64,000 nt of DNA from Longimicrobiales bacterium (GCA_965203485.1 OZ241892.1:2976001-3040000), one strand, 5' to 3'. Positions 1-64,000 are shown, counted from the stretch's first letter. The notes: generated by a model from the sequence alone, not told the origin. Numbers and translations are program-made.

Positions 1-3000
1 CGACAACGCGCCCGCGCCAACGCTGATCCCGTCCCTGTCGGCGTCCGCCGCCTGAACCACGTACGCGAACTCGAGCTCGGACGTGCCGCTCCCGCTCGCG
101 TAGCCCGCCTGCCGCGTCGCAGCGCCGATGCCCAGCGCCAGCTCGGGCGTGCCCGTCACCGCCACCGCGCGGTCGAAGCGCACCGCCACCCGTATCTCCT
201 CGCCCAGTCCGTACGACCCGCCGCTCGACGGCGCGCTCGCCAGCCGAGCGCCCGCAACCGCCGGCGCGCCCTCGACGCTGCCGTCCACCTTGTGCGCGCC
301 AGCGTTCGCGATCGCGCTCGAGCCCAGGCCCAGCCCGGCCGCCGTCGCCCCGTCGCGCGCGTCGGCTATCGCGCCGCCGTTCAACGACAGCGCGCTCGCG
401 CCCACGCTGATCCCGTCGGCGTCGGCGTCCGCAGACGCGACCACGTAGCCGAACACCAGCGCGCGCGTCCCGCTGCCGCCAGCGTAGCCCGCCTGCTTCG
501 TCGCGCTCCCGATGCCCAGCGCCAGCTGCGGCGCGCCCGTCACGACGACCGGGCGAGCGAACGTTACCCGTACCTCGATGCGCTCGCCCAACCCGTACGT
601 GTCGCCGCTCGCCGGCGCGCTCGTCACCGACGCCGCGCTCGGCGACGACGCCGTGAACGTCCCGCCCGCCACCTTGTGGCCCGCGCTGTTCGCCACCGCG
701 TGCGCGCCCAGGCCCAGCAAAGCGTCGGCCGTGCCGCCCGACACCTTGATCGTCCCGCCGTTCAGCGCCAACGCGCCCGCCGCGACGCTGAGCCCGTCGG
801 CGTCCGCGTCGGCGGACACGACCACGTACCGGAACGCCAGCGCAGCCGTGCCGCTGCCGCTCGCGTAGCCCGCCTGCTTCGTCGCAGCGCCGATGCCCAG
901 CGCCAGCTGCGGCGCGCCCGTCACCGCCACCGGCTTGTTGAACTCGACCTCGACCTCGACCGTGTCGCCGCGCTCGAACGTGTCGCCCACCTGCGGCGAC
1001 CCGATCGTCACGCCCATCACCCCCGGCGGGCCGCGCGTCGCGTCCACGCGGTGGCCCGCAGCGTCCGCGACCGCGCTCGACCCCAGGCCCAGCGCCGCCG
1101 CCGTCGAACCGTCGCGTCCGTCCGCGATCCCGCCGCCGTTCAGCGCCAAAGCGCTCGCGCCGATGCTGAGCCCGTCGGAGTCGGCGTCGCCCGCGACGAC
1201 CACGTAGCCGAACGCCAGCTGCGGCGTGCCCGTGCCGCCCGCGTAGTCCGCCTGCCGCGTCGCAGCGCCGATCCCCAGCGCCAGCTGCGGCGTGCCCGTC
1301 ACCGCCACAGCGCGCGCGAACGTCACCCGAACCTCGATCCGCTCGCCCAACCCGTACGTCGCGCCGCTCGCAGGACTGCTCGCGACCGCCACGCCCGTCA
1401 CGCCCGACGCCGTGAACGTCCCGCCCGCGACCTTGTGGCCCGCGCTGTTCGATATCGCGTGCGTGCCCAACCCCAGCGTCGCGTCCAGCGTGCCGCCCGC
1501 CAGCCGAACCGTACCGCCGTTCAATCCCAAAGCGCTCGTCGCGACGCTCAACCCGTCGGCGTCCACGTCCGCCGTCACCACCACGTAGCGGAACTCGAGC
1601 GACGACGTGCCGCTCCCGCTCGCGTAGACCGCCTGCTTCGTCGCGCTCCCGATCCCCAGCGCCAGCTGCGGCGCGCCCGTCACGTCCACCGAGCGGTTGA
1701 ACGCCAGCGCCGCCACTATCGTGTCGCCGCGCTCGAACGTCGTGCCCACCGGCGGCGAGCCGAGCGTCACGCCCGTCACGCCGGGCGGGCCCAGGTTCCC
1801 GTTCACCTTGTGCGCCACAGCGTTCGATATCGCATGGCTCCCCAGACCCAGGCCCGCAGCCTCGCTCGCGTCGCGCGCGTCGTCGATCGCACCGCCGTTC
1901 AGCGCCAGCGCGGCCGGCCCGATGCTCAAACCGTTCGCGTCCGCGTCCGCAGCCACCACCACGTAGCCGAACGCCAGCGTCTTCGTGCCCGTGCCGCTCG
2001 CATAGCTCGCCTGGCGCGTCTGCGCGCCGATCGTCAACGCCAGCTGCGGCGTGCCCGTCACCGCCACCGCGCGGTCGAACGTCACCTCGACCTCGATCCG
2101 CTCCGTGCGACCGTACGTGCTGTCGCTCGCTGGACTGCTCGTCACCGACACGCCGCTCACCGACGACGCCGTGAACGTCGCGCCCGACACGCGCAACGCG
2201 CCGTCGTTGCCGATCGCATGGCGCTCCAGGCTCAGCAACGCGTCCGTCGTCCCGCCCGCAACGTCGATCGTGCCGCCGTTCAGCGCCAGAGCGCTCGCGC
2301 CCACGCTCAACCCGTCGGCATCAGCGTCCGCCGTCGCCACCACGTACCGGAACACCAGCGCCGCCGTGCCCGTGCCCGATGCGTACGCCGCCTGCCGCGT
2401 CTGCGTGCCGATCCCCAGCGCCAGCTGCGGCGTCCCCGTCACGTCCACCGCCTTGTTGAACCGCACCGTCGCAACAATCGTGTCGCCGCGCTCGAACACC
2501 GCGCCCGCCGGCGGCGACGCCACCGCCAACCCCGTCACGCCAGGCGGGCCCAGCCCGCCGTTCACCTTGTGCGCCGCAGCGTTCGTTATCGCATGGCTCC
2601 CCAAGCCCAGGCTCGCAGCCGTCGCGCCCGGCCGCGCGTCCGCGATCGTCCCGCCGTTCAGCGCCAGCGCGCCCGCCGCGATGCTGAGCCCGTCGGCGTC
2701 CGCGTCGGCAGGCCGGATCGCGTACCCGAACACCAGCGTGTCCGCACTGCTCGACGCCGAATCGTAGTCGGCATGTCGCGTCGCGCTCCCGATCGTCAGC
2801 GCCAGACGCGGCGTCCCCGTCACCGCCACCGGACGGCTGAACGCCAGCTTCACCTCGACCGACTCGCCCAGCTGGTACGTGCTCGCGCTCGCTGGCGCGC
2901 TCGACACCGCCACCGCAGTCACCGCCGGCGTCGTGAACGTGCCGCCCGCCACCTTGTGGCCCGCGCTGTTCGTCACCGCGTGGCCGCCCAGTCCCAGCGT

Positions 3001-6000
3001 CGCGTCCAGCGTGCCGCCGGCGACCCTGATCGTCCCGCCGCTCAACGACAACGCGCCCGCTGCGATGCTGATGCCGTCGGAGTCCGCGTCGCCGCTCGCC
3101 ACCACGTACCGGAACGCCAGCGTGTCCGTGCCCGTACCGCTCGCGTAGCTCGCCTGCCTGGTCGCTGAACCAATCGCCAGCGCCAGCTGCGGCGCGCCCC
3201 CCACGTCCACCGCGCGGTTGAACACCAGCTCGACCTCGATCGTCTCGCCGCGCTCGAACACGTCGCCCACCGCCGGCGAACCGATCGACAGCGCCGTCAC
3301 GCCCGGCGGCCCGCGGCTGCCGTCCACCTTGTGCGCCGCAGCGTTCGATATCGCGGACGAGCCCAGACCCAGGCCCGCCGCCGTCGTGCCGCCCCGAGCG
3401 TCGTTGATCGTCCCGCCGTTCAGCGCCAGCGCGCTCGCCGCGACGCTGATCCCGTCCGTGTCCGCGTCCGCCGCCGCCACCACGTACCGGAACGCCAGCG
3501 CCGTCGTGCCGCTCCCGCTCGCGTACGCCGCTTGCCGCGTCTGACTCCCGACCCCCAGCGCCAGCTGCGGCGCGCCCGTCACGGCCACCGGGCGCGTGAA
3601 CGACACCTCGGCCTCGATCACCTCCGTTCGTCCGTACGTGCTGTCGCTCGACGGAGCGCTCGTGATCGCGACCCCGCTCGCCGCAGACGCCGTGAACGTG
3701 CCGCCCGCCACCTTGTGGCCCGTGCTGCGGATCACCGCGTGGCTGCCCAGCCCCAGCACCGCGTCCGTCGCCGTCCCCGACCGACGGATCGTGCCACCGT
3801 TCAGCCGCAAGTCGGACGCGCCGATGCCCAACCCGTCGGCATCCGCGTCCGCAGCCGCCACCACGTACCGGAACACCAGCGTGTCCGTCCCCGTCCCGCT
3901 CGCGTAGTCCGCCTGCTTCGAACCGCTCGCGAACCGCAGCTGCAGCTGCGGCGTCCCCGTCACCGCCACCGCCTTGTTGAACGCGACCTTGACCTCGATC
4001 GTCTCGCCGCGCTCGAACGTGTCACCCACCTGAGGCGCACCGATCAACAATCCCGTCACGCCCGGCGGTCCCTGTGCGCCGTCCACCTTGTGCGGCGCCG
4101 CGTTCGCGATCGCGCTCGAACCCAAGCCCAGGCTCGCCGCCGTCGAACCGTCGCGCGCGTCGTTGATCGTGCCGCCGTTCAACGCCAACGCGCTCGCACC
4201 GACGCTGACGCCGTCGCTGTCCGCATCCCCCGCCACCACCTCGTACCCGAACGTCAGCGTCTTCGTGCCGCCCCCGCTCGCGTGGCCCGCCTGCCGCGTC
4301 GCAGCCCCCACCGTCAGCGCCAGCTGCGGCGTGCCCGTCACGTTCACCGGCCGCACGAACGTCACCTCGACCTCGATCTCCTCGCCCAGCCCGTACGTGT
4401 CGCCGCTCGACGGAGCGCTCGATATCGTCACGCCGCTCACCGACGCCGCCGTGAACGTCCCGCCCGCCACCTTGTGCCCCCCGCTGTTCGTCACCGCGTG
4501 GCCGCCCAGCCCCAGCGTCGCGTCCAGCGTGCCGCCCGACAGCCGGATCGTGCCGCCGTTCAACGCCAGCGCGCTCGTCCCGATGCTGAGCCCGTCGGCG
4601 TCCGCGTCCGCAGTCACCACCGTGTACTGGAACACCAGCGACGTCGTGCCGCTCCCGCTCGCGTAGCTCGCCTGACGCGTCTGCGTGCCGATCGCCAGCG
4701 CCAGCTGCGGCGTGCCCGTCACCGCCACCGCACGGTTGAACGTCACCGTCGCCGCAATCGCGTCGCCCCGCTCGAACACGTCGCCCGCCGGAGGCGGCGC
4801 GACGACCAAGCCCGTCACGCCCGGCGGCCCCTGGTTGCCGTCCACCTTGTGCGCCGCCGCGTTCGCGATCGCGCTCGAACCCAGCCCCAGCCCCGCCGCC
4901 TCGCTCGCGTCGCGAGCGTCCGCAATCGTCCCGCCGTTCAGCGCCAATGCGCTCGCGCCGATGCTGATCCCATTCGCGTCCGCGTCCGCAGCCACCACCG
5001 CGTAGCCGAACGCCAGCGTCTTCGTGCCCGTCCCGCTCGCGTAGTCCGCTTGCCGCGTCTGCGTACCGATCGCCAGCGCCAGCTGCGGCGTGCCCGTCAC
5101 CGCCACGTTGCGGTCGAACGTCACCTCGACCTCGATCCGCTCCGTCCGGCCGTACGTGCTGTCGCTCGCTGGAGCGCTCGATATCGACACGCCGCTCACC
5201 GACGCCGCCGTGAACGTCGCGCCCGACACGCGCAACGCGCCGTCGTTGCCGATCGCATGGCGCTCCAGGCTCAGCAACGCGTCCGTCGTGCCGCCCGCCA
5301 CGTCGATAGTGCCGCCGTTCAGCGCCAGCGCGCTCGCCGCGATGCTGAGCCCGTCGGCGTCCGCGTCCGCAGCCACCACCACGTACCGGAACACCAGCGC
5401 CGTCGTGCCCGTCCCCGAAGCGTAGCCCGCCTGCCGCGTCTGCGTCCCGATCGACAACGCCAGCTGCGGCGTGCCCGTCGCGTCCACCGCCTTGTTGAAC
5501 GTCACCGTCGCAACCACCGTGTCGCCCCGCTCGAACGCGGCGCCCACCAGCGGCGCAGCCACCGTCAACCCCACGACGCCCGGCGGCCCCAGGCTGCCGT
5601 TCACCTTGTGCGAAGCGTCGTTCGTCACCGCGTTCGAGCCCAGGCCCAGCGCAGCAGCCTCGCTCGCGTCGCGCGCGTCCGCAATCGTCCCGCCGTTCAG
5701 CGCCAACGCGCTCGCGCCGATGCTGAGCCCGTCGGCGTCCGCGTCCGCCGGCCGGACCGCGTAGCCGAACACCAGCGTGTCCGCCGTGCTCGACGCCGCC
5801 TCCCAGCTCGCCTGCCGCGTCCGCGTCCCGATCCCCAGCGCCAGACGCGGCGTGCCCGTCACCGCCACAGGACGACCGAACGCCACCTTCACCTCGATCC
5901 GCTCGCCCAGCTGGTACGTGCTCGCGCTCGCCGGCGTGCTCGAGACCGTCACGCCGCTCACCGACGCCGCCGTGAACGTGCCGCCCGCCACCTTGTGGCC

Positions 6001-9000
6001 CCCGCTGTTCGTCACCGCGCTCCCACCCAGGCCCAAGGCCGCGTCCAATGTTCCGCCCGCGACCTTGATCGTCCCGCCGTTCAGCGCCAAAGCGCCCGCC
6101 GCGATGCTGAGCCCGTCCGCGTCCGCGTCGCCGCTCGCCACGACGTACCGGAACACGAGCGTGTCCGTGCCCGTACCAGCGGCGTAGCTCGCCTGGCGCG
6201 TCGCGCTCCCGATCGCCAGCGCCAACCGCGGAGTCCCCCCCACGTCCACCGACCGGTTGAACACCAGCTCGACCTCGATCGTCTCGCCGCGCTCGAACAC
6301 GTCGCCCACCGCCGGCGCGCTGATCGACAGCCCCGTCACGCCCGGCGGCCCGCGGCTGCCGTCCACCTTGTGCGCCGCCGCATTCGCAATCGCGTTCGAA
6401 CCCAGACCCAGCGCCGCAGCCGTCGCGCCGTCGCGCGCGTCGGCGATCGCGCCGCCGTTCAGCGCCAAAGCGCCCGCCGCGATGCCGATGCCGTCAGAGT
6501 CGGCGTCCGCAGCCGCCACCGTGTAGCCGAACGCCAGCGTCGCCGTGCCCGTGCCGCTCGCGTACGACGCCTGCCGCGTCTGCGCGCCGACCGTCAGCGC
6601 CAGCTGCGGCGTACCCGTCACCGCCACCCTGCGGTTGAACGTCACCTCCACCTCGATCCGCTCCGTCCGGCCGTACGTGCTGTCGCTCGCCGGCGCGCTC
6701 GTGATCGCGACCCCGCTCACCGACGCCGCCGTGAACGTGCCGCCCGCGACCTTGTGGCCCGCGCTGTTCGTCACCGCGCTCGGCCCCAGACCCAGCAAAG
6801 CGTCCGTCGTGCCGCCCGCCACGTCGATCGTCCCGCCGTTCAACGCCAGCGCGCCCGCCGCGATGCTCAACCCGTCCGCGTCCGCGTCGCCACTCGCCAC
6901 CACGTAGCGGAACACCAGCGACGCCGTGCCCGTGCCCGAAGCGTACGACGCCTGCCGCGTCGCAGAGCCGATCGTCAGCGCCAGACGCGGCGTGCCCCCC
7001 ACGTCCACCGCCTTGTTGAACGTCACCGTCGCCGCAATCGTGTCGCCCCGCTCGAACACGTCGCCCACCACCGGCGACGCGACAGACAGCGCCGTCACGC
7101 CCGGCGGCCCCTGCGCGCCGTCCACCTTGTGCGACGCCGCGTTCGCGACCGCGCTCGAACCCAGGCCCAGGCTCGCCGCCGTCGCGCCGTCGCGCGCGTC
7201 GACGATCGTCCCGCCGTTCAGCGCCAGCGCGCCCTCCGCGATGCTGAGCCCGTCGCTGTCCGCGTCGGACGCCGCGACCGCGTAGCTGAACGCCAGCGTC
7301 TTCGTGCCCGTGCCCGAGCCGTAGTCCGCCTGCACCGTGTCGGTCCCGACGCCGAGCGCCAGCTGCGGCGTGCCCGTCACGTTCACCGGCCGCACGAACG
7401 TCACCTCGACCTCGATCTCCTCGCCCAGCCCGTACGTGTCGCCGCTCGACGGAGCGCTCGATATCGTCACGCCGCTCACCGACGCCGCCGTGAACGTCCC
7501 GCCCGCCACCTTGTGGCCCCCGCTGTTCGTCACCGCGTGGCCGCCCAGCCCCAGCGTCGCGTCCAGCGTGCCGCCCGACAGCCGGATCGTGCCGCCGTTC
7601 AACGCCAGCGCGCTCGTCCCGATGCTGAGCCCGTCGGCGTCCGCGTCCGCAGTCACCACCGTGTACTGGAACACCAGCGACGTCGTGCCGCTCCCGCTCG
7701 CGTAGCTCGCCTGACGCGTCTGCGTGCCGATCGCCAGCGCCAGCTGCGGCGTGCCCGTCACCGCCACCGCACGGTTGAACGTCACCGTCGCCGCAATCGC
7801 GTCGCCCCGCTCGAACACGTCGCCCGCCGGAGGCGGCGCGACGACCAAGCCCGTCACGCCCGGCGGCCCCTGGTTGCCGTCCACCTTGTGCGCCGCCGCG
7901 TTCGCGATCGCGCTCGAACCCAGCCCCAGCCCCGCCGCCTCGCTCGCGTCGCGAGCGTCCGCAATCGTCCCGCCGTTCAACGCCAGCGCGGCCGGCCCGA
8001 TGCTCAACCCGTTCGCGTCGGAGTCCGCAGCCACCACCACGTAGCCGAACGCCAGCGTCTTCGTGCCCGTCCCGCTCGCGTAGCTCGCCTGGCGCGTCGA
8101 GTCGCCGATCGTCAACGCCAACTGCGGCGTGCCCGTCACCGCCACGTTGCGGTCGAACGTCACCTCGACCTCGATCCGCTCCGTCCGGCCGTACGTGCTG
8201 TCGCTCGCCGGACTGCTCGATATCGTCACGCCGCTCGCCGACGCCGCCGTGAACGTCGCGCCCGACACGCGCAACGCGCCGTCGTTGCCGATCGCATGGC
8301 GCTCCAGGCTCAGCAACGCGTCCGTCGTGCCGCCCGCCACGTCGATAGTGCCGCCGTTCAGCGCCAGCGCGCTCGCCGCGATGCTGAGCCCGTCGGCGTC
8401 CGCGTCCGCAGCCACCACCACGTACCGGAACACCAGCGCCGTCGTGCCCGTCCCCGAAGCGTAGCCCGCCTGCCGCGTCTGCGTCCCGATCGACAACGCC
8501 AGCTGCGGCGTGCCCGTCGCGTCCACCGCCTTGTTGAACGTCACCGTCGCAACCACCGTGTCGCCGCGCTCGAACGCGGCGCCCACCAGCGGCGCAGCCA
8601 CCATCAACCCCACGACGCCCGGCGGCCCCAGGCTGCCGTTCACCTTGTGCGAAGCGTCGTTCGTCACCGCGTTCGAGCCCAGGCCCAGCGCAGCAGCCTC
8701 GCTCGCGTCGCGCGCGTCCGCAATCGTCCCGCCGTTCAGCGCCAACGCGCTCGCGCCGATGCTGAGCCCGTCGGCGTCCGCGTCCGCCGGCCGGACCGCG
8801 TAGCCGAACACCAGCGTGTCCGCCGTGCTCGACGCCGCCTCCCAGCTCGCCTGCCGCGTCCGCGTCCCGATCGCCAGCGCCAGACGCGGCGTGCCCGTCA
8901 CCGCCACAGGACGACCGAACGCCACCTTCACCTCGATCCGCTCGCCCAGCTGGTACGTGCTCGCGCTCGCCGGCGTGCTCGAGACCGTCACGCCGCTCAC

Positions 9001-12000
9001 CGACGCCGCCGTGAACGTGCCGCCCGCCACCTTGTGGCCCCCGCTGTTCGTCACCGCGCTCCCACCCAGGCCCAAGGCCGCGTCCAGCGTGCCGCCCGCG
9101 ACCTTGATCGTCCCGCCGTTCAGCGCCAAAGCGCCCGCCGCGATGCTGAGCCCGTCCGCGTCCGCGTCGCCGCTCGCCACGACGTACCGGAACACGAGCG
9201 TGTCCGTGCCCGTACCAGCGGCGTAGCTCGCCTGGCGCGTCGCGCTCCCGATCGCCAGCGCCAACCGCGGAGTCCCCCCCACGTCCACCGACCGGTTGAA
9301 CACCAGCTCGACCTCGATCGTCTCGCCGCGCTCGAACACGTCGCCCACCGCCGGCGCGCTGATCGACAGCCCCGTCACGCCCGGCGGCCCGCGGCTGCCG
9401 TCCACCTTGTGCGCCGCCGCATTCGCAATCGCGTTCGAACCCAGACCCAGCGCCGCAGCCGTCGCGCCGTCGCGCGCGTCGGCGATCGCGCCGCCGTTCA
9501 GCGCCAAAGCGCCCGCCGCGATGCCGATGCCGTCAGAGTCGGCGTCCGCAGCCGCCACCGTGTAGCCGAACGCCAGCGTCGCCGTGCCCGTGCCGCTCGC
9601 GTACGACGCCTGCCGCGTCTGCGCGCCGACCGTCAGCGCCAGCTGCGGCGTACCCGTCACCGCCACCCTGCGGTTGAACGTCACCTCCACCTCGATCCGC
9701 TCCGTCCGGCCGTACGTGCTGTCGCTCGCCGGCGCGCTCGTGATCGCGACCCCGCTCACCGACGCCGCCGTGAACGTGCCGCCCGCGACCTTGTGGCCCG
9801 CGCTGTTCGTCACCGCGCTCGGCCCCAGACCCAGCAAAGCGTCCGTCGTGCCGCCCGCCACGTCGATCGTCCCGCCGTTCAACGCCAGCGCGCCCGCCGC
9901 GATGCTCAACCCGTCCGCGTCCGCGTCGCCACTCGCCACGACGTAGCGGAACACCAGCGACGCCGTGCCCGTGCCCGAAGCGTACGACGCCTGCCGCGTC
10001 GCAGAGCCGATCGTCAAGGCCAGACGCGGCGTGCCCCCCACGTCCACCGCCTTGTTGAACGTCACCGTCGCCGCAATCGTGTCGCCCCGCTCGAACACGT
10101 CGCCCACCACCGGCGACGCGACAGACAGCGCCGTCACGCCCGGCGGCCCCTGCGCGCCGTCCACCTTGTGCGACGCAGCGTTCGCAATCGCGCTCGAACC
10201 CAGGCCCAGGCTCGCAGCCGTCGAACCGTCGCGCGCGTCGACAATCGTCCCGCCGTTCAGCGCCAGCGCGCCCGCCGCGATGCTGAGCCCGTCGCCGTCG
10301 GCGTCGGACGCCGCGACCGCGTAGCTGAACGCCAGCGTCTTCGTGCCCGTGCCCGAGCCGTAGTCCGCCTGCACCGTGTCTGTCCCGATGCCCAGCGCCA
10401 GCTGTGGCGTGCCCGTCACGCTCACCACGCGAACGAACGACGCCTCGACCTCGATCCGCTCGCCCAAGCCGTAGGTGTCCCCGCTCGCCGGGCTGCTCGT
10501 GATCGTCACGCCGCTCACCGACGCCGCCGTGAACGTGCCGCCCGCCACCTTGTGGTTCGTGCTGTTCGCGATCGCGTGGCCGCCCAGGCCCAGCACCGCG
10601 TCCGTCGTGCCGCCCGCCACGTCGATCGTCCCGCCGTTCAGCGCCAGAGCGCCCGCCGCGATGCTGAGCCCGTCCGCGTCCGCGTCCGCCTGCACCACGA
10701 CGTAGCGGAACTCCAGCGACGCCGTGCCGCTGCCGCTCGCGTAGCCCGCCTGCCGCGTCTGCGCGCCGATCGCCAGCGCCAGCCGCGGCGCGCCCCCCAC
10801 GTCCACCGCCTTGTTGAACACGACCGTCGCCGCAATCGTGTCGCCCCGCTCGAACACGTCGCCCGCCGGCGGCGCCGCAATCGACACCCCGCTCACGCCC
10901 GGCGGCCCCCGGCTGCCGTCCACCGCATGGCCCGCGCTGTTCGCGATCGCACTCGCGCCCAGCCCCAGCGCGGCCGCCGTCGTGCCGTCGCGCGGGTCCA
11001 CGATCGTCCCGCCGTTCAGCGCCAGCGCGCTTGCGCCCACGCTCAGCCCGTCCGCGTCCGCGTCGCCCGCCGCCACCGTGTAGCGGAACTCCAGCTCGCG
11101 GTTGCCCGACGCCGCCGCGACGTACGCCGCCTGCCGCGTCTGCGCGCCAATCCCCAGCGCCAGCTCCGGCGCGCCCGTCACCGTCACGTTCCGGTTGAAC
11201 GTCACCGTCACGCCGATCTGCTCGCCCAGCTCGTACGTGCTCCCGTCCGACGGAGCGCTCGAAATCCCCGCCCACGTCACCGCCGGCGCCGTGAACGTGC
11301 CGCCCGCGACGCGGAAGCCGGACGCGTTGCTGATCGCTACGTGCTCGAGACTCAGCAAAGCGTCCGTCGTCCCGCCCGCCACGTCGATCGTCCCGCCGTT
11401 CAACCCCAGCGCGCTCGCCGCGATGCTCAGCCCGTCCGCGTCCGCGTCCGACTGCACCACCACGTAGCGGAACTCCAGCTCCGTCGCGCCCGTCCCGCTC
11501 GCGTACGCAGCCTGCCGCGTCGCGCTCCCGATGCCCAGCGCCAGCTGCGGCGTCCCCCCCACGTCCACCGCCTTGTTGAACCGCACGCTCGCGAAGATCG
11601 TGTCGCCCCGCTCGAACGTCTGCGCCGACAGCGGCGCCGTGACCGACAAGTGCGTCACGCCCGGCGGCCCCAGGCTGCCGTCCACCTTGTGCGCCGCCGC
11701 GTCCGCGATCGCATGCGACCCCAGGCCCAGGCTCGCCGCCGCCGCCCCCGCACGCACGTCGGCGATCGTACCGCCGTTCAGCGCCAGCGCGCTCGCGCCG
11801 ATGCTGAGCCCGTCGGTGTCCGCGTCCGCCGGACGAATCGCATACCCGAACACCAGCGTGTCCGCAACGCTCGTCGCCGACTCCCAGCTCGCCTGCCGCG
11901 TCCGGCTCCCGATCGTCAGCGCCAGCTCCGGCGCGCCCGTCACCGCCACCGGGCGGCCGAACGCCACCTTCACCTCGATCCGCTCGCCCAGCTGGTACGT

Positions 12001-15000
12001 GCTCGCGCTCGCCGGCGTGCTCGATATCGTCACCGCGCTCACCGCCGGCGTCGTGAACGTCCCGCCCGCCACCTTGTGGCCACCGCTGTTCGCGACCGCG
12101 TACGCGCCCAGGTCCAGCACCGCGTCCAGCGCCTCGCCCGACGCCCTGATCGTCCCGCCGTTCAGCGCCAAAGCGCTCGCGCCGATGCTGATCCCGTCCG
12201 CGTCCGCGTCGCCGCTCGCCACCACGTAGCGGAACACCAGCGTGTCCGTCCCCGTGCCGCTCGCGTAGCTCGCCTGCCGCGTCGCCGCGCCGATCGTCAG
12301 CGCCAGCTGCGGCGTGCCCGTCACGTCGACCGCCCTGTGGAACACCAGCTCGACCTCGATCGTCTCGCCACGCTCGAACACGTCGCCCACCGCAGGCGCC
12401 CCAATCGCCAAGCCCCTCGCCTCCGGCGCCCCCGTCGCACGCGTCACCGGCGGCGGCAGGCTGCCGTCCACCTTGTGCGCCGCCGCGTCCGCGATCGCGT
12501 TCGATCCCAAGCCCAGGCTCGCCGCCGTCGTGCCGTCGCGAGCGTCCGCGATCGTACCGCCGTTCAGCCCCAGCGCGCTCGCGCCGATGCTGATCCCCGT
12601 CGAGTCCGCGTCCGCCGCCGCCACCTGGTACGCGAACGTCAGCGTCGCCGTGCCCGTGCCGCCGGCGTACTCCGCCTGCCGCGTCAGCGTGTCGATCGCC
12701 AACGCCAGCTGCGGCGTGCCCGTCACCGTCACACGGCGGTTGAACGTCACCTCGACCGCGATCTCCTCCGTCTCCGCATACGTGCTGTCGCTCGCCGGCG
12801 CGCTCGCTATCGTCACCGCGCTCACCGCCGCCGCCGTGAACGTCCCGCCCGCAACCTTGTGGCCCGTGCTGTTGCTTACCGCGTGACTGCCCAGCCCCAG
12901 CAAAGCGTCCGTCGTGCCGCCCGCCACGTCGATCGTCCCGCCGTTCAGCGCCAATGCGCTCGCGCCGATGCTCAACCCGTCCGCGTCCGCGTCGCCACTC
13001 GCCACCACGTACCGGAACACCAGCGACGCCGTGCCCGTCCCCGAAGCATAGCTCGCCTGCCGCGTCGCCGAACCAATCCCCAGCGCCAGCCGCGGCGTGC
13101 CCGTCACGTCCACCGAGTCGGTGAACGTCACCGTCACCGCTATCGTGTCGCCGCGCTCGAACGTGTCGCCCACCACCGGCGAGCCGATCGACAACCCGCT
13201 CACGCCCGGCGGTCCCCGGGCGCCGTTCACCTTGTGCGCCGCCGCGTTCGCGATCGCATGGCTCCCCAACCCCAGCCCCGCCGCCGTCGCCCCGTCGCGC
13301 GCGTCGGCGATCGAACCGCCGTTCAGCGCCAGCGCGCTCGCGCCGATGCTGATCCCGTCCGAATCGGAGTCCGCAGCCTGCACCGCGTACCGGAACGCCA
13401 GCGTCTTCGTGCCGCTCCCGCTCGCGTACTCCGCCTGCCGCGTCTGCGAACCGATCCCCAGCGCCAGCTGCGGCGTGCCCGTCACCGTCACCGGCCGCGC
13501 GAACGACACCTCCACCTCGATCCGCTCCGTGCGGACGTACGTGCCGTCGCTCCCAGGCACGCTCGCTATCGCCACGCCGCTGACCGACGACGCCGTGAAC
13601 GTCCCGCCCGCCACCTTGTGGCCCGCGCTGTTCGCCACCGCGTGCCCGCCCAGGCCCAGCAGCGCGTTCGTCGTCGTGCCCGTCCGCCGGATCGTCCCGC
13701 CGTTCAACGCCAACGCGCTCGCGCCGATGCTCAACCCGTCCGCGTCCGCGTCCGCCGCCACCACCACGTACCGGAACACCAGCGACGCCGTGCCCGTCCC
13801 CGACGCGTAGCCCGCCTGCCGCGTCGCCGATCCAATCCCCAACGCCAGCTGCGGCGTCCCCGTCACCGCCACCGCCGCGTTGAACTCCACCGTCGCAACT
13901 ATCGTGTCGCCGCGCTCGAACACGTCGCCCACCACCGGCGCGCCGATCCCCAACGCGCTTACGCTCGGCGCGCCCACGCCGCCGTTCACCTTGTGCGCCG
14001 CGTCGTTGCTGAACACGCTCGCCGACGTGCCCAGCCCCGCAGCCGTCCCGCCCGCACGCGCGTCGTCGATCACCCCGCCGTTCAAAGCCAGCGCGCTCCC
14101 GCTCAGGCTGATCCCGTCCGCGTCCACGTCCGCAGCCGCCACCGCGTACCGGAACCGCAACCGCTTCGTGCCGCTCCCGCCCGCGTACGACGCCTGCCGC
14201 GTCGCGCTCCCGATCCCCAGCGCCAGCTGCGGCGTCCCCGTCACCACCACCGCCCGCTGGAACAACACCTCCAACTCGATCCGCTCGCCCAGCTTGTACG
14301 TGCTGTCGCTCGCCGGCACGCTCCGAACATGGACGTCCTCCACCGCCAGACCCGTGAACAGCGAGCCGTTCACCTGGTGACCCGAACTGTTCGCAATCGC
14401 GTGCGAACCCAGACCCAGAACGGCGTCCATCGTCGTGCCCGCCGCGCGGATCGTCCCGCCGTTCAACCCCAGCGCGCTCGCGCCGATGCTGATCCCGTCC
14501 ACGTCCCGGTCCGACTGCACCACCACGTACCGGAACACCAGCGTGTCCGTGCCCGTGCCCGACGCATATGCAGCCTGCCGCGTCTGCGAACCGATCCCCA
14601 GCGCCAGCCGCGGCGCGCCCGTCACCGCCACCGCCCTGCTGAACGACACACGAACATCGATCGCGTCGCCCCGCTCGTACTCCGAGTTGTACGGATCGTC
14701 CGCGAACGACACGCCGATCACCCCCGGCGTGCCCAGGCTGCCGTCCACCTTGTGCGCCGCCGCGTCGGACACCGCGTGAGCGCCCAGCCCCAGCGCCGCC
14801 GCCGTCGTGCCGTCGCGCGCGTCGGCGATCGTACCGCCGTTCAGCGCCAGCGCGCTCGCGCCGACGCCGATCCCAGTCGAGTCGCGGTCCGTCCCCTGCA
14901 CCGTGTACCGGAACGCCAGCGCCTTCGTGCCGCTCCCGCTCGCGTACGACGCCTGCCGCGTCTGCGTCCCGATCGTCAGCGCCAGCTGCGGCGTCCCCGT

Positions 15001-18000
15001 CACCACCACCGGCCGCGCGAACGTCACCTCCACCTCGATCCGCTCCGTCCGACCGTACGTGCTGTCGCTCGACGGCGCGCTCGCGATCGCCACCCCGCTC
15101 GGCGCCGGCCCCGTCAACGTCCCGCCCGCCACCTTGTGGCCAGCGCTGTTGCTCACCGCGTGACTGCCCAGCCCCAGCAAAGCGTCCGTCGTCTCGCCCG
15201 CCACCCGGATCGTCCCGCCGTTCAGCGCCAAAGCGCTCGCGCCGATGCTCAACCCGTCCGCGTCCGCGTCCGCCTGAACCACCACGTACCGGAACTCCAG
15301 CGACGCCGTGCCCGTCCCCGAAGCGTACGACGCCTGCCGCGTGACCGCGCCGATCGTCAGCACCAGCTGCGGCGCGCCCGTCACGTCCACCGCCTTGTTG
15401 AACGTCACCGTCACGGCAACCGTGTCGTCGCGCTCGAACGTGTCGCCCACCACAGGGTCGCCGATCGACACGCCCGTCACCCCCGCCGCGCCCCGGCTCG
15501 CGTCCACCTTGTGCGCCGCCGCGTTCGCGATCGCGTGCACGCCCAAACCCAGCCCAGCCGCCGTGGTCCCGTCGCGGGCGTCGGCGATCGCACCGCCGTT
15601 CAGCGCCAGTGCGCTTGCGCCGATGCCGATCCCGTTGGAATCCGCGTCCGCAACCGCCACCGCGTAGCGGAACGTCAGCGCCGCAGTGCCCGTCCCGGAC
15701 GTGTAGCTCGCCTGGCGCGTCGCGGCGCCGATCGTCAGCGCCAGCTGCGGCGTCCCCGTCACGCTCACCCGGCGGTTGAACGTCGCCTGCACCTCGATCT
15801 GCTCGCCTAGACCGTACGTGCTGTCGGCGGCCGGGCTGCTCGTGATCGACACGCCGCTGACCGCCGCCGCCGTGAACGTCCCGCCCGCCACCTTGTGGCC
15901 CGAGCTGTTCGACACCGCGTGAGAGCCCAGGCCCAGTGCGGCGTCCGTGGTGTCGCCCGACGCGTCGATCGTGCCGCCGGCCAGGTGAAGCGCGCTGGCC
16001 GCGATGCTGAGCCCGTCGGCATCCGCGTCGCCCGACGCCACCACGTAGCGGAACCGCAACGCCGTCGTGCCCGTCCCCGAGGCGTAGGACGCGGTGGGGG
16101 TCTGCGTCCCTATCGTCAGGAAGATCCGCGGCGTCCCCGTCACGTCCACCGCCCTGTTGAACGTCACCGTCACCCAAACGGTGTCGCCCCGCTCGAAGGT
16201 GTCGCCCACCACCGGCGACGCGACGGCCAAGCCGGCCACCCCCGGCGGACCCCGGGCGCTGTCCACCTTGTGGGCCGCCGCGGCGGCGATCGCGTTCGTG
16301 CCCAGGCCTAGGCCGGCCGCCGTGCTCCCGTCCCGGGCGTCGGCGATCGTCCCCCCGTTCAGCGCCAGCGCGCTCGCGCCGATGCCGATCCCGTCGGAGT
16401 CCGCGTCCCCCGCCCCCACCGCGTAGCGGAACGTCAGCGTCGTCGTGCCCGCGCCCGACGCGTAGGATGCTTGGCGCGTCCGAGTCCCAATCGTCAGCGC
16501 CAGCTGCGGCGTCCCCGTAACGCTCACCCGGCGGTTGAACGCCACCTGCACCTCGATCTGCTCGCCGAAGCCGTAGGTGCTGTCGCTGGACGGGCTACTC
16601 GTGATCGACACGCCGCTGACCGCCGCCGCCGTGAACGTCCCGCCCGCCACCTTGTGGCCCGAGCTGTTCGACACCGCTCGGCTGCCCAGACCCAAAAACG
16701 CGTCCGTCGTCTCGCCCGCCACGTCGATCGTCCCGCCGTTCAGCGCCAGCGCCGTCGCGCCGATGCTGATCCCGTCCGCGTCCGCGTCGCCCGACGCCAC
16801 CAGATAGCGGAAGACCAGCGCCGACGTGCCCGTGCCGGAAGCGTAGGACGCCTGCTTCGTCGCCGCGCCAATCGTCAGCGCCAGCTGCGGCGTCCCCGTC
16901 ACATCCACCGCCTTGTTGAACGTCACCGTCACGACGATCGTGTCGCCCCGCTCGAAGGCGTCGCCCACCGGCGGCGAGCTGATCGCCAGCCCCGTCACGC
17001 CCGCCGCGCCCTGGCTGCCGTCCACCTTGTGGGCCGCGGCGTTCGTGATCACGTGCGTGCCCAAGCCGTTGCTCGTCGCCGTCGTCCCGTCCCGCGCATC
17101 CGAGATCGTCGCGCCCGACAGCGTCAGCGCGCGCGCAGGCAGGCCGATCCCGTCGGAATCCGAGTCCGACGCCTGCACCGCGTAGCGGAACGTCAGCGTC
17201 TTCGTGCCCGTGCCCGACGCGTAGGCCGCGTAGGGAGTCTGCGTTCCGATGTTCACCGCAAGCTTGAGGAGGTGGGTGCCCGACACCACCACCGGCCGCG
17301 TGTACGTCACCTGCACTTCGATCACGTCGCCCAACCCGTAGGTGCTGTCGTTGCCCGGAGGACTGCTCGTGATCGCGACGCTCGCCACCGACGCCGTCGT
17401 GAAGGTGGCGCCGGCCACCTTGTGGCCCGAGCTGTTCGACACCGCGTGGGCGCCCAGGCCCAGCGCCGCGTCCGTCGTCCCGCCCGCCTCGTCGATCGTG
17501 CCGCCGTTCAGCGCCAGCGCCCCCGCCCCGATGCTGAGCCCGTCCGCGTCCACATCGCCCGACGCGACCACGTAGCGGAAGACGAGCGCCGTCGTCCCGG
17601 TCCCGCTGGCGTAAGAGGCCTGCTTCGTCGCCGTCCCGATCGTCAGCGCGAGCTGCGGCGTCCCCGTCACGTCAACCGCCTGGTCGAACGTCACCGTCAC
17701 GGAAATCGTGTCGTACCGCTCGAAGGCGTCGCCCACGACCGGCGATCCGACGGCCACGTCCGCCACTCCCGGCGGACCCTGGGAGCCGTCCACCTTGTGG
17801 GCCGCGGCGGCGGCGATCGCGTTCGAGCCCAAGCCCAGCGTCGCTGCGGCGCCCACGCTGCTCCGAATCGTTCCGCCGTTCAGCGCCAGCGCGCTCGCGC
17901 CGACGGCGATCCCGTCCGAGTCCGAGTCCGCCGCCGTCACCACGTAGCGGAACGTCAGCGCCGTGGTGCCGCTCCCGGCGGCGTAGGCGGCCTGGCGGGT

Positions 18001-21000
18001 CTGGGCACCGATCGCCAGCGCCAGCTGCGGCGCGCCGGTCGCCGTCACGGGAACGTTGAACCCGACCTCCACCACGATCGCGTCGTGGGCGAAGTACGTG
18101 CTGTCGGCACCGGCGTCGCTGCGGATCGTCACGGCGCGCACGGTGGGCGTCGTTGCCGAGGAGCCGTCCACTTTGTGGTCCTGGGAGTTCGAGAACGCGT
18201 TCAGGAAGAGGCTGAGGTTCGCGTTCGTCCCGGCGGCGCTGCGGATCGTGCCGCCGTTGAGCGTCAGGGCCGTGGGGCCGACGCCGATCCCGTTCGAGTC
18301 CGAGTCCGCCGTCTGCACCACGTAGTCGAAGGCGAGCGCCGCGGTCCCGCTCCCGCTCGCGTAGCCGGCCTGGCGGGTCGCGTTCCCGACCGTCAGCGCC
18401 AGCTGCGGGGTTCCGGTCACCGTCACCGGTATCTGGAAGACGACCGAGACCGTGATCTTCTCGCCTCCGCCGTAGGTGTCGCCGCTGGCCGGCGCGCTGG
18501 AGATCGACATCGAGCTCACGAGCGGGGCCGTCGCGGCGCCGTTCACCTTGTGGCCCGAGGCGTTCGCGATGGCGTGGCTGCCCAGCGCCAGCGTGGCGTT
18601 GGTGCCCGACCCGCTCCGGATCGTGCCGCCGTTCAGCGTCAAGGCGCCGGCGCCCACGCTGATGCCGTCGTCGTCCCGGTCCGTCGCCAGCGTCACGTAG
18701 TCGAAGACCAGCGCCGTCGTCCCGCTCCCGCTGGCGTAGGCCACCTGCCGGGTCGCGCTGCCCACCGCGACCGCGAGCTGCGGGGCGCCGGTCACCGTCA
18801 CCGGAATGCTGAACCCGACGCGCACCGAGATCGTCTCGCCCGCGCCGTAGGTGTCGCCGCCGGCCGGCGAGCTGGAGACCGAAGCGCTGGTCACCACCGG
18901 GACCGTCGACGTTCCGTCCACCTTGTGGGCCGCCGCGTCGGCGATCGCGAACGTCCCCAGGCTCAGCGCCGCGTTGGTGCCGGCCCCGCTCTGAAGCGCG
19001 CCGCCGTTCAGCGTCAGCGAGTTCGCCGCAATGGCGATCCCGTTGCCGTCCACGTCCGTGGCCCGGACGGTGTAGCTGAACGTCAGGGTCTTGGTCCCAG
19101 TCCCGCCCGCGTACGCCGCCTGCCCTGCGCTCGCCCCGATCGTCAGCGCCAGCTGCGGCGTGCCCGTCACCGTCACCGGAATCTGGAACGCGACCTCGAC
19201 CGACACGTCGTCGCCGGCGGCGTACGTGCTGTCGTTCCCGGCGTCGCTGACGATCGCCGCGCCGGTCACGGCCGGCACCGTGGCGGCCCCGTTCACCTTG
19301 TGGGCCGAGGCGTCGGCGACGGCGTAGGAGCCCAGACCGAGCGCGGCGTCGGTGCCCAGCGAGCTCTGGATCGTGCCGCCGTTCAGCTCCAGCGCGTCCG
19401 CCGCCAGCGAGATGCCGTCGGCGTCGGCGTCGGTCGCGTCCACCACGTACTCGAACCGAAGGCTGGTGTTGCCGCTGCCGCTTGCGTAGCCGGCGTGCCG
19501 GGTCGCCGCGCCGATCGTCAGCGCCGCGCGAGGCGTGCCCGTCACCGTCACCGGGAAGTTGAACCCGATCTCGACCGCGATCGTCTCGCCCGCGCCGTAG
19601 CTGTCGCCGCTGGTCGGCGTGCTCGCTATCGAGGCGGCGTTCACGGTCGGCGACGTCGACGTTCCGTCCACCTTGTGGCCGGCCGCGTCCGCGATGGCAT
19701 GGGCCCCCAGCCCGAGCCCGGCTGCAGTTCCCGCGCCGCTCCGGATCGTGCCGCCGTTCAGCCCGAGCGCGCTCGCCCCCACGGCGACCCCGTTCGAGTC
19801 CGAATCCGCCAGAACCACCGTGTAGCGGAACGTCAGCGTCTTCGTGTTCGTGCCCGAGACGTACGCCGCTTGGCGCGTCTGCGCGCCGATCGTCAGCGCC
19901 AGCTGCGGCGCGCCCGTCACCGCCACGGGGACGTCGAAGCCGACGGCCACGGCGATCGCTTCTCCGGCGTAGTAGGTGTCGCCGCTCGCCGGCGCGCTCG
20001 TCACCGCCGCCGACACGACCGCCGGCGTCGTGGCGCTGGCGCCGTTCACCTTGTGGGCCGAAGCGTTGGCTATGGCGTGGCTGCCCAGGCCGAGCGCCGC
20101 CGCCGCGCCCGCCGTGCTGGCAATCGTGCCGCTGTTCAGCCCGAGCGCGCCCGCCCCGACGCTGATCCCGTCCGCGTCCACGTCCGCCGACTGGACCACG
20201 TAGCCGAACGTCAGACCGTCGCCGTCGCCGCCCAGGAGCGCCGCCTGGCGGGTGGCCGCGCCCACGCCCAGGGCCAGCTGCGGGCTTCCGGTCGCGCGCA
20301 CCTCGAGGTTGAAGCCGACCCTCACTTCGATCCGCTCGCCGGCGCCGTAGGTGTCGCCGCTCACCGGCGCGCTCGTCACCGAAACCGATGTCGCCTCGGG
20401 CGTCGTGGCCGTGCTGCCCGAGACCTTGTGGCCCGAGGCGTTGGTCACCGCGTGGGCGCCCAGCTCCAGCGCGGCCGCCGTCCCGATCGTGCTCAGGATC
20501 GTGCCGCCGTTGAGCGAGATGGCGTTCGCCGCGATCGAGATGCCGTCGGCGTCGGCGTCGGACGACAGCGCCGTGTAGTCGAAGTACAGCGACTGGCCCG
20601 AGAGCCGGGCGAACTCGGCCTGCCGCGTCTGCGATCCGACGGCGAGCGCCAGCCGGGGCGCCCCCGTAACCACGATCGGAAGCTGGAACGACACCCTGGC
20701 CGTGATCTTCTCGCCCGCGCCGTAGGTGTCGCCGCTCGCCGGCGCGCTCGTGATCGACACCGCGCTCACCGCCGGCGCCGTCGCCGTGCCGCCCGACACC
20801 TTGTGGCCCGAGGCGTCGGCCACCGCGTGCGCGCCCAGCCCCAAGCCCGCGGCGGCCCCGGCCCCGCTTCGAATCGTCGCGCCGTTCAGCGTCAGCGCGC
20901 TCGCCCCGATGGAGATCCCGTCCGCATCCGCGTCCGCCGCCTGCACCACGTAGCCGAAGTGGAGCGACTGTCCCGACGCGCGGCTCAACGTCGCCTGGCG

Positions 21001-24000
21001 CGTCTGCGCTCCGACGGTCAGCGCCAGCCGCGGGCTGCCGGCAACCGTGACCGGAACCGCCGCGCCGAACCGGACGTGCACGTCGATCCGCTCCCCGCCG
21101 CCGTACGTGTCGCCGCTGGACGGACTGCTCGTGATCTGCACGAAGTCGACGAACGGGGCCGTGGCCGTCGCCCCGTTCACCTTGTGGGCGGCGTTCGCCG
21201 TGAAGGCGCGGGCGCCCAAGGAAAGCTGGGCGGAGGCGCCGCCGGGACCCAATATCGTGCCGCCGCCTAGCGTCAGCGCGGCCGCCGCGACGCCGATCCC
21301 GTCGGCGTCCACGTCCCCGCTCCGCACCGTGTACGCGAACCGGATCGCGCGCTCCCGCACGCGCTCCATGGCCGCCTGCCGCGCGGCGGCGCCGACCGTC
21401 AGCGCCAGCCGGGGCGCCCCCGTGACCGTGAGCACCGCGCTGAACTCCACGTCCACGCGCACGACTTCGCCCGCGCCGTACGTGTCGCCGCTCACCGGCA
21501 CACCCACGAAACGCACCGCCGCCACGACGGGCGCCGACGTCGGAGTCGCCCTCGCCTCCTCGCTCGCGTGCCCCGCCCCCACCGAGTTCTGCGCCCGCAC
21601 CTGGAACTTGTACTCGGTTCCGTTCGACAGCGACGGGACGACGTGGCTCGTCGTGCTGGCGTCGCTTCCCGATATGTCCGTCCAGCGGGAAAACGGCTCG
21701 GTGGCGATCGCATGGCGGAACTGGTAGCCGGTGAGCGTCGTGTCCGACGGGTCCGTCCAGCTCAACGTGACCTGGGCGTTGCCCGGACTCGCCGAGAAGC
21801 CGGTGGGCGCCGCCGGCGTTCCCAGCAGTCCGTCCACCTTGTGGCTGGCGCTGTTGGCAATCGCGTACCGGCCGATCGTCGGAGAAGCGATGCTGAAGCG
21901 CGTGTTCACCCAGCCGGCGGTGAAGTCCAGCGCGTTGGGACCGATGCTGATCCCGTCGCTGTCCACATCGGCCGCCGTGACCGTGTACTGGAAGCGCGCG
22001 CTCGTGAGGCCGGTGCCCGAGTAGGCCGCGTCCCGCGTGGCGGTCCCCACGCCGATCTTCAGCACCGGCGAGCCCGTGACGCGGGGACGGAACGCCGAGA
22101 ACGACACCGTGACTTCGATCGTCTGGCCGGGCCCGTACGTGTCGTCGGAGGTCGGCGAACTCGTGATCCGCACGCCGGTGACCCGGATGTCGCTGGGCCG
22201 GGCAAGGGCGAAGCTCGCGCGTCCCGCCCTGGATCCGGCCACGGCCCGGAGCTCGAAGCGGTAGTCCACCTGGTCCGTCAGCGACGAGACCGTGTGACTG
22301 GTGGTGCTCGCGCCGCTGCTCGCCACGTCCGTCCATGCGGTGAAGCTGCCCGAGCCCGACTGGTTGCGGTGGCGAACCTGGTACTTGGTGATCGTCGTGT
22401 CGCTCGGGTCGGTCCAGCGCAGCTGAACTGCGCCGCTGGCCGTCGGCGTCGCCGTGAGACCGCTGGGCGCCGCCGGCGTCGCGAGGCTGCCGTTCACCTT
22501 GTGCGCCGCGCTGTTCGAGACGGCGTTCGCGCCCAGACCCAGGTCGGCCGCCGTGGCGCCGTCCCGCGCGTCGGCGATTCCGCCGCCGTTCAGCCCCAGC
22601 GCGCCGGCCCCGATGCTGATCCCGTCGGAGTCGCTGTCCGTCGCCGCCACCGCGTAGCGGAACGCCAGCGTCTTCGTCCCCGTGCCGGCAGCGTAGCCGG
22701 CCTGGCGCGTGGCCGCGCCGATCGTCAGCGCCAGCTGCGGCGTCCCCGTCACCGCGACGGAGCGGGCGAACGTCACCTCCACCTCGATCCGGTCGCCCGC
22801 GCCGTAGGTGCTGTCGCTGGCCGGGCTGCTCGTGATCGACACGCCCGTCACCGCCGCCGCCGTGAACGTCGCGCCCGCCACCTTGTGGCCCGAGCTGTTC
22901 GACACCGCGTGAGAGCCCAGCCCGAGCGCCGCGTCCGTCGTCCCGCCCGCCTCGTCGATCGTCCCGCCGTTCAGCCCCAGCGCGCTCGCGCCGATGCTCA
23001 GCCCGTCCGCGTCCGCGTCGCCGCTCGCCACCACGTAGCGGAAGACCAGCGACGCCGTCCCCGTCCCGCTGGCATAACCCGCCTGCCGCGTCGCCGCGCC
23101 GATCGCCAGCGCCAGCTGCGGCGTCCCCGTCACGTCCACCGCCTTGTGGAACGTCACCGTCACGGCAATCGTGTCGCCGCGCTCGAACGTGTCGCCCACC
23201 ACCGGCGACCCCACGGCCACGCCCGTCACCGTCGGCGGACCCCGTGTCCCGTCCACCTTGTGGGCCGCAGCGGCGGCGATTGCGTTCGCGCCCAACCCCA
23301 GGCCGGCCGCCGTCGTCCCGTCCCGGGCGTCGGCAATCGCCCCGCCGTTCAGCCCCAGCGCGCTCGCGCCGATCCCCAGCCCGTCGCTGTCGGCGTCCGC
23401 GGCCACCACGACGTAGGCGAACGACAGCGTGTCCGTGCCCGTGCCCGAAGCGTACTCCGCCTGGCGCGTCGCCGCGCCGATCGCCAGCGCCAGCTGCGGC
23501 GTCCCCGTCACGCTCACGCGACGACTGAACGCCACCTTCACCTCGATCCGCTCGTTCAGGCCGTAGGTGCTGTCGCTTGCCGGGCTACTCGCGATTTCCA
23601 CGCCGCTCACCGCCGCCGCCGTGAACGTGGCGCCCGCCACCTTGTGGCCCGAGCTGTTCGACACCGCTTGCGCGCCCAGCCCCAGAAGCGCGTCCGTCGT
23701 GCCGCCCGCCACGTCGATCGTCCCGCCGTTCAGCCCCAGCGCGCCGGCGCCGATGCTCAGCCCGTCCGCGTCCGCGTCGCCGCTCGCCACCACGTAGCGG
23801 AAGACCAGCGACGCCGTCCCCGTCCCGCTGGCGTAGCCCGCCTGCCGCGTCGCCGAGCCGATCGCCAGCGCCAGCTGCGGCGTCCCCGTCACGTCCACCG
23901 CCTTGTTGAACGTCACCGTCACCGCAACGGTGTCGCCCCGCTCGAAGGTGTCGCCCACCACCGGCGACCCCACGGCCACGCCCGTCACCCCCGGCGGCCC

Positions 24001-27000
24001 CCGAGCGCCGTTCACCTTGTGCGCCGCGCTGTTCGCGATCGCGTTCGCGCCCAGGCCCAGGCTCGCCGCCGTCGCCCCGTCCCGGGCGTCGGCGATCGCC
24101 CCGCCGTTCAGCGCCAGCGCGCTCGCGCCGATGCTGAGCCCGTCCGCGTCGATGTCCGCAGCCGCCACCGCGTAGGCGAACGCCAGCGTCTTCGTCCCCG
24201 TCCCGCTGGCGTAGTCCGCCTGGCGCGTCGCCGAGCCGATCGTCAGCGCCAGCTGCGGCGTTCCCGTCACCGCGACGGGCCGGGCAAAGGTCACCTCGAC
24301 TTCGATCTGCTCGCCCAGGACGTAGGTGCTGTCGCCGACCGGACTGCTCGTGATCGTCACGCCGCTCGCCGCCGCCGCCGTGAACGTCGCGCCCGCCACC
24401 TTGTGGCCCGAGCTGTTCGAGACCGCAAGAGAGCCCAGTCCCAGCACGGCGTCCGTCGTCCCGCCCGCCTCGTCGATCGTCCCGCCGTTCAGTCCCAGCG
24501 CGCTCGCGCCGATGCTCAGCCCGTCCGCGTCCGCGTCGCCGCTCGCCACCACGTAGCGGAAGACCAGCGACGCCGTCCCCGTCCCGCTGGCGTAATCCGC
24601 CTGCCGCGTCGCCGAGCCGATCGCCAGCGCCAGCTGCGGCGTCCCCGTCACGTCCACCGCCTTGTTGAACGTCACCGTCACGGCAATCGTGTCGCCCCGC
24701 TCGAACGTGTCGCCCACCACCGGCGACCCCACGGCCACGCCCGTCACCGTCGGCGGACCCCGCGTCCCGTCCACCTTGTGGGCCGCGGCGGCGGTGATTG
24801 CGTTCGCGCCCAGGCCCAGGCCGGCCGCCGTCGCCCCGTCCCGGGCGTCGGCGATCGCCCCGCCGTTCAGCCCCAGCGCGCTCGCGCCGATCCCGAGCCC
24901 GTCGCTGTCGGCGTCCGCGGCCACCACGACGTAGGCAAACGACAGCGTGTCCGTACCCGTGCCGGCAGCGTAGCCGGCCTGGCGCGTGGCCGCGCCGATC
25001 GTCAGCGCCAGCTGCGGCGTCCCCGTCACGCTCACGCGACGGCTGAACGCCACCTTCACCTCGATCCGCTCGTTCAGGCCGTAGGTGCTGTCGCTTGCCG
25101 GGCTGCTCGCGATCGCCACGCCGGTCACCGCCGCAGCCGTGAACGTCGCGCCCGCCACCTTGTGGCCCGAGCTGTTCGACACCGCGTGAGAACCCAGCCC
25201 GAGCGCCGCGTCCGTCGTCCCGCCCGCCTCGTCGATCGTCCCGCCGTTCAGCCCCAGCGCGCTCGCGCCGATGCTCAGCCCGTCCGCGTCCGCGTCGCCG
25301 CTCGCCACCACGTAGCGGAAGACCAGCGACGCCGTCCCCGTCCCGCTGGCGTAACCCGCCTGCCGCGTCGCCGCGCCGATCGCCAGCGCCAGCTGCGGCG
25401 TCCCCGTCACGTCCACCGCCTTGTGGAACGTCACCGTCACGGCAATCGTGTCGCCCCGCTCGAAGATGGCGCCCACCACCGGCGACCCCACGGCCACGCC
25501 CGTCACCGTCGGCGGACCCCGCGTCCCGTCCACCTTGTGGGCCGCCGCGGCGGCGATTGCGTTCGCGCCCAACCCCAGGCCGGCCGCCGTCGTCCCGTCC
25601 CGGGCGTCGGCAATCGCCCCGCCGTTCAGCCCCAGCGCGCTCGCGCCGATCCCCAGCCCGTCGCTGTCGGCGTCCGCGGCCACCACGACGTAGGCGAACG
25701 ACAGCGTGTCCGTGCCCGTGCCCGAAGCGTACTCCGCCTGGCGCGTCGCCGCGCCGATCGCCAGCGCCAGCTGCGGCGTCCCCGTCACGCTCACGCGACG
25801 ACTGAACGCCACCTTCACTTCGATCCGCTCGTTCAGGCCGTAGGTGCTGTCGCTTGCCGGGCTGCTCGCGATTGCCACGCCGCTCACCGCCGCCGCCGTG
25901 AACGTGGCGCCCGCCACCTTGTGGCCCGAGCTGTTCGACACCGCCTGCGCGCCCAGCCCCAGAAGCGCGTCCGTCGTGCCGCCCGCCACGTCGATCGTCC
26001 CGCCGTTCAGCGCCAGCGCGCCGACGCCGATGCTCAGCCCGTCCGCGTCCGCGTCGCCGCTCGCCACCACGTAGCGGAAGACCAGCGACGCCGTCCCCGT
26101 CCCGCTGGCGTAGCCCGCCTGCCGCGTCGCCGAGCCGATCGCCAGCGCCAGCTGCGGCGTCCCCGTCACGTCCACCGCCTTGTTGAACGTCACCGTCACC
26201 GCAACGGTGTCGCCCCGCTCGAAGGTGTCGCCCACCACCGGCGACCCCACGGCCACGCCCGTCACCCCCGGCGGCCCCCGAGCGCCGTTCACCTTGTGCG
26301 CCGCGCTGTTCGCGATCGCGTTCGCGCCCAGGCCCAGGCTCGCCGCCGTCGCCCCGTCCCGGGCGTCGGCGACCGCCCCGCCGTTCAGCGCCAGCGCGCT
26401 CGCGCCGATGCTGAGCCCGTCCGCGTCGATGTCCGCAACCGCCACCGCGTAGGCGAACGCCAGCGTCTTCGTCCCCGTCCCGCTGGCGTAGTCCGCCTGG
26501 CGCGTCGCCGAGCCGATCGTCAGCGCCAGCTGCGGCGTTCCCGTCACCGCGACGGGCCGGGCAAAGGTCACCTCGACTTCGATCTGCTCGCCCAGGACGT
26601 AGGTGCTGTCGCCGGCCGGACTGCTCGTGATCGTCACGCCGCTCGCCGCCGCCGCCGTGAACGTCGCGCCCGCCACCTTGTGGCCCGAGCTGTTCGAGAC
26701 CGCAAGAGAGCCCAGTCCCAGCACGGCGTCCGTCGTCCCGCCCGCCTCGTCGATCGTCCCGCCGTTCAGTCCCAGCGCGCTCGCGCCGATGCTCAGCCCG
26801 TCCGCGTCCGCGTCGCCGCTCGCCACCACGTAGCGGAAGACCAGCGACGCCGTCCCCGTCCCGCTGGCGTAATCCGCCTGCCGCGTCGCCGAGCCGATCG
26901 CCAGCGCCAGCTGCGGCGTCCCCGTCACGTCCACCGCCTTGTTGAACGTCAGCGTCGCCGCAATCGTGTCGCCCCGCTCGAAGGTGTCGCCCACCACCGG

Positions 27001-30000
27001 CGACCCGACGACCACCCCCGTCACCCGCGGCGGGCTCCCGGGGCCGTCCACCTTGTGGGCAGCGGCGTCCGCGATCGCGTGCGTGCCCAGCCCCAGCGCC
27101 GCGTTCGTCCCGGCGCCGCTCCGTATCGTCCCGCCGTTCAGCGACAGCGCGCTCGCGCCCACGCTGATCCCGGAGCTGTCCGCGTCCGTCGCCCGCACCA
27201 CGTAGTCGAACGTCAGCGTCTTCGTCCCGCTCCCGCCGGCGTACGACGCCTGCGCTGTGGCGGCCCCCACCCCCAGCGCCAGCTGCGGGCTACCCGTCAC
27301 CGTCACCGGAATCTGGAAGCCGACCTGCACCGAGATCGTGTCGTCCGCCGTGTACGTGCTGTCGGCGCCGGCGTCGCTGGCGATCACCACCGCAAGCACG
27401 GCCGGAACCGTCGTAGTCCCGTCCACCTTGTGGGCGGCGGCGTTCGCAACCGCATTCGCGCCCAGTCCCAGCGCGGCGTTCGTGCCCGTGCCGCTCCGGA
27501 TCGTCCCGCCGTTCAGCGACAGCGCGCCCGCGGCCACGCTGATCCCGGCGCTGTCCACGTCCGTCGCCCGCACCGTGTAGCGGAACGTCAGCGTCTTCGT
27601 CCCGCTCCCGCCGGCGTACGACGCCTGCGCCGTGCCGGTCCCGATTCCCAGCGCCAGCTGCGGGCTCCCCGTCACCGTCACCGGGATCTGGAAGACGATC
27701 CGCACCGCGATCCCGTCGCCGGCGCCGTACGTGCTGTCGCTTCCCGCGTCGCTGAAGATCGTTGCCGAGACCACGGCCGGCACCGTCGCCGTCGCGCCGT
27801 TCACCTTCCCGGCGGCGACGCCGGCAAGGGCGTGGCTGCCCAAGCTCAGCGTCGCCGCGGCCCCGAACGAGCTCTGCAACGTGCCGCCGGCCAGCGACAG
27901 GGCGCTGTCCGCGACGGCGAATCCGTCGGCGTCCACGTCCGTCGCCCGAACGACGTAGCCGAACGTCAAGGTCTCCGTCCGGCTACCGCTCAGGTACGCC
28001 GCCAGCCGCGTCGAGTCTCCGATCGTCAGCGCCAGCTCGGGCACGCCCGTCACGACCACGGGAATGCTGAACTCGACCGCCACCTCGATCCGCTCGCCGC
28101 CCCCGTAGGTGTCGCCGCTGGCCGGCGAACTCGCGACCCTCGTCCCCGTCACCGACGGCGGCGTCGCCCTGGAGCCGTCCACCTTGTGGCCGCTGGAGTT
28201 CGTGATCGCGTGGGTCCTTCCCAGCTCCAGCCTGGCGTTGGTTCCAGCCGCGCTCCGGATCGTCCCGCCGTTCAGCGCCAACGCGCTGGGCCCCACGCTG
28301 ACGCCGTCCGCGTCCACGTCGGCGGACTGCACCACGTAGCTGAACGCCAGCGACTTGCTCCCGCTCCCTCCCGCGTACGACGCCTGCACCGTGGCGGCCC
28401 CGATCCCCAGCGCCAGCTGCGGGCTCCCCGCCACCGTCACCGGGATCTGGAAGACGATCCGCACCGCGATCAGCTCGCCGGCGCCGTACGTGTCCCCCGA
28501 AGCCGGGCTGGTGTCGAACCGCGCCGAGGCGACCTCGGGCAGCGTCACGCTCCCGTCGATCTGGTCGCTCAGCAGCTCGACGTTCAGCCTCAGCGCCGCA
28601 TCGGCCCCGCCGGCGCTCCGGATCGTCCCGCCGTTCAGGGTCAACGCCGCGCGCTCGACGGTGAACCCGTCCGCGTCCCGGTCCGTCGCCCGCACGGTGT
28701 AGCCGAAGGTCAGCGTCTTCGTCCCGCTCCCGCCGGCGTAGGCCGCCTGCACCGTGTCGGCGTCCAGCGACAGCGCCAGCTGCGGCGTCCCGGTCACCGT
28801 CACGGCCAAGTCGAACCCGACCTGCACCGAGATCGTCTCGCCCGCCCCGTACGACCCGCCGATCGCCGGCTGGCTGGCGGCCGCCACGGACGAGACGGTA
28901 GGCGCCGTCGTCGTGCCGTTCACCTTGTGGCCGGCCGCGTTCGCAATGGCGTGGCCGGCCAAGTTCAGCGTCGCGTTCGCCGCCGTGGCGCTCCGGATCG
29001 TCCCGCCGTTCAGGGTCAGGGCGCTCGCGCCGACGCCGATCCCGTCGGCGTCCACGTCGGTGGCGCCCACTACGTAGTCGAACGTCAGCGTCTTTGTCTG
29101 GCTGCCGGTCGAATAGGACGCCTGCCCGGCACCGCTTCCAATGGTCACCGCCAGCTGCGGCGTGCCCGTCACGGTCACCGGCATGTTGAACCCGACGGCC
29201 ACGGAGATCGTCTCGGTGGCCCCGTAGGTGTCGCCGTCGTCCGGAGCGCTGCTGATCTCCACCGAGGTCGCGGCCGGAGTGGCGTTGTTGGAGCCCAACA
29301 CCTTCTGGCCGGCGGCGTTCGTGATCGCGTGGGTGCCCAAGCCCAGGACCGCGCCGGCGCCGGCGGCGCTCCGGATCGTCCCGCCGTTCAGCGCCAAGGC
29401 GTCCGCCAAGATGCTGATGCCGTCCGCATCCAAGTCCGCCCGCTGCACGACGTAGCCGAAGCGCAGCACCTGACCCGTCGTCTCGAGCAACGCCGCTTGG
29501 CGCGTCTGGCGCCCGATGCCGATCGCCAGCTGCGGAGCGCCGGCAACCCGAATCGGGATCGCCGCCGCAAACTCCACCTCCACCTCGATCCGCTCCCCGC
29601 CTCCGTAGCTGTCCGCGGACGCCACCGGCCGACTCGCGATCCGAACGGCGCTCACGAACGGGTTCGGGGCGACGGCGCCGTTCACCTTGTGGCCGCTCGC
29701 GTCGGAGAGCGCATGACTGCCCAGCCCCAGCGTCGCCGCCGCCCCAGCGTCGCTCCGGATCGTGCCGCCGTTGAGCGTCAGCGCGCTCGCGCCGATCCCG
29801 ATCCCGTTGGCGTCCCGGTCGGCCGCCTGCACGGCGTACTCGAAGTGGAGCGTCCGGCCCGCCGTCCGCAGGTACGTGGCCTGGCGCGTCTGCGTCCCGA
29901 TCGTCAGCGCCAGCTGCGGGCTGCCGGTCACGGTGATCGGCAACCTGAAGGTGACGCTCGCCCCGATCTTCTCGCCCGCTCCGTACGTGTCGCCGCTGAC

Positions 30001-33000
30001 GGGCGTGCTGGTGACCGCGGCCCCCGTCACGGCGGGCGCGGTGGCGCTGCTGCCGGTCACCTTGTGGGTCGCGGCGGCGGTGATCGCATGGCTGCCCAAG
30101 TTCAGGCTCGCGTTGGTGCCGACCGTGCTCCGAATCGTCCCTCCGTTCAGCGTCAGGGCGCCCGCGCCGATCCCGATCCCGTCGGCGTCCGAGTCCGAAG
30201 AGTGCACCGTGTAGCGGAAGTGCAGCGACTGCCCCGCCGTTCGGGTCAGCGTCGCCTGCCGGGTCGAGTCCCCGATCGTCAGCGCCAACCGGGGCGCGCC
30301 CGTGACGCGGATCGGCACCAGGGCGCCGAACCGCACCTCGGCCTCGATCTGCTCGCCCGCTCCGTAGACGTCGCCGCTGACCGGCGTGCTGGTGATCCGA
30401 AGCAGGTCCACGTTCGGGACGGTGCCCGTGCTCCCGTCCACCTTGTGGCTCGCGTTGGCCGCGTAGGCGTAGGCCCCCAAGCCGAGCAGCGCCGCCCTGC
30501 TGTTGACGCCGGTGATCGTCCCTCCGTTCAGCTTCAGGGCGCCCGCGGCGATCCCGATTCCGTCGGCGTCCACGTCGGGCGTCTCCACCGTGTAGCGGAA
30601 GTGGATCGTACTGGGCCGAGAGGGCAGGCGTACGCCAAATGCTTGCTTGACGCTGTCCCCGATCGTCAGCTCCAGGAGCGGTAGGCCGGTCACGGCGACC
30701 GAGTCGCTGAAGTCCACTTCGACCCGAACGACCTCTCCCGCCCCGTAGGTGTTGCCGGTGCGCGGCCCGCTGACGAAGCGCACGCCGCTGACGGTCGTGA
30801 CGGCGACCGGCGTCGCCCTGACTTCGGAGCTCGATGAGCCGGTCCCGTTGGCGTTCGCCGCTCGCACCTGGAACTTGTGCGCGGCGCCGTTCGTCAGCGA
30901 CCCCACCGTGTAGCTGGTCGTCGTCGCGCTGCTTGCCGGGATGTCGGTCCAGCCCGAGTACGAACCCGCCGCCGGCCCGTGCCGGACCTGGTAGCCGGTG
31001 ATCGTGGTGTCCTGCGGATCGGTCCAGCTCAAGGTCGCTTGCGCATTGCCCGGAGTCGCGGTCAATCCCGTGGGCGCCGCGGGAACCGAGCCCCCAACCG
31101 TGGCGGAAGCGTTGACCTTGTGGCTGGAGGCGTTGGCGATCTGATTGCTGCCGATCGCCGGGGAGATCAGGCTGAAGGTTGGGCGGTAGACGTAGAGCTC
31201 TCTGGTGTACGTAAACGTTTGGGTGTTCCAGGTGCCGAAGTTCAATGCATTCGGCCCGATGCTGATGCCGTCCGGGTCGTGGTCGTCGCTCACAACGGTG
31301 TAAGAGTATTCGAAATGGTTTTGAGACGTCGTGAGGCCTCCGGTCTCGCCCCGGCTCGTGCGCGTCCTGCTGCCGATTTGCAAGTTCAGTATGGGTCCCC
31401 ACGAGTCCGAATCGATGTCGCTTCCGTCGGTCACGTGGAACCTCACTCGTATTACTTCTCCAGTGCTGTAGCTGTCCTCGCTCTGCGGTGTGCTGACAAT
31501 CTCGACCCGGTTGATCCGGGCCCTGAACAGGCCGATCGTCGTGAAGGCCGCGTCTCCCGCCGTGGTACCGACCATGGCTCGCAGCTCGATCCGGTAGGGC
31601 CGGCCTCCGTTCGATACCCTGACTTCGCCGGAGGTCGTACTCGCACTGCTGGAAGGAATGTTCGTCCACCCGGTGAAAGCGCCGCCGTCCGACGGCCGGT
31701 AGCGATACTGATACCCCGTGATCAAGCTGTTGCCGGGGTTGGTCCAGTCGAGCCTGGCCTGGGTGGCGCTCAAAGGCGTGGCGATCAGCCCGCTGGGCGC
31801 CGCCGCAACCTTGCGTCCGTCGACCGCGTGGCCCGAGGCGTCGGAAAGGGCGTGGTCGCCCAGGCCCAGCGTGGCGTTGGTTGCCGTGGCGCTCCGGATC
31901 GTGCCCCCGTTGAGGGCCAGCGCGGTCGCTCCTACGCTGACCCCGTCGCGGTCGGAGTCCGCCGCCGCAACCGTGTATCGGAACGTCAGGGTCTTCGTCC
32001 CGCTTCCGCTCGAGTACGCGGCCTGCCGCGTGGCGCTCCCGATCGTCAACGCCAACCGAGGCGTCCCTGTGACCGTCACCGCGATGCTGAAGCCGACCTG
32101 CACGGAGATCACGGCGCCCCGCGTGTACGTGCCGCCCATTGGCGTGCTGGCAAAGGTCACGGACGCCACCGTCGGCGCCGTCGCGCTCCCGTTCACCTTG
32201 TGCGCCGCCGAGTTCGCGATCGCGTGCGTGCCCAGGGCCAGCGCGGCGTTTGCTCCCCCCGCGTTGCGGATCGTGCCGCCGTTGAGCCCCAGCGCGCCGG
32301 CCGCAACGCTGATCCCGTCGTTGTCCCGGTCGCCGGCCACCGTTTCGTAGCTGAAGGCGAGGGTCTTGGCGCCGCTTCCGCTCGCGTAGGCCGCGTACCG
32401 GGTTGCGCTCCCCACGGTCAGCGCCAGCCGGGGGGCGCCCGTCACCGTCACTGCCAGATTGAACGCGACCTGCACCGAGATCGTCTCTCCCGCCCCGTAG
32501 GAGCTGTCGCTCGCCGGGCTGCTCGCGATCGCGACGGAGGCGACCGCCGGCACCGTCCTGGTCCCGTTCACCTTGTGGGCGGGCACGTTGGAGAACGCGT
32601 GGCTTCCCAGCCCCAGCGTCGCGGCGGCGCCCGTCCCGCTCCGGATGCTTCCGCCGTTCAGCTCCAGCGCATTCGCGCCCACGCTGATCCCGTCCGCGTC
32701 CAAGTCCGTCGCAAGCGTCTCGTAGCTGAACGTCAAGGCGCTCGTTCCGTTTCCGCTCGCGTAGGCCGCGTGACGGGTGGCGCTCCCGATCGTCAGGGCC
32801 AGCCGGGGCGTGCCCGTGACCGTCACGGCGAACCCGAACGACACCCGCACCGAGATCGTCTCGGCCGCCGCGTAGGTGTCCCCGCTGTCCGGCCTGCTCG
32901 TGACGAGAACGCCGCTCACCGCAGGCATCGTCCTGCTCCCGTCCACCTTGTGGCCCGAGGCGGCGCTGATCGCGTGCGTGCCCAGGGCCAGCGTGGCGTT

Positions 33001-35556
33001 CTGGGCCGACTCGCTGACGATCGACCCGCCGCTGAGCGTCAGCGCGCCGGACCCGACGCTGATCCCGTCGGGGTCCCGGTCCGTCGCCCGCGCAACGTAG
33101 CTGAACGTCAGCGTGCTGGTCCCGGTTCCGCTGGCGTACTCGGCGTGCCGGGTCCTCTCGCCAATTCCCAGCGCCACGCGGGGCGTGCCCGTCACGTTCA
33201 CCGGCGTGGTGAAGCCGATCCGCACCGAGATCGTGTCGCCCGCTCCGTAGGTGTCCCCGCTGGCCGGCGCGCTCGCAATCGACGCCGCGCGCACCGCGGG
33301 AACCGTCGCCGTGCCGCCGTTCACCTTGTGGCCCGAGGCGTTCGCGACCGCGTGCGCGCCCAGCGCCAAGGTGGCGTTCGCCCCGGCCGCGCTCCGGATC
33401 GTGCCGGAGTTGAGCGCCATGGCGAACACCGAGACGCCGTCCGCGTCCCTGTCCGCCGACCGCACGACGTAGCGGAAGATCAGCTTCTTGCCGCCGCTCC
33501 CGCTCTGATATGCGGCCGTCTTGGCCAGCGAACCGACCGTCAAGGAGACGGTGGGGCTCCCAGAGACCGTCACCGGCGCCGTGAACCCGACTTCCACGCG
33601 AACCGCCTCGCCGGCGCCGTAGGTGTCTCCGCTCGCCGGCGCGCCGACGACCGCCACCGAGCTCACGGTGGGCGTGGTGGCCGTCGTCCCGACCACCCGG
33701 TGACCCGACGCGTTGGAGATGGCGTGGCTTCCCAGGTCCAGGTTCGCGGCGGCGCCGGCCGTGCTCCGAATCGTCCCGCCGTTCAGTTGCAGGGCCGTCG
33801 TCCTGATGCTGATCCCGTCGGGGTCGAGATCGCGGCTGGTCACCACGTACCCGAAATGCAGCGACTGGCCGGACGTTCTGCGCAACGTCGCGAACGCGGG
33901 CCCGCCGCCGAAAGCGATCTGCAACCGGGGAGCGCCGACGACCCGGATCGGAACCGCGGCGGCGAACTCGACCTCCACCTCGATCAGCTCGCCGCCCCCG
34001 TACACTTGGGCGCTCAACGAAGGAGAGCTGGTGATGCGCACGCCGCTCACGCTCGGCACGGTCGCCGAGCCGCCGTTCACCTTGTGGCTCGCGTTGGCCG
34101 AGAAGGCGGCGGCTCCCAGGCCGAGCCCGGCGTTCCGCGTTCCGCCGACCTCCTTGATCGTCCCGCCGTTGAGCGCGAGCGCGTTGGCGGCGACGCCGAT
34201 CCCGTCCACGTCCGAGTCCCCCGCCTGCACGACGTACCGAAAGCGAATGCTGTTCGACCCGGCGCTCTCGTAGGCGGCGTGGCGCACGGCGCTGCCGACC
34301 GTCAGCCCCAGCCGAGGCGCGCCGGTCAACGCGATCGGCGCGCTGAACTGCACCTCCAGTTGGACGACCTCGCCGGCGCCGTAGGCGTCGCCCGCAAGAG
34401 GCGTGCCGACGAAGCGCACTGCCGACACCAACGGAAGGGTGGTCGGCGTCGCCCTGGCCTCGCTCGTCGAGCCGGCCCCGGCGCCGTTTCTGGCCCGGAG
34501 CTGGAACTTGTACTCGCTGTCGTTCGTCAGCGGACGGACCACGTGGCGGGTGGTGGTGGCGTCGCTGCCCGCAATCGTCGTCCAGCTCGACGGGTAGCTG
34601 GCCGTGTCCAGGGCGTGGCGAACTTCGTAGCTGCCGATGGTGGAGTTCCCGGGGTCGGTCCACGTCAGCGTCGCTTGGCCCGGCGCCGCCGTCGCGGCCA
34701 GCCCGGCGGGGGCGGCCGGGGCGGCCAGCGCGCCGTTGACCTTGTGCCCGGCGGCGTTGACGATGCGGTGCCGGCCGATCGTCATGGTGGGGTGGCCGCC
34801 CCAGGCCCAGAAGAGATCGAGGTCGCTCAGCGCGTTGGGACCGATGCTGATCCCGTCGCTGTCCACATCCGCCGTTTGGACGGTGTAGCTGAACGTATGC
34901 GTGGACTGATTACGAGTGGTGTAGTTCCATGTCGCCCGTCGGCTGGCGCCGCCGATCGAGATGTCCAGGTACGGATGGGCGGCACGAGCGTAGCGGACGC
35001 TGTTATTCCACCTGACCGCCACGACAATCGTCTCGCCGGCGGCGTACGTGTCGCCCGTCGGCGAACTCGTGATCGAAACGCCGCTGATCGGCACGTTGGC
35101 CGTACTGACTCTCGTCCTGCTCGCCCCGCCGCAGGCAGCGCCGGCGCAGGCCCTGATTTCGAATTGGTACCGCCTGGGGCTGCTCAGGCCTCCGACCGTG
35201 GCCGAAGTCGTGCTGCTGTCGCTGCTCGCGACGTCCGTCCATTGATTGGGGAGATTTTGTCTGAACCCGGCGTAGCGGTACTGGTACTTGGTGATCGCCG
35301 CGTTGCCCGGGTTGTCCCAGCCCAGATCGACCGACGAGGTGGTGGCTTGGTGGGCCCAGAACCCCGTCGGCGCCGCAGGCGCCTGGGCGGCGACGGGGCC
35401 GGCCGGGGCAACCATGGCTGCAACTCCGGCAAACGCCACGAACCATGCTGGAGCTAGACGGCGGCAACGGCTCACAGCGCGACCGGACGGCTCAAGTCGC
35501 TCGCACGCCGCACTCCATCCCCCCCCCCCCCCCCCCCCCCGTTCATGCGGCCGCAC
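1..35556 (-). CDS. Giant secreted repeat protein / putative adhesin (>11,800 aa, 3' end beyond the window): Sec signal peptide, 6 FN3 domains, ~88 Ig-like repeats of ~126 aa
   Basis: Hand translation of the minus frame whose codons align with + frame 1 gives ...RLAPAWFVAFAGVAAMVAPAGPVAA|QAPAAPTGFWAHQATTSSVDLGWDNPGNAAITKYQ (signal peptide then FN3), followed by repeats of the type VTGTPQLAL.IG...RQA.YASG.GT..L.F.Y.V...DADADG.SIGASALALNGGTI...HKV(D/N/A)G. The ORF track lists no minus-strand ORF in this frame anywhere in 1-35.5 kb, and the antisense shadows (292, 3331, 15895, 16471, 21568, 30877) share one register, consistent with no stop or frameshift. The upstream in-frame stop is at 35578-35580. 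Candidate starts are GTG 35556 (GGAG 8 nt upstream) or GTG 35475. Confidence 0.92.
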   Translation of the reverse strand, partial: MRPHERGGGGGGGWSAACERLEPSGRAVSRCRRLAPAWFVAFAGVAAMVAPAGPVAAQAPAAPTGFWAHQATTSSVDLGWDNPGNAAITKYQYRYAGFRQNLPNQWTDVASSDSSTTSATVGGLSSPRRYQFEIRACAGAACGGASRTRVSTANVPISGVSITSSPTGDTYAAGETIVVAVRWNNSVRYARAAHPYLDISIGGASRRATWNYTTRNQSTHTFSYTVQTADVDSDGISIGPNALSDLDLFWAWGGHPTMTIGRHRIVNAAGHKVNGALAAPAAPAGLAATAAPGQATLTWTDPGNSTIGSYEVRHALDTASYPSSWTTIAGSDATTTRHVVRPLTNDSEYKFQLRARNGAGAGSTSEARATPTTLPLVSAVRFVGTPLAGDAYGAGEVVQLEVQFSAPIALTGAPRLGLTVGSAVRHAAYESAGSNSIRFRYVVQAGDSDVDGIGVAANALALNGGTIKEVGGTRNAGLGLGAAAFSANASHKVNGGSATVPSVSGVRITSSPSLSAQVYGGGELIEVEVEFAAAVPIRVVGAPRLQIAFGGGPAFATLRRTSGQSLHFGYVVTSRDLDPDGISIRTTALQLNGGTIRSTAGAAANLDLGSHAISNASGHRVVGTTATTPTVSSVAVVGAPASGDTYGAGEAVRVEVGFTAPVTVSGSPTVSLTVGSLAKTAAYQSGSGGKKLIFRYVVRSADRDADGVSVFAMALNSGTIRSAAGANATLALGAHAVANASGHKVNGGTATVPAVRAASIASAPASGDTYGAGDTISVRIGFTTPVNVTGTPRVALGIGERTRHAEYASGTGTSTLTFSYVARATDRDPDGISVGSGALTLSGGSIVSESAQNATLALGTHAISAASGHKVDGSRTMPAVSGVLVTSRPDSGDTYAAAETISVRVSFGFAVTVTGTPRLALTIGSATRHAAYASGNGTSALTFSYETLATDLDADGISVGANALELNGGSIRSGTGAAATLGLGSHAFSNVPAHKVNGTRTVPAVASVAIASSPASDSSYGAGETISVQVAFNLAVTVTGAPRLALTVGSATRYAAYASGSGAKTLAFSYETVAGDRDNDGISVAAGALGLNGGTIRNAGGANAALALGTHAIANSAAHKVNGSATAPTVASVTFASTPMGGTYTRGAVISVQVGFSIAVTVTGTPRLALTIGSATRQAAYSSGSGTKTLTFRYTVAAADSDRDGVSVGATALALNGGTIRSATATNATLGLGDHALSDASGHAVDGRKVAAAPSGLIATPLSATQARLDWTNPGNSLITGYQYRYRPSDGGAFTGWTNIPSSSASTTSGEVRVSNGGRPYRIELRAMVGTTAGDAAFTTIGLFRARINRVEIVSTPQSEDSYSTGEVIRVRFHVTDGSDIDSDSWGPILNLQIGSRTRTSRGETGGLTTSQNHFEYSYTVVSDDHDPDGISIGPNALNFGTWNTQTFTYTRELYVYRPTFSLISPAIGSNQIANASSHKVNASATVGGSVPAAPTGLTATPGNAQATLSWTDPQDTTITGYQVRHGPAAGSYSGWTDIPASSATTTSYTVGSLTNGAAHKFQVRAANANGTGSSSSEVRATPVAVTTVSGVRFVSGPRTGNTYGAGEVVRVEVDFSDSVAVTGLPLLELTIGDSVKQAFGVRLPSRPSTIHFRYTVETPDVDADGIGIAAGALKLNGGTITGVNSRAALLGLGAYAYAANASHKVDGSTGTVPNVDLLRITSTPVSGDVYGAGEQIEAEVRFGALVPIRVTGAPRLALTIGDSTRQATLTRTAGQSLHFRYTVHSSDSDADGIGIGAGALTLNGGTIRSTVGTNASLNLGSHAITAAATHKVTGSSATAPAVTGAAVTSTPVSGDTYGAGEKIGASVTFRLPITVTGSPQLALTIGTQTRQATYLRTAGRTLHFEYAVQAADRDANGIGIGASALTLNGGTIRSDAGAAATLGLGSHALSDASGHKVNGAVAPNPFVSAVRIASRPVASADSYGGGERIEVEVEFAAAIPIRVAGAPQLAIGIGRQTRQAALLETTGQVLRFGYVVQRADLDADGISILADALALNGGTIRSAAGAGAVLGLGTHAITNAAGQKVLGSNNATPAATSVEISSAPDDGDTYGATETISVAVGFNMPVTVTGTPQLAVTIGSGAGQASYSTGSQTKTLTFDYVVGATDVDADGIGVGASALTLNGGTIRSATAANATLNLAGHAIANAAGHKVNGTTTAPTVSSVAAASQPAIGGSYGAGETISVQVGFDLAVTVTGTPQLALSLDADTVQAAYAGGSGTKTLTFGYTVRATDRDADGFTVERAALTLNGGTIRSAGGADAALRLNVELLSDQIDGSVTLPEVASARFDTSPASGDTYGAGELIAVRIVFQIPVTVAGSPQLALGIGAATVQASYAGGSGSKSLAFSYVVQSADVDADGVSVGPSALALNGGTIRSAAGTNARLELGRTHAITNSSGHKVDGSRATPPSVTGTRVASSPASGDTYGGGERIEVAVEFSIPVVVTGVPELALTIGDSTRLAAYLSGSRTETLTFGYVVRATDVDADGFAVADSALSLAGGTLQSSFGAAATLSLGSHALAGVAAGKVNGATATVPAVVSATIFSDAGSDSTYGAGDGIAVRIVFQIPVTVTGSPQLALGIGTGTAQASYAGGSGTKTLTFRYTVRATDVDSAGISVAAGALSLNGGTIRSGTGTNAALGLGANAVANAAAHKVDGTTTVPAVLAVVIASDAGADSTYTADDTISVQVGFQIPVTVTGSPQLALGVGAATAQASYAGGSGTKTLTFDYVVRATDADSSGISVGASALSLNGGTIRSGAGTNAALGLGTHAIADAAAHKVDGPGSPPRVTGVVVGSPVVGDTFERGDTIAATLTFNKAVDVTGTPQLALAIGSATRQADYASGTGTASLVFRYVVASGDADADGLSIGASALGLNGGTIDEAGGTTDAVLGLGSLAVSNSSGHKVAGATFTAAAASGVTITSSPAGDSTYVLGEQIEVEVTFARPVAVTGTPQLALTIGSATRQADYASGTGTKTLAFAYAVAVADIDADGLSIGASALALNGGAVADARDGATAASLGLGANAIANSAAHKVNGARGPPGVTGVAVGSPVVGDTFERGDTVAVTVTFNKAVDVTGTPQLALAIGSATRQAGYASGTGTASLVFRYVVASGDADADGLSIGVGALALNGGTIDVAGGTTDALLGLGAQAVSNSSGHKVAGATFTAAAVSGVAIASSPASDSTYGLNERIEVKVAFSRRVSVTGTPQLALAIGAATRQAEYASGTGTDTLSFAYVVVAADADSDGLGIGASALGLNGGAIADARDGTTAAGLGLGANAIAAAAAHKVDGTRGPPTVTGVAVGSPVVGAIFERGDTIAVTVTFHKAVDVTGTPQLALAIGAATRQAGYASGTGTASLVFRYVVASGDADADGLSIGASALGLNGGTIDEAGGTTDAALGLGSHAVSNSSGHKVAGATFTAAAVTGVAIASSPASDSTYGLNERIEVKVAFSRRVSVTGTPQLALTIGAATRQAGYAAGTGTDTLSFAYVVVAADADSDGLGIGASALGLNGGAIADARDGATAAGLGLGANAITAAAAHKVDGTRGPPTVTGVAVGSPVVGDTFERGDTIAVTVTFNKAVDVTGTPQLALAIGSATRQADYASGTGTASLVFRYVVASGDADADGLSIGASALGLNGGTIDEAGGTTDAVLGLGSLAVSNSSGHKVAGATFTAAAASGVTITSSPVGDSTYVLGEQIEVEVTFARPVAVTGTPQLALTIGSATRQADYASGTGTKTLAFAYAVAAADIDADGLSIGASALALNGGAIADARDGATAASLGLGANAIANSAAHKVNGARGPPGVTGVAVGSPVVGDTFERGDTVAVTVTFNKAVDVTGTPQLALAIGSATRQAGYASGTGTASLVFRYVVASGDADADGLSIGAGALGLNGGTIDVAGGTTDALLGLGAQAVSNSSGHKVAGATFTAAAVSGVEIASSPASDSTYGLNERIEVKVAFSRRVSVTGTPQLALAIGAATRQAEYASGTGTDTLSFAYVVVAADADSDGLGIGASALGLNGGAIADARDGTTAAGLGLGANAIAAAAAHKVDGTRGPPTVTGVAVGSPVVGDTFERGDTIAVTVTFHKAVDVTGTPQLALAIGAATRQAGYASGTGTASLVFRYVVASGDADADGLSIGASALGLNGGTIDEAGGTTDAALGLGSHAVSNSSGHKVAGATFTAAAVTGVSITSSPASDSTYGAGDRIEVEVTFARSVAVTGTPQLALTIGAATRQAGYAAGTGTKTLAFRYAVAATDSDSDGISIGAGALGLNGGGIADARDGATAADLGLGANAVSNSAAHKVNGSLATPAAPSGLTATPTASGAVQLRWTDPSDTTITKYQVRHRNQSGSGSFTAWTDVASSGASTTSHTVSSLTDQVDYRFELRAVAGSRAGRASFALARPSDIRVTGVRITSSPTSDDTYGPGQTIEVTVSFSAFRPRVTGSPVLKIGVGTATRDAAYSGTGLTSARFQYTVTAADVDSDGISIGPNALDFTAGWVNTRFSIASPTIGRYAIANSASHKVDGLLGTPAAPTGFSASPGNAQVTLSWTDPSDTTLTGYQFRHAIATEPFSRWTDISGSDASTTSHVVPSLSNGTEYKFQVRAQNSVGAGHASEEARATPTSAPVVAAVRFVGVPVSGDTYGAGEVVRVDVEFSAVLTVTGAPRLALTVGAAARQAAMERVRERAIRFAYTVRSGDVDADGIGVAAAALTLGGGTILGPGGASAQLSLGARAFTANAAHKVNGATATAPFVDFVQITSSPSSGDTYGGGERIDVHVRFGAAVPVTVAGSPRLALTVGAQTRQATLSRASGQSLHFGYVVQAADADADGISIGASALTLNGATIRSGAGAAAGLGLGAHAVADASGHKVSGGTATAPAVSAVSITSAPASGDTYGAGEKITARVSFQLPIVVTGAPRLALAVGSQTRQAEFARLSGQSLYFDYTALSSDADADGISIAANAISLNGGTILSTIGTAAALELGAHAVTNASGHKVSGSTATTPEATSVSVTSAPVSGDTYGAGERIEVRVGFNLEVRATGSPQLALGVGAATRQAALLGGDGDGLTFGYVVQSADVDADGISVGAGALGLNSGTIASTAGAAAALGLGSHAIANASAHKVNGASATTPAVVSAAVTSAPASGDTYYAGEAIAVAVGFDVPVAVTGAPQLALTIGAQTRQAAYVSGTNTKTLTFRYTVVLADSDSNGVAVGASALGLNGGTIRSGAGTAAGLGLGAHAIADAAGHKVDGTSTSPTVNAASIASTPTSGDSYGAGETIAVEIGFNFPVTVTGTPRAALTIGAATRHAGYASGSGNTSLRFEYVVDATDADADGISLAADALELNGGTIQSSLGTDAALGLGSYAVADASAHKVNGAATVPAVTGAAIVSDAGNDSTYAAGDDVSVEVAFQIPVTVTGTPQLALTIGASAGQAAYAGGTGTKTLTFSYTVRATDVDGNGIAIAANSLTLNGGALQSGAGTNAALSLGTFAIADAAAHKVDGTSTVPVVTSASVSSSPAGGDTYGAGETISVRVGFSIPVTVTGAPQLAVAVGSATRQVAYASGSGTTALVFDYVTLATDRDDDGISVGAGALTLNGGTIRSGSGTNATLALGSHAIANASGHKVNGAATAPLVSSMSISSAPASGDTYGGGEKITVSVVFQIPVTVTGTPQLALTVGNATRQAGYASGSGTAALAFDYVVQTADSDSNGIGVGPTALTLNGGTIRSAAGTNANLSLFLNAFSNSQDHKVDGSSATTPTVRAVTIRSDAGADSTYFAHDAIVVEVGFNVPVTATGAPQLALAIGAQTRQAAYAAGSGTTALTFRYVVTAADSDSDGIAVGASALALNGGTIRSSVGAAATLGLGSNAIAAAAAHKVDGSQGPPGVADVAVGSPVVGDAFERYDTISVTVTFDQAVDVTGTPQLALTIGTATKQASYASGTGTTALVFRYVVASGDVDADGLSIGAGALALNGGTIDEAGGTTDAALGLGAHAVSNSSGHKVAGATFTTASVASVAITSSPPGNDSTYGLGDVIEVQVTYTRPVVVSGTHLLKLAVNIGTQTPYAAYASGTGTKTLTFRYAVQASDSDSDGIGLPARALTLSGATISDARDGTTATSNGLGTHVITNAAAHKVDGSQGAAGVTGLAISSPPVGDAFERGDTIVVTVTFNKAVDVTGTPQLALTIGAATKQASYASGTGTSALVFRYLVASGDADADGISIGATALALNGGTIDVAGETTDAFLGLGSRAVSNSSGHKVAGGTFTAAAVSGVSITSSPSSDSTYGFGEQIEVQVAFNRRVSVTGTPQLALTIGTRTRQASYASGAGTTTLTFRYAVGAGDADSDGIGIGASALALNGGTIADARDGSTAAGLGLGTNAIAAAAAHKVDSARGPPGVAGLAVASPVVGDTFERGDTVWVTVTFNRAVDVTGTPRIFLTIGTQTPTASYASGTGTTALRFRYVVASGDADADGLSIAASALHLAGGTIDASGDTTDAALGLGSHAVSNSSGHKVAGGTFTAAAVSGVSITSSPAADSTYGLGEQIEVQATFNRRVSVTGTPQLALTIGAATRQASYTSGTGTAALTFRYAVAVADADSNGIGIGASALALNGGAIADARDGTTAAGLGLGVHAIANAAAHKVDASRGAAGVTGVSIGDPVVGDTFERDDTVAVTVTFNKAVDVTGAPQLVLTIGAVTRQASYASGTGTASLEFRYVVVQADADADGLSIGASALALNGGTIRVAGETTDALLGLGSHAVSNSAGHKVAGGTLTGPAPSGVAIASAPSSDSTYGRTERIEVEVTFARPVVVTGTPQLALTIGTQTRQASYASGSGTKALAFRYTVQGTDRDSTGIGVGASALALNGGTIADARDGTTAAALGLGAHAVSDAAAHKVDGSLGTPGVIGVSFADDPYNSEYERGDAIDVRVSFSRAVAVTGAPRLALGIGSQTRQAAYASGTGTDTLVFRYVVVQSDRDVDGISIGASALGLNGGTIRAAGTTMDAVLGLGSHAIANSSGHQVNGSLFTGLAVEDVHVRSVPASDSTYKLGERIELEVLFQRAVVVTGTPQLALGIGSATRQASYAGGSGTKRLRFRYAVAAADVDADGISLSGSALALNGGVIDDARAGGTAAGLGTSASVFSNDAAHKVNGGVGAPSVSALGIGAPVVGDVFERGDTIVATVEFNAAVAVTGTPQLALGIGSATRQAGYASGTGTASLVFRYVVVAADADADGLSIGASALALNGGTIRRTGTTTNALLGLGGHAVANSAGHKVAGGTFTASSVSGVAIASVPGSDGTYVRTERIEVEVSFARPVTVTGTPQLALGIGSQTRQAEYASGSGTKTLAFRYAVQAADSDSDGISIGASALALNGGSIADARDGATAAGLGLGSHAIANAAAHKVNGARGPPGVSGLSIGSPVVGDTFERGDTIAVTVTFTDSVDVTGTPRLALGIGSATRQASYASGTGTASLVFRYVVASGDADADGLSIGASALALNGGTIDVAGGTTDALLGLGSHAVSNSTGHKVAGGTFTAAAVSAVTIASAPASDSTYAETEEIAVEVTFNRRVTVTGTPQLALAIDTLTRQAEYAGGTGTATLTFAYQVAAADADSTGISIGASALGLNGGTIADARDGTTAASLGLGSNAIADAAAHKVDGSLPPPVTRATGAPEARGLAIGAPAVGDVFERGETIEVELVFHRAVDVTGTPQLALTIGAATRQASYASGTGTDTLVFRYVVASGDADADGISIGASALALNGGTIRASGEALDAVLDLGAYAVANSGGHKVAGGTFTTPAVSAVTISSTPASASTYQLGERIEVKVAFGRPVAVTGAPELALTIGSRTRQASWESATSVADTLVFGYAIRPADADTDGLSIGASALALNGGTIADVRAGAAAASLGLGSHAIADAAAHKVDGSLGPPGVTHLSVTAPLSAQTFERGDTIFASVRFNKAVDVGGTPQLALGIGSATRQAAYASGTGATELEFRYVVVQSDADADGLSIAASALGLNGGTIDVAGGTTDALLSLEHVAISNASGFRVAGGTFTAPAVTWAGISSAPSDGSTYELGEQIGVTVTFNRNVTVTGAPELALGIGAQTRQAAYVAAASGNRELEFRYTVAAGDADADGLSVGASALALNGGTIVDPRDGTTAAALGLGASAIANSAGHAVDGSRGPPGVSGVSIAAPPAGDVFERGDTIAATVVFNKAVDVGGAPRLALAIGAQTRQAGYASGSGTASLEFRYVVVQADADADGLSIAAGALALNGGTIDVAGGTTDAVLGLGGHAIANSTNHKVAGGTFTAASVSGVTITSSPASGDTYGLGERIEVEASFVRVVSVTGTPQLALGIGTDTVQADYGSGTGTKTLAFSYAVAASDADGDGLSIAAGALALNGGTIVDARDGSTAASLGLGSSAIANAASHKVDGAQGPPGVTALSVASPVVGDVFERGDTIAATVTFNKAVDVGGTPRLALTIGSATRQASYASGTGTASLVFRYVVASGDADADGLSIAAGALALNGGTIDVAGGTTDALLGLGPSAVTNSAGHKVAGGTFTAASVSGVAITSAPASDSTYGRTERIEVEVTFNRRVAVTGTPQLALTVGAQTRQASYASGTGTATLAFGYTVAAADADSDGIGIAAGALALNGGAIADARDGATAAALGLGSNAIANAAAHKVDGSRGPPGVTGLSISAPAVGDVFERGETIEVELVFNRSVDVGGTPRLALAIGSATRQASYAAGTGTDTLVFRYVVASGDADADGLSIAAGALALNGGTIKVAGGTLDAALGLGGSAVTNSGGHKVAGGTFTAASVSGVTVSSTPASASTYQLGERIEVKVAFGRPVAVTGTPRLALAIGTRTRQASWEAASSTADTLVFGYAVRPADADADGLSIGASALALNGGTIADARDASEAAALGLGSNAVTNDASHKVNGSLGPPGVVGLMVAAPLVGAAFERGDTVVATVTFNKAVDATGTPQLALSIGTQTRQAGYASGTGTTALVFRYVVVAADADADGLSIAASALALNGGTIDVAGGTTDALLSLERHAIGNDGALRVSGATFTAASASGVTISSSPASDSTYGRTERIEVEVTFDRNVAVTGTPQLALTIGDSTRQASYASGTGTKTLAFGYVVVAADSDANGLSIGPAALALNGGTIADARDASEAAGLGLGSSAIANAAAHKVDGNQGPPGVTGLVVAPPPAGDVFERGDAIAATVTFNRAVAVTGTPQLALAIGTQTRQASYASGSGTTSLVFQYTVVTADADADGLSIGTSALALNGGTIRLSGGTLDATLGLGGHAVTNSGGHKVAGGTFTAASVSGVTISSAPSSGDTYGLGEEIEVEVTFVRPVNVTGTPQLALGVGTDTVQADYGSGTGTKTLAFSYAVAASDADSDGLSIAEGALALNGGTIVDARDGATAASLGLGSSAVANAASHKVDGAQGPPGVTALSVASPVVGDVFERGDTIAATVTFNKAVDVGGTPRLALTIGSATRQASYASGTGTASLVFRYVVASGDADADGLSIAAGALALNGGTIDVAGGTTDALLGLGPSAVTNSAGHKVAGGTFTAASVSGVAITSAPASDSTYGRTERIEVEVTFNRRVAVTGTPQLALTVGAQTRQASYASGTGTATLAFGYTVAAADADSDGIGIAAGALALNGGAIADARDGATAAALGLGSNAIANAAAHKVDGSRGPPGVTGLSISAPAVGDVFERGETIEVELVFNRSVDVGGTPRLALAIGSATRQASYAAGTGTDTLVFRYVVASGDADADGLSIAAGALALNGGTIKVAGGTLDAALGLGGSAVTNSGGHKVAGGTFTAASVSGVTVSSTPASASTYQLGERIEVKVAFGRPVAVTGTPRLALGIGTRTRQASWEAASSTADTLVFGYAVRPADADADGLSIGASALALNGGTIADARDASEAAALGLGSNAVTNDASHKVNGSLGPPGVVGLTVAAPLVGAAFERGDTVVATVTFNKAVDATGTPQLALSIGTQTRQAGYASGTGTTALVFRYVVVAADADADGLSIAASALALNGGTIDVAGGTTDALLSLERHAIGNDGALRVSGATFTAASVSGVSISSAPASDSTYGRTERIEVEVTFDRNVAVTGTPQLALAIGTQTRQADYASGTGTKTLAFGYAVVAADADANGISIGASALALNGGTIADARDASEAAGLGLGSSAIANAAAHKVDGNQGPPGVTGLVVAPPPAGDVFERGDAIAATVTFNRAVAVTGTPQLALAIGTQTRQASYASGSGTTSLVFQYTVVTADADADGLSIGTSALALNGGTIRLSGGTLDATLGLGGHAVTNSGGHKVAGGTFTAASVSGVTISSAPSSGDTYGLGEEIEVEVTFVRPVNVTGTPQLALTVGAATRQAGHASGGGTKTLTFGYEVVAGDADSDGVSVGASALALNGGTINDARDGSTAASLGLGSSAIANAAPHKVDGAQGPPGVTGLLIGAPQVGDTFERGETIEVKVAFNKAVAVTGTPQLQLRFASGSKQADYASGTGTDTLVFRYVVAAADADADGLGIGASDLRLNGGTIRRSGTATDAVLGLGSHAVIRSTGHKVAGGTFTASAASGVAITSAPSSDSTYGRTEVIEAEVSFTRPVAVTGAPQLALGVGSQTRQAAYASGSGTTALAFRYVVAAADADTDGISVAASALALNGGTINDARGGTTAAGLGLGSSAISNAAAHKVDGSRGPPGVTALSIGSPAVGDVFERGETIEVELVFNRAVDVGGAPQLALAIGSATRQASYASGTGTDTLAFRYVVASGDADSDGISIAAGALSLSGGTIRVAGGTLDATLGLGGHAVTNSAGHKVAGGTFTTPAVTAVAVSSAPASASTYQLGESVEVKLAFSRPVAVTGTPRLALTIGSATRHADYDSASSSADTLVFGYAIRPADADADGLSIAAGALALNGGTIADARPGATAASLGLGSHAITNAAAHKVNGGLGPPGVTGLAVASPPAGAVFERGDTIVATVRFNKAVDVTGTPQLALGIGTQTRQAAYASGTGTAALVFRYVVATADADADGLSVGASALALNGGTIDVAGGTTDALLSLERHAIGNDGALRVSGATFTASSVSGVSVTSSPASDSTYGRTERIEVEVTFDRAVAVTGTPQLALTIGAQTRQASYASGTGTKTLAFGYVVVAADADANGLSIGPAALALNGGAIDDARDASEAAGLGLGSHAISNAVAHKVNGNLGPPGVTGVTLGSPPVGTTFERGDTIVAALAFNRSVDVTGAPQLALGIGSATKQAVYASGSGTSSLEFRYVVVTADVDADGLSVATSALGLNGGTVRLAGGTLDATLGLGTHAISNSAGHKVAGGTFTASGVTGVAVASSPASGATYGLGERIEVRVTFARAVAVTGTPQLALGIGAATRQADYAGGTGTPQLAFGYVVVAGDADSDGLSIGASALALNGGGIADGRDGSTAAALGLGSSAVADAAGHRVDATRGPPGVMGVTIGSPQVGDTFERGDTVEVEVEFNKPVAVTGAPQLALGIGAATKQAGYASGSGTAALAFRYVVVSADADADGLSVAAGALALNGGTIKVSGGTADALLGLGAHAVANSAGHKVAGGTFTASSPSAASVTSAPASGDTYGLGERIEVRVTFARPVVVTGAPQLALGIGSATKQAGYAGGSGTRALVFGYVVASADADADGISVGASALSLNGGAIADARDGATAAGLGLGSSAIANAGAHKVDGSVEGAPAVAGARLASAPSSGGSYGLGEEIRVAVRFDRAVAVTGTPELALGIGAATRQAGYASGSGTSELEFAYVVQAADADRDGISVGAGALS
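4316..10393. repeat. Near-identical tandem duplication, period 3039 bp (8 Ig-like units), with more diverged copies on both sides
   Basis: Shadow ORFs recur at +3039 (4685/7724, 5090/8129, 5471/8510, 5777/8816, 6257/9296, 6545/9584, 6926/9965; also 2051/5090 and 3218/6257). DNA at 4321 matches 7360. Confidence 0.9.
22680..27010. repeat. Near-identical tandem duplication, period 2277 bp (6 Ig-like units)
   Basis: Shadow ORFs recur at +2277 (23144/25421, 23567/25844, 23903/26180, 24326/26603, 24662/26939). DNA at 22681 matches 24958. Confidence 0.88.
35519..35540 (-). repeat. Homopolymer G22 (C22 on +) at the 5' end of the giant gene; candidate slipped-strand switch
   Basis: 22 consecutive C on +; the minus strand reads GTGCGGCCGCATGAAC-G22-ATGGAGT. 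Confidence 0.85.
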
Positions 35557-35560
35557 TTCG

Positions 35561-36445
35561 TCAGCTCCGCTTCGCCATCACGTACGGCGAGCGCTGCACG
35601 GTCGGCATCACGATCATCCGCTGCACGTTGACGCGCGGCGGAGCGTTCAGCACGTAGCACACTGCGTCGGCCACGTCCTCGGGTTGCAGAGCGTCCACGT
35701 GTTCGTAGGTCTGCCGGGCGCGGCCGGCGTCGCCGCGAAACCGCACGAGCGAGAACTCCGTCTCCACCAAGCCGGGATCCACGCTCGACATGCGCACCCG
35801 CGTGCCGACCAAGTCCAGGTTGGCCGCGTCGGTCAGCGCGCGCACCGCGAACTTCGTGGCCGCGTACACGTTGCCCTTCGGGTAGACTAGGTGGCCCGCA
35901 ATGCTGCCGACGTTCACGACGTGCCCGGCATCGCGCTCGACCATTCCCGGCAACAGCGCCCGCGTCACGTTCAGCAACCCCTTGACGTTGGTGTCGATCA
36001 TCTCGTCCCAGTCGGCCGCGCTGCCCTCGTGGAGGCTGTGCAGTCCGCGGGCCAGCCCGGCGTTGTTGACGAGGACGTCCGGCGCGATGCCTTCTTCGGC
36101 CAGCCAGTCCCCAAACGTAGCGACGCGGTCCCGGTCGCGTACGTCGAGCACGTACGTGCGCGAGCCGTTCGAAGAGCCGTCCCCGCCCGAGCCGGCTTCT
36201 CCGGTTGCATCGTTTCTGCGCGCGGGTTGCCCGCCCTCGCAGTCGGTGCCACGCCCGTTCGCCGCGCCCGGCCACCCGCTCCGCCGCCCTTCCCCCAGCC
36301 GCACAGCCAGCGCATCCAACCGGTCCTTCCGGCGCCCGAGCGCAATCACGCGGGCGCCGCGTCCGGCCAATGCCAGCGCGCAAGCCTCCCCAATCCCGGC
36401 GGTTGCCCCCGTCACGACGGCCGTCTTGCCGCGAATTCTGTTCAT
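35561..36445 (-). CDS. Short-chain dehydrogenase/reductase (YdfG-like), with ~40-aa low-complexity insertion
   Basis: TGATAGIG Rossmann motif, NNAG, catalytic YAATK, DPGLVETEFS typical of the YdfG subfamily. Confidence 0.9.
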   Translation of the reverse strand: MNRIRGKTAVVTGATAGIGEACALALAGRGARVIALGRRKDRLDALAVRLGEGRRSGWPGAANGRGTDCEGGQPARRNDATGEAGSGGDGSSNGSRTYVLDVRDRDRVATFGDWLAEEGIAPDVLVNNAGLARGLHSLHEGSAADWDEMIDTNVKGLLNVTRALLPGMVERDAGHVVNVGSIAGHLVYPKGNVYAATKFAVRALTDAANLDLVGTRVRMSSVDPGLVETEFSLVRFRGDAGRARQTYEHVDALQPEDVADAVCYVLNAPPRVNVQRMIVMPTVQRSPYVMAKRS

Positions 36446-36688
36446 CCGCCTCCGGCGAAGTCAGGCCATGCTTCCTACACTCTTGCTGGAGTTTCCACAA
36501 TAAGCGAAAAGGGCGAGCCCCCGCCAATGCGACCGGCGCCGGCCAGCAGGCCTGTCGCGCCAAGGACGCTCCAGGCCCGGCTTCGGAGGCTCCGGACGCG
36601 GACGAGGCGACGCCGAAGGCGCAACGGGCGACGCCGGACGCTCGTGGCTTGCTGCGGCCCTCCGTTCGACCCTACCGTTCGCTCCGTC

Positions 36689-38239
36689 ATGCGCTTCTTC
36701 AACACCACGGGTCCGGTGGTCGCCGCGGACCACTACCTCGTTCCACCCCTGGAGCGCCTTGACATGGAGGAGTTCCTAACCCTGGTCCGGCGCAAGCAGT
36801 ACTTTGTGCTGCACGCCCCCCGGCAGTCGGGCAAGACATCGGTGCTGCTGGCCGCCCGCGACTTCCTGAACGCCGAAGGCTGCCATTGCGTCTACGCCAG
36901 CTTCGAGAGGGCCCGAGCGCTGCAAGGCAACCTGGAGGCCATGCGGGCCGTCCTCGGGCAGATCGGGGAACGGGCGCTCGACTCCGGCGACGAATTCGTC
37001 GATCGCGAATGGCCGGCTTCATTGGCGAAGCACGGGCCGGAAGGGGCCTTGGGCTCCGTATTGTCCCGCTGGGCGGCCGTCGCGCGCAAACCTTTGGCGC
37101 TCCTCATCGACGAGATCGACGGCCTTGCCGACGGCCCCTTGCTGTCGGTGCTGGCCCAGCTTCGAGCAGGCTACGACAAGAGGCCGGGCCGCTTTCCGCA
37201 GAGCATCGTCCTCTGCGGTCTCCGCGACATCCGGGACTACCGTCTGGACCCGTCGGTCAGCCCCTTCAACATCGTGGCGAAGTCGTTGCGCCTCGGCGAC
37301 TTTTCGCGGCAACAGGTGCGCTCCCTGCTGGGCCAGCACACCGAGGACACCGGACAGCGCTTCGCGGCGGCGGCCGTGGAGAAGGTGTGGGAGCAGACGC
37401 AAGGGCAGCCGTGGCTGGTCAACGCCCTTGCCGCCGCGGCGTGCTTCGAGGGGGAGGCCGCCCGCGACCGATCGCGGGAGATCGCGGAGGACGACATGGA
37501 CGCCGCCCGAGAGCGGGTCATCCTTCGCCGGGCGACCCACTTGGACCAGCTGGCGCACAGGCTTGGCGAAGGACGAGTGCGCCGGGTCATCGAGCCCGTC
37601 CTGAGCGGCGGGAAGGAGCCCGAGTTCACGGCTCGGGACTTGGAGCACGCGCGCGATCTGGGGCTGGTCGCCCAGGACGCGCCGTTGCGCATTGCCAACC
37701 CGATCTATGCCGAAGTGATCCCTCGCGAACTCACCGCGGCGGCTCAGACGGCGCTGACCGAGGAGCCGGCGTGGTACGTCCGCGCCGACGGGAGCTTGGA
37801 CCTGCCGAAGCTGATGCAGGCGTTCCAGGCGTTCTTCCGCGAGCACTCGGAGCATTGGTCGAAGCGCTTCGAGTATCAGGAGGCTTGGCCGCAACTCCTT
37901 CTGCAGGCATTCTTGCAACGCATCGTCAACAGTGGCGGTCGAATCGAGCGGGAGTTCGGGCTGGGACGCGGGCGGACGGACCTGCTGGTGACGTGGCCCG
38001 AGCGCGACGCCGCGAGCAAGTGGGTCGTGGAGTGCAAGCTGCGTCGAGAAAAGGACGGTCTCGAAGCAGTCGTCCGCTTGGGACTTGAACAAACCGCCGC
38101 CTACATGGACCGTTGCGGAGCGCCCGAAGGACACTTGGTGATCTTCGACCGCCGCTCGAACCGGAAGTGGGAAGAGAAGCTCTTCCACCGCCCGCCGCCC
38201 GCCGACGCCGCACCGCCCATCCACGTCTGGGGCATGTAG
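36689..38239 (+). CDS. AAA-like ATPase (AAA_35-type) with C-terminal PD-(D/E)XK-like nuclease region
   Basis: Real start MRFFNTTGPV at ATG 36689 inside listed ORF 35891. Walker A HAPRQSGKTS, Walker B LLIDEID, C-terminal RIERE..GRGRTDL...VVECK. Confidence 0.85.
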   Translation: MRFFNTTGPVVAADHYLVPPLERLDMEEFLTLVRRKQYFVLHAPRQSGKTSVLLAARDFLNAEGCHCVYASFERARALQGNLEAMRAVLGQIGERALDSGDEFVDREWPASLAKHGPEGALGSVLSRWAAVARKPLALLIDEIDGLADGPLLSVLAQLRAGYDKRPGRFPQSIVLCGLRDIRDYRLDPSVSPFNIVAKSLRLGDFSRQQVRSLLGQHTEDTGQRFAAAAVEKVWEQTQGQPWLVNALAAAACFEGEAARDRSREIAEDDMDAARERVILRRATHLDQLAHRLGEGRVRRVIEPVLSGGKEPEFTARDLEHARDLGLVAQDAPLRIANPIYAEVIPRELTAAAQTALTEEPAWYVRADGSLDLPKLMQAFQAFFREHSEHWSKRFEYQEAWPQLLLQAFLQRIVNSGGRIEREFGLGRGRTDLLVTWPERDAASKWVVECKLRREKDGLEAVVRLGLEQTAAYMDRCGAPEGHLVIFDRRSNRKWEEKLFHRPPPADAAPPIHVWGM

Positions 38240-38480
38240 CGCGGCGGGCCTCCAAGCGGGGCGTCCACTCGGGCCACGCCGGGCGCTTCGGCCAACATCC
38301 CCCCACGGCATGAACGAACCTTGGGCGCGGGTCTCCGTGGCGGCGGCCGGCAGATGGACCGCGGCAGGGCTCTTCACAAAGCCGGGCCGTTCCGGCAAAC
38401 TATCCGCTCCGGCCCGACAGTTGCGGCCCTTCGCCGTCCTGCAACTCGCTCGCTTTCACCGCTCCGCCGAAGGAGTCACC

Positions 38481-38939
38481 GTGACCCCCCCCAGAGCCCG
38501 TTTCTTCCGCGTGTCCGAACTCCCCAAGGAGAACCTCGGGCCCGGCCTGTCGCGTCGGCTGGTGACCGGCGAACGGTCCATGCTGGCCCACGTGTACCTG
38601 AAGAAGGGCGCCGTGGTTCCGAAGCATTCGCACCACAACGAGCAGATCACCTACGTCCTGGAAGGCGCCCTCCGATTCTGGCTGGGCGACGACGGCGCCG
38701 AGCAGGTCGATGTCCGCGCGGGCGAAGTGCTGCTGCTCCCCAGCGGGTTGCCGCACCGGGCCGAAGCCCTCGAAGACACGGTCGACGTGGACGTGTTCGC
38801 GCCGCCCCGCCAGGATTGGCTCGACGGCACCGATTCGTACTTGCGGGGCAATTCGGCCGCTTCTGCCGACGCGGCCGCCTCGGGAACCGGGCTGGTCGCT
38901 GACGCATCCGCGGCAGGCCGCCGCCCGGAAGACGCCTGA
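38481..38939 (+). CDS. Cupin-domain protein
   Basis: GTG 38481 preceded by AAGGAG; cupin motifs HSHHNEQITYVLEG and GEVLLLPSGLPH; DVFAPPRQDW. Confidence 0.85.
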   Translation: MTPPRARFFRVSELPKENLGPGLSRRLVTGERSMLAHVYLKKGAVVPKHSHHNEQITYVLEGALRFWLGDDGAEQVDVRAGEVLLLPSGLPHRAEALEDTVDVDVFAPPRQDWLDGTDSYLRGNSAASADAAASGTGLVADASAAGRRPEDA

Positions 38940-39883
38940 TGGGCGGCGGGGCCGGCGGCACGCTTCAGGGAAGCCCGTGGGTGTGGAAGGACGGCGAGTT
39001 CGTGCGATGGGAGAACGCGACCGTCCACGTCCTCAGCTTGGCCGTTCAGTTCGCATCCTCGGTGTTCGAGGGGATCCGTTGCTACGAGACCCCCAACGGT
39101 CCGGCGGTCTTCCGCTTGCAGGCGCACCTGCGAAGACTGGTGGCGTCGAGCCGAACGTATCGAATGCTGCCCGAGCACTCCGTCGAGGAACTGACAGCGG
39201 CGGTGAAGGCCACGATCGTCAAGAACGAGCTCGCCTCGTGCTACGTGCGGCCCATGGTGCTGCGCGGCTTCGGGTCGGCGGGAATGAATCCGGAGTTCAG
39301 CCCCATCGAGACGTACATCCCCATGTGGTCGTGGGGCGCCTACCTGGGCGAAGAAGCGCTGGAGCGGGGCGTGGACGTGGGTGTGTCGTCCTGGCGCCGG
39401 CCTGCCCCGAACACGTTGCCGAGCGGAGCCAAGTCGGCGGGCAACTACCTAATCTCGCAACTCATGGTGCTGGAGGCCATGTCGCACGGGTACGCCGAAG
39501 CGATCGGCCTCGCGCCCAACGGTCTGGTCAGCGAGGGCAGCGGACAGAACCTCTTCATGGTCGTCGACGGCGAGGTCGTCACGCCGATTCTGGACGGCAC
39601 GTCGCTTTCCGGAATCACGCGCCATTCCGTCATGAAGATCGCGGCCGACTTGGGCCTGGCCGTGCGCGAGCAACTGGTGACCCGCGAGATGCTGTACGCC
39701 GCCGACGAGCTCTTCTTCACGGGCACGGCCACGGAAGTCACGCCCATCCGCTCGGTGGACGGCCTGCAGATCGGGGAAGGCCGGCGCGGGCCGGTGACGG
39801 AGCGCCTCCAGGCCCGCTACCTCGAACTGGCGACCGGGGCCGCGACCGACCCGTGGGGATGGGTGGAGCACGTCGACGGGTGA
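38939..39883 (+). CDS. ilvE: Branched-chain amino acid aminotransferase (class IV PLP)
   Basis: SVFEGIRCY, FRL..HL.RL, AKSAGNY (PLP Lys), SEGSGQNLF, LSGITR, ELFFTGTATEVTPI; TGATG overlap with the cupin gene. Confidence 0.88.
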   Translation: MGGGAGGTLQGSPWVWKDGEFVRWENATVHVLSLAVQFASSVFEGIRCYETPNGPAVFRLQAHLRRLVASSRTYRMLPEHSVEELTAAVKATIVKNELASCYVRPMVLRGFGSAGMNPEFSPIETYIPMWSWGAYLGEEALERGVDVGVSSWRRPAPNTLPSGAKSAGNYLISQLMVLEAMSHGYAEAIGLAPNGLVSEGSGQNLFMVVDGEVVTPILDGTSLSGITRHSVMKIAADLGLAVREQLVTREMLYAADELFFTGTATEVTPIRSVDGLQIGEGRRGPVTERLQARYLELATGAATDPWGWVEHVDG

Positions 39884-39982
39884 GGAGCGTCGCGTCGGCG
39901 CCGCCGACGTCGGGGAGCCGACCGGGGCGCGCCGGGCGTCCACGCCGAGACCTTGCTTCGCCCACGGCATGCCGCCGGACCG

Positions 39983-41320
39983 TCAGCCCAGGACCGTGAA
40001 CGACGATTCGGCGTTGGGGTTGCGCAGGCGGCTGAAGAAGCCAGCGTCGCACGTGCGCCGGACATACGGCAACGGCAACTGGACCGGGTCGCGGTCGTGG
40101 TCGCGGCCGCCCTCCACCTGCTCGACGATTTCGGCCATCAGCCGTCCCACCACGGGCGCGTTCTTGAACTGGTTGCCGGACGTGCCGACGGCCATGTAGA
40201 AGCCGGGCAGGCTCGACTTGTCGTAGACGGGAATCCAGTCCTCGACGACGTCGTAGAGGTCCACGACGCCGGCGGGACGGCCCGGGATTCCCAGGTTCCG
40301 TATGCGCTGGGCGGCCCGCATGACTTGCGTCCGCCACTGGTCGGTGAAGCCCCGGTTCCAGTCTTCGGCGTCCTCCACCCAGTCCAGCGCGTCGCAGGCG
40401 GGTTGTTCGGAGCCGACGAGAACTTGGTTGCCCGCGGCCGGCCGGAAATAGCAGCCCGTGTCGCCGTCCGAGACGAGCGGCGCGGTCCGTTCGTAGTCGA
40501 TTCCCGGCGGGGCCGGCACGTAGCAAACCTCCTGCTTGAGAGGGCGCGTGCTCACGTTCATGTCGTCCAAGACGCCCGCCAAGCGGTTCACGGCGCTCGA
40601 TCCGGGCCCCGCCGCGTTGACCACGACGGGGGCGGAGACGACGCGTCCGTCCGCGGTCCGCACGCCGGCGGCGCGCCCGCCTTTCCGAACGATCTCGACG
40701 ACCCGCGCGCCGAATCGAAGCCGGCCGCCGCGGGCCTCGCAGGCTCGTTGCAGGTTGTGGCAGGCCAGCACGGCGTCGTCGACGTAGCCCGACTCGGGCA
40801 GGTAGACCGCGCCCGGGACTCGCCCGCCCGTGGGTTCGCCGAAGCGGGCGGCGGCGGGAGCGACGGGCGGACCAAAGGCGCGAGCGTCCAGCCATGGAAA
40901 CTGGCGCTCCACGTCGTCCGCGGTCAGGTGTTCGCGGGGGATGCCGAGATCGTCGAGAACGGCGGCGACGGCGGCCAGCCGGTCGTTGCCCTCGTGCTTG
41001 AACACGAGGCACCCCGTGTTGACGTACCTGGCCAGGCCGAGCTCGTCGCCGGCGCCCAGGAAGCGCGGCCAGTCGAGCCAGTGGTAGTAGCTCTCCCGGG
41101 CCATGGCGCAGCCCTCGGCGGTCGAGTAGTGGAAGCGCACGATCGCCGACGTGCTTCCGCTGGACCCCGCGCCGGCGGCCGCGGCGGCGTCCACGTTGAG
41201 CGTGCGCCGACCCCGGCGCGCCAAGGCCAGCCCGATGGACAGGCCGACGACGCCCGCGCCGACCACCACCGCATCGCAACGTTCCGTCATCGCATCCATC
41301 CTCCGCGGCATTGCCGGCAA
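39983..41320 (-). CDS. FAD-dependent oxidoreductase (DAO / sarcosine oxidase beta-like); start may be 41299 or 41290
   Basis: VVVGAGVVG FAD motif, GSSGSTSAIVR, VVNAAGP, GTSGNQFKNAPVVG. Confidence 0.88.
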   Translation of the reverse strand: MPAMPRRMDAMTERCDAVVVGAGVVGLSIGLALARRGRRTLNVDAAAAAGAGSSGSTSAIVRFHYSTAEGCAMARESYYHWLDWPRFLGAGDELGLARYVNTGCLVFKHEGNDRLAAVAAVLDDLGIPREHLTADDVERQFPWLDARAFGPPVAPAAARFGEPTGGRVPGAVYLPESGYVDDAVLACHNLQRACEARGGRLRFGARVVEIVRKGGRAAGVRTADGRVVSAPVVVNAAGPGSSAVNRLAGVLDDMNVSTRPLKQEVCYVPAPPGIDYERTAPLVSDGDTGCYFRPAAGNQVLVGSEQPACDALDWVEDAEDWNRGFTDQWRTQVMRAAQRIRNLGIPGRPAGVVDLYDVVEDWIPVYDKSSLPGFYMAVGTSGNQFKNAPVVGRLMAEIVEQVEGGRDHDRDPVQLPLPYVRRTCDAGFFSRLRNPNAESSFTVLG

Positions 41321-41354
41321 CCCGGCTTGGGTGGGCCGCGAAGCTCAAGTCTAG

Positions 41355-43098
41355 GAGCCTGTAGCGCATAGCTCGTTTCTTCTTGTGGCGGGATGTGGCG
41401 GGGGGGCAATATTGGGGGTGTGCGGGGGAGGCGAGCGATTCTTCAACGGGGGGGTCGAGTGAAGAAGCAGTACCAGGCGTGGAGGCTGGACCAGCTGTAC
41501 CTGATGCCGCCGTCGATGCGGGACTGGTTGCCGGAGGACCACTTGGTGTGGTTCGTATTGGACGTGGTGTCGGAGCTGGACATTTCGGGGATCGAGGCGG
41601 CGGTTCAGGCGAAGGACGCGCGGGGCCAGCGGCCGTACGATCCGAGGATGATGGTGGCGTTGCTGGTGTACGCGTACAGCTCGGGCGTGTACTCGTCGCG
41701 GCGCATGGCTCGGGCGTGCCGGGAGCATGTGGCGTTTCGTGTGCTGACGGGCAACGCGGAGCCGCACTTCACGACGATCAACGAGTTTCGCCGTGTGCAC
41801 CGCAAGCGCTTCGAGCGCTTGTTCGTGGAGGTGCTGAAGCTGTGCGGGGCGGCGGGGCTGGTGAAGCTGAAGCACGTGGCGGTGGACGGGACGAAGGTCG
41901 AGGCGAACGCGAGCAAGCACAAGGCGATGAGCTATGCGCGCATGGTGGCCGAAGAGAAGCGGTTGGCCGAGGAGGTGGCGCGGATGCTGGCGGAGGCGGA
42001 AGCGGCGGACCGGGCCGAGTCGCAGGGGGAGGGAAGCGCGGAGGGATTGCCGGAGGCGCTGAGCCGGCGCGAGGGCCGGCTGGCGCGGATCCGGGAAGCG
42101 AAGGCGCGATTGGAGGACGAGGCGCGGCGGGCGCGGGCGCGCAAGTTGCGGGCACAAGCGCAGGGCATGGAGCGGACGGCGGCGCGCTGTGGGAGTTCGG
42201 TCGTGGCGAAGGGATTGCGCACGAAGGCGGCGCGGCGGCGGGCGCGTGCGGACGCGCTGGACCCGCAAGGCGGCGCGTCCGCGAGCGAGCCGGGACAGTT
42301 GCCGCGCAAGGAGACGCCGGCGACGCCGGGCGGGCGACCGGTCGGCGGGGCGCAATGCAACTTCACGGACCCGGAGAGCCACATCATGATGGGGGCGCAC
42401 GGATTCGTGCAGGCGTACAACGCGCAACTGGCGGTCGACGACGCCGCGCAGGTCGTCGTGGCGCACGGCGTGACGAACCAGCCGGCCGACTGCCGCAATC
42501 TGGAGCCGGTGCTCGAGCGGGCCAGGGCGAACCTGGGCGAGGCGCCGGCGAACGCGACGGCCGACGCCGGATACTGGCGTCCGGGCGTCGAGGCGCAAGC
42601 GCGCGCCCTGGGGACGGAGGCCTGGGTCGCGACGGCGCGCAAGCCCCAAGGGACATCTCCGAAAACGGACGCCGCCGCGCGGCAGGACGCGTCGCCACGG
42701 GAGCGGATGCGGGCCCGGGTCGCCAGCGAGGACGGACGAGCGTTGTACGCGCGCCGCAAGGCCGTCGTCGAGCCGGTCAATGGCCAGATCAAGCAGGCGC
42801 GCGGCTTTCGGCGCTTCTCGTTCCGAAGACTCGAGGCGGTCGAGGCCGAGTGGGCGCTGGTCTGCGCCTGCCACAACCTGCTCAAGCTCTTCGCGAACCG
42901 TACGCCCCCCAGGCGTCGTGCGCCCAAACGCGACGCTCCGCACGCCCCGCGCGCCCTTTCCCGCCCAAAATCGGCCTCGCGTCGTCCGTTGCACGCCCGC
43001 CGACGCCCCATGCCGCCCATCGCCCGACCCGTCCGCCTAACGCCTGCCCGCCGCCCCGTCTGCTACGCCCCGGCCCCTTCCCTACGGCCTACAGACTC
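41355..43098 (+). mobile_element. IS1182-family insertion sequence, 1744 bp, imperfect 17-bp TIRs, 4-bp CTAG target duplication
   Basis: Left end CTAG|GAGCCTGTAGCGCATAG (41351-41371); right end CTACGGCCTACAGACTC|CTAG (43082-43102); IRs match 13/17. Confidence 0.88.
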
Positions 43099-43102
43099 CT
43101 AG
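41459..43102 (+). CDS. IS1182-family DDE transposase
   Basis: LMPPSMRDWLPEDHL, GQRPYDPRMM, YSSRR, AVDGTKVEANASK, NFTDPES, ADAGY, YARRKAVVEPVNGQIK..RGFRRF. Confidence 0.92.
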   Translation: MKKQYQAWRLDQLYLMPPSMRDWLPEDHLVWFVLDVVSELDISGIEAAVQAKDARGQRPYDPRMMVALLVYAYSSGVYSSRRMARACREHVAFRVLTGNAEPHFTTINEFRRVHRKRFERLFVEVLKLCGAAGLVKLKHVAVDGTKVEANASKHKAMSYARMVAEEKRLAEEVARMLAEAEAADRAESQGEGSAEGLPEALSRREGRLARIREAKARLEDEARRARARKLRAQAQGMERTAARCGSSVVAKGLRTKAARRRARADALDPQGGASASEPGQLPRKETPATPGGRPVGGAQCNFTDPESHIMMGAHGFVQAYNAQLAVDDAAQVVVAHGVTNQPADCRNLEPVLERARANLGEAPANATADAGYWRPGVEAQARALGTEAWVATARKPQGTSPKTDAAARQDASPRERMRARVASEDGRALYARRKAVVEPVNGQIKQARGFRRFSFRRLEAVEAEWALVCACHNLLKLFANRTPPRRRAPKRDAPHAPRALSRPKSASRRPLHARRRPMPPIARPVRLTPARRPVCYAPAPSLRPTDS

Positions 43103-43187
43103 CGCTCGCCGCGCGGCGAGCGAACCGCCGCCGCCGACCGCGGGGCGGTCTTGCCGAATTCGCGCTCCGGCGTTCAACTTCGCAGTC

Positions 43188-43991
43188 ATGGCGTTGCGAA
43201 TCGCGACTTGGAACGTCAACTCGGTCAAGGTGCGCAGGGACCGCGTCGTCGGCTGGATAAGACGTCACGAGCCCGACGCGCTCTGCTTGCAGGAACTCAA
43301 GACGACCGACGAGGCGTACCCGGCCGACGCCGTCCGCGAGACGGGCTGCGAGTCCGCCGTCTTTGGACAGAGAGCCTACAACGGCGTCGCGCTCGTCAGT
43401 CCTCATCCGATCTCGGCAGTGCGGCGCGGCCTCGCGCCCGACCCGGGGATCGCGAGCACGGCGCAAGACGCCGAGGCGCGCCTGATTCGGGGAACGATCC
43501 GAGGCGTCACCATCTTCTCGGCCTACTTTCCCAACGGCAGGTCCGTGGGCGAGCCGTCCTACGCTCGCAAGCTGGAATGGATGGACCGCCTCCTGGCGTT
43601 CCTCAAGTCCAACTTCGACCCCCGCGACCCCCTCGTGCTGGCCGGCGACTTCAACGTGGCCCCGCACGACTCGGACGCGAAGAACCCCGAGCGCTGGGCC
43701 GGGAGCGTCCTTTGCCACGGGAGCGCGCGCGAAGCCCTCGAACGCATCCGCGGGTGGGGCTTCGTGGATGTCGTCCGCAAGCACAATCCCGAGGGAGGCA
43801 TCTACAGCTGGTGGGACTATCGACGCCTTGCCTTCCCGAAGAACGACGGCCTGCGCATCGACCACGTCTTCGCCACGAAGCCCGTGGCCGATGCCTCGAC
43901 CGGCGCGTGGGTGGACCGCGACCAGCGCAAGGGCGGCAAAGCCGACAAGCCGTCCGACCACGCACCCGTCGTGGCCGACTTCGCCATCTAG
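43188..43991 (+). CDS. xth: Exodeoxyribonuclease III
   Basis: IATWNVNS, LCLQELK, YNGVA, YFPNG, GDFNVA, YSWWDYR, GLRIDH, SDHAPV. Confidence 0.95.
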   Translation: MALRIATWNVNSVKVRRDRVVGWIRRHEPDALCLQELKTTDEAYPADAVRETGCESAVFGQRAYNGVALVSPHPISAVRRGLAPDPGIASTAQDAEARLIRGTIRGVTIFSAYFPNGRSVGEPSYARKLEWMDRLLAFLKSNFDPRDPLVLAGDFNVAPHDSDAKNPERWAGSVLCHGSAREALERIRGWGFVDVVRKHNPEGGIYSWWDYRRLAFPKNDGLRIDHVFATKPVADASTGAWVDRDQRKGGKADKPSDHAPVVADFAI

Positions 43992-44342
43992 GGCCGCCGC
44001 TACAAGGCAACGGGGATCGCCGCCCCGCCTTCAGCCCGTTGTGGCTGACGTTCGCGCCATCCGGAGGCGTTTGCCGCCCCAGCGCAAGTGGCCGGAAGCG
44101 CGCAGCCCCCTGCGCACGCTTCCAGCTCGTGTGGACACGCCGACGGGCCCAACCGGGGCGACCCGTCTCGCCATGTATGCGTCCCCGATGCCGCCGCATT
44201 GTTCGTCGTGTCGAGCAACGAGGTTCGGCACGCCGTTTTCGAACCCGGCGCTGCGCGGCGAACGGCCGCGGTCCGGGCGAGGCGGGGACGGCGGGAGACC
44301 ATTACCTTGGCGGGAGCGGCCCCGCTGGAACGGAGAGCGCCG

Positions 44343-44831
44343 ATGGACTTCGAGAATTGGCTTGGCACCTTCACGACCGTCGCGATCATGTGCGGGGCGA
44401 TGCTGACCCTGGGCCGTTGGCTCCGAACGCAGACGGCGGACCAGATAAGCGCCTTCAAGGCGTCCGTGGACCGGCAGTTCGCCGGCGTGGACCAGCGGTT
44501 CGCCGGCGTGGACCAGCGGTTCGCGGTCGTCGACCAGCGGTTCGCCGACATGGACCGAAGATTCGAGGACATGGACCGGCGGTTTGCCGACATGGACCGA
44601 AGGTTCGAAGACGTGAACCAGCGGTTCGCCGACATGAGCCGGGAGAACAAGGCGGATCACGGGGCCATCCGGCGGAGCATCCAGGAGTCGACCCGGCAGG
44701 TCCTGGGACTCATGGACCGGCGGTTCGAGGACGCGGGCAAGCGCATGGACGAAATGAGCAAGCGCATCGACGACCTGCGGTCGCACGTCGACTCCGGTGG
44801 TCGCGCCGTCCTGGGGCGAGAGCATGCGTGA
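44343..44831 (+). CDS. Membrane-anchored coiled-coil protein with heptad (D[QR]RF[AE]xx) repeats
   Basis: ATG 44343 after GGAGAG; N-terminal hydrophobic segment, then VDQRFAG/MDRRFED repeats. Confidence 0.75.
   Translation: MDFENWLGTFTTVAIMCGAMLTLGRWLRTQTADQISAFKASVDRQFAGVDQRFAGVDQRFAVVDQRFADMDRRFEDMDRRFADMDRRFEDVNQRFADMSRENKADHGAIRRSIQESTRQVLGLMDRRFEDAGKRMDEMSKRIDDLRSHVDSGGRAVLGREHA
44467..44640 (+). repeat. 21-bp in-frame tandem repeat, ~8 copies
   Basis: GTGGACCAGCGGTTCGCCGGC / ATGGACCG(A/G)(A/C)G(A/G)TT(C/T)G.. units. Confidence 0.85.
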
Positions 44832-45082
44832 CGCCGGCGCAACCGCATCCCGGCGACGGAGCCGCGCACGGCCGTCGACCAAACCGCGCCGTCCCGAAGA
44901 CTCTTGGCCGCCGTGAGCGTACGTTCGTTGGCGAGCGTACATTTCCCGGAAGAGATGTTGCGATTCGACTCCGGTTCCGTAGGCCGGGTCCTCCGCCGGG
45001 TAGCCGGGTTCGGTGTCGAGAATCGCCGACCGGGCGGGAGGGAGGCCCGGAGCAAGCCGGAACCGTGCAAGGAGGACGACAG

Positions 45083-45619
45083 ATGACGATCGGGCCCAAG
45101 GAAGATCTCGCGGCGAAGGCGCGCAACGACCGTCGCACCGTGTTGGCGGGACTGGCGATCTCGTTGGCGTTGCACGGCGTCCTCCTTGGGCGCAAGACGG
45201 CGCCGGCTCCGTTGCCGGCAACCGCATCCGAGGAGGAGCCGGCCGAGCCGCCGCGCTTCTCGACGCCGGTGCTGGAAGTCGTTCGGCTGGAGATCGAAAA
45301 GCCCGTCAAGCCCGTTCAGCAGGAGGCGACGGCCGTCGCGCCCGCCGTCGAGCCCGCTCTCGCCGAGCCGTCGCCCGAGGCCGCAGGCGCCGCCCGCCCG
45401 CGTCGGGTGGCCCTTTCGATGCGCCCCAACTTCGCCGCCCTCCACCCGGCGACCGCCTTCGCACTCGACCCCGTTCCGATCCCGCAACGCGAGGCGGCGG
45501 AGCCTTCCGACGACGACGACACGGGCCGGAGCTTCTGGCAGCGACTGGGCATCTCGACGGGGCGCGGGGGCGGAGCGTGTCCGATCCCGCGCAAACCGAG
45601 TTCGCCCCCGAGGGGATAG
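45083..45619 (+). CDS. Hypothetical protein with TonB/TolA-like N-terminal anchor and Pro/Ala-rich linker
   Basis: AAGGAGG RBS before ATG 45083; LAISLALHGVLL (SxxxH) anchor motif. Confidence 0.6.
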   Translation: MTIGPKEDLAAKARNDRRTVLAGLAISLALHGVLLGRKTAPAPLPATASEEEPAEPPRFSTPVLEVVRLEIEKPVKPVQQEATAVAPAVEPALAEPSPEAAGAARPRRVALSMRPNFAALHPATAFALDPVPIPQREAAEPSDDDDTGRSFWQRLGISTGRGGGACPIPRKPSSPPRG

Positions 45620-45728
45620 GCGCGCCCGGCAGGACGGCGGCCACGGCTTGCCGCCCCGGCGCGGCCCCGCAGGCTCCGGCCGCGACGAGCGGGCCGGCGG
45701 TTTCGGCATCGGGTATATTCCCGCCGTC

Positions 45729-46925
45729 ATGATCATTCGCCCCAAGGTGCGCGGCTTCGTCTGCGTCACGGCGCATCCGGCCGGGTGCGCGGCCAACGTT
45801 CGCGAGCAAATCGACTACGCGCGCGAGCATCCGTTGTCCGCGCCCCCCAAGTCGGTCCTGGTAGTGGGAGCGTCCGCCAGCTACGGGCTCGCGTCCCGAA
45901 TCGCGCTGGCGTTCGGCGGCGGCGCGGCCACATTCGGCGTCTTCCTCGACCGGGAGCCCACGAGCCGCCGCCCCGGGACGGCGGGGTGGTACAACACGGC
46001 GGCGTTCGAGGACGAGGCTCGCCGCGCCGGGCTCCAGTCGGCCTGTCTCGCCGGCGACGCCTTCGCCCGCGAAACGAAGGAACGGACCGCGGCCGCGCTG
46101 GCCCGCGACTTTCCGCCGGTGGATTGCGTCGTGCACTCGCTGGCCGCGCCCCGCCGGACGCACCCCGACACCGGCCAAGTGCACACGTCCGTCCTGAAGC
46201 CGATCGGGGCCGCCCACAGGTCGAAGACGCTGAACACCGACACCGGCGAAGTGGTCGACGTGGAGTTGCCGGCGGCTACGCCCGAGGAGGTGGACGCCAC
46301 GGTCGCGGTCATGGGCGGCGAGGACTGGGCCATGTGGATCGAGGCCCTGGACGAGGCGCGCGTGCTGGCCGCCGGATGCCGCACCTTCGCGTACAGCTAC
46401 GTGGGCCCCGAGCTCACGTGGCCGATCTACCGAGACGGCGCCATCGGACGAGCCAAGGCCGACCTGCACGAAACCGCCAAGCGCTTGGACGCCCGGTTGC
46501 GCAGGGAGGGCGGCGGCGCCCACGTGGCGGTCATGAAGGCCATCGTCACGCAGGCGAGCGCCGCCATCCCCGTCGTGCCCCTGTACATGGCCGTGCTCTA
46601 CAAGATCATGAAGCGCGCGGGAGACCACGAGGGCGCGGTCGAGCAGGCCGTGCGCCTCTACGGCTCGAAGGCGTACGGGGGCACGGGCGTGGAGGCGGAC
46701 CGCGACGGCCTCGTCCGGCTCGACGACCGCGAGATGAAGCCGGAGACGCAAGCCGCGGTCCTCTCCGCTTGGCGCGCGATCTCGACCGAGACTCTCGCCG
46801 ACGCGGCGGACGCGGCAGGCTATCGCGAGGACTTCCTGCGCCTCTTCGGATTCCGGACGCCGGGCGTCGACTACGCCGCCGACATCGATCCCGTGGTCCC
46901 CATCCACGGCCTGCAGACGAGCTGA
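45729..46925 (+). CDS. fabV: Enoyl-ACP / trans-2-enoyl-CoA reductase
   Basis: MIIRPKVRGFVCVTAHPAGC, GAS..YGLASRI, TAGWYN, SLAAPRR, VMGGEDW, YSYVGPELTWPIY, VTQASAAIP. Confidence 0.93.
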   Translation: MIIRPKVRGFVCVTAHPAGCAANVREQIDYAREHPLSAPPKSVLVVGASASYGLASRIALAFGGGAATFGVFLDREPTSRRPGTAGWYNTAAFEDEARRAGLQSACLAGDAFARETKERTAAALARDFPPVDCVVHSLAAPRRTHPDTGQVHTSVLKPIGAAHRSKTLNTDTGEVVDVELPAATPEEVDATVAVMGGEDWAMWIEALDEARVLAAGCRTFAYSYVGPELTWPIYRDGAIGRAKADLHETAKRLDARLRREGGGAHVAVMKAIVTQASAAIPVVPLYMAVLYKIMKRAGDHEGAVEQAVRLYGSKAYGGTGVEADRDGLVRLDDREMKPETQAAVLSAWRAISTETLADAADAAGYREDFLRLFGFRTPGVDYAADIDPVVPIHGLQTS

Positions 46926-46931
46926 ACGCCG

Positions 46932-47582
46932 TTGGCGAAGGCGGCGATCCCGTCGGAGCAGGCCCTGCGGGCGCTCGTCCGGGCCGATCCGGCCCTGGGC
47001 GCGGCCATGAAGCGGCTGGACCCGTATCCCGGCTTTCCCAGAGGATACTTGGCTCGGGGATCGCACTTCCATGCCGTCGCCCGCTCGATCGTGTACCAGC
47101 AGCTCGCCGGCGCGGCGGCCGCGACCATCTACAAGAGGGTCTGCGCGCTCACGCCCGGCCCACGGTTTCCGAGCGCCGCGGAGTGCATGAGCATCCCCGG
47201 CCAAGCCTACCGCGGCGCTGGCCTGTCGGCGGCGAAGACGCGCGCGATCACCGACCTGGCCACGCAGTGCAGCTCGGGGACCGTCCGCCTCCGCGGCGTG
47301 GGCGGGATGAGCGACCGCGAGATCGTGGCGATGCTCACGAGGGTTTGGGGCGTCGGCGAGTGGACGGCGCAGATGTTCCTGATCTTTCGCCTCGGCCGCT
47401 TGGACGTGATGCCGGCGGGCGACCTGGGCGTGCGCGAAGGCGCGCGCATCCTGGACGGCCTCGCCGAGCGTCCGGAGCCCGGCGAGCTTCTGGCCCGGGC
47501 CGAACGCTGGCGACCGTTGCGCTCGGTGGCGACGTGGTTCCTGTACCGGCTGGCCGACGAGGCCAAGCAGGGCCGGGCGTGA
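46932..47582 (+). CDS. alkA: DNA-3-methyladenine glycosylase II (HhH-GPD)
   Basis: SIVYQQLA, GVGEWTAQMFLIFRLGRLDV.P.GDLGVR, WRPLRS. Confidence 0.88.
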   Translation: MAKAAIPSEQALRALVRADPALGAAMKRLDPYPGFPRGYLARGSHFHAVARSIVYQQLAGAAAATIYKRVCALTPGPRFPSAAECMSIPGQAYRGAGLSAAKTRAITDLATQCSSGTVRLRGVGGMSDREIVAMLTRVWGVGEWTAQMFLIFRLGRLDVMPAGDLGVREGARILDGLAERPEPGELLARAERWRPLRSVATWFLYRLADEAKQGRA

Positions 47583-47607
47583 GGGGCCGGCGAGCAGCTC
47601 CGCGCAC

Positions 47608-48135
47608 GTGACCGCGTTGGCGCGCTCGCGGCTCGAGACGCCGCTGGGCCCCATGGAGGCGTGCGCGTCCGGCGAGGGCGTGTGCCTGCTCGAGTTCGCG
47701 GACCGGCGGATGCTCCCCGCGCAGTGGCGCCGGATCGAGGCGCGGTTCGGCCCGGTCCCGGACGACGCGTCCGCGCATCCGCACTTGGACGCGCTGGCGC
47801 GGCAACTGCGCGAGTACTTCGCCGGCAAGCGGCGCGACTTCGCCGTCCCCTTGGCGCTGGCGGGCACGCCCTTCCAGGAGCGCGTCTGGCGCCGGTTGCT
47901 CGACGTCCCGTACGGCGAGACGATCAGCTACGACGAGCTCGCGCGCCGGACGGGCTGCGAGGGAGGCCAGCGCGCGGTGGGCCGCGCGAACGGCGACAAC
48001 CGGCTGGCGGTCGTGGTTCCATGCCACCGGGTCGTGCGGGCGGACGGCGGACTCGGCGGCTACGGCGGCGGGCTGGAGCGCAAGCGGCGCCTCCTGGAGC
48101 TGGAGAGCGGCGCGGCCCAGGGCAGGCTGTGGTGA
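47608..48135 (+). CDS. ogt: Methylated-DNA--protein-cysteine methyltransferase
   Basis: GTPFQ.RVW, RAVGRANG.N, active site VPCHRV, GYGGGLERK. Confidence 0.92.
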   Translation: MTALARSRLETPLGPMEACASGEGVCLLEFADRRMLPAQWRRIEARFGPVPDDASAHPHLDALARQLREYFAGKRRDFAVPLALAGTPFQERVWRRLLDVPYGETISYDELARRTGCEGGQRAVGRANGDNRLAVVVPCHRVVRADGGLGGYGGGLERKRRLLELESGAAQGRLW

Positions 48136-49295
48136 GCGGCGCCGACGACGACGCGCGCGCCGTCCCCCTCCTCGACCTGAAGGCCCAGCACGCGACCATC
48201 GAGGCGGACGTGCGCGCCGCCATCGACGCCGTCGTGCGGTCGCAGCGCTTCGTCTTGGGCGAGGTGGTCGAGGAATGCGAGCAAGCGCTGGCCCGGTACT
48301 GCGGCTGCGCCCACGCAGTCGGCGTGTCGTCGGGCACCGACGCGCTGCTGGCCGCGCTCATGGCCGAGGGAGTCGGCCCCGGCGACGAAGTGGTCACGAC
48401 TCCCTATTCGTTCTTCGCCACGGCCGGCGTCGTGGCCCGCCTGGGCGCGACCCCGGTCTTCGCCGACGTCGATCCCGTCACGCTCAACATCGATCCCGCC
48501 GAGGCCGAGCGCCGCGTCACCAAGCGCACCAAGGCGCTCGTGCCCGTCCATCTCTTCGGACGCATGGCCGACATGGACCCGATCATGGAGATCGCCGGCC
48601 GGCACGGCCTCGTCGTCGTGGAGGACGCGGCGCAGGCCATCGGAGCCGAGTACCGCGGCCGCCGGGCGGGCTCCATCGGCCACTACGGTTGCTTCTCCTT
48701 CTTCCCGTCCAAGAACCTGGGCGCCTTCGGCGACGGCGGGCTGGTGGCCACCAACGACTCCGCGCGGGCCGAGAGAGTGGCCGCGCTCCGCGTGCACGGC
48801 CAGACGCGCCAATACTTCCACGACGTGGTCGGCGGCAACTTTCGCCTGGACGCGCTGCAGGCCGCCGTGGTCCGCGCCAAGCTGCCGCGGCTGGACGGAT
48901 GGACGAGCGCGCGGCGCGCCAACGCGCGCCTGTATTCGGAGCTGCTCGCGCCGCGGACGCCGGGCGGCGACCGGCCGGTCGAGCTCCCGTGCATGGACGA
49001 GCCGCCGGGCGGGAGACAGGTGTTCAACCAGTACGTCGTGCGCGTGCGGAACCGGGACATGGTGCGGGGCGCGCTCGCGCGAGCGCGGATCGGCACTGCG
49101 GTCTATTATCCGCTCCCGCTCCACCTGCAACCCTGCTTCGGCCGCTTGGGCGGCAAGCGCGGCGACTGCCCCGTCAGCGAACAGGCGGCGGAACGCGCGC
49201 TGGCCTTGCCGGTCCATCCCGAGCTGGCCGAAGCGGCGATCCGGAGGGTGGCCGGGGCAGTCCAAGAGGCAGTGGCCGAGGTCGCCGCCGCCTGA
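48132..49295 (+). CDS. DegT/DnrJ/EryC1/StrS-family aminotransferase
   Basis: GTG overlaps the ogt stop; VPLLDLKAQ, SSGTDAL, EDAAQAIG, SFFPSKNLGAFGDGG, NFRLDALQAA. Confidence 0.92.
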   Translation: MSGADDDARAVPLLDLKAQHATIEADVRAAIDAVVRSQRFVLGEVVEECEQALARYCGCAHAVGVSSGTDALLAALMAEGVGPGDEVVTTPYSFFATAGVVARLGATPVFADVDPVTLNIDPAEAERRVTKRTKALVPVHLFGRMADMDPIMEIAGRHGLVVVEDAAQAIGAEYRGRRAGSIGHYGCFSFFPSKNLGAFGDGGLVATNDSARAERVAALRVHGQTRQYFHDVVGGNFRLDALQAAVVRAKLPRLDGWTSARRANARLYSELLAPRTPGGDRPVELPCMDEPPGGRQVFNQYVVRVRNRDMVRGALARARIGTAVYYPLPLHLQPCFGRLGGKRGDCPVSEQAAERALALPVHPELAEAAIRRVAGAVQEAVAEVAAA

Positions 49296-49313
49296 TTCCC
49301 GCTGGGAGGAGAC

Positions 49314-49667
49314 ATGGGGAAGCAACTGATCGTGGTGGGCGACCGGGTGCTCGTCGAACCCGAAGAGGGCGAGGACCGCACGAAGGTCGGCCTCTACCTG
49401 CCCCCTTCGGCGGTGGACAGGCAGTCCGTGCAGGGGGGGCGCGTGCTGGGGACGGGGCCCGGCACGCCGATCGGCGCGCCCGCCGACCTCGACGAAGAGC
49501 CTTGGAAGATCGCGTCCGGCGAGCCCAAGTACCTTCCGGTCGAGGCCCGAGCGGGCGACTTCGCCATCTTCTTCCGCAAGGCCGCCGTGGAAATCAGCTT
49601 CGAGAGCAAGCGCTACCTCGTCGTGCCCCAAGCCGCGATCCTCGCGTTGGTCCGCGAACAGCCGTAG
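49314..49667 (+). CDS. GroES (Cpn10)-family co-chaperonin homolog, not adjacent to groEL
   Basis: VGDRVLVEP, RTKVGLYLP, GRVLGTGPG, GDFAIF, YLVVPQAAILA; GGAG RBS. Confidence 0.8.
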   Translation: MGKQLIVVGDRVLVEPEEGEDRTKVGLYLPPSAVDRQSVQGGRVLGTGPGTPIGAPADLDEEPWKIASGEPKYLPVEARAGDFAIFFRKAAVEISFESKRYLVVPQAAILALVREQP

Positions 49668-49670
49668 CGG

Positions 49671-51158
49671 ATGGAGCCGAAGCAGAGCGAACCGACCCGA
49701 AACAGATCGCCTTTCTCGCCGTTCCTGGCCAAGCGGGCCGCCGTCGTGCTGGACGGCGGTCTGGCCACGGAGCTGGAGCGCGCCGGGCACGACTTGGACG
49801 ACCCGCTGTGGTCGGCCCGGGCGTTGCTGAACGATCCGGACGCCGTCCGCGCGGTGCACCGGGCCTACCTCGCCGCCGGCGCGGACTGCATCCTCACCGC
49901 CACCTACCAGGCGACAATTCCCGGCTTGGCGGCTCGCGGAATGCGGACGGCCGACGCCGAGCAGGTCCTGCTCCGGGCCGTGCGGCTGGCGGTGCAAGCT
50001 CGCGACGAGTTCTGGGCCTCCGGAGCGAACCGGCAGGGCAGGCTTCGGCCGCTCGTCGCGGCAAGCGTGGGACCCTACGGCGCCTTCCTGGCCGACGGCT
50101 CCGAGTACCGGGGACGCTACGGCGTGGGCCGCGACGCCCTGGTCCGCTTCCACCGCCGCCGCTGGGAGGTCCTGGCCTCCAGCGAGGCCGATCTGATCGC
50201 CTGCGAGACGATCCCGAGCATGGCAGAGGTCGAAGCGCTCGCCGAACTCGCGAGAGAAGCCGGGGGCTTGCCCGCATGGCTGTCGTTCAGCTGCCGCGAC
50301 GAGACCTCGCTCTGCGACGGAACGCCCGTCGCGGAAGCGGCCGCCGTGGCGCATGCGGCCGACGGCGTCTTCGCGGTCGGCGTCAACTGCGTGGCGCCGG
50401 AGCACGTCCCGGCGCTCGTCGCCGCGCTGGCCGCCCGCACGGACAAGCCCGTCGTGGCCTATCCCAACGCCGGCGGAGCCTACGACGCGCAAACCAAGCG
50501 CTGGACGGGCCGATCCCCGAGGGCGGCGGGCGCGTCGCATCCGGCGCGCGGATGGGTGGATGCGGGCGCGTCGGCCGTCGGCGGGTGCTGCCGAACCGGG
50601 CCGGAAGAGATCGTTCGCATCCGCGCGGCGGTCGGGGCCTGCCCGATGCCGCCAGCGCCCGCGGCGCCGGTCCCGTTAGCGGACGACGACCGTGATCGTG
50701 TCGCTCACGGGCGGATCGAGCGGCACGTGCACGCCGTCCGCCACGACGGCGATGATTCGGTGCTCGCCCGGCGGCAAGTCCTCGAGCGTGAACTCGGTTT
50801 GGCCGAGACCCATGTGGTAATGGACGCCCAGGTCGTTCGGGATCGGCGCCGACCAGTCCACGTCGGCGTTCACGATCAGGTGGTGGTGGCCGGTGCCGGA
50901 CTCCATCGTCCCGGCGGGAGCGACCACAAGTCCTTCCACTTCCATCGTCACCCGCACCGTGCCTTCGTCGAAGGCCGCGCCGTCCGCCGGCTCGGCGATG
51001 AAGACGCGCGCCTCGGGGCTCGCTTCGGCCGCGTCTCCGCCGCCCTGGTCTTCGGCCGCATCGGGCCGCCCGTCGCCGCAGACCGCGAGCGCCAAGACCG
51101 CGGCCGCGGCAACCGTCGTTCGAATCATGCGAGTCGTGCTCCCGTAATTGATCATTGA
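49671..51158 (+). CDS. mmuM: Homocysteine S-methyltransferase; conserved domain ends near 50640, frame runs on to 51158
   Basis: LDGGLATELE, LWSA, GSEYRG.Y, ACETIP, GVNC, YPNAG, GGCCRTGP Zn ligands. Confidence 0.85.
   Translation: MEPKQSEPTRNRSPFSPFLAKRAAVVLDGGLATELERAGHDLDDPLWSARALLNDPDAVRAVHRAYLAAGADCILTATYQATIPGLAARGMRTADAEQVLLRAVRLAVQARDEFWASGANRQGRLRPLVAASVGPYGAFLADGSEYRGRYGVGRDALVRFHRRRWEVLASSEADLIACETIPSMAEVEALAELAREAGGLPAWLSFSCRDETSLCDGTPVAEAAAVAHAADGVFAVGVNCVAPEHVPALVAALAARTDKPVVAYPNAGGAYDAQTKRWTGRSPRAAGASHPARGWVDAGASAVGGCCRTGPEEIVRIRAAVGACPMPPAPAAPVPLADDDRDRVAHGRIERHVHAVRHDGDDSVLARRQVLERELGLAETHVVMDAQVVRDRRRPVHVGVHDQVVVAGAGLHRPGGSDHKSFHFHRHPHRAFVEGRAVRRLGDEDARLGARFGRVSAALVFGRIGPPVAADRERQDRGRGNRRSNHASRAPVIDH
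50676..51128 (-). CDS. DUF4399-family protein, probable lipoprotein
   Basis: MIRTTVAAAAVLALAVC lipobox-like; RVFI.EP.DG, TGHHHLIV, HMGLGQTE, LPPGEH, DGVHVP. Alternative start 51155. Confidence 0.8.
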   Translation of the reverse strand: MIRTTVAAAAVLALAVCGDGRPDAAEDQGGGDAAEASPEARVFIAEPADGAAFDEGTVRVTMEVEGLVVAPAGTMESGTGHHHLIVNADVDWSAPIPNDLGVHYHMGLGQTEFTLEDLPPGEHRIIAVVADGVHVPLDPPVSDTITVVVR

Positions 51159-51323
51159 GGACGGAGAGGCGCCCGTCGCCCCGAACCCGCAACTTGCGGC
51201 GCGGCGCGGCGCCTGTCCAGTGGAGGCGCCCGCCGAGCCCGCCCGAGCGACTGGAAACTTGCCCGCGCCGTCCCGTAGATTACACTTCGCGAAGCATTCG
51301 GAGAAGCAGCGATCGGAAGCCAG

Positions 51324-51923
51324 ATGAGCAATCCGCCGGAACACGCGGGCGACGGCGCGCAACGCCTGCCTGTGAACGTCAACATCAACTTGCCGCCCGG
51401 GGGCGTCGCGCCGACGTACGAAGCGGGCCATTCCAAGGGACTCTGCTACGGCCTGTGGTGCGCCGGCCTGTTCGGCGCCTGCGGCATCCACCGCTTCTAC
51501 CTGGGCAAGATAGGAACGGGGATCCTCTACCTCCTCACCTTGGGTCTCCTGGGCATCGGCCAGCTCTACGATCTCTTCGCCATGAACCGCCTCGTCCGCA
51601 AGGCCGACATCCGCGAGGGGCACGTCCCGCACCCGCGGCAACTGGCGCTGGCGCAAGCCCGGTCCAACCAGCCGCAGCTCCCGGCGATCAAGCCCGGCCC
51701 GCCGCCCACGCTGCGCCAAGCCCTGCTGCAGGCCGCGGTGAAGAACGGAGGCGAGCTCACGGTCACCCAGGCCGTCATGGCGACGGACCGCAGCTTCGAA
51801 GAGGTGGAGACGGCGTTGCGCGAGATGGTGGACAAGGGATACGTGGACATCGACAATGCGCCCGGAAGCGGCGTGATCGTCTATCGTTTCCCGGACTTGG
51901 CCGGGCAGTCGCCGGGCAGGTGA
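51324..51923 (+). CDS. TM2-domain membrane protein with C-terminal wHTH-like region
   Basis: YGLWC.GLFG.CGIHRFYLGKIGTGILYLLTLGLLGIGQLYDL. Confidence 0.85.
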   Translation: MSNPPEHAGDGAQRLPVNVNINLPPGGVAPTYEAGHSKGLCYGLWCAGLFGACGIHRFYLGKIGTGILYLLTLGLLGIGQLYDLFAMNRLVRKADIREGHVPHPRQLALAQARSNQPQLPAIKPGPPPTLRQALLQAAVKNGGELTVTQAVMATDRSFEEVETALREMVDKGYVDIDNAPGSGVIVYRFPDLAGQSPGR

Positions 51924-51978
51924 TTCCGCCTCGGCGGCCGTCGTCCGCCGCGCGGGAAGAGGAGCGCCGGGCCCGGCT

Positions 51979-53232
51979 CTAGCCGGCGGGCAAACGCCGA
52001 AACAGGCGCACCAGGACGAACAGCGCCGCCACGTACATGGCCGCGCCCAGCAGAAACGGCGCGCCCGGAAGCTCGAACGGCGCGTCCGCCGACGTGAAGT
52101 AGCTGAACAGCCCGCCCGCGAAGATCATCGGCGCGAAGATGCCCGTGAGGCTCATGACGGACTGAAGGCCGCCCTGCACCTTGCCCTGCTCCCGCGGGTC
52201 CACGGCGCCCGCGACCAGTCCCTGAATGGCGGGACCGGCGACGCCGCCGATCGATCCCAGGACGATGAAGGCGACGAGCATCCAGCCTTCCGTCGCCAGC
52301 CCGTATCCGAGAAACGTCGCCACGGCCACTCCCAGTCCGCCCAGAATCGCCCGCCGCTCGCCCAGCCGCCCCACCACCGGCTGCACGAGCTTGCCCTGAA
52401 CGACGGCCGCCATCACGCCCACCAGCGCCAGCGAGAGCCCGTTCGCCAGCTCGTCCCAGCCGAACTTGTGGCCCGTGTACAGCACCCATACGGTCTCGAG
52501 GCCCCGTTGGCCCAGCACGATGAACACGAAGGCCACCGCCAGGCCGCGCACCAGCGGATAGGAGCGAAGCACCTGGAGCGTGCCGACGGGGTTGGCCTTC
52601 GCCCAGCGGAAGTCGTCGCGCTTCTCGGCGGGCAACGACTCGGGCAGCACGAAGAACCCGTAGAGCCAGTTGACCAGCGCGAGCGCGGCCGCGGCGAAGA
52701 ACGGCAGGCGCACGTCCAGGCCCCCCAGAAGCCCGCCCAGCGCGGGTCCGAAGACGAAGCCGAGCCCGAAGGCGGCCCCGACGAGGCCGAAGTTCTTGGC
52801 CCGGTCCGAGGGCGCCGACACGTCGGCCACGTAAGCGTGCGCGGTGGTGATGCTGGCGCCGAGCACGCCGGCCAGCAGCCGCCCCGCGAACAGCCAGCCG
52901 ATCGACGGCGACAATCCCATCACCACGTAGTCCACGCCGAGCCCGAACAGAGACGCCAGGATGACCGGCCGGCGTCCGACGCGGTCCGACAGCGCGCCCA
53001 GCAACGGGGCAAAGACGAACTGCGCGACGCCGTAGACCGACGCCAGGAGGCCGTACCAGCGGGCCGCCGAGGCGGTGCTGCCGCCCGCGAAGTCCTTCAC
53101 GAGCTCGGGCAGCACGGGGATGATGATCCCGATGCCCAGCACGTCGATGAAGACCGTGACGAGGATGAAGATCATCGCCGCCTGGCGGCGTCCGCCGCGG
53201 GGGGAACGCAGGGGAAGCGGCCTAGCGGGCAT
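51979..53232 (-). CDS. TCR/Tet-family MFS efflux transporter (start may be 53175)
   Basis: [53 protein letters not shown]. Confidence 0.92.
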
Positions 53233-53349
53233 GTCGCCGGCCGTGCGTGCGGCAGAGCCGACGCGCGGATGGCGACGGCATCTCGGTGAGCTCGTGCAAG
53301 GGCTTCGGCGCCACGCGCCAGCGCGCGAAACGCACGGCGCCGGAAGGGA

Positions 53350-56300
53350 TCAGCAACGGGCGGGCACGGGGCGGCCAAGCGCCCACGCGCGGGTCGCGAG
53401 GCGGGCGCCGATGAGCAGGACGCGCCCGTCCACGTCTCGGAATTGGTCGGGGAAGCGTTCCCGGATTCGGATGGCGAACGTGCAACGGTCGAGTCCCGGG
53501 TCCGCGAGCCAAGCCGCTGCTTGCCGCACCATTCGGTCGGCTCGGACGGCGTCGTCCGAAAGGGGCGAAGCGTCCTCCATGGCGGTTGGGGAGCCGCCGG
53601 CGCCGGGCGGGGCGCCGGACCGGGCGGATTCGCTCGTGCCCGCGGCGAGGCCCGCCAGAGCCCCGCGACTGCCAAGCGCGTAGAGCGCCAGCGCGGCGGG
53701 CAAGTCCTCGCGAGCGAAGAGACGGCCGCGGGAGCTGCGTGGCGCCGGGGCCGGGTCGCGCATGGCCGCTTCTTCGCGGTCCGGCGGCCGCCGGGTCGGG
53801 GTTGCGGCCGAGCCGAGCGCGGGGGTCGCGTCCACCACATCCTGGAGGATGCGGCGGAGCTGGCCCGGACTGCGCGAATCGTCGAAGGGCACCGCCGCGA
53901 GGAGCCGGACGGCCCGCTCGTCGGGGTCGTAGGGGCGCCCCTGGCCCAAGTTCTCGGGCCATGCGAGCGCCGCATCCAGGTGCGCCAACGCGGCGGATGC
54001 CGGCGCGACGGCATCCCCGGCGGGCGAGGCGGCGGCGCGCGCCAAGCAGGCGGCCTCGGTGACGTGAGCGGCGACGAAGAGCCTGTGGTTGTCGCGGGAG
54101 TTCTCCGACGGCAGCGCCTGCACCCGCTCCAGGATGCCGAGGGCTTCCCCGCCGCACGTGCCCGCCATGACCAGTGCGCGGGCGTGGAGCAGCTCCAGGT
54201 CGTAGTCGCCGGGAAACGCCTCCATGGCCGCCGCCGACATCCGCAGAGCGCGGTCCCATTCGCCCCGGCGCCCCGTCGCGCTCACCTCCCGGCCCGCGCC
54301 GCCCGTCTCGGCTCCCGCCGCCTCGGCGCGGGCGTGCTCGTGGCGGATCTGCGCGATCCGCAAGGGGCGAATGCCCGGAGCCGCCTCGACCGCGCGCGCC
54401 AAGTCCTCGGCCGGGTCGACGCCGTCGAACGCCTCCAGGAACAGTCCCCGCGTCGCGTACGCGGGCCCGTACCCGGGTTCGTCGCCCAGCGATTCGAAGG
54501 CGCGGGCGGCTTCCTCCTCTCGGTCCAGCGCCCAGAACTCCAGCGCCAGCAGGTAGCGCCACGTCCAGTGTCCGCGTCGCTCCGCCGCCCACCGCAGCAC
54601 GGGCAGCGTCTCGGGACGAAACGGGAAGGAGAAAGCCGGGTCGCCGGGCGCGTCCAGCAAGGAGGCGTCCTGCGCCAGGAATGCGCGCCAAGCCCGAATC
54701 ACCGGATTGGCGCCGAGTCGGTCCGCGAGCTCCACGAGCCGCAGCGCGTCGGCGACGAGGCCCAGCTCCGCGTGTCCCACCGCAAGCTCGAGAAGCGACT
54801 GAGCCGGATGCTCGCCGCGAAGCCCGTCGAGCAGCCTGCGTTCGGCGGCCGCGTCCCGGCCCGCCAAGTACTCCTCGGCCCGCGCGAAGTGGTGCAGCGG
54901 GTCGATTTCCGCAAGCTCGGCGCGCGCTCTCCCCGCCGCCCGGACGTCTCCCGTCCGCCGTCCGGCCACGGCCAAGACTTCCCACGCCGGTACGCTTCGC
55001 GCATCGAACTCCAGCGCCCGAGCGGCGTAGCGCTTCGCTTCCGCCCAGCGTCCGGCGGCGGCCACCACCCGCGCCAAGCGCGCGTAGGAAGCCGCCCGGT
55101 ACGCCATCGAGCGAGCCGACCAGCCGAACGCGTCGCGGGCGTCCGCCGTCCGGCCCAAGGCCGCGTGCAGGTTCCCCGCCAAGAAGTTCGCCTCGGCGTC
55201 GTACGCGTCCAGCTGGAGCGCGCGGCCTGCAAGCCGGAGGCCGTCCTCGTAGCGGGCGGACCGCAACGCCAGCTCGGCCATCCCCAGCAACGCGTCGCGG
55301 TTCCACGGCTCCGCCGCGAGCGCCCGCTCGAAGGCTCGGCGCGCATCCTTGTAGCGTCGGCCCTTCGCGAACTGCTCGCCCTCGAAAACGCGCCTGGCCG
55401 CTTCCGAGACGCCGCTCCACGCCGACGAGTCGGTCTCGAAGGGACGCGAGAGAGCGCGTGCCGCGGGATCGGAGTCGTACTCCAGCGCCAAGGCCGGCAA
55501 CCGCACCTCGAACGACTGGCCGGCCGGCACGGCGAAGTCGGCCTCGAAGGGCTCCAGCGCCGCCAAGCGAACCGGGACCGCGGCGATCCGCCGGCCGCCG
55601 GACCACGCCTGCAAGGTGTCGGCGCCGTCTCCGAACGCGTGAACCGCCACGTGCACGCGCACCGGGGAAACGGAGTCGTCCGGAGCCTCGCCCCCCTCCG
55701 CGCGCGCGTCCATCGCGCCGGGCGCCCGCCCGTCACGCCCGTGGACAGCACGGTCCGCCTCGCCCCCTTCCACGCGCACGTGCATCGCGCCCCTCGGCGA
55801 AGCGGCCGACAGTCCGCCCAGCCCCTGCACCGGGAACCAAGTCTCCGTCCAGGAACTCGACGAGACAGGATCGAATCCCGCCTGCGAGATCGGATTGACG
55901 TGGTCTCCCGGCGAATACTGGACGAACAGACGCCCCGCCTGGAACTCCACGTACTGCCCGTCCGAATCGGTCAGGAGCTCTTCCCAGACGCCGCCTTCCC
56001 GCGAAAGCGCCCAGAGCCACATCTTCCGGCCCGGCATGTCCTCGTGGCGGGCCCAGTGTCCCCAGCCCCAGTCTTCGGCGTGATAGTATCCCCCGAAGAA
56101 GTCGTTCAGCTCGCCCACGACGTGATAGGACTTGTGGCCGCCGAACGCATTGTTGCGGTACTGCGGGAGGAAGCGCCCGGCCTCGTCCTCCGGCCACGGA
56201 CGCTCGCGGCCCGAGTGCTCCAAGTACGACCGGCCCGGAACGAACAGCTCGAGGTCGTCGCGGGCGAAGGCGGCCGCCGTCATCCAGTTGTAGTAGGGCT

Positions 56301-57036
56301 GCTCCAGGGGCGTCGGATTGTGCCAGAACGCCCGCGTCGTGAACGCCGCCTGGTCGGCGGGAAGACGTATCTCGACGCGCCAGCGCGTGCGCGACGGCAG
56401 GTCCATGGCTCCAACGAAGACGCTCGCGCTGCCGTCGTCGTTGCTGCGCAACGCGTAGTCCACCGGCGTGGCGGTCGTGGGCGCGTGACCGATGACGCCG
56501 AAGTTGAACTCGATGCCTCCCGACGTCCACGGCCCGCGCAACGCGATGTTGCGGAACTTCACGACCTCGTTGCGGTAGACGAACTCGCGGCCCGTCTTCT
56601 TGACCACGGCGCCCCACACCTTGCCGCCGATCTCCGGTAGCACGAAGACCTGCACCAAGTCGTTCTCCAGGACGACGACCTTCCACTCGCGGGGCTCGGA
56701 CTCCACCGAGTAGCCCTCGAACAGGTGATAGGGATAGAGCCGGGGGTCCCGGACGAGGACGGGAACCGGGTTGGGATCGCTGAACGGGTAGGTCTCCAGC
56801 ACGCGGACCTCTTCGGACACCGCAGCCCGCTGAGACGCCTGCGCGGACGCGGTGCGCGGCTGAACCGGCCCGAGGACCAGAGCCGCCAGCAAGAGCGGCG
56901 CAGAACGACGGCGGCTCGAGCCGCGGCGGACGCAACGGCGCCGGCTTCGGTTGGCGCGGGGGCATCCCGAGCGCCCTCTTCGGCGCCGGGCCGGGGGCGG
57001 GCGCGTCGCGGTGCAGTCCTCGGCGAGCGATCTCAT
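53350..57036 (-). CDS. DUF5107-like N-terminal domain plus TPR repeats, probably secreted; start uncertain
   Basis: YPFSDPNP, LENDLV.V.VLPEIGGK, RGPWTSGGIEFNF, YVEFQAGR; helical TPR-like C-terminal half. Confidence 0.8.
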   Translation of the reverse strand: MRSLAEDCTATRPPPARRRRGRSGCPRANRSRRRCVRRGSSRRRSAPLLLAALVLGPVQPRTASAQASQRAAVSEEVRVLETYPFSDPNPVPVLVRDPRLYPYHLFEGYSVESEPREWKVVVLENDLVQVFVLPEIGGKVWGAVVKKTGREFVYRNEVVKFRNIALRGPWTSGGIEFNFGVIGHAPTTATPVDYALRSNDDGSASVFVGAMDLPSRTRWRVEIRLPADQAAFTTRAFWHNPTPLEQPYYNWMTAAAFARDDLELFVPGRSYLEHSGRERPWPEDEAGRFLPQYRNNAFGGHKSYHVVGELNDFFGGYYHAEDWGWGHWARHEDMPGRKMWLWALSREGGVWEELLTDSDGQYVEFQAGRLFVQYSPGDHVNPISQAGFDPVSSSSWTETWFPVQGLGGLSAASPRGAMHVRVEGGEADRAVHGRDGRAPGAMDARAEGGEAPDDSVSPVRVHVAVHAFGDGADTLQAWSGGRRIAAVPVRLAALEPFEADFAVPAGQSFEVRLPALALEYDSDPAARALSRPFETDSSAWSGVSEAARRVFEGEQFAKGRRYKDARRAFERALAAEPWNRDALLGMAELALRSARYEDGLRLAGRALQLDAYDAEANFLAGNLHAALGRTADARDAFGWSARSMAYRAASYARLARVVAAAGRWAEAKRYAARALEFDARSVPAWEVLAVAGRRTGDVRAAGRARAELAEIDPLHHFARAEEYLAGRDAAAERRLLDGLRGEHPAQSLLELAVGHAELGLVADALRLVELADRLGANPVIRAWRAFLAQDASLLDAPGDPAFSFPFRPETLPVLRWAAERRGHWTWRYLLALEFWALDREEEAARAFESLGDEPGYGPAYATRGLFLEAFDGVDPAEDLARAVEAAPGIRPLRIAQIRHEHARAEAAGAETGGAGREVSATGRRGEWDRALRMSAAAMEAFPGDYDLELLHARALVMAGTCGGEALGILERVQALPSENSRDNHRLFVAAHVTEAACLARAAASPAGDAVAPASAALAHLDAALAWPENLGQGRPYDPDERAVRLLAAVPFDDSRSPGQLRRILQDVVDATPALGSAATPTRRPPDREEAAMRDPAPAPRSSRGRLFAREDLPAALALYALGSRGALAGLAAGTSESARSGAPPGAGGSPTAMEDASPLSDDAVRADRMVRQAAAWLADPGLDRCTFAIRIRERFPDQFRDVDGRVLLIGARLATRAWALGRPVPARC

Positions 57037-57330
57037 GCGGACGAGCCTAGCCGAGTGTCCGGCGGCCTAGCAAGGCCGGAGGGGCGCACCGTCGTCGTGT
57101 CCAGCGTCAGGGGGCCAGCCGCGCGGTGGCGAGTCTTCCGCAACGGCGACGAGGTGACGACACCGCCGGGGAACTCGCGTTAGCGGGCGAGCCGCGCGGT
57201 GGCGAATCCTTCCTGCTGGACGAACCGCGCTTGCGCTTCTAGCATTCACCGTCGCGCAAGCCACGGTCGCGAAGCCCGATTCGCGCCACCGACGACATCC
57301 AAGCCGTCTCAACCTAGGAGCGTTCCCGAC

Positions 57331-58563
57331 ATGCGTCGTTTGCCGGACATTCGACTTTCCCCGCCGGACTCCCGCCGAACCTGCAGCGCCGCGCGGGCCC
57401 CCCGTCGCGCACTGGGCGTCTCCGCCGGACTGGCCGCCGCGGTCGGCGCATCGCCCGCTTGCGCCCAAGTCTCGCCCGGCGACGTCGTGGCGACCAAGCA
57501 CCACGACTACCGAATCGTCACGGTGGCCGACGGGTTCGTCCATCCGTGGTCCATCGCCTTCCTGCCCGGGGGCGACATGCTGGTGACGGAGCGGGACGGC
57601 CGCCTGCGCATCGTCCGCGACGGCCGCCTGCTGCCCGACCCCGTGGCCGGCGTTCCCGAAGTCTTGGCACGCGGCCAAGGCGGCCTCCTGGAGGCGCTTC
57701 CGCACCCGGACTTCGCTTCGAACCGGCTCCTCTACATCAGCTATTCCAAGCCCTTGGCCGAAGAGGACGGCGCGACCACGGCCGTTGTGCGCGGCACGTT
57801 CGAGGACGACCGCTTCACGCTTGCGGACGAGATCTTCGAGGCCGTCTCGCGAGGCGCCGGCCACTACGGCTGCAAGCTGGCCTTCGACGAGCAGGGCCGC
57901 CTCTTCCTCACCGTGGGCGACCGCCAAGTCCCGCCCAGAGGCGACTTGGCCGCCCACCCGGCCCAGGACCCGTCCAACCACCACGGAGTCGTGGTCCGCC
58001 TGAACGACGACGGGCGGGTTCCGTCCGACAACCCGTTCGCGGGACGCGACGACGCCCGCCACGACATCTGGAGCTACGGCCACCGCAATCCGCAGGGCCT
58101 CGCCATCCACCCCGAGACCGGCGCCGTCTGGCTCACCGAGCACGGCCCCCAAGGCGGCGACGAAGTCAACGTCGCCGCGCCCGGCGCCAACTACGGCTGG
58201 CCCGTCATCGGCTACGGCGTCAACTACCGCAGCGGCGCCGCCATCCACGCCTCCACCCACGCCGAGGGCATGGAGCAGCCCGTCCACATCTGGGTGCCCT
58301 CCATAGGCGCCTCCGGCCTCCTCTTCTACACCGGCGACCAGTTCCCCGAATGGCGCGGCGACCTGCTCGCGGGCGGCCTCTCCGGCCAGCGCATCGACCG
58401 CCTGACCGTCGAAGGCGACCGCGTCGTCGCTTCGGAGACCATCCTCCAAGGCCTGGGCCGCGTCCGCGACGTCCGCCAGGGACCGGACGGCCTCATCTAC
58501 GTGGCAATCGACTCCCGCCAAGGCGAGCAGACGCCGGTCGTGAGGCTGGAGCCGGCGGGGTAG
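57331..58563 (+). CDS. PQQ-dependent glucose/sorbosone (aldose sugar) dehydrogenase
   Basis: HPWSIAFLP, GQGGLL, YGHRNPQG, EHGPQGGDEVN, NYGWP, RVRDVRQGPDG. Confidence 0.92.
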   Translation: MRRLPDIRLSPPDSRRTCSAARAPRRALGVSAGLAAAVGASPACAQVSPGDVVATKHHDYRIVTVADGFVHPWSIAFLPGGDMLVTERDGRLRIVRDGRLLPDPVAGVPEVLARGQGGLLEALPHPDFASNRLLYISYSKPLAEEDGATTAVVRGTFEDDRFTLADEIFEAVSRGAGHYGCKLAFDEQGRLFLTVGDRQVPPRGDLAAHPAQDPSNHHGVVVRLNDDGRVPSDNPFAGRDDARHDIWSYGHRNPQGLAIHPETGAVWLTEHGPQGGDEVNVAAPGANYGWPVIGYGVNYRSGAAIHASTHAEGMEQPVHIWVPSIGASGLLFYTGDQFPEWRGDLLAGGLSGQRIDRLTVEGDRVVASETILQGLGRVRDVRQGPDGLIYVAIDSRQGEQTPVVRLEPAG

Positions 58564-58569
58564 CCGAGG

Positions 58570-58707
58570 TCAACGAAACCACCCGGACAAGCACAGATGG
58601 ACGACGTCGTCCTGCTCGTTCCCGGCGGCATCCGTGATGGGAATCGTCCAGTAGAAACGATAACGGCTTGTTGTTGATCCATGTCGAGGATCATCGCTCA
58701 TACTCAT
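58570..58707 (-). pseudogene. 45-aa orphan fragment paralogous to the C-terminus of the upstream interrupted gene
   Basis: MSMSDD...DAAGNEQDDVVHLCLSGWFR vs ...GPVEGEQGGTVHLCLQSVP; shared DNA CAAGCACAGATG at ~58588 and ~58749; ATG overlaps the upstream TGA. Confidence 0.45.
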
Positions 58708-59178
58708 CAGTATATGGCCCCAGGCTCCGGTTCGGCGGGCACTGATTGCAAGCACAGATGAACCGTGCCACCCTGTTCACCTTCCACTGGCCCTGCGACG
58801 AATAATGTCTTGTAGCCAGAAACGCAATCGACAAACCAAAACGGATAATCCTCTTCTGAGGACCGGAGGTCGATCCCGAGAAACCAGTTGTGGGCCGGGT
58901 CCAACATCCAGGAGATCGATCCGTCGGCGACACGGCGCCCATCGTTGATTATCCGAACGAACACTTGCTGATTGCCGTGTTTTGGCACGCTTGTCGATAC
59001 TGCCCAGCGCGTGTCGTTGGCGATCATCGCGAAATCTTCGGGTCGAAACGTATGCCCGTCGATTTCGACCTCCAATCCAGCAAGATCGAGCGAATATGGT
59101 CGGCATTCCAGTTCGAAGGTTCTCTTGCCTTCTCGGAAACGGTATGAGGACTCGCTACCGAGAAGTGAGCTCTGTGTA

Positions 59179-60035
59179 GAGCCTATCTCAAAAAGCGTGA
59201 TGGGTTGCGATGGGCCGGGGAGTTGTTTATCTTTGAGGCATGACGACGGTGAAGCTGAGCGACGAGCAGTGGGAGCGGATTCGCCACCACTTTCCCGAGG
59301 AAGCGCAAAAGGGGAAGCGGCTGGGGCGGCCGCCGGTGCCCGCCCGGCGCGTGTTCGAGGCAGCGCTGTGGATTCTGCACACGGGCGCCCAGTGGAGCTT
59401 TCTGCCGCAACACTATCCGAACTACAAGACCGTGCACCGGAGGTTCCAGACTTGGGTCCGGACGGGCGTGCTCGAACGGGTGCTGAGGGACTTGGCGGGG
59501 GAAGCGAGGCAACGGGGTCTCTTCGACGGCACGGAGGCATACGTGGACGCGTCGTTCGCGCGGGCGAAGGGAGGCGGGGCGGGCGTGGGAAACACCAAGG
59601 CGGGCAAGGGCGTGAAGATCATGGCGGTCGTGGACCGTTGCGGTCTTCCGCTGTCGTTGAGCACGCATCCTGCGAATCCTCACGAGGCGACGCTCGTCCA
59701 GTTGTCGCTGGACTTGGCGTTCACGGACGACACGCCGGCAAACTTGATCGGCGACAAGGCGTACGACAGCGACCCGCTGGACGCGGCCTTGCGTGCGCGA
59801 GGCATCGAGATGATCGCGCCGCACCGGCGCAATCGAACGCGGCCGCGGACGCAGGACGGTCGTCGGCTTCGGCGGGCGAAGCGACGATGGATTGTCGAGC
59901 GGTTCTTCGGGTGGATGCAGTGGAAGCGCCGGCTGTTGGTCCGTTGGGAATATCATCCCGAGAACTTCCTGGCGTTCGTCCAACTGTCCGCCATCTGCAT
60001 CTTCTTCAGCCATCTCGGCTTTTTGAGATAGGTTC
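59179..60035 (+). mobile_element. IS5-family insertion sequence (IS427-like), 857 bp, 18-bp TIRs, TA target duplication
   Basis: Left TA|GAGCCTATCTCAAAAAGC; right GCTTTTTGAGATAGGTTC|TA (1 mismatch); empty site is the palindrome TGTACA. Confidence 0.9.
59240..60031 (+). CDS. IS5-family transposase (single ORF)
   Basis: LSDEQW, WILHTGAQW..LP, TVHRRFQ.W, VDASF, GDKAYDS, RWIVERFFGW...RRL..RWE. Confidence 0.93.
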   Translation: MTTVKLSDEQWERIRHHFPEEAQKGKRLGRPPVPARRVFEAALWILHTGAQWSFLPQHYPNYKTVHRRFQTWVRTGVLERVLRDLAGEARQRGLFDGTEAYVDASFARAKGGGAGVGNTKAGKGVKIMAVVDRCGLPLSLSTHPANPHEATLVQLSLDLAFTDDTPANLIGDKAYDSDPLDAALRARGIEMIAPHRRNRTRPRTQDGRRLRRAKRRWIVERFFGWMQWKRRLLVRWEYHPENFLAFVQLSAICIFFSHLGFLR

Positions 60036-60615
60036 TACAGAAGAATTGACTATGTTTTCCAAGCACCAGATGAAGTCCGTGACGTTTTCGCGAGCGCGCC
60101 ATACATAGTTTCCTCTAAACGTGCGATAGCGAACGCGACATGTCCTGAAGACCTCGATGACATACGTCGAAGAATACGTCGTGCGGTCCAACATACGCCA
60201 TCCCCGCCATCGTCGGCAACACGAGTTGGACCGATCCGCTCGATATGGCCTCGACGGCGGTCGCTTCCAGCTCGAGGACCACGGCCAAATGCGGCGCCAG
60301 GGCTCTCACGACCTTTATCGCCAAGTCGAGCCTTGGCACGAAGTTGTTCCAGTAGACTCAAGGCCAAGGTCCGTCGATGGGCGGGCGCATGCCCCGTGGT
60401 CCCTCTCGGGACGGACCGCGCTCTTGCGCGAGTCACGATTGCGATTCTCATTTTGAAGGGCGCCGCAACGGGACGGCCTCCCGCGAGCTGGTCGCCGGCG
60501 GCAAGGGGGGAACGGCGGCGCACGACCGGCGTCCCCTGCTTCGACGCGCGCGCTCGGACTTGGTTGGCGTCCGCCGGCGGATCTGGCGTGGGTCAGCACG
60601 CATGCCGTTGCGGCG

Positions 60616-61005
60616 TCAGCGCACCACCCTGACGGTCACGCCCCGGATCTTCAGCTCCGCCCATGCGCGGTCGGCGGTCACGGCGGGAACGCGCAACCGG
60701 CGGGCCGTCGCGAGACACGCGAGGGCGCCGAGAGAAGGGTCCAGGCGCTTCGTCTTGGGCAGGTAGGCGTCGGCGCGCAGGGCCGTCTCGGCGTCGAAGG
60801 GAACGATCTCGATGTCGAGTTCCGTGAACACGTCGGCGACCTCGCCCGCGGTCCAGCCGTCCGCGCGGAGACGGCCGGCGACTTCGGCCACGTTGACCGA
60901 GGACATGGCCGCGCCGTGGCCGAGCGCCTCTTCGACGAGTTCCGCGCCCGGCTCGTCGAAGACGGCCGCCAAGAGGGCCGAAGCGTCCAAGAGAACCCGG
61001 CGCAT
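60616..61005 (-). CDS. vapC: PIN-domain toxin (VapC family)
   Basis: VLLDASALLA...EPG, SSVNVAEV, SLG..ACLA, VTADRAW. Confidence 0.88.
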   Translation of the reverse strand: MRRVLLDASALLAAVFDEPGAELVEEALGHGAAMSSVNVAEVAGRLRADGWTAGEVADVFTELDIEIVPFDAETALRADAYLPKTKRLDPSLGALACLATARRLRVPAVTADRAWAELKIRGVTVRVVR

Positions 61006-61011
61006 GACCCG

Positions 61012-61308
61012 TCAGCCGGCCCGGCGTTCGGCAATGAAGGCGTCCACGACGTCGCCGCCGTCTCGCCGTCGGCGTCGCGCGATGGCGCGGAGGCGCTCGA
61101 GCGCGGCCTCCACCGTCCTCAGCCGAACGGCGTCTCCTTCCAAGCTGGCGACCAGCTCCGTCCGCCCCCGTATGCCCAACGCCTTGCGGAAGCGCGCCGG
61201 CAAGACCACGCGGCCCGCCTCGTCAATGGCGACGTGCTCCGTGTCCGCCAAGCGGCCCGGGCGGCGGTTGGGCGGCGGCGAAACGGCATTTTCGCGCGTT
61301 TCTTCCAT
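61012..61308 (-). CDS. AbrB/MazE/SpoVT-family antitoxin
   Basis: IDEAGRVVLPARFRKALGI; C-terminal VVDAFIAERR; 6 bp upstream of the PIN gene. Confidence 0.85.
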   Translation of the reverse strand: MEETRENAVSPPPNRRPGRLADTEHVAIDEAGRVVLPARFRKALGIRGRTELVASLEGDAVRLRTVEAALERLRAIARRRRRDGGDVVDAFIAERRAG

Positions 61309-61312
61309 GATC

Positions 61313-61402
61313 GCGGCTTTCTGGTAGATGCGGCCGTTCTGGTAGGTGCGGCCGCTTATGGCAGGAACCGGCGCTTATGGCATGACCATCGACTTCTGCC
61401 AT
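61313..61402. promoter_or_regulatory. Direct repeats and an inverted repeat upstream of the TA operon (candidate operator)
   Basis: GCGGCTTTCTGGTAGAT / GCGGCCGTTCTGGTAGGT / GCGGCCGCTTATGGCA / GGCGCTTATGGCA; ATGGCA-N14-TGCCAT at ~61377-61402. Confidence 0.4.
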
Positions 61403-61569
61403 GAACGGCTCGGCGTACCATATGGCCGCGTCGTGGCCGGCGGCAAGGGGACGGCCCGTTCGCGCTCCACGCCGGCGTAGACGCGGAATCGCGCGGGCGC
61501 GCAAACACGTGGAGGACCCAGGCCGAGTCCTTGCCGGACGCCAGGAGACGAGAACTGAACGGGCACGCG

Positions 61570-62619
61570 CTAGCGACGCCCCGACAGCTGGCCCGATTCC
61601 CTCACACTGGATTCAGAGAGCTCGTCCGCCACTCGCCGCGCGAGCTTGTCCGCCAGAGCTCGAAAGTCTCGCCGAGCATCGATCACCGCTGCCGCGTGGC
61701 TGCCGATGGCACCGTCGGCAGGCTTCAGATGAAAGATGGGCTTCCGCGCCTCCTGCGCCAGCGGCACGAGGCTGCGGAAGTGCTTGATCGTGGCCAGGCA
61801 ACGAGGGTCCTCTCGGGGCATCTCGGGAAAGGCGCCCGACTCGGCGCCCAGCAGGCTGCGTGCATACTCCTGGGGCATGCGGTTGACCCATTGGTCGTAG
61901 GCCTTCACTGGACGGCGAAGCCTCACGCCGTGCTGCTGCACTACGTACCCGATCGGCGCCATTCCACCGCGAGGCAATTCAAAATCGGCATCTTGCCAAT
62001 GGTCTCGTCGCCTCTCCCAGCTCCCCCGCCATTCTCGCAACGTGGGCCCAAGGTTGCGCAACCCTTGAAGCGAAAACAAGTCGGCGCCCAACGGCACCAC
62101 GATGAAGTCGCTCGCGATCAGCGCCGATCGATTGATGGCGCCCAGGTTCGGACCTACATCAGCCAAGACGATAGTCGCGTCCATCTCGGTTGCCCCGCGT
62201 TGCATCACCGTCGAGAACGCCGTCAGCACCCGAAAGGGCCTGTAGGGGTTGGCGTCCAGCGCCTTGGGCCATACTTCAGAAAGCGTGTCTTCGAAACCAG
62301 CAAGCGCCAAGCTTCCGGGCACGATGCTCAGCTCGGGCGACACCTCGCGAAGCTGCGGAGGCAGCACGTCTGCAACCTTCATGAGAGGCCGTACGCACTG
62401 CATGATCGTGCGGCCTCTGTCGCTGGCGCCGTTGTCGTTCCAAAGGTCTGCCAGCTCGTCTTCGCCGAGGAAAGCTGCCGTCAAGTTCGCCTGGGGATCC
62501 AGGTCGCACGCAAGCACGCGATGACCGTTCTCCGACAGCATCCATGCAAGGTGATAGACAAGAGAGGTCTTGCCCACGCCGCCCTTGTTGTTGAAGAACG
62601 TCAACACGGGCGTGCTCAT
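61570..62619 (-). CDS. ParA/Soj-like ATPase (long, orphan type)
   Basis: FFNNKGGVGKTS deviant Walker A, DLDPQANLT, DVGPNLGAINR, DLFSLQGL. Confidence 0.9.
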   Translation of the reverse strand: MSTPVLTFFNNKGGVGKTSLVYHLAWMLSENGHRVLACDLDPQANLTAAFLGEDELADLWNDNGASDRGRTIMQCVRPLMKVADVLPPQLREVSPELSIVPGSLALAGFEDTLSEVWPKALDANPYRPFRVLTAFSTVMQRGATEMDATIVLADVGPNLGAINRSALIASDFIVVPLGADLFSLQGLRNLGPTLREWRGSWERRRDHWQDADFELPRGGMAPIGYVVQQHGVRLRRPVKAYDQWVNRMPQEYARSLLGAESGAFPEMPREDPRCLATIKHFRSLVPLAQEARKPIFHLKPADGAIGSHAAAVIDARRDFRALADKLARRVADELSESSVRESGQLSGRR

Positions 62620-63848
62620 GGTTGGCTCTCCTCCCTTGCTCGCACCGTGACTCGCACGTTGTCGTCGTCAACTTCAAATTCGGGTTCTGGGTGACCCGAA
62701 TCTTCGAGCTGCTGCCTGGCCAAGGCGATGCCGACTCCAAACCGCTGCACGAGGCCCACGACTTTCATAGCGCTCGCAAGGCTTGGATTGCGATAATCCA
62801 CAACGCCGCCTTTGCCAAAATTGGTGGCCGTTACTCTTCCATAGGGGCCTCCGGGATTCATTACTTCTATGCGATCGTTGTACCAATACACATGCGTGGG
62901 AGCGTTGGTGATTTCGTATGTGCGATGCATGACGGCGTTGCGGACGATCTGTTGCAAAGATTCCATCGGATATGCATCTACCTTAAGTTCTCGAAACCTG
63001 GAAGCAAAGTCCACGGCAGTTCGGTTGTGGCTTGCCAATTTGTCGTCGAGCCGCCGCATTTGGTCTGGCACGGCACCTCGAATTTCTGCGCTGTCCACTA
63101 CGTCGTCCGTCAGGCGAGTCCCGTCAATTCGAAGGAACTGGATGTAAGCTCCAGGGATGAAGTCCTGCGGACTCTTGCCCATCATCAGCAACCCTACGAC
63201 CGTCGGAAGCGGTTCCTCGACCGACGCGGTCATCCGGGTGGCGGCCAGCTGCTCGACCCGAGCGCGTTGGTTGGCGGCCAGGGTCTCGGAGGAAAACGCT
63301 TCCGGAAGGTACTCGTGCTCGAAGCGCGTCATGTCGAGATCGGCTAGCGAGGAGCCAGGGACGGGATGCAAATCAAAGGGAAAGACGCCATATCGGCGCT
63401 TTTCGTTCAAGACGCGTTCGTCTTGGGCCGTCGCCACGCCTCGCCGCGGCCCAGTTCGTATGTGGACGACGCCCCGGCAACGGACCGGCGGCGAGTCCGA
63501 CGGCTCGACAGTGACGACAGCGACTTCGCCACCCGACAGCGCTTGCTTTCGCACGGTCAAAGACGGCGGCGGCAAGATGTTCCCGTCGGTCTTCATGTCC
63601 GCCAGCTGAATCAACATGGCGTCAGTGACCTCGAGGCTTGCGAGCGATCCGTCGTCTCGGACTCCGACTAGAACGACTCCCGGCTCGCCGCTGCGGGGCA
63701 GGTCGTTGGCGAACGCGCAGATCGCCTCTCGGATGCGCTCCGGAGCGCTGCCCGAAAGGGATTCCTTGAATTCGACGCGGTCGCTCTCGCCCCCTGCGAT
63801 GATCTCCGCCAACTGGGCCGCAGTTGTTGTCGGCTCGCGTTTCGTCAT
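62616..63848 (-). CDS. AlbA_2 (Schlafen-like) domain plus HATPase_c_4 protein
   Basis: ESDRVEFKES...ICAFAND...GVRDDG (AlbA_2); YP..SLQQIVRNAVMHRTY...DRIEVMNPGG...YRNP.LA...GLVQRFGVGI (HATPase_c_4); ATGA overlap with the ParA-like gene. Confidence 0.85.
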   Translation of the reverse strand: MTKREPTTTAAQLAEIIAGGESDRVEFKESLSGSAPERIREAICAFANDLPRSGEPGVVLVGVRDDGSLASLEVTDAMLIQLADMKTDGNILPPPSLTVRKQALSGGEVAVVTVEPSDSPPVRCRGVVHIRTGPRRGVATAQDERVLNEKRRYGVFPFDLHPVPGSSLADLDMTRFEHEYLPEAFSSETLAANQRARVEQLAATRMTASVEEPLPTVVGLLMMGKSPQDFIPGAYIQFLRIDGTRLTDDVVDSAEIRGAVPDQMRRLDDKLASHNRTAVDFASRFRELKVDAYPMESLQQIVRNAVMHRTYEITNAPTHVYWYNDRIEVMNPGGPYGRVTATNFGKGGVVDYRNPSLASAMKVVGLVQRFGVGIALARQQLEDSGHPEPEFEVDDDNVRVTVRAREESQP

Positions 63849-64000
63849 GGCCTCACGATGCGGTCAGGTGCCCAACGCGGCCACGCGCTCCACGAAGTAC
63901 TGTGCGCTGGGGCAGCATGGATGCTCGCGGCTCGAGCAATGGCGAATCCGTGTTGGCGCGTGGAGCTCTCCACGACGATCTTGTCCGTCCAGCCTTCTAC

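Follow-up and report, generated by a model that had tools for sequence, protein, structure and literature searches.

Does the poly-G run at the start of a giant gene in the 64,000-nt window analysed here control expression by slippage, and if so, as a switch or as a dial?

Poly-G run: 22 G's, among the possible start codons of the gene for a giant predicted surface protein.

An SDR gene and accA flank the giant gene, which is an insertion between them. The sequence-only reading had noted the G22 run in the leader, with GTG 35556 in frame and ATG 35546 out of frame unless at G20 or G23, all of which was confirmed; the expected megadalton product was also borne out by an open frame encoding 1.31 MDa (13,405 residues).

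The genome of this uncultured bacterium, likely a member of the Longimicrobiales, contains 42 G/C runs of 14-30 nt but none of 12-13 nt, which rejects chance or artefact as the source of G22. The 42 long runs are located at surface and defence genes, including some within restriction-modification genes, either in frame or out of frame. The proposed check of other giant surface genes revealed such a run ahead of 9 of the 14 family members, and the closest homologue in another genus has C19 in the equivalent position. Altogether, these observations make it very likely that the G22 run represents a slippage contingency locus. Such loci are already known, including from pathogens, with Moraxella Hag and Haemophilus licA as examples.

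The assignment of G22 as ON in the sequence-only reading is insecure, because contigs break at the run in 4/4 runs, from which a length of 22 or 23 G's follows, a spread in which biology and sequencing noise are inseparable. A plain ON/OFF switch is doubtful, since the gene can be entered from every one of the three tract phases. In 17/19 related leaders, the stop of the one-base-short frame coincides precisely with a second start codon, located at the signal peptide, against a background of ~25% (a post hoc comparison), and this phase is the most frequent. As a new, post hoc lead, these findings suggest a possible third state, which would be reached by a restart of the ribosome. Of the proposed toggling or tuning, the latter is likely: driven by slippage, the run would act as a dial on the giant predicted surface protein.

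The leader of the giant gene spans less than 100 nt on the minus strand and reads GGAG (35568-35565), CTGACGAA, GTG (35556), CGG CCG CAT GAA C, G22 (35540-35519) and ATGGAGT. The stop codon TGA of the upstream short-chain dehydrogenase (SDR) gene (35563-35561) lies 4 nt ahead of GTG 35556. The sequence, this spacing and the frames are as the sequence-only reading had described them when the leader is read again. The locus comprises the following features.

1..35556, minus strand, continuing past the window: giant gene of 13,405 residues, with FN3 domains, ~125-residue repeats, cadherin domains and a C-terminal β-barrel
35561..36445, minus strand: upstream SDR gene (adh_short, E 7e-45)
35565..35568, minus strand: GGAG ribosome-binding-like site within the SDR end (16S-tail pairing -7.1 kcal/mol, top quartile)
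35554..35556, minus strand: candidate start 1a, GTG, in frame at G19/22/25
35544..35546, minus strand: candidate start 1b, ATG AAC, in frame at G20/23, with a weak ribosome site
35519..35540, minus strand: G22 homopolymer tract, at which the contigs of four sequencing runs break
35472..35546, minus strand: 24-codon leader frame from ATG 35546 at G22, whose stop (35474-35472) overlaps GTG 35475 (GTGA)
35492..35518, minus strand: 8-codon frame from ATG 35518, a possible decoy start immediately behind the tract, where poly-G mimics a strong ribosome site
35386..35475, minus strand: candidate start 2 (GTG 35475) and predicted 30-residue Sec signal peptide ending VAA/Q, with a weak ribosome site

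The tract lies between the start codon and the coding body for GTG 35556 and ATG 35546, but not for GTG 35475. At G19, G22 and G25, GTG 35556 is in frame and the frame of ATG 35546 terminates on GTG 35475; at G20 and G23, ATG 35546 is in frame. This confirms the earlier assignment, by which ATG 35546 is off frame at G22, running into the stop at 35474-35472, but reads in frame at G20 or G23. The overlap of that stop with GTG 35475, and ATG 35518, had escaped the sequence-only reading. Since the GTG 35556 frame terminates on GTG 35475 at G21 and G24, no phase is cleanly closed. Accordingly, the two states of the ON/OFF switch proposed in the sequence-only reading are doubtful. Likewise, G22 is ON as far as the frame of GTG 35556 is concerned, but is doubtful as the population state, the contigs implying 22 or 23.

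The predicted 16S-tail pairing is -7.1 kcal/mol for GTG 35556, indeed the stronger ribosome site among the two upstream starts, -2.9 for both ATG 35546 and GTG 35475, and -10.2 for ATG 35518, against a genome median of -4.3. The best predicted ribosome site in the leader is thus poly-G itself, feeding the out-of-frame ATG 35518. The context of ATG 35546 resembles the start context preceding the tracts in related leaders. The signal peptide was assigned by eye and hydropathy from its basic, hydrophobic and VAA/Q regions. Between the tract and the signal peptide, no protein conservation was detectable between the window gene and its homologue in the related genome G106 (shuffle p 0.80). Just ahead of the tract, a 15-nt stretch (35548-35562), which occurs once in the source genome, matches with one difference the L122 leader, i.e. 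the DNA preceding the G26 tract of a membrane-protein gene of the congener G002.

The stop-free frame from GTG 35556 encodes 13,405 residues with a predicted mass of 1.31 MDa, in line with the megadalton product claimed earlier, and ends 4.7 kb left of the window. Six FN3 stretches lie within the first 5,000 residues, the final 1,553 contain four cadherin stretches, and a purpose-built profile detected 93 copies of the ~125-residue repeat, which has no family name in Pfam or NCBIfam (no NCBIfam family for three pieces of the protein). This FN3 and cadherin content may point to an adhesin role; PMC10947273 discusses both domains as factors by which sponge microbes attach. The last 400 residues were modelled as a β-barrel of 18 strands (pLDDT 82.8, 32 sequences), with the autotransporter barrels of BrkA (E 2e-8), EstA, EspP, Hbp and NalP as its best fold matches. 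The last residue is Arg, and an Atlas match of 0.98 was obtained at low recognition. As the barrel model has 18 strands, compared to 12 in type Va, and the C-terminal part has no match to the Pfam autotransporter model, the protein is likely, but not cleanly, a type Va autotransporter. Among the giants, nine C-termini are that of the window gene itself or match it at 90-94% identity. No family was obtained for six of the seven flanking ORFs tried, most of them being wrong-frame ORFs.

The source genome, a single contig of 3.56 Mb with 69% GC, contains 4,631 G/C tracts of 5 nt, falling to two at 11 nt and none at 12-13 nt, followed by 42 of 14-30 nt (median 22). Given that ~0.001 tracts of 14 nt or more would be expected from the decay of the short ones, that lengths of 12-13 nt are absent and that no A/T tract of the genome exceeds 8 nt, the long tracts are not due to chance. 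The plus strand carries 24 of them as C and 18 as G. The sequence-only reading had called for a search for such tracts at other giant surface genes, and one lies at most 500 nt from the start in 9 of the 14 members of the giant-gene family, which share the C-terminal domain, compared to 13 of 2,231 other genes called by a purpose-written simple caller and at most 3 in 20,000 random placements. By contrast, none lies inside 204 kb of giant coding DNA, though 52 tracts of 6-9 nt occur there. Four of the nine family tracts, and that of locus L339, lack a usable upstream start or are themselves situated far upstream, so some tracts act otherwise; several sister tracts are found 216-332 nt upstream or right next to -35-like hexamers.

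Four of nine intragenic tracts are in frame and five out of frame. They include tracts that split or sit in four type IIG restriction-modification genes (two in frame, two out), a type III methyltransferase gene (out), SspC (out) and a PDC-M33A-like gene (in frame). Others occur at two TonB receptors, two GDSL hydrolases, an arylsulfotransferase and a sugar transferase, and several have no clear gene nearby. This over-representation and placement at surface and defence genes are those of contingency loci, and G22 exceeds the hypermutable repeat length of more than seven G listed in Table 1 of PMC4235727.

Six restriction-modification or SspC genes of the source genome with internal tracts (L063, L064, L065, L069, L070 and L076), four of them out of frame, are candidates for a switching methylome. 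The mismatch-repair genes mutS and mutL are present (3/3 congeners), so slippage should be slowed; at L074:2940-2959, a C20 tract lies one base before the -35-like hexamer of the predicted mutS promoter, and is absent at mutS in the congeners G001 and G002. It might act as a dial on mismatch repair. A C19 tract precedes the ribosomal protein S1 gene by ~90 nt (L068:3531-3549), and a C18 tract starts directly behind the stop codon of a 3,850-residue giant gene (L084:15221-15238). Tandem units of ~925 nt, 90-95% alike and with no clear gene, carry six G24-27 tracts in addition to C20 and C25 tracts (L072:4000-10400). At the L087/L088 junction (genome ~1,499,690), one giant paralogue, which lacks a long tract, is split into frames of 3,057 and 7,389 codons.

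The best named relatives of the SDR belong to Longimicrobiales/Gemmatimonadota (60-66% identity), with none above 66% in genome contigs and none above 59% in metagenome contigs; this one gene thus places the source genome in that lineage. In G001, accA directly follows the SDR gene, and in G002 another, unrelated gene does; in the source genome, the giant gene sits between SDR and accA, with a remnant similar to the SDR tail just ahead of accA. Since the SDR junctions of both congeners have neither giant gene nor tract, they offer no tract length to compare between species at precisely this site. From the stop of the giant gene to accA extends a 630-nt gap (L093:10660-11420), which ends in the remnant, similar to the SDR tail of G001, and in which no promoter-like site was found. 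The SDR itself has a ~40-residue low-complexity insert (window 36170-36290) absent from its relatives, and a minor related contig of the sequencing runs X2/X3 carries 90 different letters there. Upstream on the plus strand are a 547-residue gene (41459-43102), which resembles an IS1182-type transposase, and a 162-residue gene with short heptad-like tandem repeats (44343-44831).

The closest N-terminal homologue seen, in G106 (51% over 551 residues), carries C19 at the same place with an in-frame ATG and sits behind the stop of a different gene. The 13,298-codon giant of G002 has a ribosome site, an ATG and C26 in frame with a signal peptide, followed by a frameshift near codon 177. Equivalent genes across species carry tracts of different lengths, e.g. 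C27, C23 and C16 at the sugar transferase. Between-genome counts were restricted to single-contig genomes, which have 36 (G001), 11 (G002), 6 (G007), 2 (G011) and 0 (G039) tracts of 13 nt or more, and 38 (G106) and 21 (G168) of 15 nt or more; the wider counts (a match in 106 of 201 genomes, 140 in G040) cannot be compared where genomes are fragmented, many matches then lying at contig ends. G106 also contains about ten short repeated units in which an ATG directly precedes C16-21, with only short frames behind (L340, L351, L355, L357, L359 and L365).

Contigs of four sequencing runs (X1-X4), which represent at most two samples of one study and possibly the source itself, all break at the G22 site, and none spans it. 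Judged by these ends, the tract would measure 22 C in X1 as well as X2, and 23 C on both sides in X3 and on one side in X4, these lengths being taken from record coordinates rather than letters, with 22 or 23 and longer implied. Such breaks fit mixed tract lengths, and are equally expected from sequencing noise. Contigs enter the tract from both sides in three runs; the contigs of X4 leave 35449-35509 uncovered, a gap that carries no weight. The sponge and marine runs X5-X15 contain a fraction of 0.08-0.20 of the sequence words. Elsewhere in the source genome, a 4,565-residue giant gene has one copy with C20 and another with C18 (L081 and L082), the two showing 14 differences over 13,698 nt.

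We propose that the tract serves as a slippage-driven, translational and graded dial on the giant predicted autotransporter, with a probability of about 0.6. An ATG or GTG is found in the 20 nt before the tract in 30 of 47 5'-type tracts from five genomes, paralogues included and hence not independent, compared to 740 of 2,720 control windows, and an ATG or GTG followed by A in 17 of 47 compared to 124 of 2,720. This enrichment of starts just before the tracts supports the translational class. The tract would change length by replication slippage, and its length would reset which start reads into the giant gene, so that the amount of protein might vary from cell to cell. Ribosomes ending the SDR gene would restart at GTG 35556, which may give a high state at G19/22/25; G20/23 could be a middle state relying on the weaker ATG 35546, and G21/24 a low state, leaky only via restart at GTG 35475. 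As every phase reaches GTG 35475 or an in-frame start, a graded dial is more likely than a clean ON/OFF switch. It may hedge the production of a very costly surface protein. The earlier view of a contingency-type tract heading a giant secreted protein is supported by the genome-wide placement, the C19 homologue and the autotransporter-like barrel, and when all functional readings are taken together it is highly probable that the G22 site is a contingency locus.

A second pattern concerns start 2, the second start at the signal peptide. In 17 of the 19 usable leaders the one-base-short frame stops on start 2, and in all 19 it stops within -2..+7 of it; the other frame stops within 10 nt in none, and the background for a stop overlapping a start is 199-219 of 819 genes. 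Five of the 24 leaders examined had been dropped for lack of an upstream start, a start 2 more than 120 nt away or an intervening stop. The overlap reads GTGA in the window gene and TGATG in its G106 homologue. Counted from the nearest start, the assembled phases are 12 coupled (stopping on start 2), 5 in frame and 2 other, compared to 8/7/10 for 25 intragenic tracts with frames entered by hand (Fisher p 0.028); a systematic one-base shortening by assemblers could mimic this bias, of which the small intragenic control gives no sign.

One tentative extension, to which we give well under even odds, is a three-position dial in a family of giant autotransporters, in which a homopolymer of 13-30 nt chooses among in-frame read-through, a leader ending on a start 2 that has no ribosome site, with re-initiation, and an off frame. 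In the window gene, none of the three phases would be left without one of the two upstream starts, and its protein would be dialled but never shut; it would belong to a phasome of 42 loci with unusually long tracts in a repair-proficient lineage, with one tract at the mutS promoter.

It is improbable that the short frame of ATG 35546 encodes a leader peptide whose stop passes ribosomes to a true start at GTG 35475, with the coupled phase as the main ON state and the tract toggling the coupling. The stop overlaps and the phase excess speak for it, but the pattern is post hoc with start 2 chosen by eye, 5 of 24 leaders had been dropped, 12 of the 19 leaders belong to one paralogue family, the set amounting to about five independent lineages, and in 4 of the 12 coupled loci a more distant upstream start is in frame as well. 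Moreover, secreted proteins often have an A behind the start codon, and the true background of stop overlap may therefore exceed 25%. In the window gene, an Ala occupies the position of the homologue's start-2 Met, and GTG 35556 has the better ribosome site.

Somewhat less probable still is an action on RNA, in which the tract lies in an untranslated leader and tunes transcription, stability or ribosome loading (as a G-quadruplex or decoy ribosome site), with the start fixed at GTG 35475. That start gives a signal peptide of normal length, 30 residues, poly-G pairs best with the 16S tail, and the several sister tracts that are further upstream or next to -35-like hexamers would also fit. Yet the promoter scan found no promoter-like site in 35300-36800, scan and fold found no terminator-like site or hairpin between SDR and the giant gene, the leader has no notable fold (z 0.43), the ribosome site at GTG 35475 is weak, and starts are enriched just before such tracts. 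A functionless tract (runaway expansion) or a sequencing or assembly artefact is very unlikely and largely refuted: the exact length is unsure (22 or 23) and long G tracts at contig ends of fragmented relatives look artefactual, but 9 of 14 family heads and none of their coding DNA carry a tract, both C and G occur on the plus strand (24 and 18), contigs enter from both sides in three runs, and the same sites carry tracts in other species.

A contingency locus driven by slippage is a known kind of device, to which the G22 locus very likely adds a member. As far as the accessible parts of the cited sources describe them, several systems resemble it. In Moraxella catarrhalis Hag/MID, a large autotransporter adhesin undergoes translational phase variation through a run of guanines close to where the frame begins; it is Oca/YadA-like with ~2,000 residues, compared to 13,405 residues, G22 and several starts in the window gene (PMC1931440). 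Similarly, Haemophilus influenzae licA/lic1 has several starts in different frames upstream of a repeat, and two of three phases are expressed at different levels; however, the repeat is CAAT, the product an LPS-modifying enzyme and the third phase fully off, and no downstream restart is described in those parts (PMC2212159; PMC4235727). NalP, AusI and AutA/AutB of Neisseria meningitidis are classical autotransporters switched by coding-region poly-C or repeats right after the start (PMC5472700), and the NalP barrel is among the fold matches of the giant protein. The meningococcal passengers are far smaller, and the runs listed are of 9-12 nt (PMC4235727, Table 2) compared to 14-30 nt here, about twice as long. 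In the phasome of Campylobacter jejuni, each genome has 12-27 genes with poly-G/C, many of which serve surface structures, but in an AT-rich genome without mismatch repair, whereas the source genome has 69% GC, mutS and mutL (PMC4235727). In Streptococcus gallolyticus Pil1, a repeat within a small leader ORF acts on the surface gene behind it via a transcription terminator (PMC3894217). No terminator was found at the giant gene, and a Pil1-type attenuator was rejected as neither scan nor fold gave a terminator hairpin between the leader and the giant gene.

Long tracts of this kind break short-read assemblies at these genes and make consensus-based ON/OFF calls unreliable. In literature listings covering few subscription journals, no paper addressed phase variation in Gemmatimonadota or a coupled-restart state. 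If the three-position dial holds true, its never-shut setting would also protect the accA operon in which the giant gene landed. Repeat-driven phase variation has been described mainly from host-adapted pathogens; here, an uncultured Gemmatimonadota lineage displays its full repertoire, from giant surface proteins and surface-modifying enzymes to TonB receptors and restriction-modification.
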